Part shown: piece by piece, positions 1 to 64,000 of the stretch | Layout: each line of letters opens with the position of its first letter | Position numbering within the stretch: position 1 is the first letter of the stretch | Assembly: GCA_963711835.1 (NCBI GenBank) | Contig: CAVQFQ010000016.1 | Location: 86,359 to 150,358, forward strand | DNA length: 64,000 bases | DNA from: an uncultured delta proteobacterium | Lineage (GTDB): Bacteria; Desulfobacterota; RBG-13-43-22 | Reading direction: 5' to 3' | Position numbers and translations under genes: made by a program | Notes under the pieces: generated by a model | Databases searched by the model: none | What the model saw: only the letters and a program-made list of their open reading frames with translations | What the model was told of the DNA's origin: nothing

Positions 1-13
1 TTCGTGCCGTCAT

Positions 14-1378
14 TTATGCCTCCTTTTTTTGATAATGCTTTTCCCAGGCCGCATCGGCCAATTCCCCATAACGCGCGGCAAACTGATCGATCTCCGGGGC
101 CAGATCGGAAAAGATAGTTTCCGCGCCGGGATGGGTAAAATGGGCCCCGGTTTCATAGGCCATCCTTCTACCCATATCAGGCCGGTCCACCAGCATGCAG
201 GGCCGGAGCAGGTTTTTCTGTAAAGGCTGCTCGGTCCGGATGGCCTTAAATAGAGGAGAATTTAAGGCCTCCCGAAGGGGGGTCTCTTTGATATTGTGCA
301 TGGCAATATGGCAAAAAACGCAGGGCTCCACGTCCCCCTGGGCATTGATATGAAAATATTTTCGAGCGCCGGAAATGCAGCCGCCGACCACCGGGCCGTC
401 ATTCCAGAAATCGGCTACCAGAATCGGCCGGGTGGCCCTGATTTGGGCCACCCGCTCCCGAAGGGCGTCCCGTTGCTCCGGGGTGGGCATAAGCTGGATG
501 TTGGGTTCCCTGCCGATGGGCAGATACATGAAGAACCAGCCCAATAGGCAACCCTGATCAATAAGAAAGTCCATAAATGGTTCGCTGGTGATGGTATCAT
601 GATTCAGCCGGGTCTGGGTAGCGGAAAAGCCGAAAATAATCCCGGCTTCTTTTAAGCTTTTCATGGCCTGGAGGACCCGCTCAAAATGGCCTGCGCCCCG
701 TCGTTTGTCCGTTTCTTCCTGGAACCCTTCCAGACTGATGGATGGGAGTATATTGCCGCATCGGGCGATCCGCTCCGCCAGGCGCTGGTCGATGAGGCCG
801 CCATGGGTATAGACATGAAAAATCATGTCATGGTGTTGCTCAAAGATGTCAAAAATATCCTGCTTGAAAAAAGGTTCGCCTCCGGAGACCACGCAGGCAT
901 AAATACCCATTTCATTGGCCTGATCCAAGGCCTGGTGGATGATTTTAGTGGGTAATTCTGCCCCCTTATCATAACTCCCGGCATAACAACCGAAACATTT
1001 CAGATTGCATTTCATGGTCGGGCTTATGACCAGAAACCCGGGCGGATAAAAACCTCCCTCCAGTTCTGAAAAGGCCTTCCTTTTGTTGGTCCCTTCCAAT
1101 AACTGGTTGATGATCAGGGTCTGGATGATGGTCTTGCGATGATGGGGATTGGTTCGATAAAGGATTTTCTTGGTTACTTCCAGGCAGGGGTGGTTTTGAT
1201 CGAAAAGGTCCCGGATCCAATTGATCCAGTCGATGTAATAATCCTTTCTGACCAACAGAGCAGCCAGGCGGGCGATCTGGGTGTAGGTCCAGCGAAATTT
1301 TTTTTCATCAGTGGTCCGGGATAAAGCCGCCAGTAAGAGATTGATGCTGTTGGCAATGGCTTGGTTTCTTAGCGACAT
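14..1378 (-). CDS. Radical SAM protein with C-terminal SPASM/twitch-like region
   Basis: CNLKCFGC (CxxxCxxC), SGGEPF, C-terminal GC...GDVEPC...RPC. A further minus-strand ATG at 11-13 with an AAGGAGG RBS shows the operon continues off the window. Confidence 0.9.
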   Translation of the reverse strand: MSLRNQAIANSINLLLAALSRTTDEKKFRWTYTQIARLAALLVRKDYYIDWINWIRDLFDQNHPCLEVTKKILYRTNPHHRKTIIQTLIINQLLEGTNKRKAFSELEGGFYPPGFLVISPTMKCNLKCFGCYAGSYDKGAELPTKIIHQALDQANEMGIYACVVSGGEPFFKQDIFDIFEQHHDMIFHVYTHGGLIDQRLAERIARCGNILPSISLEGFQEETDKRRGAGHFERVLQAMKSLKEAGIIFGFSATQTRLNHDTITSEPFMDFLIDQGCLLGWFFMYLPIGREPNIQLMPTPEQRDALRERVAQIRATRPILVADFWNDGPVVGGCISGARKYFHINAQGDVEPCVFCHIAMHNIKETPLREALNSPLFKAIRTEQPLQKNLLRPCMLVDRPDMGRRMAYETGAHFTHPGAETIFSDLAPEIDQFAARYGELADAAWEKHYQKKEA

Positions 1379-1386
1379 TGGTTATA

Positions 1387-1866
1387 TTATACCGCCTTCC
1401 ATAAATAGGCCAGGGTTTCACCCAGGCCAAGCAAAAGAAAACAACCGACCAAGGACCCGGTTATTAAGATCAGATAAGAAATCTTCTTGGGTATTTTCAG
1501 GGAAAAGGCCATCAATACCCCGCTCCACATCCCGCCCCCCTTTACCGGCATGACCGTGATCAGAAAGACCCCCAGGCCTTTCCAGGCCGACCAGGCCCGC
1601 CAGGCCCAGGATTGTTGTCTTCCCACCCCTTTTTGAGTCAGCCACCGGTTCAATCGGGAAAAACCCGGGAAGCGCACGGCTCCTTCATAGAGCCGATAAA
1701 AAAGAGGGATTTGTAACCCATCCAACAAAACGATCAGGGGTAAAAAAAATAAAAGATTTTGTCCCAGCCACTGGGCACTTAGGATAGCCGCGGTCCGGCC
1801 TCCTAAGACATAAAGGCCGAAAAAATAAAACAGATAGGTTTGCTTAATCCATTCCAGCCATTCCAT
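1387..1866 (-). CDS. Small multi-drug export-like membrane protein
   Basis: Several hydrophobic segments; MPVKGGGMWSG resembles the PLPGTGAWTG family motif. Confidence 0.65.
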   Translation of the reverse strand: MEWLEWIKQTYLFYFFGLYVLGGRTAAILSAQWLGQNLLFFLPLIVLLDGLQIPLFYRLYEGAVRFPGFSRLNRWLTQKGVGRQQSWAWRAWSAWKGLGVFLITVMPVKGGGMWSGVLMAFSLKIPKKISYLILITGSLVGCFLLLGLGETLAYLWKAV

Positions 1867-2057
1867 AAAGGTTTTTGTTGAAGAGGCCTGCGCTCCTGCT
1901 TAATCCTATTCTGTTATAACCTAACCGTCCTAACCATCCATAATCATACTGACTTTACCCAGGCAGCCCCTCCGGTTATAACCATTTATGAGACTGTAAG
2001 TAAGATGGTTTAAGTTTAATTTATAGCCGTCTCTTTTGCAATAAGATTTATCAGGGC

Positions 2058-3248
2058 TTAGGTCCTCTGGATCCGCTCGTGGAGAAGCCGCCGCATGTCC
2101 TGATCATATAATAAGGTGATCAGGGTCAGCAGGCGCCCCAGGACCGGGAGAGGGTCCCCAGATTGGTAAAAATCATGAGCCGTATTTTTATCAAAAAACC
2201 GAAAAAAGGAGGGCTTCATTCGAAAACGTTCAGGATTTTGAATAAAATGAAGTAAATCCCCGGGCAGAATCCAGCGGCAGCGCTTTCCTAAATCATAGCC
2301 TTCCATTTTCTCGATCGGCTGTTCCAAGGCCATTTGAAACAAAAGATAAGGGAAGTCCACCCCGGCATAAACGGCCAGGGGCAATGAACCCCAAAACCGG
2401 GGGTTGATCTCCATCAACTTGGGTCTCCCATCCCTGGGATCATAACGAAATTCCACCATGGCCACCCCAAACCAGCCCAAGGCTCTTAAAAGAGATTCCC
2501 CTAACCGGTGTACTTCCGGGTCGTAACTACTTTCCCGCAAGGTGCTCGGCCCGCCTTTGACAGGATATTCCCGGATGCGTTTATGGATAAAATAGGCCAG
2601 CGGCTCCTGGTCCGGCCCAAATAGGAATGAGGCCCCGAGGGCCTGCCCTCCCGGGGGTATGAATTCTTGAATCAGCGGTAAGGGATATTTCCGATGGACC
2701 TTCTGGTAGGCCGGCCAGAAGTCTTTTTGATCATAGACATAGACGATTCCAGTGGAACCGGAGCCGATGCGGGGTTTGATAACGGCCGGAATCGGAACCT
2801 CCGGAAAAAGGTCCGGGACCGCGTCCAGGCTTTCCGGGAAAAGGGTCTTGGGAATGGGGATTCCGATTTTCAGGGCCAGCCGAAGAACCTCGTCTTTGCG
2901 GCGGGCCTGATCCAGGGCGGAAAAACCGGTGAAGGGAATCCGGGTATGGGGTTCCAGAAGAGAGCGATGCCGGGCGATGAGGAGAGTAGTCTGTTCTTCC
3001 ATAGGGATCAGGACCTCGTAAGCCCGGCTTTTTACTTCCTTGATCAGGGCTTCCAGAAAGGCCTCGGGATGGAAATAGGGGGAAGGATAGACCCATCTCC
3101 GGGAACAATACCGTGAGAAAAAGGAAGTGGCGATGGGAGTACTTTCCCCGACCGTTACCCGGATGCCCCTCCTGCCCAGAGAACGGGTTGCGGCCAGGGT
3201 CTTGGCCCAATGGCCATCCGTCAATAAGACACGGGTTTTATTTCTCAT
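2058..3248 (-). CDS. ATP-grasp domain protein (carboxylate-amine ligase-like)
   Basis: VIKPRIGSGS, IQEFIPG, MVEFR and LMEINPRFWG motifs. Confidence 0.9.
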   Translation of the reverse strand: MRNKTRVLLTDGHWAKTLAATRSLGRRGIRVTVGESTPIATSFFSRYCSRRWVYPSPYFHPEAFLEALIKEVKSRAYEVLIPMEEQTTLLIARHRSLLEPHTRIPFTGFSALDQARRKDEVLRLALKIGIPIPKTLFPESLDAVPDLFPEVPIPAVIKPRIGSGSTGIVYVYDQKDFWPAYQKVHRKYPLPLIQEFIPPGGQALGASFLFGPDQEPLAYFIHKRIREYPVKGGPSTLRESSYDPEVHRLGESLLRALGWFGVAMVEFRYDPRDGRPKLMEINPRFWGSLPLAVYAGVDFPYLLFQMALEQPIEKMEGYDLGKRCRWILPGDLLHFIQNPERFRMKPSFFRFFDKNTAHDFYQSGDPLPVLGRLLTLITLLYDQDMRRLLHERIQRT

Positions 3249-3321
3249 TTTTTAAAGTAAGGCCTATTTTTCAGGCCAATTAACCCTTGAGGATCAATCT
3301 AAACTGTGTTAAGTACTAACT

Positions 3322-3462
3322 AGTTCTCATCCGGACAAGATATTTTCGGCTGAGAGCTGTCAGCGATCAGCTTTTAGCCATCTGCAAAAAATCTTAAAAA
3401 TAATGGTTTAAGCTGACGGCTGAACGCTCCATTCGGAAATCGGAGATTCCCGGATGGACACT
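3322..3462. repeat. Repeat family B, full copy (CATCCGG...CCGGATG ends, internal TCAGC/GCTGA heptamer arms)
   Basis: AGTTCTCATCCGG...CCGGATGGACACT ends; shares blocks with 9521-9568, 39897-40036 and 51588-51635. Confidence 0.7.
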
Positions 3463-3506
3463 GACTAACTTAACACAAAAGCGCCTGAAGGTTAAAAAGG
3501 ATTTTA

Positions 3507-4292
3507 TTGACCAACGAACTTAAAGGCCTGCTCTACCCCTATTTTGCCCCGGAAGAATTTAAGGATCGAACCGCTATCGTGACCGGGGGGTCTCGGGGGA
3601 TTGGAAAGGCCGTTTCTTTGGCCTTATCCTTCCTGGGGGCCAACCTGATAGTGGTTTTTCGGGAAGACCGTCAAGCCGCCCTTTCTCTGAAAGAGACCCT
3701 TGCCGATCAAGGGGGAGCCTGTACCCTGATACAGGGAGATGTCTCCTCACGGGAAACCTGGTTGGAACTGGTCAGGCAGGCCTTGAATCAATGGGGAAGA
3801 ATCGACATCCTGATTAATAATGCCGCCCTGCTCAAAGACCGGTTGTTTCTTTTTCTCCAGGAAAATGACTGGGACCGGGTGCTGGAAATAAATTTAAAAA
3901 GCCTTTACCATGGCTGTCAGGCCGTTATCAAGACCATGATCGGGCAGCGGTTCGGCCGGATTATTAATCTGACTTCTCCCAGCGCCCTGCTGGGGCGGGC
4001 CGGTCAGACCAATTATGCGGCCTCCAAGGGCGGGGTGATCAGTTTTTCCAAATCCCTGGCCCGGGAAGTGGCCCGGGCAGGAATAACGGTCAACTGTGTC
4101 TCCCCCGGGGTGATCCGAACCGATTTATTCCAGCGACTCCCTGAAAAAACGCAACAGGAATTAATTTCCCGGATCCCGGGAGGCCGGACGGGAAAACCGG
4201 AGGAAGTGGCCGGGATTATTTTGTTCCTGGCTTCCCAGCGGTCAAGCTACCTGACCGGCCAGGTTATTGCTGTAGATGGAGGATTGACATAA
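3507..4292 (+). CDS. fabG: 3-oxoacyl-ACP reductase (SDR)
   Basis: TGGSRGIG, INNA, NYAASKGG, GQVIAVDGG; adjacent to ACP; TTG start. Confidence 0.88.
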   Translation: MTNELKGLLYPYFAPEEFKDRTAIVTGGSRGIGKAVSLALSFLGANLIVVFREDRQAALSLKETLADQGGACTLIQGDVSSRETWLELVRQALNQWGRIDILINNAALLKDRLFLFLQENDWDRVLEINLKSLYHGCQAVIKTMIGQRFGRIINLTSPSALLGRAGQTNYAASKGGVISFSKSLAREVARAGITVNCVSPGVIRTDLFQRLPEKTQQELISRIPGGRTGKPEEVAGIILFLASQRSSYLTGQVIAVDGGLT

Positions 4293-4297
4293 AAGAC

Positions 4298-4597
4298 ATG
4301 ATGGAAACCAAAACACCGGACTGGAGTAAGGATACGCCCGGACTGATAGTCTTTCTTAAGAAGATAATCATCGAATCCCTCAAACTGGAAGACCTTGATC
4401 CCGAGGAGATCAAGGAAGAGGACCCCCTTTTCGGTGAGGGACTCGGGTTGGATTCCCTGGACGCCCTGGAGCTGGTGGTGGCTGTTGAGAAATATTTTGG
4501 AGTAGTCATCGAGAATGAAGACCAGGGCAAAGAGGCCTTCGTCTCCATAGTCGGCTTAGCCCGGTATATTCAGCGGGAAGCGGCCGGCCGACCATGA
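4298..4597 (+). CDS. Acyl carrier protein
   Basis: LFGEGLGLDSLDALEL phosphopantetheine Ser motif; acidic. Confidence 0.92.
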   Translation: MMETKTPDWSKDTPGLIVFLKKIIIESLKLEDLDPEEIKEEDPLFGEGLGLDSLDALELVVAVEKYFGVVIENEDQGKEAFVSIVGLARYIQREAAGRP

Positions 4598-5022
4598 ACT
4601 GGGTGGAAACCGAGGTTAAGGTCCGTTTCGAGGAAGTAGATCTCTGGCAGATAGTCTGGTACGGCCATTACCTCTCTTACTTTGAAGTGGCCCGGATGAC
4701 CCTTCTGGAAAAATTCGGCCTCCTGATAGAAAAGGTGGCCATGTTGGGCTTCAGGACCCCCCTGGTCACCTTGAAGTGCCAATTCAAAAATTCGGCCCGC
4801 TTCAACGATACCCTTCGGGTCAAGGCGGCGGTCCTGCCTTCTGAAACGGCCTCCCTGACCTTCCTTTTTGAAATTCATCGGCCTTCCGATCAGACGCTGA
4901 TCGCCCAGGGGGAAACCACTCATGTCCTTCAGGATAAGGATGGCAAAATGATTTATAAGTTCAGCGGGGCCTTGAGGGAAAAAATAGAAGCTATGGTGGC
5001 CTATTGCAATTCCCCCGGCTAA
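4594..5022 (+). CDS. Acyl-CoA/ACP thioesterase (YbgC/4HBT hotdog)
   Basis: VRFEEVDLWQIVWYGHYLSYFEVAR motif; ATGA overlap with ACP. Confidence 0.88.
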   Translation: MNWVETEVKVRFEEVDLWQIVWYGHYLSYFEVARMTLLEKFGLLIEKVAMLGFRTPLVTLKCQFKNSARFNDTLRVKAAVLPSETASLTFLFEIHRPSDQTLIAQGETTHVLQDKDGKMIYKFSGALREKIEAMVAYCNSPG

Positions 5023-5034
5023 GGCAGGTGTCGC

Positions 5035-6288
5035 TTGCCCCCTCTTTTACCTCTGCTCCGCCTCTCCCTCTCCCAGTTATCCTATTATAAAAGCCGCTAC
5101 CTGATCATGGGTCTGCTGCTGGTTTCAGGGTCTTTGATCCTCTTCCTTTCATTGAGCTATCTTGTTTCCGTCCAGGCTTCCATCCGGGAAGGGCTGGTTT
5201 CCAGACTGACCGGGCACCTGCAACTTTATAACCCGGCGGTTAAAGAGGTATCTTTCTATCAGGATCCAACGGGGCAGATCCCCTGGATTCAGGACCCGGA
5301 AGCGCTGGAAAGGATCCTTACAGCGGTCCCGGGGTTGGCCGGTTTCACCAAAAGGATCCTGGTCGGCGGCCTGCTCCAGAAAGGGGACCGGTCCATGGGG
5401 GCCTTAGTGGCCGGAATGGAGATGAATAAAGAGATCGCCCTCAGGGGGAAAATTTCTCCTCTTTCCCTTTCGGGGATGATCTCCATCCGGGAAGGGGAGG
5501 TCTTGCTCGGAAAAGGGGTAGCCAAGGTTTTACGGGTGGCCCCAGGCGAAAAGATCCCTCTGCTGGTCCCCAATGAATCCGGCTTTATCAGCGGCCGGCG
5601 ATTTCTGGTCAGGGGTTTATTCAGCACCCCGGGTCTGGATCCCGTTGCCGAACTCTTTGTTTACCTGAACTTGTCGGATCTCCAGCATTTATTAGGTCTG
5701 GAAAAGGAAGTGGGCCATTTCGTCCTTTTTGCCGAAAAGGAAACCCGGATAAATTCCCTGACGGCTTCTCTGGCCCATCGCTTTAAAGCGCTTCACCTGC
5801 CGGTCAGCCTCTTTACCTGGGACGAGATCGGGAAACCTTTCTTAGGGATTTTAAGTCTGAGCCAAATTTTTTTCGGCCTGACCAACCTTCTTATCCTGAT
5901 TATCATCGCCCTCACGGTTGTCAATTCCACCCTGATGAACCTCTTTGAAAGGATGCCGGAACTGGGCACCCTCTTAACTCTGGGGACGAAAAGAAGCCAG
6001 CTTTTTATTTTTCTCGGGGGCGAAATTATTCTCTTTGGATCAGCAGCCGCCGTGGCGGGTTTGTTTCTGGGATGGATTTTGAGCACGATCCTGGGGCAAT
6101 GGGGACTTCCAGCCCTGAATCCGGCCATGGCCATGGCTTTCGGCCAGGAACGATTATACTTCAAAACCAATATCTGGGTCTGGCTCTTGTCTTTTGGGGC
6201 TTCCTTTCTGTTTTTAGTGCTCTCGGTCGGGGTCCCGATAAGCCGGGCCTGCCGTCTGAATCCGGCCGAGGTCTTAAAAGAGAGATGA
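5035..6288 (+). CDS. ABC permease, FtsX/LolE-like
   Basis: N-terminal TM, GHLQ, periplasmic domain, ERxxELGTL...G, three C-terminal TMs. Confidence 0.88.
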   Translation: MPPLLPLLRLSLSQLSYYKSRYLIMGLLLVSGSLILFLSLSYLVSVQASIREGLVSRLTGHLQLYNPAVKEVSFYQDPTGQIPWIQDPEALERILTAVPGLAGFTKRILVGGLLQKGDRSMGALVAGMEMNKEIALRGKISPLSLSGMISIREGEVLLGKGVAKVLRVAPGEKIPLLVPNESGFISGRRFLVRGLFSTPGLDPVAELFVYLNLSDLQHLLGLEKEVGHFVLFAEKETRINSLTASLAHRFKALHLPVSLFTWDEIGKPFLGILSLSQIFFGLTNLLILIIIALTVVNSTLMNLFERMPELGTLLTLGTKRSQLFIFLGGEIILFGSAAAVAGLFLGWILSTILGQWGLPALNPAMAMAFGQERLYFKTNIWVWLLSFGASFLFLVLSVGVPISRACRLNPAEVLKER

Positions 6289-7523
6289 AGGCCTTTCTTT
6301 TTACAAAAATGGCCTGGAATAATCTCCGGCGATACCGGCGACGGACGATCCTGGTGGGGTTGACCATCCTGCTCTCATCGGCGGTCTTAATTTTTAACAA
6401 CTCGCTCGGAAACGGCATAGAGGAACAGTTGATCCAGAACATGGTTTATATCCAGACCGGGCATATTGTTTTGACCCCCCAAGCCGACAGCCGGGACCCG
6501 GCCACGGAGACGGTCCGCTGGCAACCTTTACCCCCCGGGCTTAGCACCTTCCTGGCCTCCGATCCCCGTCTGCGCGGCATCCATCCCCGCTTGGAATCGG
6601 CGGCCCTTTTGACCGCCAACAATCAAACCATTACCCGGGCTTTTTTGGTAGGATTTGATCCTCGGGAAGAAGCGGCCTTCTTAAAGACCAGGCTTCCTAT
6701 TTTACAGGGAAGCCCCTTTTTGAGTTCGGCCTCCAAGGCGATCTTCCTTAGCCAGGAATATGCCCGGCGCCTGAAGGTCGGCCTAGGCGATCCGGTAACC
6801 CTGACCATCCATAATCCCCGGGGAGAAACCCGGATGAAGGATTTTCAGCTTGGCGGCCTATTCAGGAAAGCCAATCCCTGGCAGGAGTTTTTTGTTTTCG
6901 CCCCCCTGGATGAGGTTCAGGATCTTTTCGGAACACCGAACCAGATCAGTTCGGTCCGTCTGATTCTGCATAAGGTCCCGGATGTGACTCGGGTCAGAAA
7001 CGATCTCCAGGCTTTTATTACTAAGTGGCAGTTGCCCTGGACGGTCAAAGGTTTTCAGGAAGTGGGGGGGTTCTCTTTGGGTATCATCCAGGCCAATAAT
7101 TTTTCGATTGTCTTGATGGACAGCCTTCTTCTCCTGATAACCGCCATAGGCATCAGTCTGCTGATCCTTTTATCGCTTCAGCTCCGAGTTAAGGAGATGC
7201 GTATACTTTCTTTGCTGGGGACGCCGCCGGGATGGCTTCTTTTCAGCGTAATCCAGGAGGCCCTTTTGTTGGGGCTGCTTTTCGGGGGCCTGGGATTGGT
7301 CATGGGTTGGGGCCTGGCCTGGTATTTTCAAAACACCGGAATCCGGATCACCTCCCTTCCCATTACTTACCTTCTGGGTGGGGATAGCCTGAGGCCCCTG
7401 ATCCGCCTCCAGGGTATGGGAAAGGTTTTTTCCCTCCTCCTGGGGATCTGTTTTTTTTCCGCCCTGCTGCCCATGATCAACCTCCTCTGGGCCTCCTCTA
7501 AAAAAAGGGCCCGATCTGTTTAA
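6285..7523 (+). CDS. ABC permease, FtsX/LolE-like
   Basis: True start MKAFLFTKMAWNNLRRYRRRT at the ATGA overlap (6285); same topology as the upstream permease. Confidence 0.88.
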   Translation: MKAFLFTKMAWNNLRRYRRRTILVGLTILLSSAVLIFNNSLGNGIEEQLIQNMVYIQTGHIVLTPQADSRDPATETVRWQPLPPGLSTFLASDPRLRGIHPRLESAALLTANNQTITRAFLVGFDPREEAAFLKTRLPILQGSPFLSSASKAIFLSQEYARRLKVGLGDPVTLTIHNPRGETRMKDFQLGGLFRKANPWQEFFVFAPLDEVQDLFGTPNQISSVRLILHKVPDVTRVRNDLQAFITKWQLPWTVKGFQEVGGFSLGIIQANNFSIVLMDSLLLLITAIGISLLILLSLQLRVKEMRILSLLGTPPGWLLFSVIQEALLLGLLFGGLGLVMGWGLAWYFQNTGIRITSLPITYLLGGDSLRPLIRLQGMGKVFSLLLGICFFSALLPMINLLWASSKKRARSV

Positions 7524-7527
7524 GGAG

Positions 7528-8289
7528 ATGACCATGTTCAAAAAAAGGAAAAGCCCTGCCTGGGTTCGGTTTGCTTTAGGCCTCCCTGGATTGGTCTTGT
7601 TCCTATTTATGGCTGCCACAACCGTTATGGGAGAGGAAGTTTTGACCAATCCGGAATCCTTGCTGAACCGGTTTAAGCCTCTCGTGGCCCCCGAGACCTT
7701 TAAGGCCGTCCTTCATCTGGAGATTCAGAGACCGGATCGGCCTTTAAAAAAATATGAACTGGTCGTATGGCAGAAATCGCCGGACCTGGTCAAGATCGTC
7801 TTCCAGGCGCCGGCCTCAGAAAAGGGTAAATTTTTGCTCAAAAAAAAGGACCAGGTTTTTTTATCCCTGCCCGACCTGGAGGAGACCATCTTATTATCCC
7901 CGGCCCAGCTCAGCGGCTGGAACTTCTTTTTTGCCGAGAACCTTTTCCCCTTTTATTTTACCAGGGAGATTCTCTGGGGGGAAAGCCGCCATACGCCGGA
8001 GTCCCTGATTCTATCCATAATTCGCAAAACCGACCGCTCCCTTTGGGTGGAAGCCGCCCTTCTTAAACCGCAGGGCCCCTTAACCGGAGTCACTCTTTAT
8101 GAACCCTCGGGTAAAAAAATCCGAACCGTGTCCCTGACCTGGGATTCTTCCGCGGGAAGCGAAAGGCTCAAGGCCCTGAGCATAGAAAATTTTTACCCGG
8201 ACTCTTATCGAGCCAAAATAGGGATCGAAGATCTCCGCACCAGGCCCGTATTTCCGGACCGGTTTTTTGAATTAGGGACAAAGCCGTAA
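7528..8289 (+). CDS. Outer-membrane lipoprotein-sorting (LolA-like) protein
   Basis: Signal peptide, FxAPASEKGxxLL motif, C-terminal FPDRFF; AAGGAG RBS; context. Confidence 0.7.
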   Translation: MTMFKKRKSPAWVRFALGLPGLVLFLFMAATTVMGEEVLTNPESLLNRFKPLVAPETFKAVLHLEIQRPDRPLKKYELVVWQKSPDLVKIVFQAPASEKGKFLLKKKDQVFLSLPDLEETILLSPAQLSGWNFFFAENLFPFYFTREILWGESRHTPESLILSIIRKTDRSLWVEAALLKPQGPLTGVTLYEPSGKKIRTVSLTWDSSAGSERLKALSIENFYPDSYRAKIGIEDLRTRPVFPDRFFELGTKP

Positions 8290-8328
8290 CCCCTTCCCCC
8301 CTTTTCGGGGGAAGGTGGGGATGGGGGC
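8289..8328. repeat. REP-like GC hairpin / possible bidirectional terminator
   Basis: CCTTCCCCC-cttttc-GGGGGAAGG followed by TGGGGATGGGGG between convergent genes. Confidence 0.55.
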
Positions 8329-8359
8329 GGAGGAGCGGATAAGAAGTTCAGTCCCGGAT

Positions 8360-9211
8360 TCAGGATCCGGATGCGGAAACCAGAATCTCGTTTACCCAAT
8401 CCATCATCCTTGGTGTAATCTCGTTGTAAACGACCTGGTAGGCGCGGATTTTTTTACTTAACGAAGTAATGAAGGGAAAGCCGTGGCCGGACAGGTTCCT
8501 GGCATTGACCAGCCGTTGAAGAAGCATGAAAGCCGCTTGGGCCTGGGAGAGAGGCTGGACCCGGAAGGGTTGGTCGGTCTGATATCGGGGAAAGATCAGG
8601 ATCCGAGGGCGTGCCGACCGGCAGATCCCGCCACCCCGGAACAATTCAGGGTCTATCCAGGTCTCACCGCTGAAGAAGGTCTCCGGCGCCTCTCGTCCCT
8701 CTGAAGCCACTTTCTCTTTCCAGGAAAGCCCCGAACCGCCTTTCAAAATGACGGGTCTGGGCAGACCGGATAACACCTCATCTTTTAGACGAACGGCTAT
8801 GATTTCATCGGTCAGGTAATCAAAGCCCGAAGATACCAGTTGGGCGGTCAGGGTTGATTTTCCGCTGCCGCTGTCTCCGCAAAGGATGATCCCCTGTTTG
8901 TCCCTGGCCACCCCGCCGGCATGAAAAACCGCCTGGCCACAGGAATGGGCGATCAGACTGCCTACTGCTTCCTGCATCAATCTCCAGAACAACCGGTCGG
9001 CAGATAAATCGTGGCCTACCAGGATCTCCCCCTTCCAGAGCTCAAAGGTGTCGTCCATCTCTCTGTTGATGTGAAAAATAACCGCCGGGGAGACGGCCCG
9101 GGCCGGCAGGCAATGGCGAAAATGGCGGCCGAGCCGGCTCAGGATAACCGGATCCTGGCCTTCTATTTCCACACTTACCTCGCCGAACTGGAGGACCAGG
9201 GGGTCAGCCAT
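8360..9211 (-). CDS. HPr-kinase-related P-loop kinase
   Basis: FHAGGV, Walker A GDSGSGKST, YLTDE acidic motif; lacks the HprK N-terminal domain. Confidence 0.85.
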   Translation of the reverse strand: MADPLVLQFGEVSVEIEGQDPVILSRLGRHFRHCLPARAVSPAVIFHINREMDDTFELWKGEILVGHDLSADRLFWRLMQEAVGSLIAHSCGQAVFHAGGVARDKQGIILCGDSGSGKSTLTAQLVSSGFDYLTDEIIAVRLKDEVLSGLPRPVILKGGSGLSWKEKVASEGREAPETFFSGETWIDPELFRGGGICRSARPRILIFPRYQTDQPFRVQPLSQAQAAFMLLQRLVNARNLSGHGFPFITSLSKKIRAYQVVYNEITPRMMDWVNEILVSASGS

Positions 9212-9220
9212 GGTTTAGGA

Positions 9221-9493
9221 TCAATCCAGGACCAAGACCCTGGTTTCAACAAAAAGCTGCAGGGTCTCATTCACATCCTCTTTAATCTGCTCGGCGGACT
9301 CCGGATAGGCTTCGCTCAGGAGCTGCTTGATCTCAGCTACGGTTCGTTGACCGTCACAGAGTTTCCAGATCAAAGCGGCGCTGGGGTTGCTGTGCAGGAC
9401 CTGGGTGCTGTCCGGATGAATAAGGACCAATTCGCCTTCCATGATTTCGGCTTGGCAATCAGGAACAGGCCTGGGACGGGCGGTTTCCAGCAT
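9221..9493 (-). CDS. PqqD-family / RiPP recognition element (RRE) protein
   Basis: NPSAALIWKLCDGQRTVAEI...L...YPE...DV motif; start moved to ATG 9493 (GGAGG RBS). Confidence 0.9.
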   Translation of the reverse strand: MLETARPRPVPDCQAEIMEGELVLIHPDSTQVLHSNPSAALIWKLCDGQRTVAEIKQLLSEAYPESAEQIKEDVNETLQLFVETRVLVLD

Positions 9494-9520
9494 AGGTTCC
9501 TCCTCAGGGAGCATTCGGCC

Positions 9521-9568
9521 GTCAGCAGACAGCACGCATCCGGAAAAGATCTTTTCCGGATGGACACT
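9521..9568. repeat. Repeat family B, partial copy
   Basis: CATCCGGAAAAGATCTTTTCCGGATGGACACT perfect hairpin. Confidence 0.65.
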
Positions 9569-9611
9569 AATTTAATTAAATTCTTTATAAATCGCAACCG
9601 GAAAGACCTTT

Positions 9612-10697
9612 TCAATGAATCAAAGGCAGGGATACTTTGGAAGCCAGGCGACCGTAAAGACGCCGCAGGACAAATTTAAAGAGAAAGAGAGGATGTTTGA
9701 CCCAGCGGGCGGTGAAAAGAGAACGGCCGGGGGCAAGGCCATAGTAAAGGTGGAGCCACCATTCCGAGGGAAAGAGGGTTTCCTTTAAAAATCCCCAAAG
9801 CCCTAAGTTCTTCCATTGCCGGAAGGTGATGCGGGGCCAGCCCTTGAATTCCTGTCCTATGTCTTTAGGGGCCTCCCCCGGTTTGATGGAAAACCGCTTG
9901 ACCAGTTTTTCAGAAAGAGGGCTGAGGCAGTGAAACAGGGATAGGATTCCCTGGAGGGAGGGAAGCATTTGAATCAATCGCTCCCAGTCCATCTCGTCCT
10001 CAAACTGCTCACTTATATTTATCAAATCGGTTAAAGCGATGAGCCGGGCCTGTTCGACGGCCATGTGCCGGTAGATATGTCGGAACATATCCTCCAGGGC
10101 CAGGGTGTGGGCCGTGAGCCCTTCGAAAGAAAATGGCCTGGCCCTGGCCATAAGATCGTCCACCAAAGGTTGCCCGGGGTCCCATTCCTCTTCAATAAGG
10201 CTAAAATGGACCTCCAGGGTCATTTCATAGCCGCTTACGCGGGAGGTAAGGGCCGGAAGGTGCTTTGAAGATCTGGGCTTTTTTAATTCGGCAGGATGGA
10301 CGGTAAAGCCCAAGTCGCCCAGCAGGATTTCCATGACCGGGGCCTGGCTGGGATGGACCAGCAGATCCAGATCGCGCATGGGGCGCAGACCCGGTTCCGG
10401 ATAGACCAGATGGAATAAGGCGGCCCCCTTGAGCAGGATCAACTGCACCCCGGCCTTTTCACAGGCTGGTATAATTTTGGTCAGAAGACCGGTGCGGATC
10501 TGGTTGGCCTGGCGGTGACGCAAGGTGAGGGCCTGCAGTTGACGGCGAGTAGTTTCGGGAATTTCAAGGCCGGCATTACGGCAGTGGAAATAAAAAAGGG
10601 GGGCCATCCCCTGCTCTTCGGCAAAGGGGATGAGATTTACCCATTGGGAGAATCCCTGGAATTGTTCTTTTAATAACAGACCCTGCACCCGGTCCAA
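9612..10697 (-). CDS. Nucleotidyltransferase family protein (NTP_transf_5-like)
   Basis: LLKGAAL...YPEPGLRPMRDLDLLV and LEVH motifs; start uncertain because the frame stays open upstream (ILIPCARSKL). Confidence 0.85.
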   Translation of the reverse strand: MDRVQGLLLKEQFQGFSQWVNLIPFAEEQGMAPLFYFHCRNAGLEIPETTRRQLQALTLRHRQANQIRTGLLTKIIPACEKAGVQLILLKGAALFHLVYPEPGLRPMRDLDLLVHPSQAPVMEILLGDLGFTVHPAELKKPRSSKHLPALTSRVSGYEMTLEVHFSLIEEEWDPGQPLVDDLMARARPFSFEGLTAHTLALEDMFRHIYRHMAVEQARLIALTDLINISEQFEDEMDWERLIQMLPSLQGILSLFHCLSPLSEKLVKRFSIKPGEAPKDIGQEFKGWPRITFRQWKNLGLWGFLKETLFPSEWWLHLYYGLAPGRSLFTARWVKHPLFLFKFVLRRLYGRLASKVSLPLIH

Positions 10698-10762
10698 CTT
10701 CGACCGGGCACAGGGTATTAAAATCTTAAACAGTGATTCCGTCTTAGTAAAGAAAGCGGCAA

Positions 10763-11371
10763 TTACCTGCGGCGCATCGGTGATTTTTGACCACCAATTA
10801 TTGAACGGATACCGCTAGTTGGCGTAATCGTCCCCACTGGAAACTCAACGTTACAGATGTTGTAACCGGTTGACGTACTTGCAGCAGTTAAAGTTATCGT
10901 AAAAGTTTGGGTAATGGCCCGGGCTTTTACCCGGACCGTACACGGGGTAGAGGTGGCGGGGACAGCGTCGCTACTATAATAGACGAGGTATATCTGGTAG
11001 ATGCCAGCCGCCGTATTATTGATGGGAACAAAGATGTTCTCGGGGCCAAGCCCGCAGGTATTATCAAAGTCTAACGTTGCTGTTGGTCCAACTTTATTTG
11101 CATAATAAACATGAGCTCCAAGCGGTTCGATGACATGAAGGTCAATATCAACCGACGAACCTACACAGGTTGGATCTCCGGTAGTCCAGGTCAAAGTGGC
11201 CTGAAAATCACCGGTCCCCAAAGAGGCCTGGGCAAAGGCCGGCAGGGCGCCTATGCCGACTACGGGCTTTTCCCAGCCGGGCAATAGGGAAATGGTCGTG
11301 GCCCCGGCGGCGGCGGATAAAACTTTAAGAGCCTTACGACGTGACATGGATTGGTCTTTTGGTTCGCTCAT
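10763..11371 (-). CDS. Tat-signal secreted protein with WxxPxV...LPAxAQAS leader and YfaP/DUF2135-like domain
   Basis: SRRKALK twin-arginine motif; LTW...DIDLHVIEP...LDFDN..G.GPENI domain; Thr/Ser-rich; strong AAGGAGG RBS. Confidence 0.8.
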   Translation of the reverse strand: MSEPKDQSMSRRKALKVLSAAAGATTISLLPGWEKPVVGIGALPAFAQASLGTGDFQATLTWTTGDPTCVGSSVDIDLHVIEPLGAHVYYANKVGPTATLDFDNTCGLGPENIFVPINNTAAGIYQIYLVYYSSDAVPATSTPCTVRVKARAITQTFTITLTAASTSTGYNICNVEFPVGTITPTSGIRSIIGGQKSPMRRR

Positions 11372-11514
11372 CGTATCCTCCTTTAAAAAAATAGTTGTAC
11401 CTATTAGAATTTAAAATATAACCTTTCAGGCTTCTTTATATTAAAATCAACTAAAAATCAAGTCAAATTTTTGAAAAGTATACATTTTTTTTAAATCCTT
11501 CTTGGGATCCCTTG

Positions 11515-11708
11515 GTATCTCTTCCCCTCTCCGAGGCGGGATTGAGGGCAAGGGATTGAGGCCGATCAAACAACCTATTTGACAGCGGACCCGAAAAAAA
11601 ACTATAGTTCTTTTTCGGCCATAAAAACCCTCTGTCCATTTTCACTAACACGCTTGTATCTCTTCCCCTGCCCGATGGGCACGAAGGGAAGGGAAATTAA
11701 GGGGGAAA
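11515..11708. repeat. Two REP-like direct repeats (GTATCTCTTCCCCT...GGG(C/A)AGGGA)
   Basis: GTATCTCTTCCCCT at ~11516 and ~11656, each followed by a complementary G-rich arm. Confidence 0.55.
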
Positions 11709-11785
11709 GGTGTTTATTATAGGATCCGGGCTGATAACTATTATTTTTTAATAAATCCAAACTCTTACGATAATTTTAGCGCATT

Positions 11786-12457
11786 ATGGAGATCGTCCGA
11801 TTAGAAGAAGTTTCTAAAGAATATGTTCTTAAGGGAGAAACCATCCGGGTTTTAAGCCGGGTATCGTTTACCGTCCAATCCGGAGAATTTGTGGCCCTCA
11901 TGGGACCCTCGGGGAGCGGGAAAACCACCCTGCTGCACCTGATCGGCTGTGTGGATCTGCCCACCTCGGGCCGCATCAGCCTGGGAGGCCAGGAAACCTC
12001 AGCCTTAAACCCGGCCCGGTTGGCGGAGATTCGATTAAATCGGCTGGGCTTTATATTCCAGGCCTTCAATTTATTACCGGCCATGACGGTCCTGGATAAT
12101 TGCGCCTATCCCTTGATTCTACAGGGGGTCCCTTTTCGGGAAAGAAAGCAGAGGGTGGAGGCCATGCTTTCCCGGGTGGGCCTGGCCCATCGTCTGAAAC
12201 ACAGGCCCGAAGACCTCTCGGGAGGGGAGCAGCAAAGGGCGGCCATTGCCCGGGCCTTGGTCACCCGACCGCTCTTGGTCCTGGCCGATGAACCGACGGC
12301 CCACCTGGATGCCGAAACCGGCCAGGAGATCATCGACCTGATGTACCGCCTGAACCGGGAGGAAAAGATAACCTTTCTATTCGCCACCCACGACCCGGCC
12401 ATCCTGACCCAGGCCGGTCGTATCCTCAAACTGTCCCAGGGGAGAATTACAGAGTAG
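11786..12457 (+). CDS. ABC transporter ATP-binding protein (LolD-like)
   Basis: GPSGSGKTT, LSGGEQQR, LADEPT, ATHD. Confidence 0.93.
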   Translation: MEIVRLEEVSKEYVLKGETIRVLSRVSFTVQSGEFVALMGPSGSGKTTLLHLIGCVDLPTSGRISLGGQETSALNPARLAEIRLNRLGFIFQAFNLLPAMTVLDNCAYPLILQGVPFRERKQRVEAMLSRVGLAHRLKHRPEDLSGGEQQRAAIARALVTRPLLVLADEPTAHLDAETGQEIIDLMYRLNREEKITFLFATHDPAILTQAGRILKLSQGRITE

Positions 12458-12485
12458 TACTAATGTCTCTTCCGAATTTTTCGGG

Positions 12486-13967
<1,482 letters not shown>

Positions 13968-13968
<1 letters not shown>

Positions 13969-14921
13969 CAGGGTCCTTTCTTGGCCGGCGCAGGTTCGTT
14001 TTTTTCCTCCCAGACCTCAGGCCCCTGGGGGATCTTTTTGATAAACCCCGGGTCCAAAAAGAGGGTTTCCCGGTGGATAGGACTGCGGGTCGGGAGGCCT
14101 TTTTCAGCCGTCCCGGCCCCAATGATCAGGGTCTCTTCTTTCTTTTCCTTTTCGCCGCCCAGGAGGCGGATCCGGAGCCTGGGCTTTTTAAATCCCCAGT
14201 CAGGCTCTTCCTCTCCCGGTTCCGCAAATCCTTTGGCCTGGGTCAAGAGGAGGTCCGATAGGAAAGAGGCGACCTTTTCCTTAGCCAGTGTCCGATTCGG
14301 CTTTTCTTTGGAGATCCAGCCTTTGCTTCCCTTCTCAAGAAAAAACCTTTTTCCATCGGAGGAAATTTCAAATCCATGGATCTGCTCGGAGGCAAAAGAA
14401 AAAATCTTTTTGGATCTCAAAGCGAAGAGATCCCGATCCAGTTCCTTTATCTGGGAACTGTCGACCAGGAAAAGGGAAGGAGACCGGGAGGTCTTGACAT
14501 AAAAGGCATTGCCGACGGCATTTTTAGCGCCGATTCGTATTTCCTCACCCTTTCCCTGGGCCTGATAGGAAATAATCAGCCCGGGGGAATCCAATCCGAA
14601 TTCCTTCAGGTTTTGAATCGGCTCGGTTAGTACGCGCTCCGGTCTGAGGCCGGTCAGTCCTTGAAGGATCTCTTCCAAAACCGGGGTATCAGCCGCTAAG
14701 GCCAGAGGTGTGACGATTTCCCAGCCTTTACCCTTTTTAATCCGTATGATTTCCTCTCCTCTTTTCCATTGAACCTCCTCCAGCGCAGCTGCAGAAAGAG
14801 GAAAAAGAAGAGGATTTTTCTCTTCCCTGGGGGCCTGGGGCCGGAAGAACCGGGTGGCCGCCAAAAACCCGGCGATGACCAAAAGGATTACCAGATAAAC
14901 CCAGAGTTTTTTTAGGTTCAA
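13968..14921 (-). CDS. DUF4340-like periplasmic protein
   Basis: N-terminal TM, LKEFGLDSP and I.IG motifs; TTG start at a TTGA overlap with GAGGAG RBS. Confidence 0.75.
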
Positions 14922-16318
14922 CGGGCCCGGCTCCTCTTTTTCCAGACTGCCAGGCCGGCTGTTACGATTAGAAGAGGGAGTAGGACCAAAGGGACCCAAA
15001 AGAGCACCTTGGCCTGGGCGGCAGTCAAGGATAAAGGCTTGACCGGGGTTTTAGCCGGACGGATGGCTATTAATTGTTCCTCTTCGGTCAGGAAATTTAC
15101 GGTATTTAAAAAAAGGTCCCCGTTTCCGGAAAGATTGAAGGTGCCGTTGCCTGCAAAATCCGAATCCCCGAAAACAGCCAGCCGGCCTTTTAACGGTTTT
15201 TGTTCCTTCTCAGCGCTCCCCACAGGTTGACCTTGATTTCCCGGGGCGTTCAGAGTGAGCAGGACCGCTAAAGTTAGGGGCCCCTGACGATCCTGACCGG
15301 CATCGAAGGTTGCCTCCCCTTTTTCGATCTTAGCTTTATTGCTCTCGGCCCAGCTTCCGGAAGAAGAGCGAACCAAAACATCGGAACGAACCCCCGGGGG
15401 TAGCGGGGAGGACAGGGTTAGGGGGCGGGCGCTGGGATAGAAAGTGGCCACGGTGAATTTTTCGGTGATCGGATGCTGCCCGTAGGAACCGGCCATAGGG
15501 ATGAGGTAATCCCCTCCGAATAAACGGCTGACTTTATCGATCAGGATCTCGTTGGATAACATTAACCCGTAGCTTTTCAGCCATTCCGTTAATCCGCCAT
15601 CCCTAAAAGGCTCCAGCAGCAGGATGAGGCTTCCCCCGCCGGCCAGATAGTTTCTCAGATCCTGGAGTTCTTCGCCAAAAAAAGGCTTTTGGGGTCCGGC
15701 AATCACCAGGCAAGCGGTTTCGGGCGGAAGACCGCCGGCCAGGAGATTAACTTCCTCCACCCGGTAGTTTTCCTTTTCCAAAAGCCCCTTGGCCAGAGAA
15801 AAGCCCTGGCGCTGGGTTTCATTAAGACTTTTTTCACCATGCCCGGTGGTAAAGACCACTTTTTTGACCTTGTTTTGCATCAGTCGAAGGAGGCCGCCGG
15901 TAATCCCTTCCTCATCGGCCGAGGACACATTCCGGGTCTTCCCTCCGGACTCCAGGACCAGGGTCCCGTAATTGCGAACGCCGAATTGTTGGGCCTGGGC
16001 CGGCTGACGGTCCGGGTCGATGAAGAGATAACGGATGCGGGGATTGCTGTAGACGTAGGTATCCAGCAAAGCCTGGGCCTTCTTCTTGCCTGGATTTCCT
16101 TCCTGGAAAAAGGCCCGGATCATTACCTCCCGGTTAATTGATTTGACGATCCTTTGGGACTGAGGGGAAATGGAATGCCTTTGCCCCTCGCTGACATCCC
16201 ATCTCAAAGGGAAGCGGTGGATAATCAGGGTCAGGCCTATTAGAATAGCCAAAAAGACCAGGGTCAAGGCCGTTAAAAAAGAACCCTCTTTCCATTTTGA
16301 TTGTGTTATTGATGTCAT
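14918..16318 (-). CDS. GldG-like ABC auxiliary component
   Basis: RWDVS...SISPQS, IDPD, GHGEK, FGDSDF, GNGDLFLN, C-terminal TM; start uncertain. Confidence 0.85.
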   Translation of the reverse strand: MTSITQSKWKEGSFLTALTLVFLAILIGLTLIIHRFPLRWDVSEGQRHSISPQSQRIVKSINREVMIRAFFQEGNPGKKKAQALLDTYVYSNPRIRYLFIDPDRQPAQAQQFGVRNYGTLVLESGGKTRNVSSADEEGITGGLLRLMQNKVKKVVFTTGHGEKSLNETQRQGFSLAKGLLEKENYRVEEVNLLAGGLPPETACLVIAGPQKPFFGEELQDLRNYLAGGGSLILLLEPFRDGGLTEWLKSYGLMLSNEILIDKVSRLFGGDYLIPMAGSYGQHPITEKFTVATFYPSARPLTLSSPLPPGVRSDVLVRSSSGSWAESNKAKIEKGEATFDAGQDRQGPLTLAVLLTLNAPGNQGQPVGSAEKEQKPLKGRLAVFGDSDFAGNGTFNLSGNGDLFLNTVNFLTEEEQLIAIRPAKTPVKPLSLTAAQAKVLFWVPLVLLPLLIVTAGLAVWKKRSRAR

Positions 16319-16383
16319 TTTGAAATCCAGCCACCGCGGCCTTTCTTCCAAAAATGGAGAAAAAAGGCGCCGGGATAATGGCC

Positions 16384-17154
16384 TTATCCTCGAATTTTCT
16401 GCGAATCCAAGTAGCGCAGGGTCAGGAAAATGAAAAAAGCCGAGAAACTGATATAAAAAAAGAAATCCCGGGTATCCCAAATCCCTTTGGTAAAGGAGTC
16501 GAGATGCTCCGTAACCGAGATATAGGTGACCACCTTATTGACGATCGGACCGGAGACCGAACCGACCCATCCGATAATATAGAAAAAAAGCAAAGCCCCA
16601 AAACCCAACACGGCGGCAATGATTTGATTTTGGGTCAGGGATGAAACAAAAAGACCCAGGGAGATAAAGCCGGCCACCATCAAGACCAGGCCGGCGTAGC
16701 CGGTCAGGATCATTCCCCATTCCAGATCCCCAAACCAGGACAGCAGGACCAGATAGAGGGAGGTCAGGGCCAGCAGAATCATGATAATCATCAAGGTAGC
16801 CAAAAACTTGCCCAGGATAATCGACACCTCCCGCAAGGGATAGGTCAGCAGAAGTTCAATGGTGCCGTTTTTCTTTTCTTCGGCCAGTAAACGCATGGTC
16901 AATAAAGGGATGATCAAAAGAAGAAGAATGCTCATGTCGTCGAATAAAGGTTTGATGACCATCTCATTCAGATTAACCGGGCCGGCCGAAAAGGGATTTT
17001 GGGCAGCCTGGAAACTGATCAGGCTGAAGTAGGCCACCGCGGTATAGAAGAAATAGCCGCTTAAAAGCAAGAAGATCGTCCCCACCACATAGAAAATCGG
17101 CGAGGCGAAGAAGGTGTAGAGCTCCCGCTGGAAAACAGCCCGGAATCCTCTCAT
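16384..17154 (-). CDS. GldF-like ABC-2 permease
   Basis: REL..FFASP, PLLTMRLLAEEKKNGTIELLLTYP. Confidence 0.9.
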   Translation of the reverse strand: MRGFRAVFQRELYTFFASPIFYVVGTIFLLLSGYFFYTAVAYFSLISFQAAQNPFSAGPVNLNEMVIKPLFDDMSILLLLIIPLLTMRLLAEEKKNGTIELLLTYPLREVSIILGKFLATLMIIMILLALTSLYLVLLSWFGDLEWGMILTGYAGLVLMVAGFISLGLFVSSLTQNQIIAAVLGFGALLFFYIIGWVGSVSGPIVNKVVTYISVTEHLDSFTKGIWDTRDFFFYISFSAFFIFLTLRYLDSQKIRG

Positions 17155-18092
17155 CCCTCACCTCCCGGCTCTTCCGTAACCAATTGAACAAATATTTCCT
17201 CCAGGCTCAATTCCCGGCCGGCCATTTCCAACAATCCCCAGCCCTGATCAACCACGATTTTGGCCAGCTGGGAGCGGACGTCTTGGTCCTTATTCATCTC
17301 GACTACGAATTTGCCGGACCCGGGTTCCATGATTTCCGCCCGCAGGATTCCCGGTTGCACCGTTAAGACCCTGAGCACGTCCTCCTCCGGACCCTGAATA
17401 GTCACGTGAATGACCCTGGCGGTCTGCAATTGGGCCGTCAGGTTGGAAACGGTATCGGTGGCCACGATCTTTCCCCGATTTAAGATTATGACCCGCTGGC
17501 AGATCTGGCTCACCTCCGGAAGGATATGGGTGCTGATTAAGATGGTCCTTTCCTGCCCCAGCGATTTGATGAGCTGGCGGATCTCAATAACCTGAGCCGG
17601 ATCCAATCCAATGGTGGGCTCATCGAGGATCAGTACCGGTGGATCATTTAAGAGGGCCTGGGCCAGGCCGACCCTTTGTTTAAAACCCTTTGAGAGATGG
17701 CCTATGATGCGTCCCCGGACCGATTCCAAGCCGCATTCCTCGGCCACCTTGTCCATCGCCGGTCCGACTTCACGGGGAGCCATCCCTTTGGCCTGGGCTG
17801 CGAAGGACAGAAAAGCCTTGACGGTCATTTCCATGTAGAGGGGATTATTTTCAGGCAGGTAGCCTACCTGAGAACGAACCTTAAGGGAATCCTTATGGAC
17901 ATCTAGGCCATTGACCCGGACTTGACCGGAAGTGGGAGGCAGAAAACAGGTCAGGATCTTGAGGGTGGTGGTTTTGCCGGCCCCGTTCGGACCTAAAAAC
18001 CCGACTACCTCGCCCTGGCTTATGGAAAAGGTAAGGTCGGATATGGCAGGCAAAAAGCCATAATATTTGGTTAACTGGTCAACTTCAATCAT
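17151..18092 (-). CDS. GldA-like ABC ATP-binding protein
   Basis: GPNGAGKTT, LSKGFKQR, LDEPT. Confidence 0.93.
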   Translation of the reverse strand: MIEVDQLTKYYGFLPAISDLTFSISQGEVVGFLGPNGAGKTTTLKILTCFLPPTSGQVRVNGLDVHKDSLKVRSQVGYLPENNPLYMEMTVKAFLSFAAQAKGMAPREVGPAMDKVAEECGLESVRGRIIGHLSKGFKQRVGLAQALLNDPPVLILDEPTIGLDPAQVIEIRQLIKSLGQERTILISTHILPEVSQICQRVIILNRGKIVATDTVSNLTAQLQTARVIHVTIQGPEEDVLRVLTVQPGILRAEIMEPGSGKFVVEMNKDQDVRSQLAKIVVDQGWGLLEMAGRELSLEEIFVQLVTEEPGGEG

Positions 18093-18296
18093 GGCCGGTC
18101 AGGATTTAGACGCACTATTCCCTTTTCCTAATTTGAGCTGGGTATTTATTAGTCATTTCAGTTACGGTTGTCAAGTTCGGCCTTGATTTTTAAGGATTTT
18201 TTTCCGATGAATGTGGTAGAATAACATCCCGGCGATCAGAAGGCCATGACCTTCCCGCCTGACGGGAAAATTTTTTTTAAAACGAAAGCCGTTTTT

Positions 18297-19391
18297 ATGC
18301 AAGACATTTATCAGGAAATCCTAAAAGAACTCTCCCAAGGTCGGGATTTCATCCTGGCCACTATCATCGACCAGAAGGGCTCGGCCCCTCGAACCCAGGG
18401 AACCAAATTTTTGATTCGATCGGACGGCCGTTTTAGCGGGACCATCGGCGGGGGCCGGCTGGAGGCCGATGTCTTAAAAGCTGCCCCGGAGGTATTTAAA
18501 AAGAAGAAGAATAAAATCCTCCCCTTTCGGCTCAAGGGGGAAGAAGTGGCCCAGACCGACATGATCTGCGGTGGAGAAGTGGATGTCTATCTGGAGCTTT
18601 TTTTGAGCGAAAACCCCGGCCATCTGAATTTCTTCCGGGAAGTTCAAACCCTTCGGGAGCAGGGCCGCGAGGTCGTACTGGCTACCTGGGTGGAAGATGG
18701 TGCGGCGGCGGAAAGAGAGGACCTGAATTGGATAGGCCCCCTTAGTGATGAAGGGCCTCAGGAGGAGGGGAGGACCCGGCCTTTCTGGGTCCGGCCCCTT
18801 TTGGAAGCCCTTCCTGGGATAAGCCGGGCCAACCAACCCCTTCTTCAAACTCTTTTGGTAAAAGGTGAGCCCCAAAAAATTTACCTGGAACCCTTACCGG
18901 TCCCCTCCTTTCTTTATGTTTTCGGGGCCGGTCACATCTCCCTTTTCCTTTGTCCTTTGGCTAAAATGGTCGGTTTTCAAGTAGCGGTCTTTGATGACCG
19001 GCCGGAGTTTGCCAATCGGGAGCGGTTTCCGGAAGCGGATGAGATCGTCGCTCGGCCCTTCGAAGAGGCTTTGCAGGACTATCCCTTCAGTGCCAACAGC
19101 TTTTTTGTCATTGTCACCCGAGGCCATCTGCATGACCACCAGGTCCTGGGCCGGGTTTTAAAAAAACCCCACCGCTATGTCGGTATGATCGGCAGCCGGC
19201 ATAAAAGGGCGGTGGTCTTCAAGGCCTTAAGGGAAGAAGGGGTCTCCGAAGAAGAATTGAAAACCGTTCATGCCCCCATAGGGCTGGACATCAACGGCGA
19301 AACCCCGGAGGAAATCGCCGTTTCGATCGCCGCCGAACTGATTCAGGTTCGCGGGCAGGGCCGGGTCGGGAAGAAAAACTGGAAAGTCTAA
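18297..19391 (+). CDS. XdhC/CoxI family molybdoenzyme accessory protein
   Basis: GSAPR, GTIGGG, MICGG, FGAGH, DDRPEF, TRGH, YVGMIGS, PIGLDI; alternative start 18246. Confidence 0.92.
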   Translation: MQDIYQEILKELSQGRDFILATIIDQKGSAPRTQGTKFLIRSDGRFSGTIGGGRLEADVLKAAPEVFKKKKNKILPFRLKGEEVAQTDMICGGEVDVYLELFLSENPGHLNFFREVQTLREQGREVVLATWVEDGAAAEREDLNWIGPLSDEGPQEEGRTRPFWVRPLLEALPGISRANQPLLQTLLVKGEPQKIYLEPLPVPSFLYVFGAGHISLFLCPLAKMVGFQVAVFDDRPEFANRERFPEADEIVARPFEEALQDYPFSANSFFVIVTRGHLHDHQVLGRVLKKPHRYVGMIGSRHKRAVVFKALREEGVSEEELKTVHAPIGLDINGETPEEIAVSIAAELIQVRGQGRVGKKNWKV

Positions 19392-19411
19392 CCAAAGCTA
19401 TTTGAAATTTT

Positions 19412-19709
19412 GAGTTTGTCCCAACGTTACGTGATTTTTAAGCACTCCATTCATAGAGGGCTTCGGGGGTCTTGATTTCAAGGTTGTCCAAAAGGTAATC
19501 CGTAGCCCCAACCCGGCCCTAATTTCTAAGTTGGTTGGGAGCCGGGCATTCATCCCGCCGAAGACGGGACTTTGGTGTTGGCCTGTTTCTAAACCCCATT
19601 ATAAACTTCCTGCCCGGGTTCAGGCTGCCGGCGTTTTGGTGGACAATCCTTGAAATCAAGACCCCTGAAGCCCTTCGGTTTGAGAATCACGTAACTTTGG
19701 GACTCTCCC
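19412..19709. mobile_element. MITE family A copy 1 (298 bp)
   Basis: Imperfect terminal IRs GAGTTTGTCCCAACGTTACGTGATT / GGGAGAGTCCCAAAGTTACGTGATT; 8-bp TSD GAAATTTT (19404-19411, 19710-19717); inner IRs 19457-19489 and 19641-19674. Confidence 0.88.
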
Positions 19710-19798
19710 GAAATTTTTCTCTATCGTTGATGGGTATGATGGTTGAAAGCAAGAGATAAATTCTCAAAACAGGCCGTATAAGCAACTAAGGAGAGGAC

Positions 19799-21232
19799 AT
19801 GAAACCAAAGGTGATCATCAGGCGCTGTGAGGTTTACGATGCGGACCGGATCGCGGGAATCGTCAAAGAGGGAATGGAAGAGTTGGGGATCAGACCCGAA
19901 GGACGAATCCTGTTAAAACCCAATGTGGTTATGGCCCACCCTGAGATTTTCCCTTATGCCTTTACCCGAAAGGAATTCCTGGATGGCGTTATCGCAGCGA
20001 CTAAAGCGCGGGCTCAAAATGTCAAAGAAATCGCGGTCGGAGAGCGATCGGGGATCACCATCCCCACCCGCTTCAATTTTAAGAATGCCGGCTATCCGGA
20101 AATTATCAGAAAACACAAGATAAAGACCTATTATTTTGATGAAAGCAAGCAGGTCCCGCACCATCTCAAGCATGAAGGCCGACTCCGCGACCTGATCTTT
20201 GTGCCTAAACCCATTGCCGACTGTGACTTCCTCATCAACCTGCCTAAATTCAAGGCCCATCCCTGGACCCGCCTGACCTTGAGCCTGAAGAATTTTATCG
20301 GCCTTCAGGATGACCGCCACCGCCTGGTGGATCATAACAGCTTCCTGGAAGAAAAAATCGCCGACCTGCAGGAGGTCATTCAACCCAAGTTCATTGCCAT
20401 CGATGGGATCATTGCCGGCCAAAAGATGATGCTCACCCCCACCCCCTTTGACCTGGGGGCGATTGTCATGGGCAGCAACTCCTGCGCCGTCGATACCGTG
20501 GGCTGCCGCATGGTCAGTGTGGATCCCAAGGATCTGGTCCACCTCAGACTGGCTTCGGAAAGAGGTTTCGGCCCCATGAGCCTTGACGAGATTGAGGTAG
20601 GCGGGGATTTTCCCCTGGAGGAGATCCAGGAAAAAACCAGGAATTTTCAATTCTGCCTGGAACCGGTGAATTCCTATTTCGGTCCGGAGAGCAACTTGAC
20701 CTGTACGGTAGGCACCTTTCCGGAAGCCCACTCTCCCGATTACTGCTGGGGAGGATGCCCGGGAGCCCTGCAGGAGGCCATGCATATCTTTCGAGGCTTC
20801 TATCCCACTGTGGACCGGGATATGAAAAAAGTCCGCTACGTAGTGGGCAAGGTGGAAGGATCACTGGATCTGGCTGAAGATGAACGGGTTCTGTTTGCCG
20901 GAAATTGTACCAGTTGGGAGGGGAACCTCAACGGCCGGCGAGTCAAGATTGAAAGCTCTTATAAACCCACCCGGGCCGTAGATGCCCGCAAGACCAGATC
21001 AAACGATCTTTTTTTAAAAATTTCCAAAGCCGTCTGGCAGTGTTTACGGTATCGCCATTCCCGTTACCTCCACATGAAAGGCTGCACCCTTTCCGTAGCC
21101 GACCACGTCAATTACCTGTCCTCAGTGGGGAAGATAAAAAACCCCAATTTTGATCCCCGCCTGGCCATCCCGGTCACCCTGGCCTATTTTCGGATGCAGG
21201 CCAACAGGCTTTTTAACCGCTTGACCGGCTGA
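19799..21232 (+). CDS. DUF362 domain protein
   Basis: LLKPNVV, INLPKFKAH, TLSLKN..G, IDGI, AVD motifs; Cys-rich C-terminus (CWGGCPG). Confidence 0.85.
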   Translation: MKPKVIIRRCEVYDADRIAGIVKEGMEELGIRPEGRILLKPNVVMAHPEIFPYAFTRKEFLDGVIAATKARAQNVKEIAVGERSGITIPTRFNFKNAGYPEIIRKHKIKTYYFDESKQVPHHLKHEGRLRDLIFVPKPIADCDFLINLPKFKAHPWTRLTLSLKNFIGLQDDRHRLVDHNSFLEEKIADLQEVIQPKFIAIDGIIAGQKMMLTPTPFDLGAIVMGSNSCAVDTVGCRMVSVDPKDLVHLRLASERGFGPMSLDEIEVGGDFPLEEIQEKTRNFQFCLEPVNSYFGPESNLTCTVGTFPEAHSPDYCWGGCPGALQEAMHIFRGFYPTVDRDMKKVRYVVGKVEGSLDLAEDERVLFAGNCTSWEGNLNGRRVKIESSYKPTRAVDARKTRSNDLFLKISKAVWQCLRYRHSRYLHMKGCTLSVADHVNYLSSVGKIKNPNFDPRLAIPVTLAYFRMQANRLFNRLTG

Positions 21233-21380
21233 TTTTTAATCGGCCCCTCCTGAAGGGTGAAATCGCCATCTCCTTTTTCCCCCGCCGTTAGGGAAAGGAC
21301 GAAAGGAACCGTCTCCTTGATCCAAAAACAAAAAAGGTTGCTCGGAAGGGGGGGAAATGGTATAGAGCATCCATAGTTAA

Positions 21381-21564
21381 TTGAGACCTTTGAAAAATAG
21401 CCGCAGGTCATGGCCAACCAGAACCTGTGTTGCCTGGTGTTTAGGGCGAAATGTGTAGTCCGCTACCTCCTCTGAATTCAAAGTGATTTTCGCCTCGTCG
21501 CCCTCTTCGTCCCGCCTCGGCGGACTTCCATTAACTCACATTTGAGATTTTAAAGGTTCTTCAA
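21381..21564. mobile_element. Degenerate IR-bounded element (possible IS5-like MITE remnant)
   Basis: TTGAGACCTTTGAAAA ... TTTTAAAGGTTCTTCAA imperfect IRs; internal AGGGCGAAAT/ATTTTCGCCT IR. Confidence 0.4.
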
Positions 21565-21644
21565 TTTTTGCCCCTCTCGGGTCCGAATTAAAAAAAGATG
21601 ATCGTAAAAATGGCCTGCGATAATGCCGGGAAGAAAATTTATTA

Positions 21645-22631
21645 GTGGAAAAAATTAATATCAGGGGAACGGGATCCTTTATACCCCAAAAGGTGGTGCC
21701 GAATTCCTATTTTGAAGGAATTGTAGATACTTCCAACGAATGGATCATTACCCGAACCGGGATTCATGAGAGAAGGATGATTTTGCCCGGGCAAGCCCTG
21801 ACCGATATCGCCGCTCCGGCTGCGGAGAGGGCACTGGAGATGGCCGGCATTTCACCCGAAGAACTGGATTTGATCATTGTGGGGACCTCCACAGCGGATA
21901 TGCTTTCTCCTTCGGCCGGCTGCATTCTCCAACATAAGATAGGAGCCGGCAATGCCGTGGCCTTTGATATCAATGCCGCCTGTCCCGGGTTCATTTACGG
22001 CCTGGCGGTGGCCCAAAAATTTCTGCAGGATGGCTCCCATCGTCTGGCCCTGGTTGTGGGAGGAGAGATCGTCTCTCAAAGAATCGACTATCAGGATCGG
22101 GCCACTTGTGTACTTTTTGGAGACGGGGCCGGGGCGGCCGTATTAGGCCACTCCAAAGGGGATGAAGACGGAGAACTCATCTCCACCCAAATTCAATCGG
22201 ACGGAAATCTCTGGGGATTGCTGAATGTGCCGGGAGGGGGCTCTTTAAATCCCCCCACCTACCGGATGATCGACGAGGGACTGCACTATGTCAAGATGCA
22301 GGGGAACGAGGTTTTCAAGCACGCCGTACGTTCCATGGTGGATGCGGCCAGGAAAACCATGAACAGCAACGGGGTTTCCAAGAAAAAAATCGACTGGTTC
22401 ATCCCCCATCAGGCCAACATCCGGATTATGGAGGTTGTGGCCAAACAATTGGAGATCCCTATGGAAAAGGTGATCGTCACCGTTCACAAATACGGCAACA
22501 CCTCGGCTGCCACCATCCCCACGGCCCTGGATGAAGCGGTACGATCCGGTCAGATCCAGCGGGGGGATTTGGTCCTGGTGGCTTCTTTCGGAGCCGGATT
22601 TACCTGGGGAGCGGCCTTATTTAGATTCTGA
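21645..22631 (+). CDS. fabH: Beta-ketoacyl-ACP synthase III
   Basis: DINAACPGF, LFGDGAGA, PHQANIRI, YGNTSAA, FGAGFTWG; GTG start. Confidence 0.96.
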   Translation: MEKINIRGTGSFIPQKVVPNSYFEGIVDTSNEWIITRTGIHERRMILPGQALTDIAAPAAERALEMAGISPEELDLIIVGTSTADMLSPSAGCILQHKIGAGNAVAFDINAACPGFIYGLAVAQKFLQDGSHRLALVVGGEIVSQRIDYQDRATCVLFGDGAGAAVLGHSKGDEDGELISTQIQSDGNLWGLLNVPGGGSLNPPTYRMIDEGLHYVKMQGNEVFKHAVRSMVDAARKTMNSNGVSKKKIDWFIPHQANIRIMEVVAKQLEIPMEKVIVTVHKYGNTSAATIPTALDEAVRSGQIQRGDLVLVASFGAGFTWGAALFRF

Positions 22632-23991
22632 CCTGGCCGCCCTGGGCCGATGAGACCGCTCGAACAAAATTAAAACAGTCGAAGTCCTGATGGGAGACAA
22701 AACCCAGTTCCACATCTACCGTCCAGGCCGCCACATAGGAACGCCGATCGGCACTCCAAAGGGATCTCTTGCGGCGATCGAATAAGGGGGGGATACAAGA
22801 TTCATCACGCCTTGAAACCGGCTCCAGGATGGAAAGCAGTTCATCGATCGTAGGCAGACGCCAATCCGACAAACCGGCCAAACCTGTCCTATTCAACTGA
22901 TCCAGATAGCCCTGGACCTGAAACCGGTTTAAAGGAAAATCCGATCCGGCCTGCTGCCAGACCAGGTTGGTGGTCCGGTCAAAAATGGTTTGCTCTTTCC
23001 CGAGCCGGAAGGCCTTCCGGCTATATCGATAAGGACGCCCCAGCGCATCCAGTCCGAAATAGTCTCTGGCCTGGGTCGGGCCCATCTTAACGGGGCGACT
23101 GCGCCGTCTTCCCTGACCATTCTCTGTCATTGGGTAACGATTATTGCCGGGTTCGGCCTCTAAACAGATCCGGTCCTTTCCGGACTCCCAGACCTTGGCC
23201 AGTTCGTCCAATGCTCCAATCATTTCCCGGGCGCTGTTGAATCGTTGTTCTCTTTTGGGGGCCATGGCTCGGAACACAAATTCATCCCAGGTCTTATCGA
23301 GTTCGTCATGGAACCGGCTTGGCTTTTTAAGCGGCTCCAGAGGAAGAAAACCGAGCAGGAGGCGATAGAGTAATACCCCGACCGCGTAAAGGTCCGCCCG
23401 GCCATCCACCAGATTGGGATTCTCCTCCTGTTCCGGGGCGGCATAATAGGGGGACCCCACTTTGAGATTGGAAGGGGTTACTATCATTTCACCGCGCAGG
23501 CGCGAGAGCCCGAAATCGCTGATCTTAACCAGGTCTTCATCGGTTATCAGGAGGTTAAAAGGTTTGATGTCCCGATGGACGATTTCGGCCTGATGAAGAC
23601 GAGCCAGCCCTTCCAGAGTTTGACGAATATACCAGAGGGCTTTATCCGGAGGGATCTTCCTGGAGGGCTGTTCCAGTTGATAGCTTTCCCCCATCAGCAG
23701 CCCGAGATTATTGCAATAATAGTCCATGAGGAAAAAAGGCCGTCCCTCAACTTCGTCAAAATCCTTGATGTCGACGATATGGGGATGGCGTAGGGAGGCA
23801 ATTATTTTGGCTTCCGCCAGGAACCGTTTCTTAATCTCTTCTTCTCCCAGGAGGGCAATCAGATTGGGATGAGGTCGGAAGAGTTTCAGGGCTTCAACCT
23901 TTTGAATCAAGGGAAGGCGCACCTTATAGACGACACTCATACCCCCTTGACCGAGGAGCCCGACGATTTCATATCTTCCGATGCGGCGCAT
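22621..23991 (-). CDS. Hanks-type Ser/Thr kinase with C-terminal DUF1566-like domain
   Basis: LGQGGMSVVY, HRDIKPFN, DFG, APE; C-terminal D..TNLVWQQ...DWRLPTIDEL...WS...VRAV. Confidence 0.9.
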   Translation of the reverse strand: MRRIGRYEIVGLLGQGGMSVVYKVRLPLIQKVEALKLFRPHPNLIALLGEEEIKKRFLAEAKIIASLRHPHIVDIKDFDEVEGRPFFLMDYYCNNLGLLMGESYQLEQPSRKIPPDKALWYIRQTLEGLARLHQAEIVHRDIKPFNLLITDEDLVKISDFGLSRLRGEMIVTPSNLKVGSPYYAAPEQEENPNLVDGRADLYAVGVLLYRLLLGFLPLEPLKKPSRFHDELDKTWDEFVFRAMAPKREQRFNSAREMIGALDELAKVWESGKDRICLEAEPGNNRYPMTENGQGRRRSRPVKMGPTQARDYFGLDALGRPYRYSRKAFRLGKEQTIFDRTTNLVWQQAGSDFPLNRFQVQGYLDQLNRTGLAGLSDWRLPTIDELLSILEPVSRRDESCIPPLFDRRKRSLWSADRRSYVAAWTVDVELGFVSHQDFDCFNFVRAVSSAQGGQVRI

Positions 23992-23994
23992 TTT

Positions 23995-24720
23995 TTACCA
24001 GAGCCGCCGGGCGTTGGATTCAGGGAAGCCCAAGGCGATTATCTTTTCGGCGGTTCGGGCAATGTCGTACGGGAGGAAGCGGACCTCCAGGGTTTGGGCG
24101 GCGTCGTCCCAAATGACATACTTGGCCTTGTTGTCGCCGTCCCGGGGTTGCCCGACACTCCCCACGTTGATCAGGTAGCGGCCATTTTTTTTCAGCAGGT
24201 GCTTCCCCTCCCCCAGGGGTTCGCTGAATACCCGGCCACCGTCAAAGGCAATCAGAATGAGGTCGTGGGTGTGACCGATGAAGGCCATCCTTTCCTTCAT
24301 CCGGCCGAAAAGCTCCTTCAGTCCCACATTTGAATATTCAAAGAGGTAGGTCGTGATCGAATCGGGCGGACAGCCGTGCACAAAGCGGCAATCTCCAACA
24401 AGCAGGAAGGGTTTCAGCCCCTGGAAATAGGTCAGGGTTTCCGGGGATAATAATTTTTTGGTCAGCTTCAGCGATTCACGGGTTGATTGGTTAAACCATT
24501 TTAAAAACCTTGGATCCACCAGCCCCAATTCATGATTGCCCATGACGGAGGGAATCCGTCTTTTTCGAACCAGCCGGACCACCTCCATGGGGTCCGGCCC
24601 GTAGCCGACCAGGTCTCCCAGGCTGATGACCAGATCAAGGTGACGCCGGTCCAGGTCCTGCAGGACCTTTCGCAAGGCCTCCAGATTAGCATGGATATCC
24701 GATAAGACTGCCACCCGCAT
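23995..24720 (-). CDS. Calcineurin-like metallophosphoesterase
   Basis: SDIHAN, GDLVGYG, GNHE, HG, GHTH, NVGSVGQPRD. Confidence 0.92.
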   Translation of the reverse strand: MRVAVLSDIHANLEALRKVLQDLDRRHLDLVISLGDLVGYGPDPMEVVRLVRKRRIPSVMGNHELGLVDPRFLKWFNQSTRESLKLTKKLLSPETLTYFQGLKPFLLVGDCRFVHGCPPDSITTYLFEYSNVGLKELFGRMKERMAFIGHTHDLILIAFDGGRVFSEPLGEGKHLLKKNGRYLINVGSVGQPRDGDNKAKYVIWDDAAQTLEVRFLPYDIARTAEKIIALGFPESNARRLW

Positions 24721-24854
24721 AAGCCCGGTTTAAAATAACCCCTTCGTGTTGGATTCTTGCATCCCTGATCTGAGGATTCATCTCTAACTCTTTTTGTAAG
24801 CCATCAAATCCGCCGCGGCGGACTCCCCTCCCCGAAGAGGATGTGTCACAACTC

Positions 24855-24883
24855 GTCATCCCGGCCAAGGGAGCCGGGATCCA
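24855..24883. repeat. REP-like palindrome GTCATCCCGGC-N-GCCGGGATCCA
   Basis: Hairpin of the GTCATCCCG...CGGGATCCA type in the intergenic region. Confidence 0.55.
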
Positions 24884-24976
24884 CATAATAGTATCTTTCA
24901 GGTCATTCCTTGTAAAGAGTAAAAGCGCGATCCGGATTCTCTTGACCCCTTTGAGTTAATCAGGCATATTTAAATC

Positions 24977-26047
24977 ATGCAAATCGGAATCCTCGGGCTT
25001 CCCCAATCGGGTAAAACAACTATCTTCCAGGCCCTGGCCGGCGGCGAAAAAGCGGTTTCGGTTTTTTCCTCGGGTCAAATCGACATTCACACCGCCGTAG
25101 CCGAAGTCCCGGATCCGCGTCTGGACCGCTTAGGGGAGATGTTCCAGCCCGAGAAGATCACTCCGGCCAGGGTGACCTATGCCGATATAGCCGGCCTTGA
25201 TAAGGGAGTCAGCCGGAAAGGCCTGCCGGGGTCTTTTCTAAACCTCCTGGGTCAAATGGATGCCTTCCTTCATGTGATCAGGGCCTTTGAAAATCCGGCG
25301 GTATCTCACGGCGAAGGATCGATCAATCCCAGGCGTGATCTGGGCCTGCTGGATACGGAACTGCTGCTCCAGGACCTGACCACGGTGGACCGGCGTCTTC
25401 AAAAATTAGTGGAAGGGATGAAGAAGAGCGCCCTGGATAAGGAGCAGGCCTTAAAAGAAAAAACACTTTTTGAAAGGATGCGGACTTCCCTGGAAGGAGA
25501 GAACCCGCTTCGGGATCTGGACTTCGAACCGGAGGAGATAAAGCTGTTGCGCGGTTACGGTTTCCTTTCTCTCAAGCCGGTGCTGGTTATCGTCAATACC
25601 GGTGACGATGGGAAAGGCCCGGAAATCCCTTATGATCACCGGGACAGCGCCCTCGTTTATCTGCCGGGGAGATTAGAAAGGGAACTGGCCGAATTGTCCG
25701 ATGAGGAGGCCGGCCTGTTCATGGAAGAATATTCCCTGAAGGAACTGAGTCGGAGCCGGGTTATCCGGCTTTCTTATGATTTGCTGGGCTTGCAGTCCTT
25801 CTTTACCGTGGGAGAAGATGAGGTCCGGGCCTGGACCATAAAAAGGGGGGCTACCGCTCTGGAAGCGGCGGCCACGGTTCATTCCGATCTGGCTAAAGGA
25901 TTTATTCGAGCCGAGGTGATACCCTATGAGGAATTAGTGGATTTAGGCGGATTGACCCAGGCCAAAAATAAAGGAAAATTGAGACTGGAAGGAAAGGATT
26001 ATCCGGTTAAAGACGGGGAGATCGTCCATATCCGGCATAGCTCCTGA
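24977..26047 (+). CDS. ychF: Redox-regulated ATPase YchF
   Basis: GLPQSGKTT, VPDPRLD, DIAGL, FFTVG.DEVRAW, HSDL.KGFIRAEV, GKLRLEGKDY. Confidence 0.93.
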   Translation: MQIGILGLPQSGKTTIFQALAGGEKAVSVFSSGQIDIHTAVAEVPDPRLDRLGEMFQPEKITPARVTYADIAGLDKGVSRKGLPGSFLNLLGQMDAFLHVIRAFENPAVSHGEGSINPRRDLGLLDTELLLQDLTTVDRRLQKLVEGMKKSALDKEQALKEKTLFERMRTSLEGENPLRDLDFEPEEIKLLRGYGFLSLKPVLVIVNTGDDGKGPEIPYDHRDSALVYLPGRLERELAELSDEEAGLFMEEYSLKELSRSRVIRLSYDLLGLQSFFTVGEDEVRAWTIKRGATALEAAATVHSDLAKGFIRAEVIPYEELVDLGGLTQAKNKGKLRLEGKDYPVKDGEIVHIRHSS

Positions 26048-26060
26048 AGAAAAAAATCGC

Positions 26061-26543
26061 ATCCGAAATCCGAAACACGAAATTCGAAACCAATACGAAT
26101 TTTAAAAATCCAAATTATTAAGCCAAAAGGTTTAGAATTTGGGATAGTCCCAAAGTTACATGATTCTCAAACCGAAGGGGTAGCCTCTTAATATTAAATC
26201 ACCTCAAAGGGCTTCAGGGGTCTTGATTTCAAGGTTGTCCGAAAGGTAATCCGTAGCCCCAACCCGGCCCGAATTTCTAAGTTGGTTGGGAGCCGGGCAT
26301 TCACCCAAGACGATAAATAGCTTTGGTGTTGGCCTGTTTCTAAACCCCACTTATAAACTTCCTGCCCGGGTTCAGGCTGCCGGCGTTTTGGCGGACAATC
26401 CTTGAAATCAAGACCCCCGAAGCCCTCTATGAATAGAGTGCTTAAAAATCACGTAACTTTGGAACAAACTCTAGAATTTTGATATTGGGTCATTTGGATT
26501 TGTTTCGTCCGCCGCGGCGGATCGATATTCGGATTTCGAATTT
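26061..26543. repeat. Heptamer-periodic inverted-repeat element interrupted by MITE copy 2
   Basis: Left arm ATCCGAAATCCGAAACACGAAATTCGAAAC; right arm GTTTCG...TCGATATTCGGATTTCGAATTT. Confidence 0.6.
26141..26471. mobile_element. MITE family A copy 2 (331 bp), core inverted
   Basis: 8-bp TSD TAGAATTT (26133-26140, 26472-26479); inner IRs 26208-26240 and 26393-26426. Confidence 0.9.
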
Positions 26544-26564
26544 AATATCAAAGTCTGATCTAAT

Positions 26565-27593
26565 ATGCCCATTCCAGGAAACTTATTGACCACGGCCATG
26601 GCGGTCATGCCCCACCGCGATGTGGACCGGGCTTTGCAACAAGCCTTGTCGCTGGACATCCCCTTTTGGCCCCAACTGCCCCATGTCAGTTATTATGAAG
26701 ATATGTATGTCCAGGCTTCGGAGCACTTTCCCGGTATCCTGGTGGACCATGAAAATCGGACCCTTCGTTTTTCCCGGGAAAAGTTCGCCCTGGAACTGGA
26801 AGAGGCCCTCAGCCGTTTTGAGGAACCTGATTTTTTTGATATCAGCCCCGAGTATTCGGTGGTCTATCACCGTTTCCTGGATCTCGATTTGTCGGATCGA
26901 CCCGCCATTCGGGGGCAAATCGAAGGGCCGATCAGCTTCGGCCTCAATGTGCCCGACCTGGAGGGGCGGCCGATCCTCTTTGATGATACGGTCCGTCCTT
27001 TCCTGCTGGAATTCATGGCCCAGCGGGTAAATGCCCAGTCCAGACGGCTCAAGCAGAAAAACCCCCAGGCCTTTATGTACGTGGATGAACCGGGGCTGCA
27101 GTTCCTATTCAGCGCCCTGGCCGGGTATGGCGACCAGGCGGCCCGGAAGGATATGGAATTTTTCTTTTCCCTGATCGAGAGACCCCGAGGGGTTCATTTG
27201 TGCGGAAATCCGGATTGGGACTTTTTGCTCGGGCTGGATCTGGACATTCTTTCTCTGGATGTCTATACCAATGGAGAGGTCTTTTCCTCGTACACCAAAT
27301 CCATCACCCGATTTTTGGAACGGGGTGCGGTCCTGGCCTGGGGCATTGTGCCCACCAATTTTGAGCCTTTCGGGCAGGAGAATTTGGAAACCCTGGAAAC
27401 CCGTCTCCTGGAAATCTGGAAGGCCCTGGAAAAAAAGGGGATTGACCGGGAATTCCTTTTATCCCGGAGCCTTCTTTCTCCGGCCACCTGCTGTCTGGTC
27501 AATCCCGATGGCGAGAAGACGGTGGAACAGGCCTTTGCTTTGATCAAAAAACTGTCAGAAAGACTTCGAACTCGGTTCAACCTGAGTCATTAA
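26565..27593 (+). CDS. Stand-alone (core) MetE catalytic-domain methionine synthase-like protein
   Basis: IPFWPQLP, GQIEGP, VDEP, GVHLCG (HxC Zn ligands), WGIVPT, LSPATCC; only 342 aa. Confidence 0.75.
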   Translation: MPIPGNLLTTAMAVMPHRDVDRALQQALSLDIPFWPQLPHVSYYEDMYVQASEHFPGILVDHENRTLRFSREKFALELEEALSRFEEPDFFDISPEYSVVYHRFLDLDLSDRPAIRGQIEGPISFGLNVPDLEGRPILFDDTVRPFLLEFMAQRVNAQSRRLKQKNPQAFMYVDEPGLQFLFSALAGYGDQAARKDMEFFFSLIERPRGVHLCGNPDWDFLLGLDLDILSLDVYTNGEVFSSYTKSITRFLERGAVLAWGIVPTNFEPFGQENLETLETRLLEIWKALEKKGIDREFLLSRSLLSPATCCLVNPDGEKTVEQAFALIKKLSERLRTRFNLSH

Positions 27594-27611
27594 ACTGAAA
27601 AGGAAAGGAAT

Positions 27612-27770
27612 ATGAGCGAGAAAACCCATACCTTGGGAAGGGTTTTTATTGAAAGACTGCCTTATACCGGCGATCTGCTCCAGGTTCTGAACGAATTTTG
27701 CGGGAAAAGGAAGGTTACAAACGGGACCCTGTCCCTTATCGGGGCTGCCGCGATCCTCAAACGGGTTTGA
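27612..27770 (+). pseudogene. Truncated PPC/DUF296-like gene (52 aa)
   Basis: MSEKTHTLGRVFIERLPYTGDLLQVLNEFC...GTLSLIGA then stop; RBS present; C-terminal half with HxH missing. Confidence 0.6.
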
Positions 27771-27783
27771 ATCTTTGGCAAAT

Positions 27784-27812
27784 TTGACAAGCCGATTCGG
27801 CCGGAGTATAGT
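27784..27812 (+). promoter_or_regulatory. Sigma70-like promoter of the GAF-ANTAR gene
   Basis: TTGACA-17bp-TATAGT. Confidence 0.65.
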
Positions 27813-27832
27813 TTCAGCCTTGGAACCCCCTC

Positions 27833-28525
27833 ATGGATACCCAATCCTATGATAAGACCATTGAAGCCTTGACCCTGATCAGCAAGGCCATTACCTCGGA
27901 TCAATATCTGGAGGATATCTTGCGCTTGATCGTTCTGGTCACAGCCGAGGCCATGAATTCCAAGGTTTGTTCCTTGTGGTTATTGGATGACAAAACCCAG
28001 TCTTTGACTATCCGGGCCACGCAAAGCATCAATCGGGAATACTTAAAGAAAAGGTCGCTCAAGGTGGGCGAAGGCGTTGTAGGTTATGTGGCCGCAGACA
28101 ATAAACCCTACCATTCCCTAAACGTTTTGGAAGACAACCGATTTAAGGAAAAGGCCTTGGCTCGAAAGTTGGGGCTCATTTCTTTGCTGAGTGTGCCCAT
28201 GAGTGTCCGCGACCGGGTGATCGGGGTCATTAATTGTTATACCTCGGTCCCCCATCACTTTTCCGAAACGGAGCAGAATCTCTTTACCACCCTAGCCAAC
28301 CAGGCTGCTCTGGCCATCTTTAATACCGAGTTGATGGTCAAGACCAAGGTCATCCAGGAAGAACTGGAAATCCGCAAACTGGTGGAGCGGGCCAAGGATG
28401 TCCTGATCCGGCGAAGAAAGATGAATGGCGAAGAGGCCTTTCGCTGGATTCAGAAGCGGAGCATGGATTCCCGCAAATCCATGCGGGAGGTGGCCGAGGC
28501 CGTTCTCCTCTCCGAAGAGCTTTAA
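27833..28525 (+). CDS. GAF + ANTAR antitermination regulator
   Basis: GAF (GEGVVG.VA, SLLSVPM, VIGVIN, LANQAA) plus ANTAR RKLVERAKDVL...EEAFRWIQKRSMDSRKSMREVAEA. Confidence 0.93.
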   Translation: MDTQSYDKTIEALTLISKAITSDQYLEDILRLIVLVTAEAMNSKVCSLWLLDDKTQSLTIRATQSINREYLKKRSLKVGEGVVGYVAADNKPYHSLNVLEDNRFKEKALARKLGLISLLSVPMSVRDRVIGVINCYTSVPHHFSETEQNLFTTLANQAALAIFNTELMVKTKVIQEELEIRKLVERAKDVLIRRRKMNGEEAFRWIQKRSMDSRKSMREVAEAVLLSEEL

Positions 28526-28662
28526 ACCCTCCGACTTCTTTCCTGAAAAAATTTTCCCGATACATTTAGCAAAACTTAAACTGAATAGAAAAAATTAGTA
28601 AAAATTTCTTGACAACGATAGTAAGTTAAGCTAAAAACTATTTTTATAAAGAAGTAATAATA

Positions 28663-28717
28663 ATAATTTCGCCCAATGGTGTGCGAAATTATCCCTCAAT
28701 GAAGACAAGGGCGTCTT
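28663..28717 (+). promoter_or_regulatory. ANTAR-target dual-hairpin RNA leader
   Basis: Hairpin 1 loop AATGGT (28675-28680); hairpin 2 AAGAC-AAGGGC-GTCTT (loop 28707-28712); both loops have A1/G4. Confidence 0.85.
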
Positions 28718-28749
28718 TTCCGATGTGGTGAAGACGCCCTTTTTATTTT
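28707..28749 (+). terminator. Intrinsic terminator (attenuator) overlapping ANTAR hairpin 2
   Basis: AGGGCGTCTT...AAGACGCCCT followed by TTTTATTTT. Confidence 0.85.
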
Positions 28750-28778
28750 AAAAAAATGGAGAGTAAGGAGGATGAGGT

Positions 28779-30371
28779 ATGAATCTGCAACGACCCAATT
28801 CCAATGATGCCACCAGGACCTTCAACCGGTCCAAGAATGTGGTGCCTATGAGCGGTATTTGTTCCCGATGCATCGACGGCTGTAGGGGAAACTGTGAGGT
28901 TTTTAAGGCCACCTTCCGGGGCCGGGAATTAATCTATCCCGGGCCTTTCGGCGACATAACCGCCGGAGGCGATAAGGATTATCCGCTGGACTACTCCCAC
29001 CTGAATATCCACGGCTACGCCTTAGGGGCCAAGGGTCTTCCGGCCGGGGTGGTTGGTGATCCGGATACGGCCCGGTTTCCGTCTGTCAATACGGAAACCG
29101 ATTACGGGTGGGAAATCAAGGTTAAAATGGCCCTGCCGATATTCACCGGGGCCCTGGGTTCGACCGAGATCGCCCGTAAAAACTGGGAACATTTTGCCGT
29201 GGGAGCCGCTATCTCCGGCGTGACCGCTGTCTGCGGTGAGAATGTCTGCGGGATTGATCCGGGGCTGGTCTTGGATAAAAACAATAAGATCGTCCTGTCG
29301 CCTGATATGGACCGCCGGATTGAAGCCTACCGGCGTTATTACCGAGGATTGGGCGAGATCCTGATCCAGATGAACGTCGAGGATACCCGCCTGGGAGTGG
29401 CCGAGTATATCATCAACAAGCACCAGATCCAGACCATCGAACTGAAATGGGGCCAGGGAGCCAAATGCATCGGGGGCGAGATTAAGGTTAATTCTCTGGA
29501 AAGGGCCCTGGAGCTGCAAAAGAGGGGCTATATCGTAACGCCCGACCCCTCCGATCCGGTCAGCCAGGCCGCTTTTAAAAACGGGGCCATAAAAGAATTT
29601 GAACGCCACAGCCGCCTGGGATTTATCGATGAAGAAGGCTTCTACGCCGAGGTGGAGCGGTTACGAAATCTGGGTTTCAAACGAATTACCCTCAAGACCG
29701 GGGCTTACGGACTTCGGGAATTGGCCATGGCCCTGAAATGGGGATCCAAGGCCAAAATTGATCTCCTGACCATTGACGGCGCCCCGGGTGGAACCGGCAT
29801 GAGTCCCTGGCGGATGATGGAAGAATGGGGCATGCCTGCCCTGTATTTACATTCGGCCGCCTATGAATTTGCGGAGCTCTTGACTAAAAAAGGGGAACGG
29901 GTCCCTGACCTGGCCTTTGCCGGCGGTTTCAGTTCCGAGGACGGGATCTTCAAGGCCCTGGCCTTGGGCGCTCCGTATGTCAAGGCCATCTGCATGGGCC
30001 GGGCCCTGATGATCCCGGGCATGGTCGGCAAGAATATTGCGCAATGGATAAAAAATAAGGACCTGCCCAAGACCGTGAGCGAATTCGGCTCTACGGTGGA
30101 AGAAATTTTTATCAATTATGCGGATGTGGCGAATATCGTAGGCCCGGCGGAGATAAAAAATATCCCTCTGGGGGCGGTCGGTATTTACAGCTACGCCAAC
30201 AAACTCCAGGTCGGGTTGCAGCAATTAATGGCCGGGGCCCGCTGCTTCAATCTGGAGGCCATCAGCCGGAAAGACCTCATGGCCTTGACCGAAGAATGCG
30301 CCAAGGTGACCGGAATTTCCTATCTCATGGATTCCTACCGGGAGGAAGCCCTGGCTGTTTTAAACGGCTAA
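28779..30371 (+). CDS. FMN-binding glutamate synthase family protein (stand-alone GltB FMN domain)
   Basis: IELKWGQGAK..GGE, LTIDGAPGGTG, AGG, KALALGA, MGRA; N-terminal CSRCIDGC..NC; AAGGAGG RBS. Confidence 0.9.
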   Translation: MNLQRPNSNDATRTFNRSKNVVPMSGICSRCIDGCRGNCEVFKATFRGRELIYPGPFGDITAGGDKDYPLDYSHLNIHGYALGAKGLPAGVVGDPDTARFPSVNTETDYGWEIKVKMALPIFTGALGSTEIARKNWEHFAVGAAISGVTAVCGENVCGIDPGLVLDKNNKIVLSPDMDRRIEAYRRYYRGLGEILIQMNVEDTRLGVAEYIINKHQIQTIELKWGQGAKCIGGEIKVNSLERALELQKRGYIVTPDPSDPVSQAAFKNGAIKEFERHSRLGFIDEEGFYAEVERLRNLGFKRITLKTGAYGLRELAMALKWGSKAKIDLLTIDGAPGGTGMSPWRMMEEWGMPALYLHSAAYEFAELLTKKGERVPDLAFAGGFSSEDGIFKALALGAPYVKAICMGRALMIPGMVGKNIAQWIKNKDLPKTVSEFGSTVEEIFINYADVANIVGPAEIKNIPLGAVGIYSYANKLQVGLQQLMAGARCFNLEAISRKDLMALTEECAKVTGISYLMDSYREEALAVLNG

Positions 30372-30380
30372 TAACCCTTT

Positions 30381-30428
30381 TTGGCCGGGGTGTTTCCTCC
30401 TTGACCAAAGGAAGAACACTCCGGCCAA
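30381..30428. terminator. Hairpin between convergent genes
   Basis: TTGGCCGGGGTGTT...AACACTCCGGCCAA. Confidence 0.6.
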
Positions 30429-30431
30429 CCT

Positions 30432-31730
30432 TCATTTAATTTTTATCCAGAGCAGCCTGGCGATTTCCTCTCCCGAATTTTTCCATTCCAACGGGATCTC
30501 CGAACGCAAGATCATCAGATCCCCTTCCTTCAAAGTATAGATTCCCTTTTCCAGCTTGACCTGTAATTCCCCCGAGAGCAGGTATCCCATTTCCTCTCCT
30601 TTATGGGTGAAGAAGTGGCCGGAAAAGGATTTCCTGGGGTTTATTTCCACAAGGAAGGGCTCCACCCTGGATTCCAAATCCACTGGAGTGAGCAGCAAGC
30701 CCCGGATACTGTCCTCGGGAAGGCTGGGAAATTTTATTTTTACTCCTTCCCTGGCGGGAAAGATGGCCGGTTTGTTTTCGCCGCCCTTCTCTTGAAAAAA
30801 GGCGCCGGCTTGCACCGATAATACCTCCGCCATCTTCAATAGACCGGGTAAAGAGGGATAGATCATATTGCTTTCAATCTGGGAAATGGTGCTTGGAGTC
30901 ACTCCGACCAACTGGGCCAGTTCGGTCTGAGACAGCCCCCGCTTGCCCCGCAGTTCCTTGAGGCGCAATCCGAAATCAAGGCCGCTGGCGGACCGCCTTT
31001 CCGTCCCAAAGGTCACGGATCCGTCTTTGACCCAATAATGAAAGGGTTTCTGGAGATGGTCCAAATTCCGCTTTTCGGCCTTAAGAATGGTCAGGGAAGT
31101 GGTTCCCCTCTTAATGGCGAGTTCGACGACCACCTGGGCGATCTGGTTGATCTGGGCCCGGAAACGGGGGGAATGGGCCTTTTTTTCCATAATCCAATAG
31201 GCCACCGTGTTCAATTCATATAGCCGGGGGCAGGAATGAGAATAGAAGTTGAGGACCTGTTCTTCTCCCCCCCAGAGTTCGGCCATGCCGGTTAAGCTCT
31301 CAAAGACCAACCGGACATCGCCCTCCATGGCGGCGTGAAGATTGTACAGGGTTTCCATGACCTTGTTTACCTGGCGGGGGTCTTTAACTTGGATAAGGGA
31401 GGCCGGGGTTCGGGGGCCGATCTCATCATAAAATTTGAGGAAAACCGTTGAACCGGCCCCTTTCCCAAAGGTAAAGCAGTCCAGGATGGTCAGGGCCGGA
31501 TAATCCGCCAGGGGGCCTAATTTTTCTATCAGGTTCCTCGGAGAACGGTCGAAGGTAATATAAATAATCGGCTTGTCCTGGTTTTGGGAGGCCTGAATGA
31601 AATTAAGGCAAAAGACCGAGGCCAGGCTGCCGGCATCATCGTACCAGACGACATTGTCCCCGATAAAAAGCCCTTCCAGAAAGAGATCCAATTGGCTGAG
31701 ACCGGAGGTGACTCGTAATCGTTCCGACAT
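30432..31730 (-). CDS. Regulator: degenerate KaiC/RecA-like domain + XRE HTH + cupin
   Basis: TSGLSQLD..L.GL..GD N-terminus, VFESLT; LSQTELAQLVGVTPSTISQIE HTH; HKGEEMGYLLSG cupin. Confidence 0.85.
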   Translation of the reverse strand: MSERLRVTSGLSQLDLFLEGLFIGDNVVWYDDAGSLASVFCLNFIQASQNQDKPIIYITFDRSPRNLIEKLGPLADYPALTILDCFTFGKGAGSTVFLKFYDEIGPRTPASLIQVKDPRQVNKVMETLYNLHAAMEGDVRLVFESLTGMAELWGGEEQVLNFYSHSCPRLYELNTVAYWIMEKKAHSPRFRAQINQIAQVVVELAIKRGTTSLTILKAEKRNLDHLQKPFHYWVKDGSVTFGTERRSASGLDFGLRLKELRGKRGLSQTELAQLVGVTPSTISQIESNMIYPSLPGLLKMAEVLSVQAGAFFQEKGGENKPAIFPAREGVKIKFPSLPEDSIRGLLLTPVDLESRVEPFLVEINPRKSFSGHFFTHKGEEMGYLLSGELQVKLEKGIYTLKEGDLMILRSEIPLEWKNSGEEIARLLWIKIK

Positions 31731-31741
31731 GGTTGGGCCTT

Positions 31742-32404
31742 TCACCTTCCTTGAGGGTTCGTTCCGATGGAGCCCCGGCGCTGCCGCACTATTTCTATTA
31801 GGCCGGGCAGGATAGAAATAAAAATGATGGCCAGGATAACGAAGGTAAAATTTCTTTTGACCAAGGGGATGTTACCGAAAAAGTAGCCCCCAAAAATAAA
31901 AACGGCGATCCAGGCGATTCCGCCTATGACATTAAAGGAAATGAAGCGGAAGTAGGTCATTTGCCCGATCCCGGCTACAAAAGGAGCGAAGGTTCGAATG
32001 ATAGGGATAAAACGGGCAATAATGATGGTCTTGCCGCCGTGTTTTTCATAAAAAGCATGGGTTCGATCCAGGTACTCCTTCTTAAAAAATCGAACCTTCT
32101 CCCGGTGAAAAATTTTCGGCCCGACCAAATTCCCCGCCCAGTAATTAACCGTATCCCCGGCTACGGCAGCCAGGCTTAACAAGAGAAATAACCAGAGGGG
32201 CTCCAAGGCCCCGGTTGCGGCAAAAGCCCCGGCGGCAAAGAGCAAGGAATCCCCGGGCAGGATCGGCGTGATCACCAGACCTGTTTCGAAAAAAATGATC
32301 AGGAAGAGCAGCAGGTAGGTCCAGAGGCCAAAGTCCCGAAGAAACCCATTCAGATGCTGATCAAGGTGTAAGATGAGATCCAGTCCGTAGGTTATCCATT
32401 CCAT
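31742..32404 (-). CDS. dedA: DedA family membrane protein
   Basis: FETGL..PILPGDSLLFAAG, GDTVNY, ARFIPIIRTFAPF.AG. Confidence 0.93.
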   Translation of the reverse strand: MEWITYGLDLILHLDQHLNGFLRDFGLWTYLLLFLIIFFETGLVITPILPGDSLLFAAGAFAATGALEPLWLFLLLSLAAVAGDTVNYWAGNLVGPKIFHREKVRFFKKEYLDRTHAFYEKHGGKTIIIARFIPIIRTFAPFVAGIGQMTYFRFISFNVIGGIAWIAVFIFGGYFFGNIPLVKRNFTFVILAIIFISILPGLIEIVRQRRGSIGTNPQGR

Positions 32405-32620
32405 GGTGTTCAGGCCATCCCTTTCCCTTGCTCTTCTTCAACGGCTATTGAGGTACCTTTTCCTTCCGGCTTCAGGAAAGGCTTTGATTATCTATATCAT
32501 ATTTTAGGGAGGACCTTCAAGCGAAGGTGAATATCCATGGAGAACCGGAAAAAGACCGCGGCAAAGGGGGACTTTTCGAAATGGGATTCAGGAAGAGAAT
32601 GCTTGCCCGATTCCTAAAAT

Positions 32621-32674
32621 AAAAAAAGGAAGGTACAACGGAATTTCCCCTGAAGAGGGGAATTCCCTCCTTCC
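32621..32674 (-). terminator. Intrinsic terminator of the histone-like gene
   Basis: On the minus strand, GGAATTCCCCT-cttc-AGGGGAAATTCC stem followed by CCTTCC and a T-tract. Confidence 0.6.
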
Positions 32675-32728
32675 CTTGGTGAAGGTTGGTTGACTTTTAA
32701 ACGGCCTTACAGAACAACAACCAGTGGG

Positions 32729-32935
32729 CTACTTCTTCTTAGCCGGGGCCTTCTTGGCTGGTGCCTTTTTGGCCGCAGGTTTTGCAGCGGCTTTTTTAGC
32801 CGGGGCCTTCTTGGCCGGAGCTTTTTTAGCCGTTGCCTTCTTGCTTGGGCTCTTTACGGTTTTGGCGGCCTTCTTAGGGGCGGCCTTCACCGTCTTTTTC
32901 TTTGCCGGAGCCTTTGCTTTTTTGGTTGCTGCCAT
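32729..32935 (-). CDS. Histone H1-like Lys/Ala/Pro-rich DNA-binding protein
   Basis: 68 aa of PAKK/AKKA repeats; AAAGGAGG RBS; own promoter and terminator. Confidence 0.85.
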   Translation of the reverse strand: MAATKKAKAPAKKKTVKAAPKKAAKTVKSPSKKATAKKAPAKKAPAKKAAAKPAAKKAPAKKAPAKKK

Positions 32936-32948
32936 TTTTTGTCCTCCT

Positions 32949-33001
32949 TTCCCATATATAGTATTTGATGCAAATTTATAGTACTATATATGGTATGTCA
33001 A
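32949..33001 (-). promoter_or_regulatory. Sigma70 promoter overlapped by two NrdR-box-like sites
   Basis: TTGACA (33001-32996)-17bp-TAAATT; cores CCATATATAG (32952-32961) and CTATATATGG (32984-32993), 32 bp apart. Confidence 0.65.
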
Positions 33002-33183
33002 GAAAAAAATACATTTTTTTATAAAAATTTTTATTTTTATTGAAAATTTCTTTCCGGAAGATTTTTTTCCAGATCAGGGGTCGCATTTATTCTTCCTTTT
33101 ATCTCTTTAGAGGTTAAAAGGCCGTCTTTTATTCCATTAAAAAAAATCAGGATCGGAGACGCTAACCACTGCGGAAACCCTAT

Positions 33184-34215
33184 TCAACGTCCAACCGCTT
33201 CGGGCATCAAGCCCAGGCCATCCAAAGGCATGCGGCACTTAGGACAGGCCCCCTGATCGAGGTTGTTTTTTAAAATACTAAATCCATAGCGATCCAAGAG
33301 GAGATGACCGCACTGGTGGCAATAGGTTTTTTCCCCACGATCCCCTGGAACATTGCCGGTATAAACGTAGCGCAATCCGGCTTCTTTCCCGGCCTCCCAG
33401 GCCCGCTGTAAGGTCGTGACCGGCGTAATCGTCAGGTCGGTCAAACGATAGGTGGGATGAAAACGACTGATGTGCCAGGGCGTCTCCGGTCCCAGTTCCT
33501 GCGCCAGGAAACGGGCCAATTCTTTCAGTTCATCCAAAGAATCGTTCAAGGTGGGGATGATGAGGGTGGTTACCTCGACCCAGATCCCCAGCTTCTTCAT
33601 CAGACGCAGGCTATCCAGAACAGGCGCCAGCTTGGCCCCGCACTGGGTTTTATAAAACTTTTCGCGGAAGGCCTTCAGATCCACGTTGGCGGCCTGGAGG
33701 TGGGGTTGGATGGCTTCCAAGGCTTGGGAGGTCATATAGCCGTTGGAGACAAAAACATTTTTTAAGCCCCGGGCATGGGCTAAAAGGGCTATGTCCTGGG
33801 CATACTCAAAAAAAATCGTCGGTTCGGTATAGGTATAGGAAATGGATCGGCACCCCGAACTCAAGGCAGCGGCAACGATTTCTTCCGGAGAGACCTCCTC
33901 TCCCCGAATGGTTTTTTGGTCGCGTGGTTGGGAGATGTCGGCATTCTGGCAAAAAAGACAGCGGAAATTGCAGCCGGCGGTGGCCAGGGAAAAAGACCGG
34001 GAGCCGGGCAGAAAATGGAAAAGCGGCTTTTTTTCAATGGGGTCCACATGGTGGGCAATGGGTTTGCCGTAGACCAGGGAATAGAGGACCCCGCCTTGGT
34101 TTTCCCGGACCCAACAGATCCCGCGCTGTCCCTCCTTAATCAGGCAATGATGGCTGCACAAAAAACAGTGGACCTTTTGATCCTTTTCTTTTTCATAAAA
34201 ACGCGCTTCGATCAT
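33184..34215 (-). CDS. amrS: AmmeMemoRadiSam system radical SAM enzyme
   Basis: C.LC.H.C, DPIEKKPLFHFLPG, GCNFRCLFCQN, SYTYTEP, RFHP.Y, YVYTGNV. Confidence 0.93.
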   Translation of the reverse strand: MIEARFYEKEKDQKVHCFLCSHHCLIKEGQRGICWVRENQGGVLYSLVYGKPIAHHVDPIEKKPLFHFLPGSRSFSLATAGCNFRCLFCQNADISQPRDQKTIRGEEVSPEEIVAAALSSGCRSISYTYTEPTIFFEYAQDIALLAHARGLKNVFVSNGYMTSQALEAIQPHLQAANVDLKAFREKFYKTQCGAKLAPVLDSLRLMKKLGIWVEVTTLIIPTLNDSLDELKELARFLAQELGPETPWHISRFHPTYRLTDLTITPVTTLQRAWEAGKEAGLRYVYTGNVPGDRGEKTYCHQCGHLLLDRYGFSILKNNLDQGACPKCRMPLDGLGLMPEAVGR

Positions 34216-34286
34216 GGCTCTCTCCGGTCATCTATTTTCGGGATCAAGACCCCAGGTTACTAATCAGGTCATGGTGGAACAACCGC

Positions 34287-35966
34287 CTATTTTTTATTCC
34301 CGAAGTCTTCTTTAAAAACGGCCCCGGTGCTGCCGGAGGTGACCAACTGGGCATAGCGGTAAGCGTACCCGGACTTAATTTTAGGCGCCGGAGGACGCCA
34401 GGCCTTCCGGCGTTCCCGGAGGGTTTTTTCAGGGACTCGAAGGGAAAGTTTCTTGCCCGGGATATCGATCTCGATAAGATCCCCTTCCCTGACCAGGGCA
34501 ATAGGTCCCCCGGCCGCCGCCTCAGGGGAAACATGTCCGATGGCCGCCCCCTGGGTTCCTCCGCTAAACCGGCCGTCGGTGATGAGGGCCACCTCCCCGC
34601 CCAGGCCCATTCCGATAATAGCTGAGGTGGGAGAAAGCATCTCCTGCATTCCGGGGCCTCCTTTGGGTCCTTCATAACGGATGACCACCACATCTCCCGG
34701 TCTGATCTTCTTCCCCAAGATGGCTTTTTGGGCCTCCTGCTCGGAATTATAGACCCGGGCCGGGCCTTGATGGACCATCATTTCCGAAGCCACCGCCGAT
34801 TGTTTGACCACCGAACCTTCCGGAGCCAGGTTTCCATACAAGACGGCGATACCCCCCTCGGCATGGTAAGGAGAGGTGACCGGTCGAATAACCTCGGGGT
34901 TCCGAACGGCCCGGCCTTTAAGATTTTGTTCCAGAGAAGATCCGGTTACGGTCAGGACCCGGGTATCAAGGGCTTTAATCTTGGTCAACTCCGCCATAAG
35001 CGCCGGAATACCGCCGGCCTCGTCCAGGTCCTGGAGACTGTGGGGGCCGGCCGGAATCAAATTGCAGAGATGGGGCGTTTTTTTGCTGATCTGATTAAAT
35101 AAGACCAGGGGCAAAGCCAAGCGGGCCTCGTGGGCCATGGCCGGAACATGAAGAACGGTATTGGTAGAACAGCCTAAGGCCATATCGACCGCAATGGCAT
35201 TGCGAAAAGCGGCTTTGGTGGCGATATCCCGGGGGCGGATATTTTTGGCCAGCAGTTCCATGACCTTGACCCCGGCCTGCTTGGCCAAACGGATCCGGGC
35301 CGCGGCTACAGCGGGAATGGTTCCGTTACCGGGCAACCCCAGTCCAATGGCCTCGGTCAGACAATTCATGGAATTGGCGGTAAACATGCCGGCGCAGGAG
35401 CCGCAGCCCGGGCAGGCCTCCTCTTCCAAATCCAGAAGGTCCCGGGCTTTCATTTTCCCGGCTTTGACCTGACCGACGCCTTCAAAGACGCTGATCAGAT
35501 GGACATTCTTTCCTTGCCAGCGTCCGGTCAGCATAGGCCCCCCACTGACCATCAAGGCCGGGATATTCAAGCGCAGCATAGCCATCAGCATGCCGGGGAT
35601 GATTTTGTCGCAGTTGGGGATCAGGACCAGGGCATCAAACGGATGAGCCCGGGCCATTACTTCTACGGAATCGGCAATCAGCTCCCGGCTGGCCAACGAA
35701 TATTTCATGCCCTCGTGGTTCATGGCCAGGCCGTCGCAGACCCCAATAGTGGAGAATTCGATGGGGGTCCCACCGGCCATACGGACGCCGTCCTTGACGG
35801 CCTGGGAAATCCGGTCGAGATGGATATGGCCCGGGATGATCTCATTGGCCGAATTGGCGATGCCGATCAAAGGACGGGCAATCTCCTCAGAAGTATACCC
35901 CATGGCTTTGAGCAGGGATCGATGGGGGCTTTTTTCTATTCCTTTTTTCATTACATCACTTCGCAT
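34287..35966 (-). CDS. ilvD: Dihydroxy-acid dehydratase
   Basis: [50 protein letters not shown]. Confidence 0.97.
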
Positions 35967-36040
35967 GCCTGGCTCCTTTTTTTATTCGGATGGTAAAAAA
36001 TGGCCCTTATTCTGGATTCTGATCAGCGGGTGTTGTTCTT

Positions 36041-37069
36041 TTATTTTTCGCTTAAGGTCTGATCGAGTATTTCGATTTTGGCCTTTTTCCGAAGATCATT
36101 TACATAGGCCCCAACCGCCTCGTTGGTCTTTTTGTTTTTGATTTCCCGTTCCAATGATCCGCGCACCTCTGACAGAGGCGTGACCCCGGCCGGCTTTTTC
36201 CCGTAAACCTGGATCAGATGAAAACCGAACTGGGTTTCCACAATCTCGCTGACTTCCCCTTCTTTGAGGGAAAAAGCGACCTTCTCAAACTCAGGGACCA
36301 TCCGGCCTTTGGCAAAATAGCCCAAATCCCCCCCCCGTGCCTTGCTCGGGCAATCCGACTGGGTTTTAGCCGCTTCAGCGAAATCCTTGCCGGCCAGGAT
36401 TTCCTGGCGGATGGAAGCTATCTTTTCTTTGGCCGTTTTCTTCTGATCATCGCCGGCCTCTTTGGGAATCCGGATCAGAATGTGACGAGCCCCCACCTGA
36501 TCCCCATGCTTAAACCGGTCCGGGGTGGCCTGGTAAGCAGCCTGGATCTCCTCCTCGCTGACTTTGATGGAAGGAATTACCTTTTTATTGATATTGGCCT
36601 GAAGGACAAAGTTCTTTTTGATATTCTCCCGGGCCAGGCGACGATCCAGGCCTTCTTTCTCCAATTGGGCCTCAAACTGCTCTTTAGAGCCAGCCTGCTT
36701 TTCAGCCATGGCTAGCATGGAATCTACCTGTTGTTCAACGTCGGTTAACCCCAGATCCCGGCTGTCCTGATAAAGCAGTTCGACCGCCAGGTATTGATCA
36801 AAGGCCTTCCGGCGCAGGACATTGGCCGGCTCGGCAGCGATGCTTTTCTCCCCGAAATGCCGCCGCATTTCGCGGATCATCATCGCCAGGTCTTTTTCAT
36901 AAATTTTGGTCCCGTTTACCAGGGCTACCGGATTTTCAACCTTCCCGGCCCCGGTCGCTTCAGTGGGGGATCCGCTTGAAAGTTGAGACCGGCCTTCCGG
37001 AGGAAAAAGAATCAGAGTGCTTAAACCCAAGAGGGCAAACAAGACCGGGCTCAGGTGCTTCCGCTTCAT
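36041..37069 (-). CDS. Periplasmic PpiC-type peptidyl-prolyl isomerase (SurA/PrsA-like)
   Basis: Signal peptide, VALVNG, ARHILI, SDCPSKARGGDLG, ETQFGFHLI. Confidence 0.92.
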   Translation of the reverse strand: MKRKHLSPVLFALLGLSTLILFPPEGRSQLSSGSPTEATGAGKVENPVALVNGTKIYEKDLAMMIREMRRHFGEKSIAAEPANVLRRKAFDQYLAVELLYQDSRDLGLTDVEQQVDSMLAMAEKQAGSKEQFEAQLEKEGLDRRLARENIKKNFVLQANINKKVIPSIKVSEEEIQAAYQATPDRFKHGDQVGARHILIRIPKEAGDDQKKTAKEKIASIRQEILAGKDFAEAAKTQSDCPSKARGGDLGYFAKGRMVPEFEKVAFSLKEGEVSEIVETQFGFHLIQVYGKKPAGVTPLSEVRGSLEREIKNKKTNEAVGAYVNDLRKKAKIEILDQTLSEK

Positions 37070-37212
37070 ATAAAAACCTCCTGCAAATAGATAATTTTTT
37101 CCTCCCGGCGGATGAAGCATCCTCCTCTGACCCAAGAAGAAATTGTGATTGTTATTATAGGGTGGACTCGTCAAAAGTCAAGCTGCCCGGAACCGGGGGA
37201 GTACTTTCAGCC

Positions 37213-37241
37213 TTGACAGCATGGTCGGGCTTTTTTAGAAT
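37213..37241 (+). promoter_or_regulatory. Sigma70-like promoter
   Basis: TTGACA-17bp-TAGAAT upstream of the acyl-CoA ligase. Confidence 0.65.
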
Positions 37242-37288
37242 GGCCTCCCAATTCAAAAATCAGACATCCCGGTTTCCCCTGAAATCGA

Positions 37289-39406
37289 ATGCTCATCCTG
37301 AAAGGTCAATCCATGCACTTTTTCTTTGAACCCCGGGGAGTGGCGGTGGTAGGAGCCTCTCCCGAACCCCAAAAGGGAGGCAGTAATCTGATACAAAATC
37401 TTATATTAGGCTATCAGGGCGCCGTCTATCCCGTTAACCCCAAATATAACGAGATCTACGATCGCCCCTGCTACCGGTCGGTCTCGGAAATACCGGATCC
37501 CTTTGATCTGGCTATTGTCTTTATCCCGGCCCCGGGTGTGCCCGAGATCCTGCGCCAGTGTGCGGCTAAAAAGGTTAAGGGTGTTATTATCGAATCCGGC
37601 GGCTTTGCCGAAGTAGGGCCGGAAGGAAAGGCCCTCCAGGAGGAATGCCTGGCCATTGCCCGAAAGGGAGGCCTGCGCCTCTGGGGGCCCAATTGCATGG
37701 GGTATATGGACACACGGAAGCGGCATGTCTTTTCCTTTATCACGCCCGATGCCTGGCAAAACATCCTGAATCCCGGAGGTGTTTCTCTGATTGTCCAAAG
37801 CGGATTATTGTCCGGGGGATTTGTCACGACCCTTATGGACAACAAGATCCTGTCCCTCTCGAAGGTCTGCTCCATAGGCAATAAATGCGACGTAGAGGAG
37901 ACGGAGATCCTCGCCTATCTGCTTAACGATCCGGCTACCAAGGTGATCGGCCTCTACCTGGAATCCTTTCCCAAAGGCCGTCGTTTTTTCGAATTGGCCC
38001 GGGAGGCCCAAAAACCCATCGTGGTCCTTAAAGGAGGGAAAAGTCCTTCGGGGGCCAAGGCCGCATCCAGTCACACCGGATCCCTGGCCGGGAATTTCGA
38101 AATCATCCGGGGGGCACTGGACCAGGCCGGCGTCATTCAGGTCGATGATTTCTTTGAACTGGCGGATATGGCCCGGACCCTGGACAAGGATTTTCTTCTT
38201 CCCCGGCTCCGGAATAGAAAACCCCGCCTGGCTATCTTGAGTTATAGCGGGGCGGCCAATATCGTCACCACCGATCATCTCGAGAGATACGAGATGACCC
38301 TGGCCGTCTTATCCCCTCAAACCCAAACCCGCCTGGAAGCCTTATCGCCTTCCTGGATGCCGGTAAACAACCCGGTGGATTTTTGGCCGGCCGTGGAGAA
38401 AAGCGGCCCGGTATTGGCCTATCAGGAAGGTCTGGCCGCCCTTCATGAAGACCCGGAAATAGATGGGATTATCGTCCACATGTTTGCCGGTTTCGGGGTC
38501 TGGTTCCTGAACATGAAGGAAATCATGTCGTCCATTAAGGGCCCCCGCAAGCCCATCCTATTCTGGGTCATAGGGCATGAAAAGGGTTTCCAGGCTACCC
38601 GGCTGGCACTGGAGGCGGACGGCTGGCCCGTCTTTACTGAGATTTCACGGGTAGCCAGGGTCATGGCCGGCCTTTTTGAGCAGGCCCCCCGGACCACGGC
38701 TCTTCCCGCGAAGTCAGCCGAGAAGAAGCCTGAGGCCCTTCTTAAAAAAATTCAGACCTACCAGGACCAGGGGCTTTCGGTTCTGGACGAATTTCAGGCC
38801 AAGGACTGCCTAAGGGCCGCCGGTCTTCCGGTAGTAGAAGAGAGATGCCTCACCGGTCTTGAAGGGATAATGGCCGCTGCCCAAGAACTGGGGTATCCGG
38901 TCGTGCTGAAGGGACTGAGGCCCGGCAAGATCCATAAAACCGAAGCCGGATGGGTCAAATTGAATCTTCACCATCCCGACCAAGTTCAAAGGGCCTTTCA
39001 GGAAATAGCCGGCGGAGAAATTAAACCGGATGCCTATATCGTGCAGCCCATGCTGAAAGGGGAGCTGGAATTGATCGCCGGGATTCTTCGCGATCCCCAG
39101 TTCGGACCGGCGGTCATGCTGGGTTTGGGTGGGGTGAGGGCCGAGGTCTATAAGGATGTGGTTTTCCGCCTGGCTCCCCTGAACCGGGAAGATGTCATCC
39201 GGATGGTCTCGAAACTGAAAGGCCAGGCCTTGCTGAAGGGCTTTCGCGGCTCCAGGCCGGTGGATCCGGATCTTCTGGCCCAATGGCTGATCGGATTGGG
39301 GGATCTTTCTCTGACTGTTGAGAACATCCGGGAAATCGATGTCAATCCTCTTTTGATCGTCGAAGGAAGACCGGTGGCGGTGGATGCCACCATTATCCTT
39401 GAATAA
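37289..39406 (+). CDS. ADP-forming acetate/acyl-CoA ligase (alpha-beta fusion)
   Basis: AVVGAS, GFAE, GPNCMG, QSG, GNK.DV, SHTGSLAG catalytic His, C-terminal ATP-grasp (HKTE, DPQFGP, EIDVNP); alternative start 37313. Confidence 0.92.
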   Translation: MLILKGQSMHFFFEPRGVAVVGASPEPQKGGSNLIQNLILGYQGAVYPVNPKYNEIYDRPCYRSVSEIPDPFDLAIVFIPAPGVPEILRQCAAKKVKGVIIESGGFAEVGPEGKALQEECLAIARKGGLRLWGPNCMGYMDTRKRHVFSFITPDAWQNILNPGGVSLIVQSGLLSGGFVTTLMDNKILSLSKVCSIGNKCDVEETEILAYLLNDPATKVIGLYLESFPKGRRFFELAREAQKPIVVLKGGKSPSGAKAASSHTGSLAGNFEIIRGALDQAGVIQVDDFFELADMARTLDKDFLLPRLRNRKPRLAILSYSGAANIVTTDHLERYEMTLAVLSPQTQTRLEALSPSWMPVNNPVDFWPAVEKSGPVLAYQEGLAALHEDPEIDGIIVHMFAGFGVWFLNMKEIMSSIKGPRKPILFWVIGHEKGFQATRLALEADGWPVFTEISRVARVMAGLFEQAPRTTALPAKSAEKKPEALLKKIQTYQDQGLSVLDEFQAKDCLRAAGLPVVEERCLTGLEGIMAAAQELGYPVVLKGLRPGKIHKTEAGWVKLNLHHPDQVQRAFQEIAGGEIKPDAYIVQPMLKGELELIAGILRDPQFGPAVMLGLGGVRAEVYKDVVFRLAPLNREDVIRMVSKLKGQALLKGFRGSRPVDPDLLAQWLIGLGDLSLTVENIREIDVNPLLIVEGRPVAVDATIILE

Positions 39407-39749
39407 CCTCTTTTCCCCCCTTCCTCCGCCTCAATCGGCGGCTTTTCTGTTTGCGAATTTTTTCGGCCTGCTCCAGATGGGCTTTCCCTCCCTCTCTGAA
39501 AGCTTCAATCTTTTCAGCCAGAAGCCGCCAGGCCAGAAAACGGTTCAGGGTCTGGGAACGTTCCCTTTGTATTTTTACTTCAAGGCCCGTAGGAAGGTGC
39601 TTTAGATAGACGGCTGTTGAGGTTTTGTTGACTTTTTGACCCCCCGGGCCCCGGCTTCGAACAAACCGCTCCACGACCTCTTCCCGGCGGATTCCCAGCC
39701 TTACGAGGGCTTCTTCAAGGCCTTTTTGTTTTTCAGGGCGGATAGACAT
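39393..39749 (-). CDS. Peptide chain release factor-like protein (ArfB/YaeJ-like)
   Basis: SRGPGGQKVNKTSTAV, ERSQ..NR, basic C-terminal tail. Confidence 0.88.
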   Translation of the reverse strand: MSIRPEKQKGLEEALVRLGIRREEVVERFVRSRGPGGQKVNKTSTAVYLKHLPTGLEVKIQRERSQTLNRFLAWRLLAEKIEAFREGGKAHLEQAEKIRKQKSRRLRRRKGGKEVIQG

Positions 39750-39896
39750 GGAAAATCCTTGGACGGAAGACCCCAATCCCCTGTCCATAGGTAGTTTGAC
39801 TAATTACGAGTCCATACTACCAGAAAGGTTTTCAAAATTTAATTCCCTAATTTATTTTTTTGAGGTAATATCAACGCCATCCGGGACTATGGTAAT

Positions 39897-40036
39897 AGAG
39901 TCCATCCAACAATTAAAGATTTAAATAAATAGCAGTCAGTGATCAGCCAAGAGGTTGTCTTTTAAAGGGCTTTCCTGAACGCTGAAGGCTGACAGCTGAA
40001 CGCGCTCATCCGATAACGGTTTTCTCCGGATGAGCC
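39897..40036. repeat. Repeat family B, full copy
   Basis: AGAGTCCATCC...GCTGAAGGCTGACAGCTGAACGCGCTCATCCG...CCGGATGAG. Confidence 0.7.
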
Positions 40037-40058
40037 CCACTTAGAAAAGGTCACCTCT

Positions 40059-41792
40059 ATGTTTCTGCGCCTTGCCTTAGCCCAAATCAATGCCACAGTC
40101 GGGGATCTGGAAGGAAACCGGGAAAAGATAATCGGGTATCTGAAAAAGGCCCGGAAGACCGGAGCCGACCTGGTCGTCTTCCCGGAGTTGGCAGTCACCG
40201 GCTACCCGCCCGAGGACCTGTTGCTTAAACCTGATTTCGTTGAGGCGGCCAAAATAACTTTGGCTGAAATAGCCCCCGCGACCAAAGGTTTAGTGGCCGT
40301 TGTCGGCGGCCTTTGGGTCGAAGCGGATCTCACCAACAGCGCTGCGGTCTTTGCCGATGGACAATTGAGGGCCGTCTATCACAAACAGTTTTTGCCCAAC
40401 TACGGGGTGTTTGATGAAAACCGCTATTTCCAGGTCGGTCAAAAAAATCCGATCTTCCGATATCGGTCCGCCCTTTTCGGGGTCAGCGTCTGCGAGGATA
40501 TCTGGTACCCCGACGGCCCGCCTCACTTTCAGGCCTTTCATGGAGGGGCCCAGCTTTTAATCAATATCTCGGCTTCCCCTTATTATCTGGGCAAGGGCCG
40601 GGATCGGGAACGCATGTTAGCCACCCGGGCGGCGGATAATCGCAGTTATCTGGCCTACTGTAATCTGGTCGGGGGTCAGGATGAACTGATCTTTGACGGC
40701 CGGAGCATGGTCTTTGATCCCCAGGGCAATCTAACGGCCCGGGCCGGACAATTCGTCGAGGATCTCCTGATAGCCGACCTGGATTTAAAGGAGGTCTTCC
40801 GCTGGCGTCTTTTTGATCCCCGCCGAAGGAAACAGATCCAGACCGAAGACCGAACGGTCCAGGTCATTGAGCTGCCGGAGAAGAAACGGGTCAAAGCGCT
40901 AAAACCGGTTATCCCGAGGAAAGAATCGGCCTTGTCTCCTGAGGCGGAGGTCTATCAGGCCCTGATTCTCGGCACCAGGGACTACGTCCGGAAAAACGGT
41001 TTTGAAAAGGTTGTGCTGGGGCTTTCCGGCGGGGTAGACAGTTCCCTGACCGCCGTCATAGCCGCCGAGGCCTTGGGGCCCGGCCGGGTTTATGGGGTGG
41101 CCATGCCGACCCGTTATTCCTCGGCCCACAGCCTGGAGGATGCCGAACAACTGGCCGGGAATCTGGGGATCCATTTCCGGACCATTCCCATTGAACCGGT
41201 CTTCCAATCATACCTGGAAGTACTCAAACCCCATTTCAAAAACATTCCGGAGGACCTGACCGAAGAAAATCTTCAGCCCAGGATCCGGGGCACTCTCTTA
41301 ATGGCCCTGTCCAATAAATTCGGCTGGCTGGTCCTGACCACCGGGAATAAAAGTGAAACCGGAGTGGGCTATTCCACCCTCTATGGGGACACGGCCGGAG
41401 GTTTTGCCGTGCTCAAGGATGTCCCCAAGACCATGGTCTATGCCGTCTGCCGCTATCGAAATCAGCTTGAGGGCCGGGGGCTCATCCCGGCCCGGGTCCT
41501 GGAAAAACCGCCTTCCGCGGAATTGCGTCCCGATCAGAAGGATACCGATACCCTTCCGGCCTATGAGCTCTTGGATCCTATTTTAAGCGCCTATGTGGAG
41601 GAAAGTTGTTCCGTTAGTGAGATCAGTCACCGGGGCTATGATCCGGAAATGGTCCAACGGATAATCCGGATGGTGGATCGCAATGAATATAAACGCAGGC
41701 AGAGCCCGCCCGGCATTAAAATAACTTCCCGGGCCTTCGGCAAGGATTGGCGCCTGCCGATCACCAACCGCTATCAAGGCAAAACAACTTGA
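40059..41792 (+). CDS. nadE: Glutamine-dependent NAD+ synthetase
   Basis: Nitrilase domain (FPEL, K..LPNY, CEDIW) plus GLSGGVDS, ENLQ.RIRG, TGNKSE, PPSAELRPDQ, EYKRRQ. Confidence 0.97.
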   Translation: MFLRLALAQINATVGDLEGNREKIIGYLKKARKTGADLVVFPELAVTGYPPEDLLLKPDFVEAAKITLAEIAPATKGLVAVVGGLWVEADLTNSAAVFADGQLRAVYHKQFLPNYGVFDENRYFQVGQKNPIFRYRSALFGVSVCEDIWYPDGPPHFQAFHGGAQLLINISASPYYLGKGRDRERMLATRAADNRSYLAYCNLVGGQDELIFDGRSMVFDPQGNLTARAGQFVEDLLIADLDLKEVFRWRLFDPRRRKQIQTEDRTVQVIELPEKKRVKALKPVIPRKESALSPEAEVYQALILGTRDYVRKNGFEKVVLGLSGGVDSSLTAVIAAEALGPGRVYGVAMPTRYSSAHSLEDAEQLAGNLGIHFRTIPIEPVFQSYLEVLKPHFKNIPEDLTEENLQPRIRGTLLMALSNKFGWLVLTTGNKSETGVGYSTLYGDTAGGFAVLKDVPKTMVYAVCRYRNQLEGRGLIPARVLEKPPSAELRPDQKDTDTLPAYELLDPILSAYVEESCSVSEISHRGYDPEMVQRIIRMVDRNEYKRRQSPPGIKITSRAFGKDWRLPITNRYQGKTT

Positions 41793-41861
41793 CCGGCCCG
41801 TGCTTTTTCAATATTTTTTGACGGGATTTCTCGAAAAAAATCAGAAAGAAAAGGACTCGGT

Positions 41862-43815
41862 ATGAAAAAACCCATCTGGGAACCATCGGCTGAATTTATT
41901 CAACAGGCCAACCTGACCCGCTTCATCCGGGTTGTCAACCAGAAATACGGCACCAATATCCAGGCCTATCCGGAACTCTATGAGTGGTCCATTTCGCAAA
42001 TCCCTGATTTTTGGGAGGCCATGTGGGAGTTCGGTCAGGTCCGGGCCTCAAAAAAATATGATCGGGTGGTGGATGATCTAACTAAAATGCCGGGGGCCAA
42101 ATGGTTTGAAGGGGCCCGGTTGAATTTTGCCGAGAACCTCCTCCGATTTCGAGACGATCAAACTGCGCTGATTTTCAAGGGCGAGACCCAACCTTCCCGT
42201 AAGATGACCTATCGGGAATTATACGGACAGGTTGCGGCCCTGGCCAAGTCACTTCGGGCCTTAGGCGTGGTCCCCGGCGACCGGGTAGTCGGGTTTATGC
42301 CCAATATGATGGAGACCATCATCGCCATGCTGGCGGCCACCAGCCTGGGTGCGGTCTGGTCTTCCTGTTCTCCTGACTTCGGTATCAAGGGGGTCCTGGA
42401 CCGCTTCGGGCAGATTGAACCCAAGGTCCTCTTTACAGCCGACGGCTATTCTTATGGGGGTAAGGGTTTCGATTCCCTGGAAAGGGTGGCTGAAATCATC
42501 AAAGACCTGCCCTCCGTCCGGCAGGTGGTGGTCGCCCCCTACCTGGAGGGGCCATCCGACCTCAGCCGAATACCCAGGGCCGTCTCTTATGGGGATTTCA
42601 TTGATCCGGAGAAGAATTTGGAGATTGATTTTGTCCAAGTGCCGGCGGATCATCCTCTCTATATCATGTATTCATCCGGCACCACCGGTCTTCCAAAGTG
42701 TATGATCCAGGGCGTGGCCGGGATCCTGGTTCACCATCTTAAGGAACTGATGCTGCATACCGATCTCAAGAGAGAGGACGCCATTTTTTATTTCACTACC
42801 TGCGGCTGGATGATGTGGAACTGGCTGACCAGTTCTCTGGCGGTGGGGGCGACGCTGGTGCTCTTCGACGGCTCTCCGTTTTATCCCGAGCCGGGGGCCC
42901 TCTGGAAACTGGCCCAGGATGAAAAAATTACGGTCTTCGGCACCAGCGCCCGTTATATTGCGGCCATTGAGAAAGAGGGCCTCCGTCCCGGGAGCAGCTA
43001 TGATCTCAGTTCCTTACGGGCGGTCCTGTCCACCGGGTCCCCCTTGGCCGTTGAAGGGTTTCATTACATCTACCGGGAGGTAAAACCGGACCTGCAGTTG
43101 GCCTCTATCGCCGGGGGGACGGATCTGAACGGCTGTTTCGCTCTGGGCAATCCCCTTTTGCCGGTTTACGCGGGAGAACTCCAGTGCCGGGGCCTGGCCA
43201 TGAAGGTGGAGGCCTTTGATGCCCAGGGGAGAGCCGGTGGTCAACGAACTGGGAGAACTGGTCTGTACCGCCCCCTTCCCCTCCATGCCCCTTTATTTCT
43301 GGAATGACCCCGACCAGGAAAAGTATCTGAGCGCCTATTTCAAAACCTATCCGGGGGTCTGGCACCACGGGGATTTCATCATGATTACGGAAAACGGCGG
43401 GGTGGTTATTTACGGCAGGTCCGATGCCACCCTGAACCCCGGCGGGGTGCGGATCGGTACGGCCGACATCTATCGGCAGGTGGAAACCTTGCCCGAGATT
43501 GCCGACAGCATCGTCATAGGCCAGGATTGGGATAATGATGTGCGCATCATCCTCTTTATCAAACCGGCTCCGGGAGTCGAACTGACCGAAGCCCTGGTGA
43601 AAAAAATTAAAAAGACCATCAAGGACAACACCTCCCCCCGGCATGTGCCGGCCAAGATCATAGCGGTGGCCGACATCCCCTATACCATCAACATGAAGAA
43701 GGTGGAATTGGCCGTTCGCAACGTGGTTCACGGCAAACCGGTCCTGAACAAGGATGCCCTGGCCAATCCGGAAGTCCTGGATCTTTATCAGGATCTCCCG
43801 GAACTTCAAAACTGA
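41862..43815 (+). CDS. Acetoacetate--CoA ligase, one +1 frameshift at ~43230
   Basis: [18 protein letters not shown] in ORF 41862-43307; [27 protein letters not shown] in ORF 43216-43815. Confidence 0.9.
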
Positions 43816-43819
43816 TACG

Positions 43820-44386
43820 GTGCCTGAAATTATTCCAACCCAGCAGGAATGCCTGGCCTTGATGGAGGCCCATGGCATGCTCCCCCAAATCAAAGAGCAC
43901 AGTTTCCAGGTGGCCCGGGTAGCCGGTTTCCTGGCCCGGAATATAATAACAAGCCGCCCGGAACTGGATTTGGCCTTGATTGAAGCCGGGGCCTTGCTCC
44001 ACGATATAGCCAAGACGGAATGCCTCAGGACCAAGGGAGATCATGTGAAAAGGGGGGAGGAGATGCTCCTGGCCCTGGGGTTTCCCTCCCTGGCGCGTAT
44101 CCTCTCCCAGCATGTCCGCCTGAGTGAGGAGATCCTTGAAAACGGCCGAATGGACGAAACGGTCCTGGTTCATTATGCCGATAAACGAGTCCTCCATGAT
44201 CAAATCGTCAGCCTGGAGGATCGCTTCGACTATCTGATCTCCACCTATGGGCGTTCTTCCGAGGCCCAAGACCGGATCAAGGCCCTTTATCAGGAAACCC
44301 GGCATTTGGAAGAAAGAATCTTTACCAGCCTCCCTTTTTCCCCGGGGATCTCAAAGATCATCTTTCCTAACCTAATCGTGTCTTGA
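43820..44386 (+). CDS. HD/HDIG-domain phosphohydrolase-like protein
   Basis: HS..VA, GALLHDIAK, H..RG, HV, YADKRV; GTG start inferred. Confidence 0.85.
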   Translation: MPEIIPTQQECLALMEAHGMLPQIKEHSFQVARVAGFLARNIITSRPELDLALIEAGALLHDIAKTECLRTKGDHVKRGEEMLLALGFPSLARILSQHVRLSEEILENGRMDETVLVHYADKRVLHDQIVSLEDRFDYLISTYGRSSEAQDRIKALYQETRHLEERIFTSLPFSPGISKIIFPNLIVS

Positions 44387-44396
44387 GGATATGACG

Positions 44397-45270
44397 ATGA
44401 TCGAGATCGCAAAAAAATATCTATCTGGTCCCCGGAGAAAACAAATCCCGTTTTCCCTATTGCGCCTGCCTTTATGTAAAAGGAAAAGACATTCGGCTTC
44501 TTATCGACGGAGGAATGGGTCCGGCCGGGATGGAGGCCTGCCAAAAAAAGGGGATTGACCTGGTTATCCTGAGCCACTGCCACCTCGACCATCGCCTGAC
44601 CCTTTCACATTTTCCCGGCCCTCCCATCTGGTGCCATGAGAAAGAAAAGGTTTATTTAGAGGATAGGAACCGTTTCCTGGAGGGCGTCGGTTTTATCCGG
44701 GGCGGGATAGACGTGGGGATCCTTTTCAAAGGCTTTGCCGTCCCGGAATTTACCATCGAAAGAATCCTGACCGACGGGGAACGGCTGGATCTCGGAGGAT
44801 TGACTCTGGAAGTGCTTCATACGCCCGGACATACGCCGGGACACCTGGCCTTTTATTTTCCCGAAGACCGATTGCTTTTTTCCGCCGATATTGACCTAAC
44901 GCCCTTCGGGCCTTTCTATGGACATGATTTTGCCTCTATTGATGATTTTATTATGTCCATCCGTAAACTCCAAAAGATTGATGCCAAAACGGTGGTCACC
45001 GGGCATTCAGGCCCCTTTACGGCTGATCTTCAAGGGGCGTTCAAGGCCTATGAGGAAGTGGTGTATGAACGGGATCAACGGCTGTTGGAATACTTGCATC
45101 AACCCCGAATGTTCAAGGAGTTGGTTGGGAAAAACCTTATCTATTCGACTTATCCCAAACCGGAGAAATTAATACGATGGTTTGACCGGGTTCACTTGGA
45201 AAAACAATTGCAGCGCCTGCTGGAAATGGGCAAGGTTACAGAAAGGAACGGTCTGTTTGTAAGGTCCTAA
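44397..45270 (+). CDS. MBL-fold metallo-hydrolase, +1 frameshift in A7 run (44411-44417)
   Basis: SHCHLDH, HTPGHTPGH, D, GH; removing one A gives MIEIAKNIYLVPGENKSRFPYC...LLIDGG in frame. Confidence 0.85.
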
Positions 45271-45284
45271 TCAAAGGAGACACT

Positions 45285-46031
45285 ATGAATGAAAAAAAAT
45301 TTCCGATGAAAATGGAAGACCTGACGGAGGAGGAATTGATTGCCTGGGTTATGGAGGGATTTCGACGGACCCTGATCCATTACGGCTCATGGTTCCGGGA
45401 GGTGGACCACCAGGTGGGGATCCGGCGGGCCACGGAAATCGAAAGCGAAGCCGGTGATCTGTCCTGGCAGATTATGATCAAACGCTTGGCCGGCCTCTTT
45501 GGCTTTGAATTGGAAAACGGTGTTCCTAAGGCCTTGAAGGCCATGAGTAAAGAAAAACTTATTAAAGTCATTGATGCGGTGGCCGTCAACTGGCTGGCCA
45601 ATGACGGGGTCTGGTTTCAAACCGTGGAAAAACACTACGGCATGGACTATGCTAAGCGGTCCAACGATACCTGCTGGGCCCGGTTTTCCCCTTATGAAGC
45701 CCATCGTATCAAGCGATTGCTCGGGTTGCCCAAGTCACCCGGTCTGGAGGGCCTGAAGGTCGCCCTGGGCTTTCGTATGTATGCCCGCGTCAACAAGCAA
45801 TCCCTCGAGGAGGTGGATGAAAAGACGATCATCTTCCGCATGAACGAATGCCGGGTACAGACCGCCCGCAATCGGAAAGGCCTGCCCGATTACCCCTGTA
45901 AATCGGTCGGGATGGTGGAATACCCTTTTTTTGCGACCACCGTGGACAGCCGTATTCGAACCGAGTGTCTCGGCTGCCCGCCGGACCATCACCCGGAGCA
46001 ATGGTACTGCGCCTGGAAATTCAGCCTTTGA
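45285..46031 (+). CDS. DUF6125-like protein
   Basis: NWLA.DG.WFQ..E, C.VQ.AR.RKG...YPCK, C..CPPD.H....C.W.F; duplicated HYG.WF motif. Confidence 0.7.
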   Translation: MNEKKFPMKMEDLTEEELIAWVMEGFRRTLIHYGSWFREVDHQVGIRRATEIESEAGDLSWQIMIKRLAGLFGFELENGVPKALKAMSKEKLIKVIDAVAVNWLANDGVWFQTVEKHYGMDYAKRSNDTCWARFSPYEAHRIKRLLGLPKSPGLEGLKVALGFRMYARVNKQSLEEVDEKTIIFRMNECRVQTARNRKGLPDYPCKSVGMVEYPFFATTVDSRIRTECLGCPPDHHPEQWYCAWKFSL

Positions 46032-46107
46032 TTTCAGCCGGGGCCTGTTTCGGCCTTTCTTATTTTAAGGTTGGGGACAGATCTCCCCGGTTTATGAAGA
46101 GGAAAAC

Positions 46108-46734
46108 ATGCTGACGGCCAATCGTGATCTGATGCAACTGGCCAGGGACTCTCTGAAAGGGAATTGGACCTTGGCCGTTATAGGCAATGCTGTTTACCTG
46201 GTCCTCCTCCTCATGGTCCAGGGCATTCCCTTGATCGGCTGGATCGGGGGACTGGTGATCGGCGGGCCTTTGACCCTGGGCTGGACGATTTTCTTCCTGA
46301 ACCTGGTCCGCAGACAGGAGGCGCAACTCGCTCAGCTCTTTGACGGCTTTTACCGTTTTGTGAACGCCTTCCTGGCCTACCTCCTGATGATTATTTTTAT
46401 CTTTCTCTGGTCCCTGTTGTTGCTAATTCCGGGGATTGTAGCCTACCTGTCCTATTCCATGACCTTTTTTATCCTGACGGATCATCCGGAGATGGAGGGA
46501 CTGGAGGCCCTCCGCAACAGCAAGGTCCTGATGAAGGGAAACCGCTGGAAATTGTTCTGCCTTTTTGGGCGGTTTTTAGGCTGGTTCCTGTTGGGTGTTT
46601 TATCCCTGGGGATCGGCTTCCTCTGGATCATGCCCTATCTTCAAACCGCCCTGGCCCAATTTTATGACGACGTTAAAAAGGAAAGCGCGAATCCACACCT
46701 TGTTTTCGGCTCACCACAACCTATCCATCCCTGA
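46108..46734 (+). CDS. DUF975 family membrane protein
   Basis: AR..LKG.W, LW.LLL.IPGI...SYSM, S..LMKG.RWKLF, LW..PY....A.FY. Confidence 0.85.
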   Translation: MLTANRDLMQLARDSLKGNWTLAVIGNAVYLVLLLMVQGIPLIGWIGGLVIGGPLTLGWTIFFLNLVRRQEAQLAQLFDGFYRFVNAFLAYLLMIIFIFLWSLLLLIPGIVAYLSYSMTFFILTDHPEMEGLEALRNSKVLMKGNRWKLFCLFGRFLGWFLLGVLSLGIGFLWIMPYLQTALAQFYDDVKKESANPHLVFGSPQPIHP

Positions 46735-46850
46735 CCCTGGTCCCGGGAACGAAGGCCGCGGCCTAATAAAACAGGCTCAGAAACTTCTCCGCAATTATTA
46801 AGGGTCTCAAAATAATAGTGACCAACAGGGACCGGGGGGGCTTGTGGCGC

Positions 46851-48096
46851 TCAGGCGGTTTTCTTTTCAGGTATTTTAAATCGCAGGGCCATCAAGCCTC
46901 CTATCAAAGAAACCACGGTAGCCAGGAGAAAGGGGATGGAGAATCCCCGAGTCAGGTCAGAGAGAAGGCCCCCTATCCAGGGACCCAGGGCCTGTCCGGT
47001 GCCGAAAAAGAGGGTTACAAAACCCAGGCCGGCCGGGGCCAGCTTGGGTCCAACCAGGTCTCCGGAGGCGGCGGCCATAATGGTCGGTATGCTCCAGGCA
47101 CTCAGCCCAAAGAGAATAGCCGAAATGGTATAACCCCACGGCGACTTTAACCAGGGCAAAGAGCAGGTAGGAGACCGACAAGGTTAAATAGGCCAAGGCC
47201 GCTCCCCTGCCCCTTCCCAGGCGGTCGGAAATGCCTCCCCAAATTATGCCGCAAAAAATACTCAATCCACCCACCAAGGCCCAAAGTCCGTCGGCAACCG
47301 GGGGGTTTATACTGATCTCTTTGACTAAATAGGCTTTAAAGAAAGTCATGTAAATAACGTAGGAAAAGCCATACATGAAATAGACCAGCCCCAGATACCA
47401 GACGGCCTTGACTTTATAGACCCTTCCCCATTCCAAGGCCTTGGCCGCGGTCCCTGAAGGGATTTGGGTCAAAGGCTGACCGGATTCCCCGACCTGACTC
47501 AGACCCATTTGTTCCGGCCGACTGCGGATAAAGAGACCCGCCAATATGGCAATCAGCAGCATGGCCGCCCCCAGATATTGCCAGGCCTGGCGCCAGCCCT
47601 CCACCCCGTAATGGTTCAGAATAAGGGGTATGATGAGGCTGGCGATCATGGTCCCTACCCCAATCCCGGCCGAGACAATACCGGTGGCAAAACCCCGGCG
47701 CGAGGTGGCGAACCAGATCGATCCTAAGGCCATGGCCGGGCCATAGGCGGCCCCGTGGCCCAGTCCGGTCAGGAGCCGCATAGAGAAAGCCATTTCAAAA
47801 CTTTGAGCCAATCCGGTTAAGACCATGGTGATGCCCATAAAAGCCAGGGCGATCGTGATCACCATTCGGGCTCCAAATCGGGCTGCCAGGGCCCCACCGA
47901 TCAGGGCCATGAGCAGATAACCGATGAAGTTGCCTGTACCGATCAGTCCTAATTGGGTATAATTGAATTGGAGCCCGTCTTTCATGGCCGGCAGGATCAG
48001 GGTATAGGACATGCGCCCGAAGCCGTGGGCCCCGATGGTGACTAAGAGACCGCAAAAGATGACCACCCAGCCGTAATGCAGTTTTTTTCCGCCCAT
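46851..48096 (-). CDS. MFS transporter (YbfB/YjiJ-like), +1 frameshift at ~47146
   Basis: HGFGRMSYTLILP, GALAARFG, GGISDRLG; last TMs (GQALGP..GG.L.D) lie in ORF 46851-47159. Confidence 0.85.
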
Positions 48097-48116
48097 AGCG
48101 CCTCTATCCTTTTTTT

Positions 48117-48448
48117 GGGGTAGTCCCAAAGTTACGTGATTCTCAAACCGAAGGGGTAGCCTATTAAAATGTTAAATCACATCAAGGGGCTTCAGGGGTC
48201 TTGATTTCAAGGATTGTCCGCCAAAACGCCCGCAGCCTGAACCCGGGCAGGAAGTTTATAAGGGGGTTTAGAAACAGGCCAACACCAAAGCGATTTATCA
48301 TTTTGGGTGAATGCCCGGCTCCCAACCAACTTAGAAATTCGGGCCGGATTGGGGCTATGGATACCCTTTCGGACAACCTTAAAATCAAGACCCCCGAAGC
48401 CCTCGACGAATGGAGTGCTTAAAAATCACGTAATATTGGGACAAACTC
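48117..48448. mobile_element. MITE family A copy 3 (332 bp)
   Basis: Same TIRs; inner IRs 48186-48219 and 48371-48403; flanks CTTTTTTT / AATATTTT do not form an intact TSD. Confidence 0.88.
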
Positions 48449-48690
48449 AATATTTTTAGAAGAAACTCCCTATGGAATCATAATGAGAATGACTTTTTTA
48501 TGCAATCATAATCCCTTCGCCGGCAGGCAGGAAAAAATATTTGACACTCTTTCCCCCGAATGATGATAATAAATAAAAACCGCTTCGCAAAAAGTCAAAA
48601 GATCCGTCACCGAGGCCTAAGCCGTCCGCCCAAGGCGAACAGAACTTTTCATAAGGGAAGAGGCCGCCAGGTTTGGCTATGAGGAAGCCC

Positions 48691-50904
48691 ATGAATTATG
48701 AAAAAATGACCAAGGCCGAGTTAATTCGAGCCATAAAGGACCTCCAACATACGATCGCCTCCAAGGGTCCTGAAGGTCCCTTAACCCCGGGCAAGAACAA
48801 AAAAGTTCTCGATAAAACCCTGAAGGATTCCAGGCAGCGGGAAGCCGAGATCACGGCCTTGTTGGAAGGGGCCAAAACGGTATTGGAATACCAGGAATTT
48901 AATAAAACGGCCCGGGCCTTATTCGACTCCTGTAAAAAACTGCTCGGCGCATCCGCCGGCTATGTGGCCTTATCGTCCGCCGATGAAGTTGAAAACAAAC
49001 TCCTTTTTTTGGATTCGGGCGGGCTGCCCTGTTCGGTGGATCCAAACCTTCCCATGCCCATTCGGGGGATGCGGGGAGAAGTCTATCGCAGCGGCCGGAC
49101 CGCTTATGATAATACGTTTAATGAAAGCCAATGGGCAACCCTGCTGCCCGAAGGCCACTCCCGTTTGGACAATGTCTTATTCGCTCCTTTGAGCATCAAG
49201 GGAAAGGTCTTGGGCTTGCTCGGTCTTTCCAACAAACCCGGTGGATTTACCGAAAACGATGCCCGGCTGGCCTCGGCCTTCGGCGAGCTGGCGGCCGTGG
49301 CCCTGCTGAACAGCAGGACCTTTCAGTCCCTGGAAGAGAGTGAAGAACGTTTCCGTTCCGTGGCCCAAACAGCCAACGATGCCATCCTTTCAGCAGACCA
49401 AGAAGGGAAGATCGTTTTCTGGAATCAGGCCGCGGAAAAGGTGTTCGGCTATTTGCCCGAAGAGGTCCTGGGAAAAGCCTTGACCCTGAATATTCCGGAA
49501 CGATTACGGGAGCGTCATCGCGCCGGAATGAACCGGGTCCTTCTAACCGGAGAATCGCAACTTATCGGGAAAACAGTGGAGCAGGTGGGGCTGAGAAAGG
49601 ACGGGACGGAATTTCCTATCGAGCTGTCTCTTTCCAGTTGGAAAACAGGAGAAGGCAACTTTTTTACCGCCATTATCCGGGACATTACCGAACGCAAAAA
49701 GACCGAGGTGTCCATCCAAAGGGCCAAAGACGAACTTGAAAAGAGAGTCAAAGAGCGAACCGCCGACCTGGTCCTGGTTAATAAGCGCCTGCGGGAGGTA
49801 ATCAAGGAGCACCGGCGGACCCAAAAGGCCTTAGAGGAAAGTGAACGGAAGTTCCGGGCTATTTTTAACCAGACCTTCCAATTATCCGGCTTGTTAAGTC
49901 CGGATGGAACCATACTGGAGATCAATCAAACCGCTATCGACTTTCTGGGGTTCGATTATACGGATGGACTGGGGCGGCTTTTGTGGGACTTACCCTGGAA
50001 GGTACCGAATCCTGAAATCCTTGAAAAGGGTAAGGCGGCTATTGCCGAAGCGGCCGAAGGCCGGTTTGTTCGCCATGAGGGCAGCGTGATAGACCCGGAT
50101 GGAAAAGAACGGACCCTGGACTACTCTCTGAAGCCGGTCTTTGATGAAGTGGGCCAGGTAATCTGGCTTATTGCCGAAGGCCGGGACATTTCGGAGAGGA
50201 AGGCAGTGGAACAGGCCTTATTGGAATCGGAGAAACAGCTCCGCCGACTCTCCTCTCAGGTATTAACCGCTCAGGAAATAGAAAGAAAAAGGGTCTCCAA
50301 GGAACTGCATGATGGTATCGGACAATACCTGAGCGCCGTTAAATATAAGGTGGAGGATGCCCTACATCGGCTGAGTGAAAAAAAAGGACCGGAAAACGAT
50401 ATGGATCGATTAAAGACCATTATACCCGTCCTTCAAGGGGCCATTGAAGAGGTCCGGAGAATCTGCATGGATCTCCGTCCTTCCATTTTGGATGACTTGG
50501 GAATCCTGGCCACTATTTCCTGGTTCTGTCGGGAATTTAAACAGACCTATGGAACCATTCGAATTCTCAAACATATCGAGATTGAAGAACAGGAGATACC
50601 CACTGCGCTTAGAACGACGATCTACCGAATCATACAGGAAGCCTTCAATAATATCGCCAAGCATAGCCGGGCCGGCCGAGTCAACCTCTCCCTGTCAAAA
50701 ACCAAAGGAGCCATCGAATTAGTCATTCGGGATAATGGGCAGGGATTCGAGTTAAAGGACAGGTCTTCGGAAGACCCTTCCCTGAAAGGCCTTGGCCTGG
50801 CCAGCATGAAAGAGCGGGCTGAATTTTCGGGAGGAACATTGACCATAGAGTCCGTCAAAGGAGCCGGAACAACCATCCGGGCCATCTGGCCTGAGCCATT
50901 TTAG
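48691..50904 (+). CDS. Cytoplasmic GAF-PAS-PAS sensor histidine kinase (HisKA_3 type)
   Basis: ERKRVSKELHDGIGQ, LRPSILDDLG, QEAFNNIAKH, DNGQGF, GLGL.SM.ER; alternative starts 48673/48679. Confidence 0.93.
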   Translation: MNYEKMTKAELIRAIKDLQHTIASKGPEGPLTPGKNKKVLDKTLKDSRQREAEITALLEGAKTVLEYQEFNKTARALFDSCKKLLGASAGYVALSSADEVENKLLFLDSGGLPCSVDPNLPMPIRGMRGEVYRSGRTAYDNTFNESQWATLLPEGHSRLDNVLFAPLSIKGKVLGLLGLSNKPGGFTENDARLASAFGELAAVALLNSRTFQSLEESEERFRSVAQTANDAILSADQEGKIVFWNQAAEKVFGYLPEEVLGKALTLNIPERLRERHRAGMNRVLLTGESQLIGKTVEQVGLRKDGTEFPIELSLSSWKTGEGNFFTAIIRDITERKKTEVSIQRAKDELEKRVKERTADLVLVNKRLREVIKEHRRTQKALEESERKFRAIFNQTFQLSGLLSPDGTILEINQTAIDFLGFDYTDGLGRLLWDLPWKVPNPEILEKGKAAIAEAAEGRFVRHEGSVIDPDGKERTLDYSLKPVFDEVGQVIWLIAEGRDISERKAVEQALLESEKQLRRLSSQVLTAQEIERKRVSKELHDGIGQYLSAVKYKVEDALHRLSEKKGPENDMDRLKTIIPVLQGAIEEVRRICMDLRPSILDDLGILATISWFCREFKQTYGTIRILKHIEIEEQEIPTALRTTIYRIIQEAFNNIAKHSRAGRVNLSLSKTKGAIELVIRDNGQGFELKDRSSEDPSLKGLGLASMKERAEFSGGTLTIESVKGAGTTIRAIWPEPF

Positions 50905-51140
50905 GCTGCCTTCGCCTTAACCCTTGGTCAGGCTGATCGTTGCCGGCCTTCAGTATCCTAAGGAAAATACCCTATCTAAAAATACTGCCTTTTCTCCCTC
51001 GAAATACTATTTTCCCCTTATTTACTTAGCGCCCTGCCTTAGGACAGACTATTTCCTAAAAAGAGGCATTCCAAATACCCGGAGCGGTTCCGGTTGATTT
51101 TGAGGCTGAGGATAACTCGGGTCAAAAGGAGGTGGAATCA

Positions 51141-51362
51141 ATGAGCAATCAGATCAGGATCCTTCACATTGATTCGGAGTATAAGGTTACCTATTTTATT
51201 CTCCGTAATGGGGCTTCCATTCATTCCCTCGTTTCCCTCGAGCAAACCGTCGAACTTCTCAAGACCCAGGAATTTGATTTGATCCTTTCGGAACCCCACA
51301 ATCAGGCTATTTTAAAACCCCAGAGTTTTCCTGAGGTACGATCTCAACACCAGGCCCATTGA
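51141..51362 (+). CDS. Small protein resembling a truncated receiver domain
   Basis: AAAGGAGG RBS; IRILHID...ELLKTQEFDLILSE. Confidence 0.55.
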   Translation: MSNQIRILHIDSEYKVTYFILRNGASIHSLVSLEQTVELLKTQEFDLILSEPHNQAILKPQSFPEVRSQHQAH

Positions 51363-51397
51363 GAAATGACGGAGAGGCCAAAGGAGGATTTGTAAAC

Positions 51398-51589
51398 ATG
51401 AAGGTCGATTTTTTGCATGAATTCATTGAGATGGATGACAGGGTCCGGGAAATTTGGGAAAGCCTTGAAAAGGAAACCAGTGAGAATAGTCCCGGCCAAG
51501 CCCAATCGGCCTATCAAAACACCTTTCGGAAAGACCCGGAGAAATTTCTTGAAAAGGAGAGGCTTCTGCTGACCTTCCGGGAGATCTGA
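51398..51589 (+). CDS. Small acidic hypothetical protein
   Basis: AAGGAGG RBS 10 nt upstream; 63 aa. Confidence 0.5.
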   Translation: MKVDFLHEFIEMDDRVREIWESLEKETSENSPGQAQSAYQNTFRKDPEKFLEKERLLLTFREI

Positions 51590-51635
51590 TAGCTGAACGC
51601 GCTCATCCGGAACTGGGTGTTTCCGGATGAGACCT
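51588..51635. repeat. Repeat family B, partial copy
   Basis: GATAGCTGAACGCGCTCATCCGGAA...TTCCGGATGAG. Confidence 0.65.
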
Positions 51636-52290
51636 ATTTTGTAATGAGCCCCTTTTCTATGGCATAGGCTGTCAGGGCCGAGGCATTATGAAGATTTAAT
51701 TTATCCATAATATTAGCCCGGTGCTTTTCTACGGTTTTAGGGCTGATACACAGAAATTCGGCAATCTCTTTGTTTTTGTGTCCTTCTCCGATCAGTTTCA
51801 AAATCTCCCGTTCCCGGCGGGTCAGGGTGTCCCAGGAGGACTTAAGAGGGGCCTTTCGCTTGCCATCCAGATAACCTTCAATTACCTTCTCTGAGATGCT
51901 CGGACTGAGGACCCGCTTCCCGGACAGGATAATCCGGATCGCTTCAAGCAGCTCGGCGTGGGTGGCGTCCTTCAGGATATACCCATTGGCCCCGGAGCTG
52001 AGTGCGGCCATAATGTATTCTTCGGTTTTATGAACGGTTAGGGCCAGAACACGGATCTTCGGCCATTTTTTCTTGATTTCCCGGATGGCCGTGATTCCGT
52101 CCATTCGCGGCAGGGAGAGATCCATCAGGATTAGGTTGGGTTGGACCCTGTCAACGGCCCGGACGGCTTCCAGTCCATCGCCGGCCTCCCCCACGATCTC
52201 GAAATCCAGGTGGGAGGAAAGCAGGGACTTTAATCCTTCCCTGAGGATGGTATGGTCTTCGACTATGAGGATGCGCTGTTTTTCGATCAT
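51634..52290 (-). CDS. NarL/LuxR-family response regulator
   Basis: VEDH, MDLSLP.MDG, GYILK, LT.RE.EIL, EIA..L.IS.KTVE.HR.NIM.KL. Confidence 0.95.
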   Translation of the reverse strand: MIEKQRILIVEDHTILREGLKSLLSSHLDFEIVGEAGDGLEAVRAVDRVQPNLILMDLSLPRMDGITAIREIKKKWPKIRVLALTVHKTEEYIMAALSSGANGYILKDATHAELLEAIRIILSGKRVLSPSISEKVIEGYLDGKRKAPLKSSWDTLTRREREILKLIGEGHKNKEIAEFLCISPKTVEKHRANIMDKLNLHNASALTAYAIEKGLITK

Positions 52291-52559
52291 TCTCGAAATA
52301 AGGGTTTGAAAAAAGAGAGGAAACCCCTTTCCGGGCTCTAAAGGCCCTCTTTACCCGAAAGGATTCATTTTCCTAAAATAAAACGACACCCTAACCCTAT
52401 AAATATACTAAGTTCACCTTATTTACAATAGGGAACTGATCGGGTAAGGTCCGATCAGCCCTAAAAGGGATAGGCCCTCCTAAGGAGATTACCCCTTCCT
52501 GACCAAAAGGGGATAACCTATTTAAAAATAAAAGATTTTTAGTAAAAAAGGATTAGGCC

Positions 52560-52940
52560 ATGACAACCATTTTACTTATAGAGGATAATATTTCCTTCCG
52601 CCAGTCCCTCAAAAAAAACCTCGAGGACCACTTTCCCCGGGTCACCGTTGAAGAGGCCGGGGAAGGCCAGGAAGCCTTACCCAAGATCCAATCCAATCAT
52701 CCGGAACTTATTTTTCTCGATATCAAGCTGCCCGGGGAGAGCGGTTTGGAACTGGCCCGCAAAATTAAGTCAACCCACGCCGAAATTGTGGTGGCCATGC
52801 TGACCAGCTATGACCTCCCGGAATACCGGGAGGCGGCCTATCAGTCCGGGGCCAATTATTTTTTTGCCAAGGGGACCTCCCCCTGGGAGGAAATTTTAAC
52901 CCTGGTCCGGGATATTGATTCCAGGCAAAAGACCGTTTAA
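52560..52940 (+). CDS. Single-domain response regulator
   Basis: LIEDN, LDIKLPG.SG, MLTS, GA..FFAK. Confidence 0.9.
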   Translation: MTTILLIEDNISFRQSLKKNLEDHFPRVTVEEAGEGQEALPKIQSNHPELIFLDIKLPGESGLELARKIKSTHAEIVVAMLTSYDLPEYREAAYQSGANYFFAKGTSPWEEILTLVRDIDSRQKTV

Positions 52941-53119
52941 AAAAGTTTCCATTCAGGCCACGGTCCCCAGGGAGAACTTTTACTCAACTACTTAAAAAAA
53001 CAACCTCTTCGGACAAAAATACATGATTGACCCTATTTATTTTTAGGTGTAGCGGTGTAACATGTTTATAAAATACGAAATCAAAGAGTGCACCAAGATT
53101 CTTTAAGGAGGGAAAGAGC

Positions 53120-53392
53120 ATGAATACGCGAAATTTTTCAATCTTTATCCTGTTAGGGACAGCGGTTGCCCTGTCCTTGGTAATTGACCAAGGCATTTAT
53201 GCGCAAACACGGAATAGCGACGGCTCGGCCTTGCAAACTCAGGGGGAAATAAAGAGCGGGACACCGTCTCAGAAGAAATTCGGATTGTCCAAACGCAATC
53301 TGATGATGATTGAGCAGGCCGAGTCGGCCAGGATGAGGGCTGAAAAAATTATGGCCGGGCCCCAGGGCAACGCCGATATGCCGAAGAAATAG
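53120..53392 (+). CDS. Small secreted hypothetical protein
   Basis: AAGGAGG RBS; signal peptide ending IYA-Q. Confidence 0.6.
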   Translation: MNTRNFSIFILLGTAVALSLVIDQGIYAQTRNSDGSALQTQGEIKSGTPSQKKFGLSKRNLMMIEQAESARMRAEKIMAGPQGNADMPKK

Positions 53393-53480
53393 AGACAGTT
53401 CGCGGACAAAGGCTGCCGGGAAGCTTACCCAAATGAAAGATAACATTATTCGGAAAATCAACAAATTGGAGGAATAAAAA

Positions 53481-56400
53481 GTGGAAAAGCGGGGACGTTT
53501 AATCTTTAGGAGTTTGTTATGGGCGCTGATTGTCCTGTCCTGGGGAATTGACCTGGGCCAGGCGGCACCAGTACTCAATCCGGGTGTTGATTTGTCAAAA
53601 CCTAATTTTGCCTACAGCCCGCCACTGAGGAAATTTATTGACTCACTGCCGGGCCTGGGGGCAGGTGCGCGACCTGCGGGCTCCGCCCTCGGTGCCAGCA
53701 CCCTCGGACAGTATATCCCTATTGCCACCGCGGGAGTGCTCCCAGGCTTCCCGAATGATGATTATTACGAAATCGCTTTAGTTGAGTATCACGAGCAAAT
53801 GCATCGGGACCTTCCTCCGGTAACCGGGACTTGGCCGAATCAGACCGGCGGCACCAAACTGCGGGGTTATGTGCAGGAAATTAACGGCCTTGCTGTCGGC
53901 ACGCCCCATTATCTGGGACCTTTGATTATTGCCACGAAGGACCGGCCGGTACGCATCAAGTTTACCAACCGGCTTCCCCTCACTGCCGCCGGAGGCAATC
54001 TCTTCCTGCCGGTCGACACGACCATCATGGGGGCGGGAGAGGGTCCCCAGCACGCTGATGGAAGTCCTTGCAACCCGGCGACAGAGGTTTGTGCCAGTTA
54101 CACCCAGAACCGGGCCACCATCCATCTCCATGGCGGCCTCCCGCCGTGGATCAGCGATGGGACGGCCCACCAGTGGATTACCCCTGCCGGAGAACCGACC
54201 CCCTACCTTAAAGGTGCAAGCCAGCAGAACGTACCCGACATGGGAGTGCAACCCGACGGGTCGGCGACCTTTTACTGGCCCAACCAACAGAGCGGCCGGC
54301 TGATGTTCTACCATGATCATGCCCTCGGCCTGACCGGACTCAATGTCTATGCCGGCGAGGCCGCCGGTTACCTGTTGGTTGACCCGGCCGAAGAAACCGC
54401 GCTGGTTGCTGCCGGCGTCCCCGGGACCACCGCAGATTTACCACACCTTATTCCTCTGGTCATCCAGGACAAGACCTTCGTGCCCGACCCCGCCACACTG
54501 GCCCTTACGGATCCTCTCTGGGATACGGTCCATTGGGGCGGAATGGGCAATCTCTGGTTCCCCCATGTTTACATGCCGAACCAGGACCCGACTGATGACC
54601 ACAGTGGAGCGAATCCTCTGGGCCGGTGGGACTATGGTCCATGGTTCTGGCCGGTTTTCCCCGTGGAATCGCCTTACCCGCCGGCCGTGTCTCACGTGCC
54701 CGAAGCCTTCATGGACACGCCGGTGATCAACGGCACCGCCTACCCCTACCTCGACGTGAATCCCCAAGCCTACCGGTTACAGATCCTGAATGCCTGCAAT
54801 GACCGAATGGTCAACCTGCAGTTGTATCAAGCCGACCCGGCCGTTACCGTCGGATCCGCCGGTCATACGGAAGTCAAAATGGTGCCGGCGGAGTTGAACC
54901 CGTTGATCCCCTTTCCGGACGCCTGGCTGGCACAAACCCCGGGAATGATACCTGACATACTGGACAGTAGAGTTGGAGGTGTGCCCGATCCGACCTTGCG
55001 AGGCCCCGCCATGATCCAGATCGGCACCGAGGGCGGTCTCCTGCCGGGGCCGGTGGTCCTCCCCAACACGCCGGTCGGCTATGAGCAAAACAAGAGAAAC
55101 ATTGTGGTGTTGAATGTCTTGGAAAAGACCCTAATGTTGGCGCCGGCAGAACGGGCGGACGTCATCATTGACTTCAGCCCCTATGCCGGTAAAACCATTA
55201 TTCTCTATAACGACTCGCCCGCACCTGTCCCGGCCGGTGACCCCCGTTACGACTTTTATACGGGCAACCTGGATTATTCGGCAACAGGCGGTGCGAACAA
55301 TCAAGGCGGGGCCCCCTCCACCGTGGCCGGCTTCGGCCCCAATACCCGGACCATTATGCAATTCCGGGTGGCGGGAAACGATCCCGCGCCGGCAACCCCG
55401 GGTCCCGTTGATTACTACAACCCGGGCCTTCTGACCGCGTTGACCACATCCTTGCCGGCGATCTTCAAGGCGGCTCAAGATCCGCCCGTTGTGCCCGAAT
55501 CGGTTTATAATGCGATCGGCTACACGGGGGGTTCCACCAGCGATACGTTTGCCACCATCCAGGGCCACTACTTGACCTTTACTCCCTACGGGTCAACCAC
55601 CCCGACAACTATGCCTATTAAGAATAAGGCCATTCAGGAGCTTTTTGATCCTGAGGGGCGGATGAACGCCACCCTTGGGGTTGAACTGCCGTTTACCGGT
55701 GCCTTGATCCAGACAACGGTTCCTTTAGGGTTCATTGATCCGAACACCGAGACCCTCGCCGCCGGCCAGACCCAGCTTTGGAAGATTACCCATAACGGTG
55801 TTGACACCCACGGCATCCACTTCCACCTGGTCAACGTGCAGGTGGTTAACCGGGTCGGCTGGGATGGGGCCATAAGAACGATCGACCCCAACGAACTGGG
55901 CTGGAAGGATACCGTCCGGATGAACCCGCTGGAAGATATCATTGTGGCCATGCGGGCCAAGGTTCCTACCGGGATCCCCTTCGCGGTTCCCAACAGCCTT
56001 CGCCCCCATGCTCCGGCCCTGCCGGTGGGCTCCACCTTCCCCAGCTTAGACCCCTTAACGGGTAATCCAATTACCGTCACCAACGCCATAACCGACTTTG
56101 GTCACGAGTACACCTGGCACTGCCACATTTTGGGCCATGAAGAAGACGATATGATGCGCCCGCTTGTCTTGCAAGTGCCGACTGCCGTACCGGCTGCCAT
56201 TGCAGACCTTACCGCCACCCCTACCGCGCCAGGGCCCGTCGATCTCACCTGGACATATATTTCAGAGAATGAGATCGGTTTCCGGATGGAGCGATGCACC
56301 GGTGCTGGCTGCAGCAATTTTGCGACCATCGTAACGGTCAATTTAAACCCGACCACTTATACCGACGCTACGGTTGTTCCAGGCACGACGTACAGTTATC

Positions 56401-57677
56401 GTATCGTGGTCTTCAACTCGGTTGGCGATTCCCCCCCGGTGTCGAACACAGCCACAGTAACCGTACCCGCAGTGACCGCACCGGCAGCGCCGACGAATTT
56501 GACCGCCACGGCGTCGCCCTTAAGCTCGAACCCTCCAACGGTGGCCCTCGTCTGGACGGACAACTCCAACAACGAGATGAACTTCACTATCGAGAGGGCG
56601 ACGGATGCCGGCTTCACCGTGGGACTAACAACCTTCCAGGTGGCCGCAAACGTAACGGCCTTCACCGACACGACGGTGGCCGCGACGACGCCCTACTGGT
56701 ACAGGGTGCGGGCCGTTAATTTGGGCGGCCCTTCGGCCAATGCCGTTGCCGGACCGGTCACCACGCCGGGCTTGCTCCCGGCGGCGCCGACCAACCTGGG
56801 CGCCACCGCGGTAGGCCCCCCGCTGCAGGTCGACCTCCTTTGGACGGATAATTCAACCAATGAAACCGGTTTCCGGATCGAGCGGGCTGTTGGCGCCGGC
56901 GCTTTTGCGGCCCTGACAACCACCCTACCGAACGTGACGGGCTATAGTGACACTACGGTAACTCCAGGCACGCCCTATTCCTATCGCGTGTTCGCCGTCA
57001 ATGCCTTCGGGGATTCATCGCCGTCCAATACCATTGTCATCGGGGTCCCAACGGCGCCGACCAATCTGGTGGCCACGGCGTCTGCCCTCAATGCGACTCC
57101 CCCAACCGTAAGTTTGACCTGGACTGACAACTCCAGCAATGAGAGCAACTTCAGGATCGAGAGGGCAACGGATGCCGGCTTTACCGTGGGACTAACAACT
57201 GTCACAGTTGGAGCCAACGTGACGGCCTTTACCGATACGACGGTTATACCGCTCACGCAGTACTTCTATCGGGTCATCGCCTTCAACGCTCTCGGGGATT
57301 CGCCGCCGTCCAATACCGCCACGGCCACTACAACGGCCGTGATGTTGCAGGCGCCGACTAATCTGGTAGCGACGGCATCTGCCCCAGGAACGTTCCCCAT
57401 ATCGGTGAGTTTGACCTGGACCGATGCCCTTAACGAGACCAGCTTCATTATCCAGAGGGCTACGGATGCCGGATTCACTGTAGGGCTAATCACCTTCACG
57501 GTTGGAATGAACGTGACGGCTTATACCGACACGGCGGTTGCACCGACGACGACGTATTGGTATCGTGTCATTGCTTTGAACACTATCGGTAGTTCGTCGC
57601 CTTCGAACAGTGCAACGGTAACAACCCCATTTGGACCAACTTATCTCCCATTAATTCTCAGCCAATTATTTCTATAA
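53481..57677 (+). CDS. Large secreted multicopper oxidase with five FN3 domains
   Basis: HLHG, FYHDH, HGIHFH, WHCHILGHEEDDMM copper motifs; five P.APT.L...L.W.D...E..F.IER...Y.YRV repeats; GGAGG RBS, GTG start. Confidence 0.93.
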   Translation: MEKRGRLIFRSLLWALIVLSWGIDLGQAAPVLNPGVDLSKPNFAYSPPLRKFIDSLPGLGAGARPAGSALGASTLGQYIPIATAGVLPGFPNDDYYEIALVEYHEQMHRDLPPVTGTWPNQTGGTKLRGYVQEINGLAVGTPHYLGPLIIATKDRPVRIKFTNRLPLTAAGGNLFLPVDTTIMGAGEGPQHADGSPCNPATEVCASYTQNRATIHLHGGLPPWISDGTAHQWITPAGEPTPYLKGASQQNVPDMGVQPDGSATFYWPNQQSGRLMFYHDHALGLTGLNVYAGEAAGYLLVDPAEETALVAAGVPGTTADLPHLIPLVIQDKTFVPDPATLALTDPLWDTVHWGGMGNLWFPHVYMPNQDPTDDHSGANPLGRWDYGPWFWPVFPVESPYPPAVSHVPEAFMDTPVINGTAYPYLDVNPQAYRLQILNACNDRMVNLQLYQADPAVTVGSAGHTEVKMVPAELNPLIPFPDAWLAQTPGMIPDILDSRVGGVPDPTLRGPAMIQIGTEGGLLPGPVVLPNTPVGYEQNKRNIVVLNVLEKTLMLAPAERADVIIDFSPYAGKTIILYNDSPAPVPAGDPRYDFYTGNLDYSATGGANNQGGAPSTVAGFGPNTRTIMQFRVAGNDPAPATPGPVDYYNPGLLTALTTSLPAIFKAAQDPPVVPESVYNAIGYTGGSTSDTFATIQGHYLTFTPYGSTTPTTMPIKNKAIQELFDPEGRMNATLGVELPFTGALIQTTVPLGFIDPNTETLAAGQTQLWKITHNGVDTHGIHFHLVNVQVVNRVGWDGAIRTIDPNELGWKDTVRMNPLEDIIVAMRAKVPTGIPFAVPNSLRPHAPALPVGSTFPSLDPLTGNPITVTNAITDFGHEYTWHCHILGHEEDDMMRPLVLQVPTAVPAAIADLTATPTAPGPVDLTWTYISENEIGFRMERCTGAGCSNFATIVTVNLNPTTYTDATVVPGTTYSYRIVVFNSVGDSPPVSNTATVTVPAVTAPAAPTNLTATASPLSSNPPTVALVWTDNSNNEMNFTIERATDAGFTVGLTTFQVAANVTAFTDTTVAATTPYWYRVRAVNLGGPSANAVAGPVTTPGLLPAAPTNLGATAVGPPLQVDLLWTDNSTNETGFRIERAVGAGAFAALTTTLPNVTGYSDTTVTPGTPYSYRVFAVNAFGDSSPSNTIVIGVPTAPTNLVATASALNATPPTVSLTWTDNSSNESNFRIERATDAGFTVGLTTVTVGANVTAFTDTTVIPLTQYFYRVIAFNALGDSPPSNTATATTTAVMLQAPTNLVATASAPGTFPISVSLTWTDALNETSFIIQRATDAGFTVGLITFTVGMNVTAYTDTAVAPTTTYWYRVIALNTIGSSSPSNSATVTTPFGPTYLPLILSQLFL

Positions 57678-57683
57678 TAAGTA

Positions 57684-57725
57684 GGGGGGGGCAGGGACTA
57701 TTATCCCTGTTCCCCCTTCTTTTTT
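57684..57725 (+). terminator. Intrinsic terminator
   Basis: G-run-CAGGGA...TCCCTGTTCCCCC followed by TTCTTTTTT. Confidence 0.7.
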
Positions 57726-57871
57726 AACCTGCCCACTCCAAATATTTGGTCGCTTATTGTTTTTCCTTTCTATTCTCGAACAATGGGGTATCCGGGCCGG
57801 GATAAGGAGAGGCCCGGGGTTCGGACGAGATCGGTTCCGGGACTGTAAGGTTTCTATTTAATCCCGCCGAA

Positions 57872-58873
57872 CTAAGGCCCATCCAAAACCAGAGCGGAGA
57901 GAAAAATCTGAACGGTAACGATAATCGTGAATATCAGGAAGAGGGTGACGGCGGTCAGAATCAGTTTTCGCTGAATCGCGGGCAGGACGGAGGAAAGGCT
58001 TTTAATTTTCCTGAAGGGAGTCAGGACCCCGGCGCCGATCCCCGTGATGGCTCCCCCCAACAGGGTCAGGTACAGGGGATAACCGATGAAGTGATATTCC
58101 TTTTGAAGCAGGCAAAAAGGGCAGGCGTGGGTGGGCAGTTCGTAAATATAGAGCGAAATAAAGGAAAAAATGGAAACGACGGACACCAGCAAGGCCAGGA
58201 CGCTCAATCCGGAAAACAGGCCGACCCCCCGACCTTTCAAAAAGGCATAGCCCCCCGAGCCGATCGTCAGCCCCATGACTATATAAAAGACCGTTTTGGC
58301 CGGAAACTTCGGAAGGAAATCCAGGCCCGAGGGGAGGAGGCTGCTCTCGGTGCTGAACAAGGTTCCGCAACAGGAGGTAATGATATCCGGCCGGAGGCGA
58401 AGAAAGTAGTTGGCCTGCAGGACCGTCTCCAGAAGAACGAGGGGGACCAGCAGCAGAAAAAAAAAGTACTTTTTCCTGATCAGCGGATAATCTTCGCCCC
58501 GGTTGTCCACGTAATTCACGATCAGCCAGAGGCCGGCCAGCAGAAAATTAAGCAGTTTAAGGATGAGGGTCGGGTAGCCGTAGGGGTTAACGTAGAGTGA
58601 ACCGGCGGCGCACATGGCGCCGACAAAAAACGGGTGGAGCTGCTCCGCGGTAAAAATATAGAGAAATAAGGACAGCAGTTCAAAACCGAAAGCATAGGCC
58701 AGCAGGGTGGAGATCAGGTAGGTTTTTCTCTCAATCGTGAGTTGCAGCTCGCTTCCGCTCTGCAGGTCCCAGCGCCTCAAAATCTGAAAGGCCAGGGGCG
58801 CCGCATAAAGGATCATGAAGCCCACCAGCAGGGAACCGGCGTAAAGGGCCAGGATGGTGGGGTGAAAGATCAT
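57872..58873 (-). CDS. Cys/His-motif integral membrane protein
   Basis: Multi-TM; GAMCAAG, ITSCC, HACPFC motifs. Confidence 0.75.
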   Translation of the reverse strand: MIFHPTILALYAGSLLVGFMILYAAPLAFQILRRWDLQSGSELQLTIERKTYLISTLLAYAFGFELLSLFLYIFTAEQLHPFFVGAMCAAGSLYVNPYGYPTLILKLLNFLLAGLWLIVNYVDNRGEDYPLIRKKYFFFLLLVPLVLLETVLQANYFLRLRPDIITSCCGTLFSTESSLLPSGLDFLPKFPAKTVFYIVMGLTIGSGGYAFLKGRGVGLFSGLSVLALLVSVVSIFSFISLYIYELPTHACPFCLLQKEYHFIGYPLYLTLLGGAITGIGAGVLTPFRKIKSLSSVLPAIQRKLILTAVTLFLIFTIIVTVQIFLSALVLDGP

Positions 58874-59550
58874 CCCGGCCCGCTTTCGATCCGGCCGTCC
58901 CGCACATGAACCACCCGGTCCGCCACCGGGGACTCGTACACCAAGGGATCGTGGCTCGACAGGATCAATGTTTTCCCATCCTCCTTCAACTTCTGGAGAA
59001 TATCCATGAATTCCCTGGAATGGGTGGTATCGAGGTGGGCCGTGGGTTCATCGGCAATAATGATCGAGGGATTGTTGATCATGGCCCGGGCGATGGTCAC
59101 CCGCTGGGCCTCCCCACCGGAGAGCCATTCGACTTTGGACTGGGCCTTGGGGGCGATGTGCAACAGTTCAAAAAGCCGCATTCCCCTTTTTTTTATGGAA
59201 GCATAAGGCTCTCCCAGGGGAAAGGCCGGCAGCAGGGCGTTTTCCAGGGCGGTGATGCCTTTGATGAGATTCGGCTGCTGAAAGATGAAACCGAAGGTTT
59301 TTCTCCGGATCTCGGTCAGGAAGCGCTCCGGAAGGCTGGTAATCTCCCGGTCCTGAAGCCAGATCCGGCCCTCGGTCGGCCGGGTCATGCAGCCGATCAG
59401 GCTCAAAAGGGTCGTCTTGCCCGATCCGCTGGGGCCTTTCAAAACGGTGGCCTTTCGGTCCTCCAGGGACAGACTGACCCCCTGGATGGCGGCAAATTCA
59501 TTGGGCTTGCCGGCATTGAAGACTTTTTTTATTTCGACCAGCTTGATCAT
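58870..59550 (-). CDS. ABC transporter ATP-binding protein
   Basis: GPSGSGKTT, LSGGEAQR, ADEPT, SSHD. Confidence 0.93.
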   Translation of the reverse strand: MIKLVEIKKVFNAGKPNEFAAIQGVSLSLEDRKATVLKGPSGSGKTTLLSLIGCMTRPTEGRIWLQDREITSLPERFLTEIRRKTFGFIFQQPNLIKGITALENALLPAFPLGEPYASIKKRGMRLFELLHIAPKAQSKVEWLSGGEAQRVTIARAMINNPSIIIADEPTAHLDTTHSREFMDILQKLKEDGKTLILSSHDPLVYESPVADRVVHVRDGRIESGPG

Positions 59551-59560
59551 TTCCGGGAGT

Positions 59561-60694
59561 TTACCTCATGACGAAATCCGGATCCACGATCGCCGCCCTC
59601 CAGGAGGGTATGATCGTGGCCACCGTGTAGGGAACGACCACCAGGAAAAACAAGGCCGCCACCTGCGAGCCGTCGATAAAAGGAGTAATCGAAAATTGAG
59701 GATAGAGAACGGCCCAGCCCTTCAGCACCGGCTCAAAAAGGACGGTGGAGGTCAGGAACACATGGGCATAGGCCAGCAGGATTCCCGGTAGGAAGGAGGA
59801 AAGAGAGACCGCCAGCCCTTCCCAGAATTTCATCAGGATCACGTCCGAGGTCTCCCAGCCGATGGCCTTGAGGATACCGATCTCCCGCCGTTCTTCCATG
59901 CTCGGTCCCGAGGCTTTGTCCCAGGCAAAGATAATGAAGGCCAGCACACTTCCGGCCAGGATGGCGATCAGGATGCCGCCGCGCCAACTGAAAACGGCCT
60001 CATAGGTCCTCAGAATTTCCTCCCTCAGGATCTGCCGGGTGTCGGGAAAGGTCTCCGCCACCTTTAAGGCAATAGTCGGGAGCTCTTTGGGGTTCCTGAC
60101 CCGGATCGCCAGATCGGTCGCATATTCTTCGGGGAGGCCGAAAAGCCCCCGAAAGTCCTCCTCGGTGATCAGGATCAGGTCCGAAGATATCAGTCCCACC
60201 TCCGACGGAAAAATCTTGGCAACCTTGAACTCCCGGATGACCCCTTCATGCGTCCTGAATTCGATCTCGTCTCCCGGCGAAGCCAGCCTCAGCCTTGAGA
60301 TGCCTTCGCCGATGGCAATGCTTCCCGGAACCACCTCCGGGTCTTCCGATACCAGAAGGGTGTAATTGGCCCCCACGATCGGGTCGTAGTAATACCCCCA
60401 CAACCGCTCCCGGGCCGATTGGACCCCCCGGATCTTTTTTATTTTTTCAAGGTAGCTTTTCGGGATCAGGTCATGCCGGCCCGCGACCAGCCTCTGGACG
60501 ATCATTTCGGGCGCTTCCCTGAGCAGAAGCGAGGCTTCTCTTTGGATGGAGCGCGTAAAAAATACCACCGAGGCCAGCAGGAATACGATCAGGGTGTAGA
60601 CCAGGACCAGGGCCGCATTCTTCCTTTTCCTTCGGAGCAGCGAGGCCAGGGTGAAGTCGAGGATATTTTTCTGACGTTCAATCCAGGGGCGCAT
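59561..60694 (-). CDS. FtsX-like ABC permease
   Basis: ERREIGILKAIGW; 1+3 TM topology. Confidence 0.88.
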   Translation of the reverse strand: MRPWIERQKNILDFTLASLLRRKRKNAALVLVYTLIVFLLASVVFFTRSIQREASLLLREAPEMIVQRLVAGRHDLIPKSYLEKIKKIRGVQSARERLWGYYYDPIVGANYTLLVSEDPEVVPGSIAIGEGISRLRLASPGDEIEFRTHEGVIREFKVAKIFPSEVGLISSDLILITEEDFRGLFGLPEEYATDLAIRVRNPKELPTIALKVAETFPDTRQILREEILRTYEAVFSWRGGILIAILAGSVLAFIIFAWDKASGPSMEERREIGILKAIGWETSDVILMKFWEGLAVSLSSFLPGILLAYAHVFLTSTVLFEPVLKGWAVLYPQFSITPFIDGSQVAALFFLVVVPYTVATIIPSWRAAIVDPDFVMR

Positions 60695-60986
60695 AGGGTT
60701 TTTTGAGCATAGGGGGAGGGATCATCAGGGACCCTGACGGGAAATGTTCCAGCGACAGGGGAGAATCCTGAAAAGGGGCATGAAGATCCGCCTGAGTGGG
60801 ATGCCGGGTGTAGCGAGCTTCGGTAAAGAGGCAGAGATCGGTCAGGCCGTGGCGCCTGACCAGATCGATTTTCCCCTGAAGCGCTGCAGCCCCGGCCTTG
60901 GTATTGAAGGATGCCTGAAGAAATACCAGACCGAGCAACAGGAGCAGGGAGAGAGTGTATAGAAGGAACAGGCTTGATTTTCGCAT
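60678..60986 (-). CDS. Small membrane-anchored hypothetical protein
   Basis: N-terminal TM, GLTDL.LFTEARYTRH, FQD.P...EHFPSGS; overlaps the permease start. Confidence 0.7.
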   Translation of the reverse strand: MRKSSLFLLYTLSLLLLLGLVFLQASFNTKAGAAALQGKIDLVRRHGLTDLCLFTEARYTRHPTQADLHAPFQDSPLSLEHFPSGSLMIPPPMLKKPYAPLD

Positions 60987-61077
60987 GAGGCTGGTTTTTC
61001 CCTTAAATACATAATATAATGCTTAAATTGAAAAATTCAAAAAAACTTTTTATTAACCCCCCGAGAACCTGAACCCG

Positions 61078-61474
61078 ATGAACCGATTCATCCCCTTCTT
61101 CCTGATCCTTTTTTCCCTCGTCGCCGTCTCTCCCGTCCGGGCCGGGGACCTCCGGATGGCCAATAGACACGGCGCCTATGGTGTTGAGATCGCCATCAAC
61201 CGGAACCCCCCCATCGTGGGCGACAACCGGATCGAAATCTACCATCACGGACGGGAATGGTCGCCGGGTTTCGGAAGCCCAGCTCCTGGTCAACTATTAT
61301 ATGCCGCCCATGCCGCGCATGGCCCCCATGAACACCACCATCCCGGCCAAATTAAAGGGGGACACCTACCAGGCCATCATGCATCTGATCATGGACGGAC
61401 CCTGGATCATCGCCCTGAAAATAACCCTGGGAGGAAAGATGTCCACCAGTAAATTCCATATCAATGCCCGTTGA
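61078..61474 (+). CDS. FixH/YtkA-like periplasmic protein, +1 frameshift at ~61240
   Basis: Signal peptide + NPPIVGDN in ORF 61078; ITDGNG..V...YYMPPMPRMAPM...MDGPW in ORF ending 61474. Confidence 0.75.
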
Positions 61475-61544
61475 GGCCAGGCCGGGACAATCCCTCCGAA
61501 GCCAACTTCCCCAGGCACTAACCTGATTATTCACCGTCCGCTTC

Positions 61545-64000
61545 CTAAGCAGGGGAGGTAGGTTCGAGCTGTTTTTTTAGGTCAAAATTCCATTTCCAGA
61601 TCTGATAGATGGCCGGATAGACCAGAAGCTCCAGTAGAAAAGAAGTAAAGATGCCGCCCACCATAGGTGCAGCGATGCGCTTCATCACATCGGCGCCGGT
61701 TCCCATGGACCACATGATCGGAATGAGGCCGAAGAACATGGTGGCCGTGGTCATGAATTTAGGCCGCAGCCGCTTGACCGCCCCGTAGCGGATGGCCTCC
61801 TGCAGGTCGGTTAGACTCCGCAGGCGCCCCTCTTTCTTGGCCTCCTCATAGGCCAGGTCGAGGTAGAGGAGCATAAAGACGCCGGTCTCGGCGTCCACCC
61901 CCAAAAGGGCGATCAGCCCTACCCAGACCCCGATGCTCAGGTTATACCCAAGCAGGTAGAGGAACCAGAAGGCCCCGATGGCCGAAAAAGGCACGGCCAG
62001 AACGATTATCAGGGTCTTGGTCAGGGACCGGGTATTGAGGTAAAGGAGAAAAAGGATCAGAAACAGCGTGAGCGGTACGACCCAAACCAGCTTCTCCTTG
62101 ACCCGCTGCAGGGCCTCGTACTGGCCGCTCCAGGAAATGGCGTAGCCCGGCGGCAGCTTCACCTTTTCCTTTAGCAGTCGCCCGGCCTCGGCAATGTAGC
62201 TTTCCTGGTCCCGGCCGGCGACATCCAGATAGACGTAACCGGCCAGCAGGCCGTCTTCATCGCGGATCATGGAAGGCCCTTCAGTCACGCTGATGCGGGC
62301 CAACTGGGAGACCGGGATCTGTTTCTGCCCCCCGGCCACCGGGACCAGCACCCTGCCCAGGGCCCCCAGATCGCCTCGGAAATCACGCTGGTAGCGGACA
62401 TTTACTGCATACCGTTCCCGGCCTTCCACCGTGGTGGTCACATTTTCCCCGCCGATGGCCCGCTGAACCACGCCCTGGGCCTCCTCAATGCTTAAGCCGT
62501 ACCGGGACAGGGCCTCCCGGTCCCATTCGAAATCCAGAAAGTAGCCGCTGCCGGTACGTTCGGCAAAGACGCTGCGGGTCCCCTGGACCGGCGTCAGGAC
62601 CGACTCCACCCGGGCCCCGATCTCCTCGATGGTGTCCAGATCCGCCCCGGAGATCTTGAGACCCAGGGGGGTCTTCAGCCCGGTGCTCAACATCTCGATC
62701 CGGCCCTTGATCGGCATGGTCCAGGAGTTGGCCAGGCCGGTAATCTTCAGGGCTTCGTTCATCCGGCTGATCAGCTCTTCCTGAGAGATGTGATCCGGTG
62801 TGATGCGGCGGAAGACGGCCTTGGCCCAGTCCGGCGCCCAGCCCGAATACCAGGTTTCGGCTCTTCCGCCACTGGGCCTTGGGCTTGAGGGTGATGACCG
62901 TCTCCAGCATGGAGAGCGGCGCCGGGTCCGTAGAGGTCTCGGCCCGGCCGGCCTTGCCCAGGACGCGGTCCACTTCCGGAAACTGTTTGATGATCCGGTC
63001 GGTGACCTGAAGCAGTCTTCTGGGCCTCGGTAATGGAAATCCCCGGCATGGTGGTGGGCATGTAGAGGATGGAGCCCTCCTCCAGCGGAGGCATGAACTC
63101 CGAGCCCAGCTTAAAATAGACGGGAACGGTGGCCAGGACCATTAACAGAGCAGCAATGATTACCCACCACTTCCGCCGCAGCGTCCAGGCCGATACCGGT
63201 TCATAGACCCGCATCAAGGCCCGGCTGATGGGGTGTTTCTCTTCGGAGTGGATGGACCCGACGCAGACATTATTGACCAGCTTGCACAAGCCGAGTGGCC
63301 GGAAGTTGAAATCCTTCAGCCGGATGAAGAGCAGCCGCAAGGCCGGGTCCAGGGTAATGGCCAGTATCGCGGCGATGATCATGGCGAAGGTCTTAGTATA
63401 GGCCAGGGGCTTGAACAGCCGCCCTTCCTGGGCCTCCAGGGTCAGCACCGGGAGGAAGGAAACGGCCAGCACCAGCAGGGCAAAAAAACTGGGGCCGGCC
63501 ACCTGCTTGATCGCCTGGATGATGGCCTCCCGGTAATCCCCCTGCCGGCCGGTCCGATCCCATTGCTCCAGTCTTTTGTGCGTTTGTTCGACCACTACGA
63601 TGGCCGCATCCACCAGGGCCCCGATGGCAATGGCGATGCCTCCCAGGGACATGATATTGGCGCTTATTCCCAGGAGACGAAAAGGGATAAAGGACAAAAG
63701 GATGGCTACGGGAATGGTGATCAAGGGAATCAGGGCGCTGGGGATATGCCAGAGAAAGAGCAGGACCACCAGGGCCACGGTGACCATCACCTCAATCAGG
63801 GTGGACTCCAGGTTGTCTATGGCACGAAGAATCAGATCGGAGCGGTCGTACACCGGAACGATCTTTACTCCGGCCGGCAGGCCGGGCTCGATCTCCTTGA
63901 TTTTGGCCTTGACCCGATTGATGACCTCCAGGGCGTTCTGCCCTTGCCGCATGACCACGATTCCGGAGACCACCTCCCCTTCCCCGTCCAGGTCGGCAAT
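61545..64000 (-). CDS. cusA: CusA/CzcA heavy-metal RND permease, 5'-partial, +1 frameshifts at ~63016 and ~62862
   Basis: [69 protein letters not shown]. Confidence 0.92.

Follow-up and report, generated by a model that had tools for sequence, protein, structure and literature searches.

A candidate protein-tagging cassette in which a twin-arginine signal peptide may double as the docking leader for an RRE, an HprK-like kinase and a nucleotidyltransferase

The ORF survey of the window, the 64-kb stretch of DNA analysed here, indicated that four minus-strand ORFs fill positions 8360-11371, in agreement with the four co-oriented genes described in the initial annotation. They encode a putative precursor protein, a nucleotidyltransferase, a stand-alone RRE of the PqqD type and an HprK-like kinase (Table 1). 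The ATG of the precursor gene is preceded by a ribosome-binding site, AAAGGAGG, and the full protein gave no Pfam match. The transferase has intact LKG and D-x-D motifs, but at ~10742, the start of its homology, there is no standard start codon; the hairpin whose loop holds its called TTG had a z score of -5.2, and 0 of 200 shuffles were equally stable. The RRE likely starts at ATG 9493, after GAGGAGG.

Table 1. Features of the cassette and of the inserted block, with positions in the window
Feature	Position	Strand	Remarks
Inserted block	8290..11785	.	between LolA-like gene (7528-8289) and ABC ATPase gene (11786-12457)
HprK-like kinase	8360..9211	-	invariant H97, G117-K118 P-loop, D135-E136
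Stand-alone RRE/PqqD, ~90 aa	9221..9493	-	ORF 9535-9221; PqqD E 1.5e-16
NTP_transf_5 nucleotidyltransferase	9612..10742	-	called start 10697; homology to ~10742; E 2e-40
Hairpin, 15-bp	10680..10716	-	just after precursor gene; called transferase TTG in loop
Putative precursor/substrate gene, 202 aa	10763..11371	-	leader residues 1-50 and folded beta-sandwich cargo
Cargo domain, YfaP/DUF2135-like	10802..11221	-	predicted beta-sandwich, weak TerD-like fold; interchangeable
Ser50, predicted phosphorylation site	11222..11224	-	+3 after predicted cut, W+17
A45-F46-A47, predicted signal peptidase I site	11231..11239	-	predicted cleavage
W33-x-x-P36-x-V38, RRE-binding-type motif	11258..11275	-	c-region of signal; motif type per PMC13381572
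Twin arginine R11-R12 in S-R-R-K-A-L-K	11336..11341	-	followed by uncharged h-region

The LolA-like and ABC ATPase genes that flank the block were adjacent in all six family relatives with an orthologous ATPase, with gaps of 29 nt in four and of 232 and 320 nt in two, and the four genes are inserted between them as one block. Neither terminal repeats nor mobile-element genes were found to mark the insertion. Profile searches of the genome yielded one copy each of the RRE and the kinase, and one other match, weak and below the cut-off, for the transferase. A search of this genome (89% complete) for the lasso B2 peptidase family gave no match, and the nearest of the Asn_synthase-family genes present in the genome is >50 kb from the cassette, which bears out the earlier remark that the cassette has no lasso cyclase or B2 peptidase. 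In three sediment metatranscriptome runs from one study, only 0.14, 0.05 and 0.02 of the words were present; short contigs from relatives cover parts of all four genes, but DNA carry-over is possible and they were not taken as evidence of expression.

The first protein begins with a 50-residue leader in which the features of a Tat substrate were found, namely a motif of the type S/T-R-R-x-F/L-L-K (with Ala at the F position), an h-region, an A-x-A site and a host tatC. Scanned alone, it narrowly passed the TIGR01409 Tat signal model (16.9 bits vs a cut-off of 16.7), which was matched by 54 of 60 leaders, and 149 of 150 leaders passed a TatFind-like rule. A DNA motif scan was performed with a pattern that contained neither the arginine pair nor the serine, and 120 of 123 stretches among the matches listed were analysed. 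The arginine pair was present in all 103 leader-like matches among those listed. Ser or Thr occupied W+17 in 101 of 104 RR-type leaders (Thr in 22, with Leu in the other 3), compared with 42, 12 and 26 of the same leaders at W+16, +18 and +19, and in 0 of 10 off-target matches of the pattern, all counted among the matches listed. A control set of ordinary Tat proteins had Ser at +3 in 3 of 15, using crude cleavage calls.

The same elements were conserved in the precursor family, with A-x-A in 47 of 49 members and S/T at the Ser50 position in 49 of 49; the Trp and Pro of the leader were invariant in 48 homologs, and all 150 hits of the leader profile have both. The consensus reads WxxPxVxxGxLPAxAQxS behind an RR signal, and in the 150 hits conservation ends directly past the Ser. 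Run against solved chains, the leader profile picked up neither an LppA nor a PbaA leader, and its only matches were weak Tat signals (E 0.09-5). Taken from sequence comparison, the signal peptide likely doubles as an enzyme-docking leader. The literature searched offered no precedent for a Tat signal with WxxP in its c-region and, in what were mainly open-access papers, no description of a Tat-leader form of such a system; the main text of PMC13381572 contains neither 'Tat' nor 'twin-arginine', and six of its supplements do not contain 'twin-arginine'.

The host genome carries genes for TatC and signal peptidase I, and all five leader genomes examined for TatC had it. Few cargoes behind the leader have named domains (Flg_new_2, CarboxypepD_reg) and Thr-Pro linkers are frequent; both look extracellular. 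The housekeeping Tat system and signal peptidase I would probably replace a dedicated exporter and peptidase, and with these genes and the comparative tests in hand, the initial proposal of Tat export with signal peptidase as the leader peptidase is probably sound. Alternatively, the RR-hydrophobic segment could escape cleavage and anchor the protein in the membrane, or the protein could be cytoplasmic, in which case recognition and Ser phosphorylation would occur without release. This is unlikely: in a dozen or so leaders A-x-A is clearly gone while RR, WxxP and Ser are kept, and the Tat models of Pfam and NCBIfam score close to the cut-off, but A-x-A-like sites were present in 295 of 310 leaders, and the arginine pair, the TatFind-like rule, the extracellular look of the cargoes and the distribution of TatC all point to export.

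The leader tracked the three enzymes across genomes. Among 25 cargo loci, the RRE, kinase and transferase adjoin 11 of the 12 whose cargo bears the leader and 0 of the 13 whose cargo is leaderless, and the leader on unrelated cargo again adjoins the trio. All four genes were found together at 28 distinct loci in 10 arrangements, and hosts of leader cassettes include Chloroflexota and Myxococcota. Among 251 genomes of one Chloroflexota class, a kinase scoring above 230 bits occurred in 12, which include all 11 full-leader genomes; in the twelfth, an RR leader is joined to an RRE. In such genome counts kin are not independent, and the profiles came from kin of the counted genomes. Two RRE-leader fusions were found (L013 and L290). 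In a quick kinase tree that included neither LppK nor PadeK, the leader-associated clade (SH-aLRT 98) comprised the kinase of the window and 34 rows whose locus contains a leader, compared with a leader in 0 of 28 rows outside it. The co-occurrence check upheld the expected enrichment of leader-bearing genes beside the trio, and by these comparisons the link of the first gene with the enzymes lies in its 50-residue front end and not in the folded domain.

Exceptions were observed. Six of 19 leader loci of at least 3 kb, among the matches listed, had no enzyme match of at least 50 bits, and in several genomes the trio is missing from contigs that carry leader genes, so that modification there would require action in trans. 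At L016, the enzymes are absent upstream and the contig ends just past the leader-bearing gene, and the genomes G341 and G437, on short contigs, carry second-tier kinases and strong transferases with no leader seen. In a survey of the neighbours of 20 cassettes (102 of 119 picked ORFs, after 17 shadow or cut ORFs were dropped), no polysaccharide, exosortase, glycosyltransferase or peptidase neighbour was found at E 1e-12, nor was a conserved sugar-supplying gene.

The initial annotation took the first gene to be the substrate of the enzymes, and the comparative tests make this very probably right. It is far less probable, indeed very unlikely, that the gene merely travels with the trio and that the true substrate is a metabolite, a polysaccharide or an undetected peptide. 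Both the kinase and the transferase families act on small molecules too (a FomB match was obtained in the profile search of the cassette proteins), and other HprK/RRE clades use different short precursors; against this stand the ten gene orders, the two RRE-leader fusions, the clade-level tracking, the insertion as one block, and the gap upstream of the cassette, which contained no motif-bearing short ORF.

The cargo was modelled with pLDDT mostly 83-98 over residues 51-190. TerD-fold comparisons gave Z 10.3 (2qz7, rmsd 3.7 over 136 aligned residues) and 9.4 at 8-11% identity, with a Foldseek TM of 0.44, and the ESM Atlas gave no usable match. YfaP/DUF2135 was named by the sources for 4 of 57 precursor homologs, 4 others carry PF09906, and the literature searched offered nothing useful on YfaP/DUF2135. 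The leader was found ahead of hundreds of mostly unrelated cargo domains, with at least 53 unrelated groups told apart among the scan matches listed; the cargoes are mostly folded domains with a median of 118 aa, and some are just a few residues long.

The cargo had been described as Thr/Ser-rich, and its enrichment proved only moderate, with Ser and Thr making up 22% of the mature domain and 13-28% across the family. That the enzymes are aimed at this folded domain is unlikely, because the domain without a leader lacks the enzymes and the leader carries unrelated cargoes. The wider version of that idea, in which many Thr/Ser of the folded 150-residue domain are decorated, is more doubtful still. 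The Ser and Thr content and the 98-100% conservation of T53, T97 and T145 in the leader-bearing family would be in its favour, whereas the 13 leaderless loci without enzymes, the few-residue cargoes, the end of conservation after Ser and the modification of one Ser by LppK and PadeK argue against it. The target is likely one serine, Ser50, at the same +3 position as that of the LPP (linear polyphosphorylated peptide) kinase.

The RRE profile matched LppB (9x8z) with E 1e-5, and the RREs keep the residues with which LppB binds its leader, the Asp in all 12 compared and the Asn in 10 of them. The predicted RRE-leader complex scored 0.59, with 0.00 for the best of three controls. In the benchmark, 116 of 157 solved pairs and 2 of 215 mismatched ones attained the mark, but at scores of 0.60 or below only 18 of the 157 did, along with both mismatches; the model runs shared at least 83% of contacts, and partner pLDDT was at least 62. 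Since similar RRE-leader complexes are already solved, the prediction may reflect memory. The complex model, as proposed earlier, rose above its controls and favours docking weakly.

We propose, with a probability of about 0.6, that the cassette is an LPP-type protein-tagging module. The RRE would dock on W33-x-x-P36-x-V38 in the twin-arginine signal of the first protein, which is the step we consider most likely, followed in likelihood by phosphorylation or polyphosphorylation of Ser50 by the kinase. Export of the folded protein by Tat is probable, and its cutting after Ala47 by the housekeeping signal peptidase is probable to a lesser degree. The nucleotidyltransferase may or may not, with even chances, cap the phosphate of Ser50 with a hexose or nucleotide. 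The product would be an exported protein that starts Gln-Ala-phosphoSer, and one guess is that the tag offers a point at which the protein is attached to the surface or glycosylated further.

The trio might instead be an export-control device with no decorated product, in which the RRE plays the part of a Tat signal-peptide chaperone and export or cleavage is timed by a phosphate or nucleotide attached reversibly beside the cleavage site. HPr kinase is a regulatory kinase/phosphorylase, Ser50 is three residues from the predicted cut and the cargo is arbitrary, all of which would suit such a device. So would the poor cleavage of the unphosphorylated LPP precursor (PMC13381572). We consider this improbable, as the characterised RiPP relatives PadeK, PsmK/PsmN and LppK leave a stable phosphate or hexose-phosphate on the product, and leaders that have lost the cleavage site still have the Ser (14 of the 15 that fail the A-x-A test, with a profile that includes the Ser column).

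If the tagging module is real, a substrate and an exact residue could be named for a widespread, unexplained RRE-kinase-nucleotidyltransferase trio, an RRE motif would work inside a Tat signal, LPP chemistry, whose core was already published in 2026, would extend from Bacillota peptides to folded exported proteins, and recombinant proteins could be given the leader as a tag so that they are phosphorylated at a specific site and exported. Because the cassette is self-contained and only 3 kb long, it offers an easy test of the NTP_transf_5 function left unresolved in LPP. More tentatively, and with the odds against it, the leader may combine RiPP-style recognition with Tat export in one portable sorting tag, such that any fused folded domain, orphan genes elsewhere in the genome included, is phosphorylated and sugar- or nucleotide-capped at Ser+3 and exported; this would amount to a general N-terminal protein phosphoglycosylation or surface-anchoring pathway built on RiPP parts, with hundreds of cargoes.

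Among known systems, HPr-rel-A has the same three enzyme types as neighbours, with leaders that differ from that of the cassette. The initial annotation pointed to systems of this type, whose models the cassette does not match: the kinase scored 101.6 bits against TIGR04352, with a cut-off of 200, and falls in a separate clade, and the RRE gave no match to the PqqD model of the system (TIGR04353), which was absent from the 7 matches listed. A Vibrio plasmid (NZ_CP032095.1) carries an HPr-rel-A trio with an RR-bearing 270-aa gene upstream.

Lasso peptides that carry phosphate or phosphate with sugar (paeninodin, made with PadeK, and pseudomycoidin, made with PsmK/PsmN) share the WxxP leader, the B1-type RRE, the HprK-like kinase and the NTP transferase. 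Their kinases act on one Ser, and without PsmN, a transferase of the same type, the phosphoSer does not receive its one or two hexoses (PMC8498205, PMC6993621). They have a macrolactam cyclase and a B2 peptidase beside the precursor, neither of which is present here, and their Ser ends the peptide, whereas here it follows the leader of a protein-sized substrate. Bufferins (PMC11626156) and RiPP-lipoproteins (PMC13056109) are modified in the cytoplasm before housekeeping export and signal peptidase action, some substrates being folded or >30 kDa, and the bufferin signal is dispensable for modification (PMC11626156). Those systems use Sec or lipoprotein signals and MNIO chemistry, in contrast to an RRE-binding-type motif within a Tat-type signal and a predicted phosphate-based chemistry here.

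The closest known system, which the initial annotation does not name, is LPP, encoded by lppA-K-B-S-D-N of Paenibacillus alginolyticus, published in 2026 and stated to be restricted to Bacillota (PMC13381572). Its YxxP leader (consensus YxxPxVLxHQxIxFETxxS) is cut before A-Q-S, S3 is the sole phosphorylated site, and LppK did not accept Thr (PMC13381572), the residue that 22 of the 104 leaders have at this position; deletion of lppN changed nothing (PMC13381572), which leaves the transferase step in the cassette uncertain. Both have an RRE that is discrete, an HprK-like kinase, an NTP transferase and no macrolactam cyclase, together with a conserved leader containing [Y/W]xxPxV, a signal-peptidase-type cut (predicted here) and Ser at +3. 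The cassette RRE keeps N33 and D70 of LppB, the aromatic-to-Ser distance is 18 in LPP and 17 here, and the highly variable LPP C-termini (35-200 aa) are paralleled by the variable cargoes. The LPP consensus itself does not fit the cassette leader, in which xxPxV and the final Ser correspond. LPP has a dedicated archaeal-type signal peptidase (LppS), of which there was none in the block, the 89%-complete genome (TIGR02228) or the 102 neighbour ORFs, and an MsbA-like exporter, absent from the block and near 1 of 20 related cassettes; it also lies in a capsule-locus context, with no polysaccharide context here. Where LPP is a Bacillota system with YxxP, the cassette has WxxP inside a twin-arginine signal, mostly folded cargoes and hosts that extend to other phyla, and would be an unstudied, protein-scale cousin of the phosphopeptide pathway described in 2026.

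The four co-oriented genes of the cassette lie on the minus strand where the initial annotation had placed them, and their enzyme motifs are intact. The kinase His97, P-loop and Asp135-Glu136 were invariant across 11 homologs, and the LKG and D-x-D motifs of the transferase were invariant or intact in 13. The RRE and kinase genes each occur once in the host genome, together with two tatC genes and one bacterial signal peptidase I; neither an archaeal-type signal peptidase nor a B2 peptidase, the latter already annotated as absent, was found in this 89%-complete genome. A strong hairpin directly 3' of the precursor gene may favor expression of the precursor over the enzymes. Homology of the transferase begins about 15 codons 5' of the called TTG, which sits in the loop of a 15-bp hairpin, and this stretch contains no ATG, GTG or TTG; the transferase of a related locus (L159) likewise has none where its homology begins. 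The start may involve a non-standard codon or translational control.

Cassette genes, and coordinates of related features in the window and at other loci (L-numbers)
Feature	Location	Strand	Remarks
Precursor protein		minus	202 aa
NTP_transf_5 enzyme		minus	E 2e-40
Stand-alone PqqD/RRE		minus	E 1.5e-16
HprK-like kinase		minus	TIGR04352 101.6 bits vs cut-off 200
Transferase start region	window 10742-10680
Split operon	window 14-8289, 11786-12457
ATPase promoter	window 11579-11608		near-consensus sigma-70
Multicopper-oxidase-like ORF	window 53481-57677		1398 aa
Second Tat/RRE leader design	L098 5954-6151; L099 9110-9445; L100 8942-9124; L281 3168-3383
Short YxxP precursors	L104 6636-6746; L107 7931-8047; L108 4855-5061; L111 4678-4974; L115 9234-9338; L116 9332-9445; L118 623-733
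RRE fused to RR leader and cargo	L013 7719-8525; L290 8504-9772
Leaders without A-x-A	L273 7751-13227; L014 7869-8579; L015 5872-8651; L016 7833-8495
Transferase-kinase fusion ORF	L266 2237-4042

The cassette block splits an ABC-transporter operon of opposite orientation. Twenty genomes of relatives were searched for the orthologous ATPase; in all six that had it, a LolA-like gene lay directly upstream (gap of 29 to 320 nt), and therefore exactly these four genes form one insert. The leader was present in just one of 20 other genomes of the family, with the RRE, kinase and transferase genes within about 5 kb, and no conserved fifth gene was found among 102 neighbor ORFs around 20 related cassettes. 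The split operon combines a cluster of acyl-carrier, ketoreductase and thioesterase genes with a LolCDE-like ABC system and the LolA-like protein; a radical SAM gene lies close by. The ATPase, cut off from the rest by the insertion, has a near-consensus sigma-70 promoter. Elsewhere in the window, the multicopper-oxidase-like ORF, whose PhsA-like match is far below the cut-off, lies within a higher-GC stretch close to RND efflux genes.

The leader rather than the cargo follows the enzymes. Among 25 loci encoding the cargo domain, 12 had an RR leader and 13 were leaderless; RRE, kinase and transferase adjoined 11 of the 12 (the transferase fragmented in one; the contig of the twelfth ends 330 nt past the gene) versus none of the 13. 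A leader profile matched 734 clusters (50% identity, E up to 1e-10), and in the best 150 conservation started at RR, included W-x-x-P and ended with L-P-A-x-A-Q-x-S. The 143 cargoes of at least 40 residues formed 53 groups, of which 43 had a single member, and a Pfam match lay within the cargo in 4 of 141 proteins. All four genes occurred together in 28 distinct loci with 10 arrangements. In the window's own phylum, the full leader was present in 3 of 301 genomes, all three with the enzyme trio; another 23 genomes had a TIGR04352-like kinase without this leader, many with other precursor types. In the class of an Anaerolineaceae genome (251 genomes), 12 matched the leader, 11 in full and one partially, the partial match being without Ser and adjoining an RRE fusion. 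Twelve genomes had a kinase scoring above 230 bits, and all 11 full matches were among them (two of these genomes contributed rows to the models, and kin do not count as independent); the remaining one had an RRE fusion ahead of an RR leader, with the same cargo domain. A second such fusion adjoined a second-tier kinase. In a quick kinase tree (n = 63), for which many rows were retrieved via the leader, one clade (SH-aLRT 98) held all 34 leader-associated rows and the window's kinase, compared with 0 of 28 outside.

Of 19 metagenome leader loci of at least 3 kb, 10 had all three enzymes and six had no enzyme match of at least 50 bits (off-target loci, 0/5 with any enzyme); several genomes carried leader genes on further contigs, and no leader was found in two second-tier kinase genomes. 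These three observations weaken a strict leader-enzyme link. Some leader genes stand as orphans: they carry unrelated cargo, their contigs are without the trio, and the kinase is encoded elsewhere in the genome (L265, L267, L268, L270 and L274 to L277), which suggests action in trans.

Related designs were also seen. A second Tat/RRE leader, adjoining other HprK clades, has a Y-x-x-P-like motif directly after the RR region and ahead of the hydrophobic stretch; frequently a Ser stands two or three residues past A-x-A. A conserved family of short precursors (a YxxP leader, then G-P-A-Q-T/A-C) adjoins RRE and HprK-like genes, and L106 has two tandem copies of a third precursor type. The RRE-fused leaders are without Trp, keep P-x-V/I and place Ser 15 residues past Pro. 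Leaders that lost A-x-A and kept RR, WxxP and Ser, frequently arrayed in tandem with three or four members, are possibly uncleaved membrane-anchored forms. L001 and L002, in the same genome, are a duplicated cassette, the second with its transferase in three pieces.

A DNA pattern for W-x-x-P-x4-G-x-L-P-A-x-A-Q, which includes no RR and no Ser, was searched. The 117 distinct matches comprised 104 RR-type leaders, 10 off-target and three truncated. Two residues past Gln, 101 of the 104 had Ser or Thr (79 Ser, 22 Thr; three Leu), compared with 42, 12 and 26 at neighboring positions and 0/10 among the off-target matches. Leaders picked by the hydrophobic stretch alone had RR in 103/103, and 14 of 15 failing the A-x-A test kept Ser. 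In the window this position is Ser50, at +3 from A45-F-A47, the likely site. The initial annotation had taken a folded Tat-exported protein of about 150 aa as target; conservation ends at the serine and the cargo is interchangeable, which points to one serine behind the leader as the likely target. The cargo was predicted confidently as a beta-sandwich and the leader with low confidence; the cargo model resembles TerD (Z 10.3, rmsd 3.7, 136 aligned), a shared fold that gives no function. The predicted RRE-leader complex lends weak support to binding, with a score of 0.59 versus 0.00 for the best control (contact agreement at least 83%, partner pLDDT at least 62). Passes at 0.60 or below came from 18 of the 157 solved pairs and from both mismatched pairs that passed at all, and similar complexes are already solved.

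We put the probability of the full mechanism at roughly 0.6. The RRE would dock on the c-region motif in the cytoplasm during cargo folding, the kinase would (poly)phosphorylate Ser50, and the transferase would cap the phosphorylated serine with a hexose or a nucleotide. Tat, a carrier of folded proteins, would export the modified protein, and signal peptidase I would free it with the N-terminus Gln-Ala-phosphoSer.

The closest known systems are the linear polyphosphorylated peptides (LPP) of Bacillota. There, YxxP is the docking motif for the RRE, cleavage by a dedicated signal peptidase falls before A-Q-S, and S3 is the one residue that the kinase polyphosphorylates, with S3T and S3Y variants staying unmodified; deletion of the NTP transferase is without effect (PMC13381572). 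RREs with the Asn/Asp residues of LppB, the LPP RRE, accept Trp leaders too (PMC13381572); the window's RRE profile matches LppB and keeps both residues. Attachment of one or two hexoses to phosphoSer requires PsmN (PMC6993621; kinases reviewed in PMC8498205), and there is precedent for RiPP substrates that rely on housekeeping signal peptides, via the Sec or the lipoprotein route (PMC11626156, PMC13056109). The cassette lacks the LPP peptidase and exporter and departs from the LPP leader consensus; it would work like LPP yet is not a member. It is a genuine, coherent LPP-type variant, hitherto undescribed, in which the enzymes likely target one serine, the Tat/RRE leader serves a dual purpose and the folded cargo is interchangeable.

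Follow-up and report, generated by a model that had tools for sequence, protein, structure and literature searches.

A protein of 202 residues encoded in the window, a stretch of 64,000 nucleotides from an uncultured delta proteobacterium, begins with a hybrid N-terminal tag that combines a twin-arginine (Tat) motif with a leader-like docking motif. This tag is conserved and portable, and it accompanies genes for a PqqD-family RRE, an HprK-like kinase and a nucleotidyltransferase. We propose, with a probability of roughly 0.6, that it acts both as the recognition leader for these three proteins and as a twin-arginine export signal. The conservation of the tag, its portability, its gene linkage, the register of its motif and the intact catalytic motifs of the linked enzymes are established by the analysis, and a conserved serine just beyond the predicted cleavage site is the likely modified residue.

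The tagged open reading frame lies on the reverse strand (10763-11371), with a ribosome site, AAGGAGG, 6 nt 5' of its ATG. The tag comprises residues 1-50 (11222-11371, reverse strand) and reads in the order SRRKALK, 17 uncharged residues (17-33) and W33EKP36VV38GIGALP44AFAQAS50. Within it, all on the reverse strand, lie the twin arginine R11-R12 (11336-11341; 94% in alignment A1), the predicted RRE-docking motif W33-E-K-P36-V-V38 (11258-11275; positions -15/-12/-10, in the register of PMC13381572) and the predicted signal peptidase I site A45-F46-A47 (11231-11239; -3 to -1). Among 195 tagged proteins A45 is kept in 92% and A47 in 99% while position 49 varies, which places the predicted cut at AFA/QAS. 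Counted from this cut, W is -15, P -12, V -10 and Q +1, and S50 (11222-11224) becomes the +3 residue of the predicted mature protein; we predict it to be the phosphoacceptor from the Ser/Thr conservation at this position and the precedent of S3 in linear polyphosphorylated peptides (LPP). The sequence-only reading, which had named SRRKALK, a hydrophobic stretch and WEKPVV...LPAFAQAS, describes what is present in this frame. It had also placed an unusual insert ahead of an AxA site; the insert is there, but the site is A45-F46-A47, inside the insert itself. In its own genome the protein gives the single tag-profile match at 74 bits, the next best reaching 12 bits (the profile includes the query sequence), and of the genome's 33 other Tat-like N-termini, picked by a crude filter, a single one has [WY]xxP at a similar place. 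Judged from its sequence, the tag is more than a chance likeness. In a structure model, residues 1-50 have low confidence except for a short helix.

A phmmer search with residues 1-50 returned 213 clusters at E <= 0.001, 150 of them listed (62-532 aa); one of these, P0142, proved to be an unrelated repeat and was removed, leaving 149. Among these listed matches, WxxP and a spacing of 11 residues from its Trp to the Pro of LP are present in 149/149, and at +3 there are 129 sequences with Ser and 15 with Thr (Ser/Thr in 144/149). Because these sequences were picked by their likeness to the tag, we also used a full-length homolog search. This gave 56 homologs: 49 tagged, one RRE-fused, two starting inside the tag and four with other N-termini. 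The 49 tagged homologs carry WxxP in 49, RR in 47, an AxA-type site in 47 and Ser/Thr at +3 in 49, and in alignment A1 (51 rows) W33 is conserved at 98% and P36 at 100%. The docking motif put forward from the sequence hinged on conservation of its Trp and Pro in homologs, and both are kept in all 49 full-length homologs and all 149 listed tag matches. The family consensus from the Trp onward is WxKPxVxxGxLPA[HF]AQxS. Over residues 29-50 three homologs are 100% identical, against 53-55% for their cargo, and the c-region is better conserved than the cargo in 43 of 50 comparisons in alignment A1. Such a contrast is typical of RiPP leaders and unlike what ordinary signal peptides show.

The proposal that the tag is portable between variable cargos is borne out by 140 cargos of at least 40 aa, which fall into 51 unrelated single-linkage groups among the matches listed. 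Pfam names few of them (138 sequences scanned): beta-propeller, FN3, VWA, Hint, endosialidase chaperone and carboxypeptidase-regulatory Ig-like domains. The Hint (intein-like) and endosialidase-chaperone (Peptidase_S74) cargos, of P0137 and P0084 respectively, are both self-processing modules. Cysteine counts in the cargos are even in 88 and odd in 35, from sequences that are non-independent. The window's own cargo, residues 51-202 (10763-11221, reverse strand), is a YfaP/DUF2135-like beta-sandwich with 4 Cys and a weakly TerD-like fold, as assigned from homolog names, PF09906 and a structure model. The model shows the beta-sandwich with high confidence; its best Foldseek match, TerD 2kxt, is weak (E 8.8e-4, TMq 0.44), and a Pfam scan of the tagged protein gave no match. 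Carriers of the tag belong to Chloroflexota and the window's phylum and include a genome of Polyangiaceae; no relative was found in the viral contigs searched. Four weak tag-profile matches (G005, G009, G015 and G027) were set aside, two being ordinary Tat signals lacking WxxP and two giving no score with the profile built here. Searched against PDB sequences, the tag profile hit nothing beyond designed armadillo repeats and PsaH chains of photosystem I, which we put down to chance. A reading of LPAHA as a signal akin to the sortase motif LPxTG was rejected, since the motif is N-terminal and the order of the elements is reversed.

Downstream of the tagged gene on the reverse strand follow, in order, an NTP_transf_5 nucleotidyltransferase (9612-10697; PF14907, E 2e-40) with D109-x-D111 intact, a stand-alone PqqD-family RRE (9221-9535; PF05402, E 1.5e-16) and an HprK-like kinase (8360-9211) with H97, the Walker A motif GDSGSGKS and D135-E136. 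By the profiles built here, tag, nucleotidyltransferase, PqqD and kinase are each single-copy and adjacent in the window's genome, which is 89% complete. PqqA, too, carries a Trp-x-x-Pro motif. The best NCBIfam match of the kinase is TIGR04352, HprK-related kinase A, at 101.6 bits, below the cut-off of 200. We take TIGR04352 to be part of a PqqD/kinase cassette of unknown role, and TIGR04353 presumably is the PqqD model of that cassette; the latter is not among the NCBIfam matches of the window's PqqD protein. A search of the literature, mostly outside subscription journals, found no description of a substrate for the TIGR04352 cassette.

The linkage of tag and cassette is very tight. Of 25 genome loci found via the cargo, 11 carry the tag with its Trp, all three cassette genes being present in 10 of them (two of the 10 come from one genome, and in one locus, L002, the nucleotidyltransferase is in pieces); in the 11th genome the cassette lies on another contig. 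Cassette genes occur in 0 of 13 cargo-only loci. The broken nucleotidyltransferase (L002:8758-9835) belongs to one of that genome's two cassette copies, in which the kinase and the tagged gene look intact. Genome-wide, the tag is present in 10 of 201 genomes of the class of G061 (Anaerolineae), G061 itself being a seed. A distinct kinase subfamily is present in 9 of the 201 (265-334 bits; next best 94), all nine of which are tagged, eight of them with the tag nearby on the same contig. The tenth tag genome, G238, has a tag with WxxP and a degenerate end beside a PqqD gene (L095:5636-6175) and no subfamily kinase; the system there may be in decay or consist of the RRE alone. Across the window's own phylum (301 genomes), the tag and a strong kinase match occur in the same three (213-350 bits; next 119). 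The counts over 201 and 301 genomes include kin that are not independent, and just a portion of the candidates from the first look was scored in each genome.

Metagenome loci extend this picture, with the limits that they are partly redundant and that loci linked to the tag served to train the cassette profiles: one or more cassette genes are present in 27 of 63 loci and in 9 of the 11 that are at least 5 kb long. The 36 loci with no cassette gene are mostly on short contigs, two of them among the 11 over 5 kb. Several genomes have three or four tagged genes, in tandem or scattered and some away from the cassette, which fits a cassette acting in trans. Other neighbours vary among 18 loci (93 of 210 frames scanned), and no recurring peptidase, cyclase or exporter was found among these frames. 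The unit is a mobile four-gene cassette. In one locus, L096, glycosyltransferase genes lie beside the cassette; apart from it, no link to polysaccharide loci, as described for LPP, was seen among the scanned neighbours.

In the window, the cassette converges with a forward-strand cluster (3507-8289) that includes a LolA_like gene, and an ABC_tran ATPase is encoded at 11786-12457 on the cassette's other side. We take the remaining members of the cluster to be a FabG-like reductase, an acyl carrier protein, a thioesterase-like protein and two FtsX/LolE-like permeases. The matching ABC ATPase on the far side suggests that the cassette was inserted into this operon. A 15-bp GC-rich perfect hairpin (10680-10716, reverse strand; z -4.7, 0/200 shuffles) follows the tagged gene and overlaps the listed TTG start of the nucleotidyltransferase; it could set a high ratio of substrate to enzyme, or the true start could lie elsewhere. 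The idea of a conserved regulatory hairpin was dropped: hairpins behind tagged genes are common in other loci and look like ordinary terminators. In those loci they are mostly weak where a cassette gene comes next, as judged by mononucleotide shuffles only. A promoter scan gave 6 sites against 2.9 +/- 1.8 expected, and these sites were set aside. In three sediment metatranscriptome runs of one study, short contigs from relatives, mostly 90-99% alike, cover parts of all four genes; contigs from RNA libraries do not show transcription, and we therefore claim no expression.

A natural fusion of RRE and tag bears on the role of the Trp. In P0050 the same cargo is preceded by a tag to which a PqqD domain is fused N-terminally, and its locus, L013, has the kinase and the nucleotidyltransferase. 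Among 70 sequences (P0050 and 69 matches), the RR motif is present in 64, and WxxP in 0 of these 64. P-V-V-x5-P is present in 59 of the 64 RR-bearing forms, 55 of the 59 having Ala at the place of the Trp. The fused forms retain RR, PVV and AQS-like ends, many with canonical RRxFLK. Absence of the Trp where the RRE is tethered is what would be expected if the Trp serves the capture of a free RRE, with the reservation that these sequences are close relatives from one query and may reflect one event. They form a large family (P0050, P0205-P0272; L013:7719-8522) in which PqqD precedes RR, a hydrophobic segment and LPVVxSIVAPxPxxAQS, with variable, often Thr/Pro-rich tails, and the twin arginine is found some 100 residues into the chain. 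For one short fused member, the AlphaFold2 model has a strand at residues 116-120 (block pLDDT 82), the counterpart of V38-A42. As the remaining strands are all in the RRE domain, this strand probably pairs with the RRE sheet, an arrangement that likeness to solved RRE-leader complexes may itself have driven in the model. The RRE domain of this member matches those of lasso B1 proteins (TbiB1, Z 10.1, rmsd 1.9, 86 aligned) in a fold search that covers residues 1-92 only and is silent on the tag.

The N-terminal part of the tag is likely a Tat signal, an assignment made by pattern. RRKAL fits the TatP regular expression RR.[FGAVML][LITMVF] (PMC1182353), and at least 13 uncharged residues follow the RR in 148 of 149 sequences among the matches listed. 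The tagged protein scores 14.9 bits with TIGR01409 against a cut-off of 16.7, and the cut-off of PF10518 is passed by 2 of 138 scanned family members, with more just under it. The tag resembles the Tat signals of these models in S-R-R-x-A/L-L-K, an uncharged stretch, a late basic residue and AxA. It differs from them in a fixed, long and highly conserved c-region (WxxPxV-x-x-G-x-LP), in conservation that continues beyond the cut to +3, and at the consensus position of Phe, which is Phe in 0 of 149 among the matches listed (Ala 107, Leu 36). Two copies of tatC are present in the window's genome, and tatC was found in 10 of 10 other tag genomes tested; TatC is common anyway, being present in 11 of 14 control genomes. 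The window's genome encodes one ordinary signal peptidase I, on another contig. Cleavage appears not to be universal, since AxA is lost while WxxP and Ser are retained in the tags of L014, L015, L016, G167 and G081. Such tags lacking AxA, with the Ser 17 residues on, were noted at L014:7911-8057, L015:5932-8135, L016:7911-8057, L097:8805-13858 and L102:5641-5781, and are candidates for uncleaved, membrane-tethered forms.

We compared the tag and its cassette with known RRE-dependent systems. LPP clusters (lppA-K-B-S-D-N of Paenibacillus alginolyticus) pair an RRE with an HprK kinase and an NTP transferase and further encode a SipW-like peptidase and a pump of the MsbA type (Popov et al. 2026, PMC13381572). 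Their precursors, of 35-200 aa and described there as restricted to Bacillota, have a YxxPxV leader (consensus YxxPxVLxHQxIxFETxxS; Y-16/P-13/V-11 in LppA), and the kinase LppK phosphorylates Ser+3; LppN gave no detectable activity in that study (PMC13381572). The tag system shares with LPP a stand-alone RRE, an HprK-like kinase and an NTP transferase in a setting without a cyclase, a conserved N-terminus and variable C-terminus, an aromatic-x-x-P-x-V leader and a Ser at +3 (in the tag, by the predicted cut), the distance from aromatic residue to Ser being 18 in LPP and 17 in the tag. It differs in having Trp for Tyr, in the additional N-terminal RR-hydrophobic extension and AxA site, in a family consensus that departs from the LPP leader consensus, in folded cargos of up to about 480 residues, and in its carriers, which are Chloroflexota, members of the window's phylum and a Polyangiaceae genome. 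The SipW-like peptidase and the MsbA-like exporter of LPP have no counterpart in the window's cassette. TIGR02228 (SipW-type) has no match in the window's genome (89% complete) or among the 93 of 210 neighbouring frames scanned, and four tag genomes have matches on contigs other than those of their cassettes; no ABC membrane-domain match was found in the same 93 frames.

In the paeninodin and pseudomycoidin systems (PbaA-PbaB1, PsmK, PsmN), PbaA binds its RRE with W-15/P-12/L-10, the register of W33/P36/V38. WxxPxL is thus an already described RRE-binding variant, and WEKPVV also fits the RRE-binding motif of lasso leaders, defined as [Y/W]xxPx[L/V/I/F/A] (PMC13381572). Here, too, an HprK kinase and an NTP transferase act on a Ser, as we propose for the tag, and phosphorylated pseudomycoidin acquires one or two hexoses in a step that requires psmN (Zyubko et al., PMC6993621). 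The tag lacks the lasso Thr at -2, and its target Ser would be near the N-terminus, as opposed to the C-terminus in the paeninodin type. A short lasso core with an acceptor Asp/Glu is replaced by a C-terminal part predicted to be a 150-residue folded domain; the lasso B2 protease PF13471 has 0 matches in the window's genome (89% complete), and no Asn-synthase match indicative of a macrolactam synthetase was found among the scanned neighbours (93 of 210 frames). Since the genome yields no B2 protease, LPP/paeninodin tailoring appears closer to the tag system than lasso cyclisation does. The sequence-only idea of a docking motif in a 'modify then export' tag is supported by conservation, portability and linkage, the closer model being this kind of tailoring. 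By its genes and leader, with no SipW, MsbA, B2 or cyclase and a different leader consensus, the cassette with its tag would belong to neither LPP nor paeninodin.

On these grounds we propose the following route. The RRE cleft very probably binds W33-x-x-P36-x-V38, the next residues adding a strand to the RRE sheet. The window's RRE retains the positions that match LppB N33 and D70 in a weak alignment (E 0.17), which we count in favour of docking; against docking of a Trp, this Asn/Asp pair marks Tyr preference in Bacillota RREs (PMC13381572). In the same paper, LppB still accepts its own leader after a Y-to-W change, and Trp leaders are bound by FusB1. The kinase would then probably phosphorylate S50 (+3), by analogy with LPP, and the nucleotidyltransferase may extend the phosphoserine with a hexose or similar group, a step suggested by PsmN that we hold at somewhat below even odds. 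The folded cargo probably exits by Tat, and an RRE bound near the hydrophobic segment would delay export until modification is complete. The even Cys counts and the presence of TatC in all 11 tag genomes tested fit export, for which we also count the cargos with FN3, VWA, beta-propeller and Ig-like matches. The housekeeping signal peptidase I would cut AFA/Q in most members, taking over, together with the Tat signal, from the leader peptidase and ABC exporter that LPP clusters dedicate to these steps. What results would be a beta-sandwich protein outside the cytoplasm whose N-terminus carries a phospho(glyco)-serine, most plausibly as a means of attaching it to the surface or sorting it.

One alternative concerns the cleavage step. 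The leader could be RRE-docked as proposed and yet stay in the membrane through its RR-hydrophobic part, inserted by Tat or otherwise, which would act as an uncleaved anchor and hold the cargo, with its modified Ser, beside the membrane. Loss of AxA in several tags that keep WxxP and Ser makes this a live rival, and the long distance from the hydrophobic segment to the cut and the position of the RR about 100 residues inside the chain in RRE-fused forms also speak for it. We consider it improbable for the family at large, given an AxA-type site in 47 of 49 full-length homologs, the retention of A45 and A47 (92% and 99%) and a -15/-12/-10/+3 register that fits cleaved leaders (PMC13381572).

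Two further alternatives divide the dual role of the tag. TorD and DmsD are proofreading proteins for signal peptides, and the RRE could likewise be a signal-peptide chaperone only, with the kinase and nucleotidyltransferase acting on a sugar or glycan and the cargo left unmodified. The glycosyltransferase genes beside the cassette in L096 would suit such a role, as would an LppN that is silent in vivo (PMC13381572). It is nevertheless unlikely in view of a Ser/Thr beyond the predicted cut in 144 of 149 sequences across 51 cargo groups among the matches listed, at the very place phosphorylated by LppK, and of a kinase subfamily that tracks the tag in 9 of 9 and 3 of 3 genomes. We regard as slightly less probable still that the RR segment offers the kinase or transferase a second surface to bind, the tagged proteins being cytoplasmic or exported in another way. 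The missing consensus Phe among the matches listed, a TIGR01409 score below cut-off and a segment whose conservation exceeds what is usual for signal peptides point in that direction. Against them stand the fit to the TatP pattern, the canonical RRxFLK of many fused forms, the uncharged stretch in 148 of 149 listed matches, cargos that look extracytoplasmic, and the fact that no peptide exporter recurs among the 93 neighbouring frames. That the tag is an ordinary Tat signal, with WxxP a chance likeness and the neighbours unrelated, draws on the shortness of a four-letter motif and on tagged genes away from the cassette, and is very improbable beside a single kinase subfamily that occurs almost one-to-one with the tag in 201 and 301 genomes, the cargo-only loci without a cassette and the natural fusion of RRE and tag on the same cargo in P0050.

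The reading we prefer, a leader that is also a Tat signal, names a likely substrate and target residue for the PqqD/HprK-like kinase/nucleotidyltransferase cassette, testable with four genes. The chemistry itself has a published peptide precedent in LPP (2026, PMC13381572), whose main text contains no occurrence of 'Tat', 'twin-arginine', 'signal peptide' or 'Chloroflex', and a search of the literature, mostly outside subscription journals, found no description of the combination of tag and cassette. New here are the cargo-only control, the genome-wide match of tag and kinase subfamily, the 51 cargo groups and the absence of the Trp in RRE-fused forms, which make a natural test case for the requirements of a free RRE. 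If the reading is true, a RiPP leader has merged with a Tat signal, RiPP tailoring enzymes act on whole folded proteins, and chemistry so far known on small peptides extends to such proteins; a portable modify-and-export tag would then be useful in protein engineering. More tentatively, and doubtful at present, the system could be general protein sorting built from RiPP parts, in which one cassette per genome reads the RRE-plus-Tat tag on any folded cargo, in cis or in trans, and a phospho-sugar on Ser+3 serves as a surface anchor or sorting handle. If so, it would parallel, at the N-terminus, the tags of sortases and exosortases, and its 50 residues would be a tool for secreting chosen proteins and phospho-glycosylating them at a specific site.
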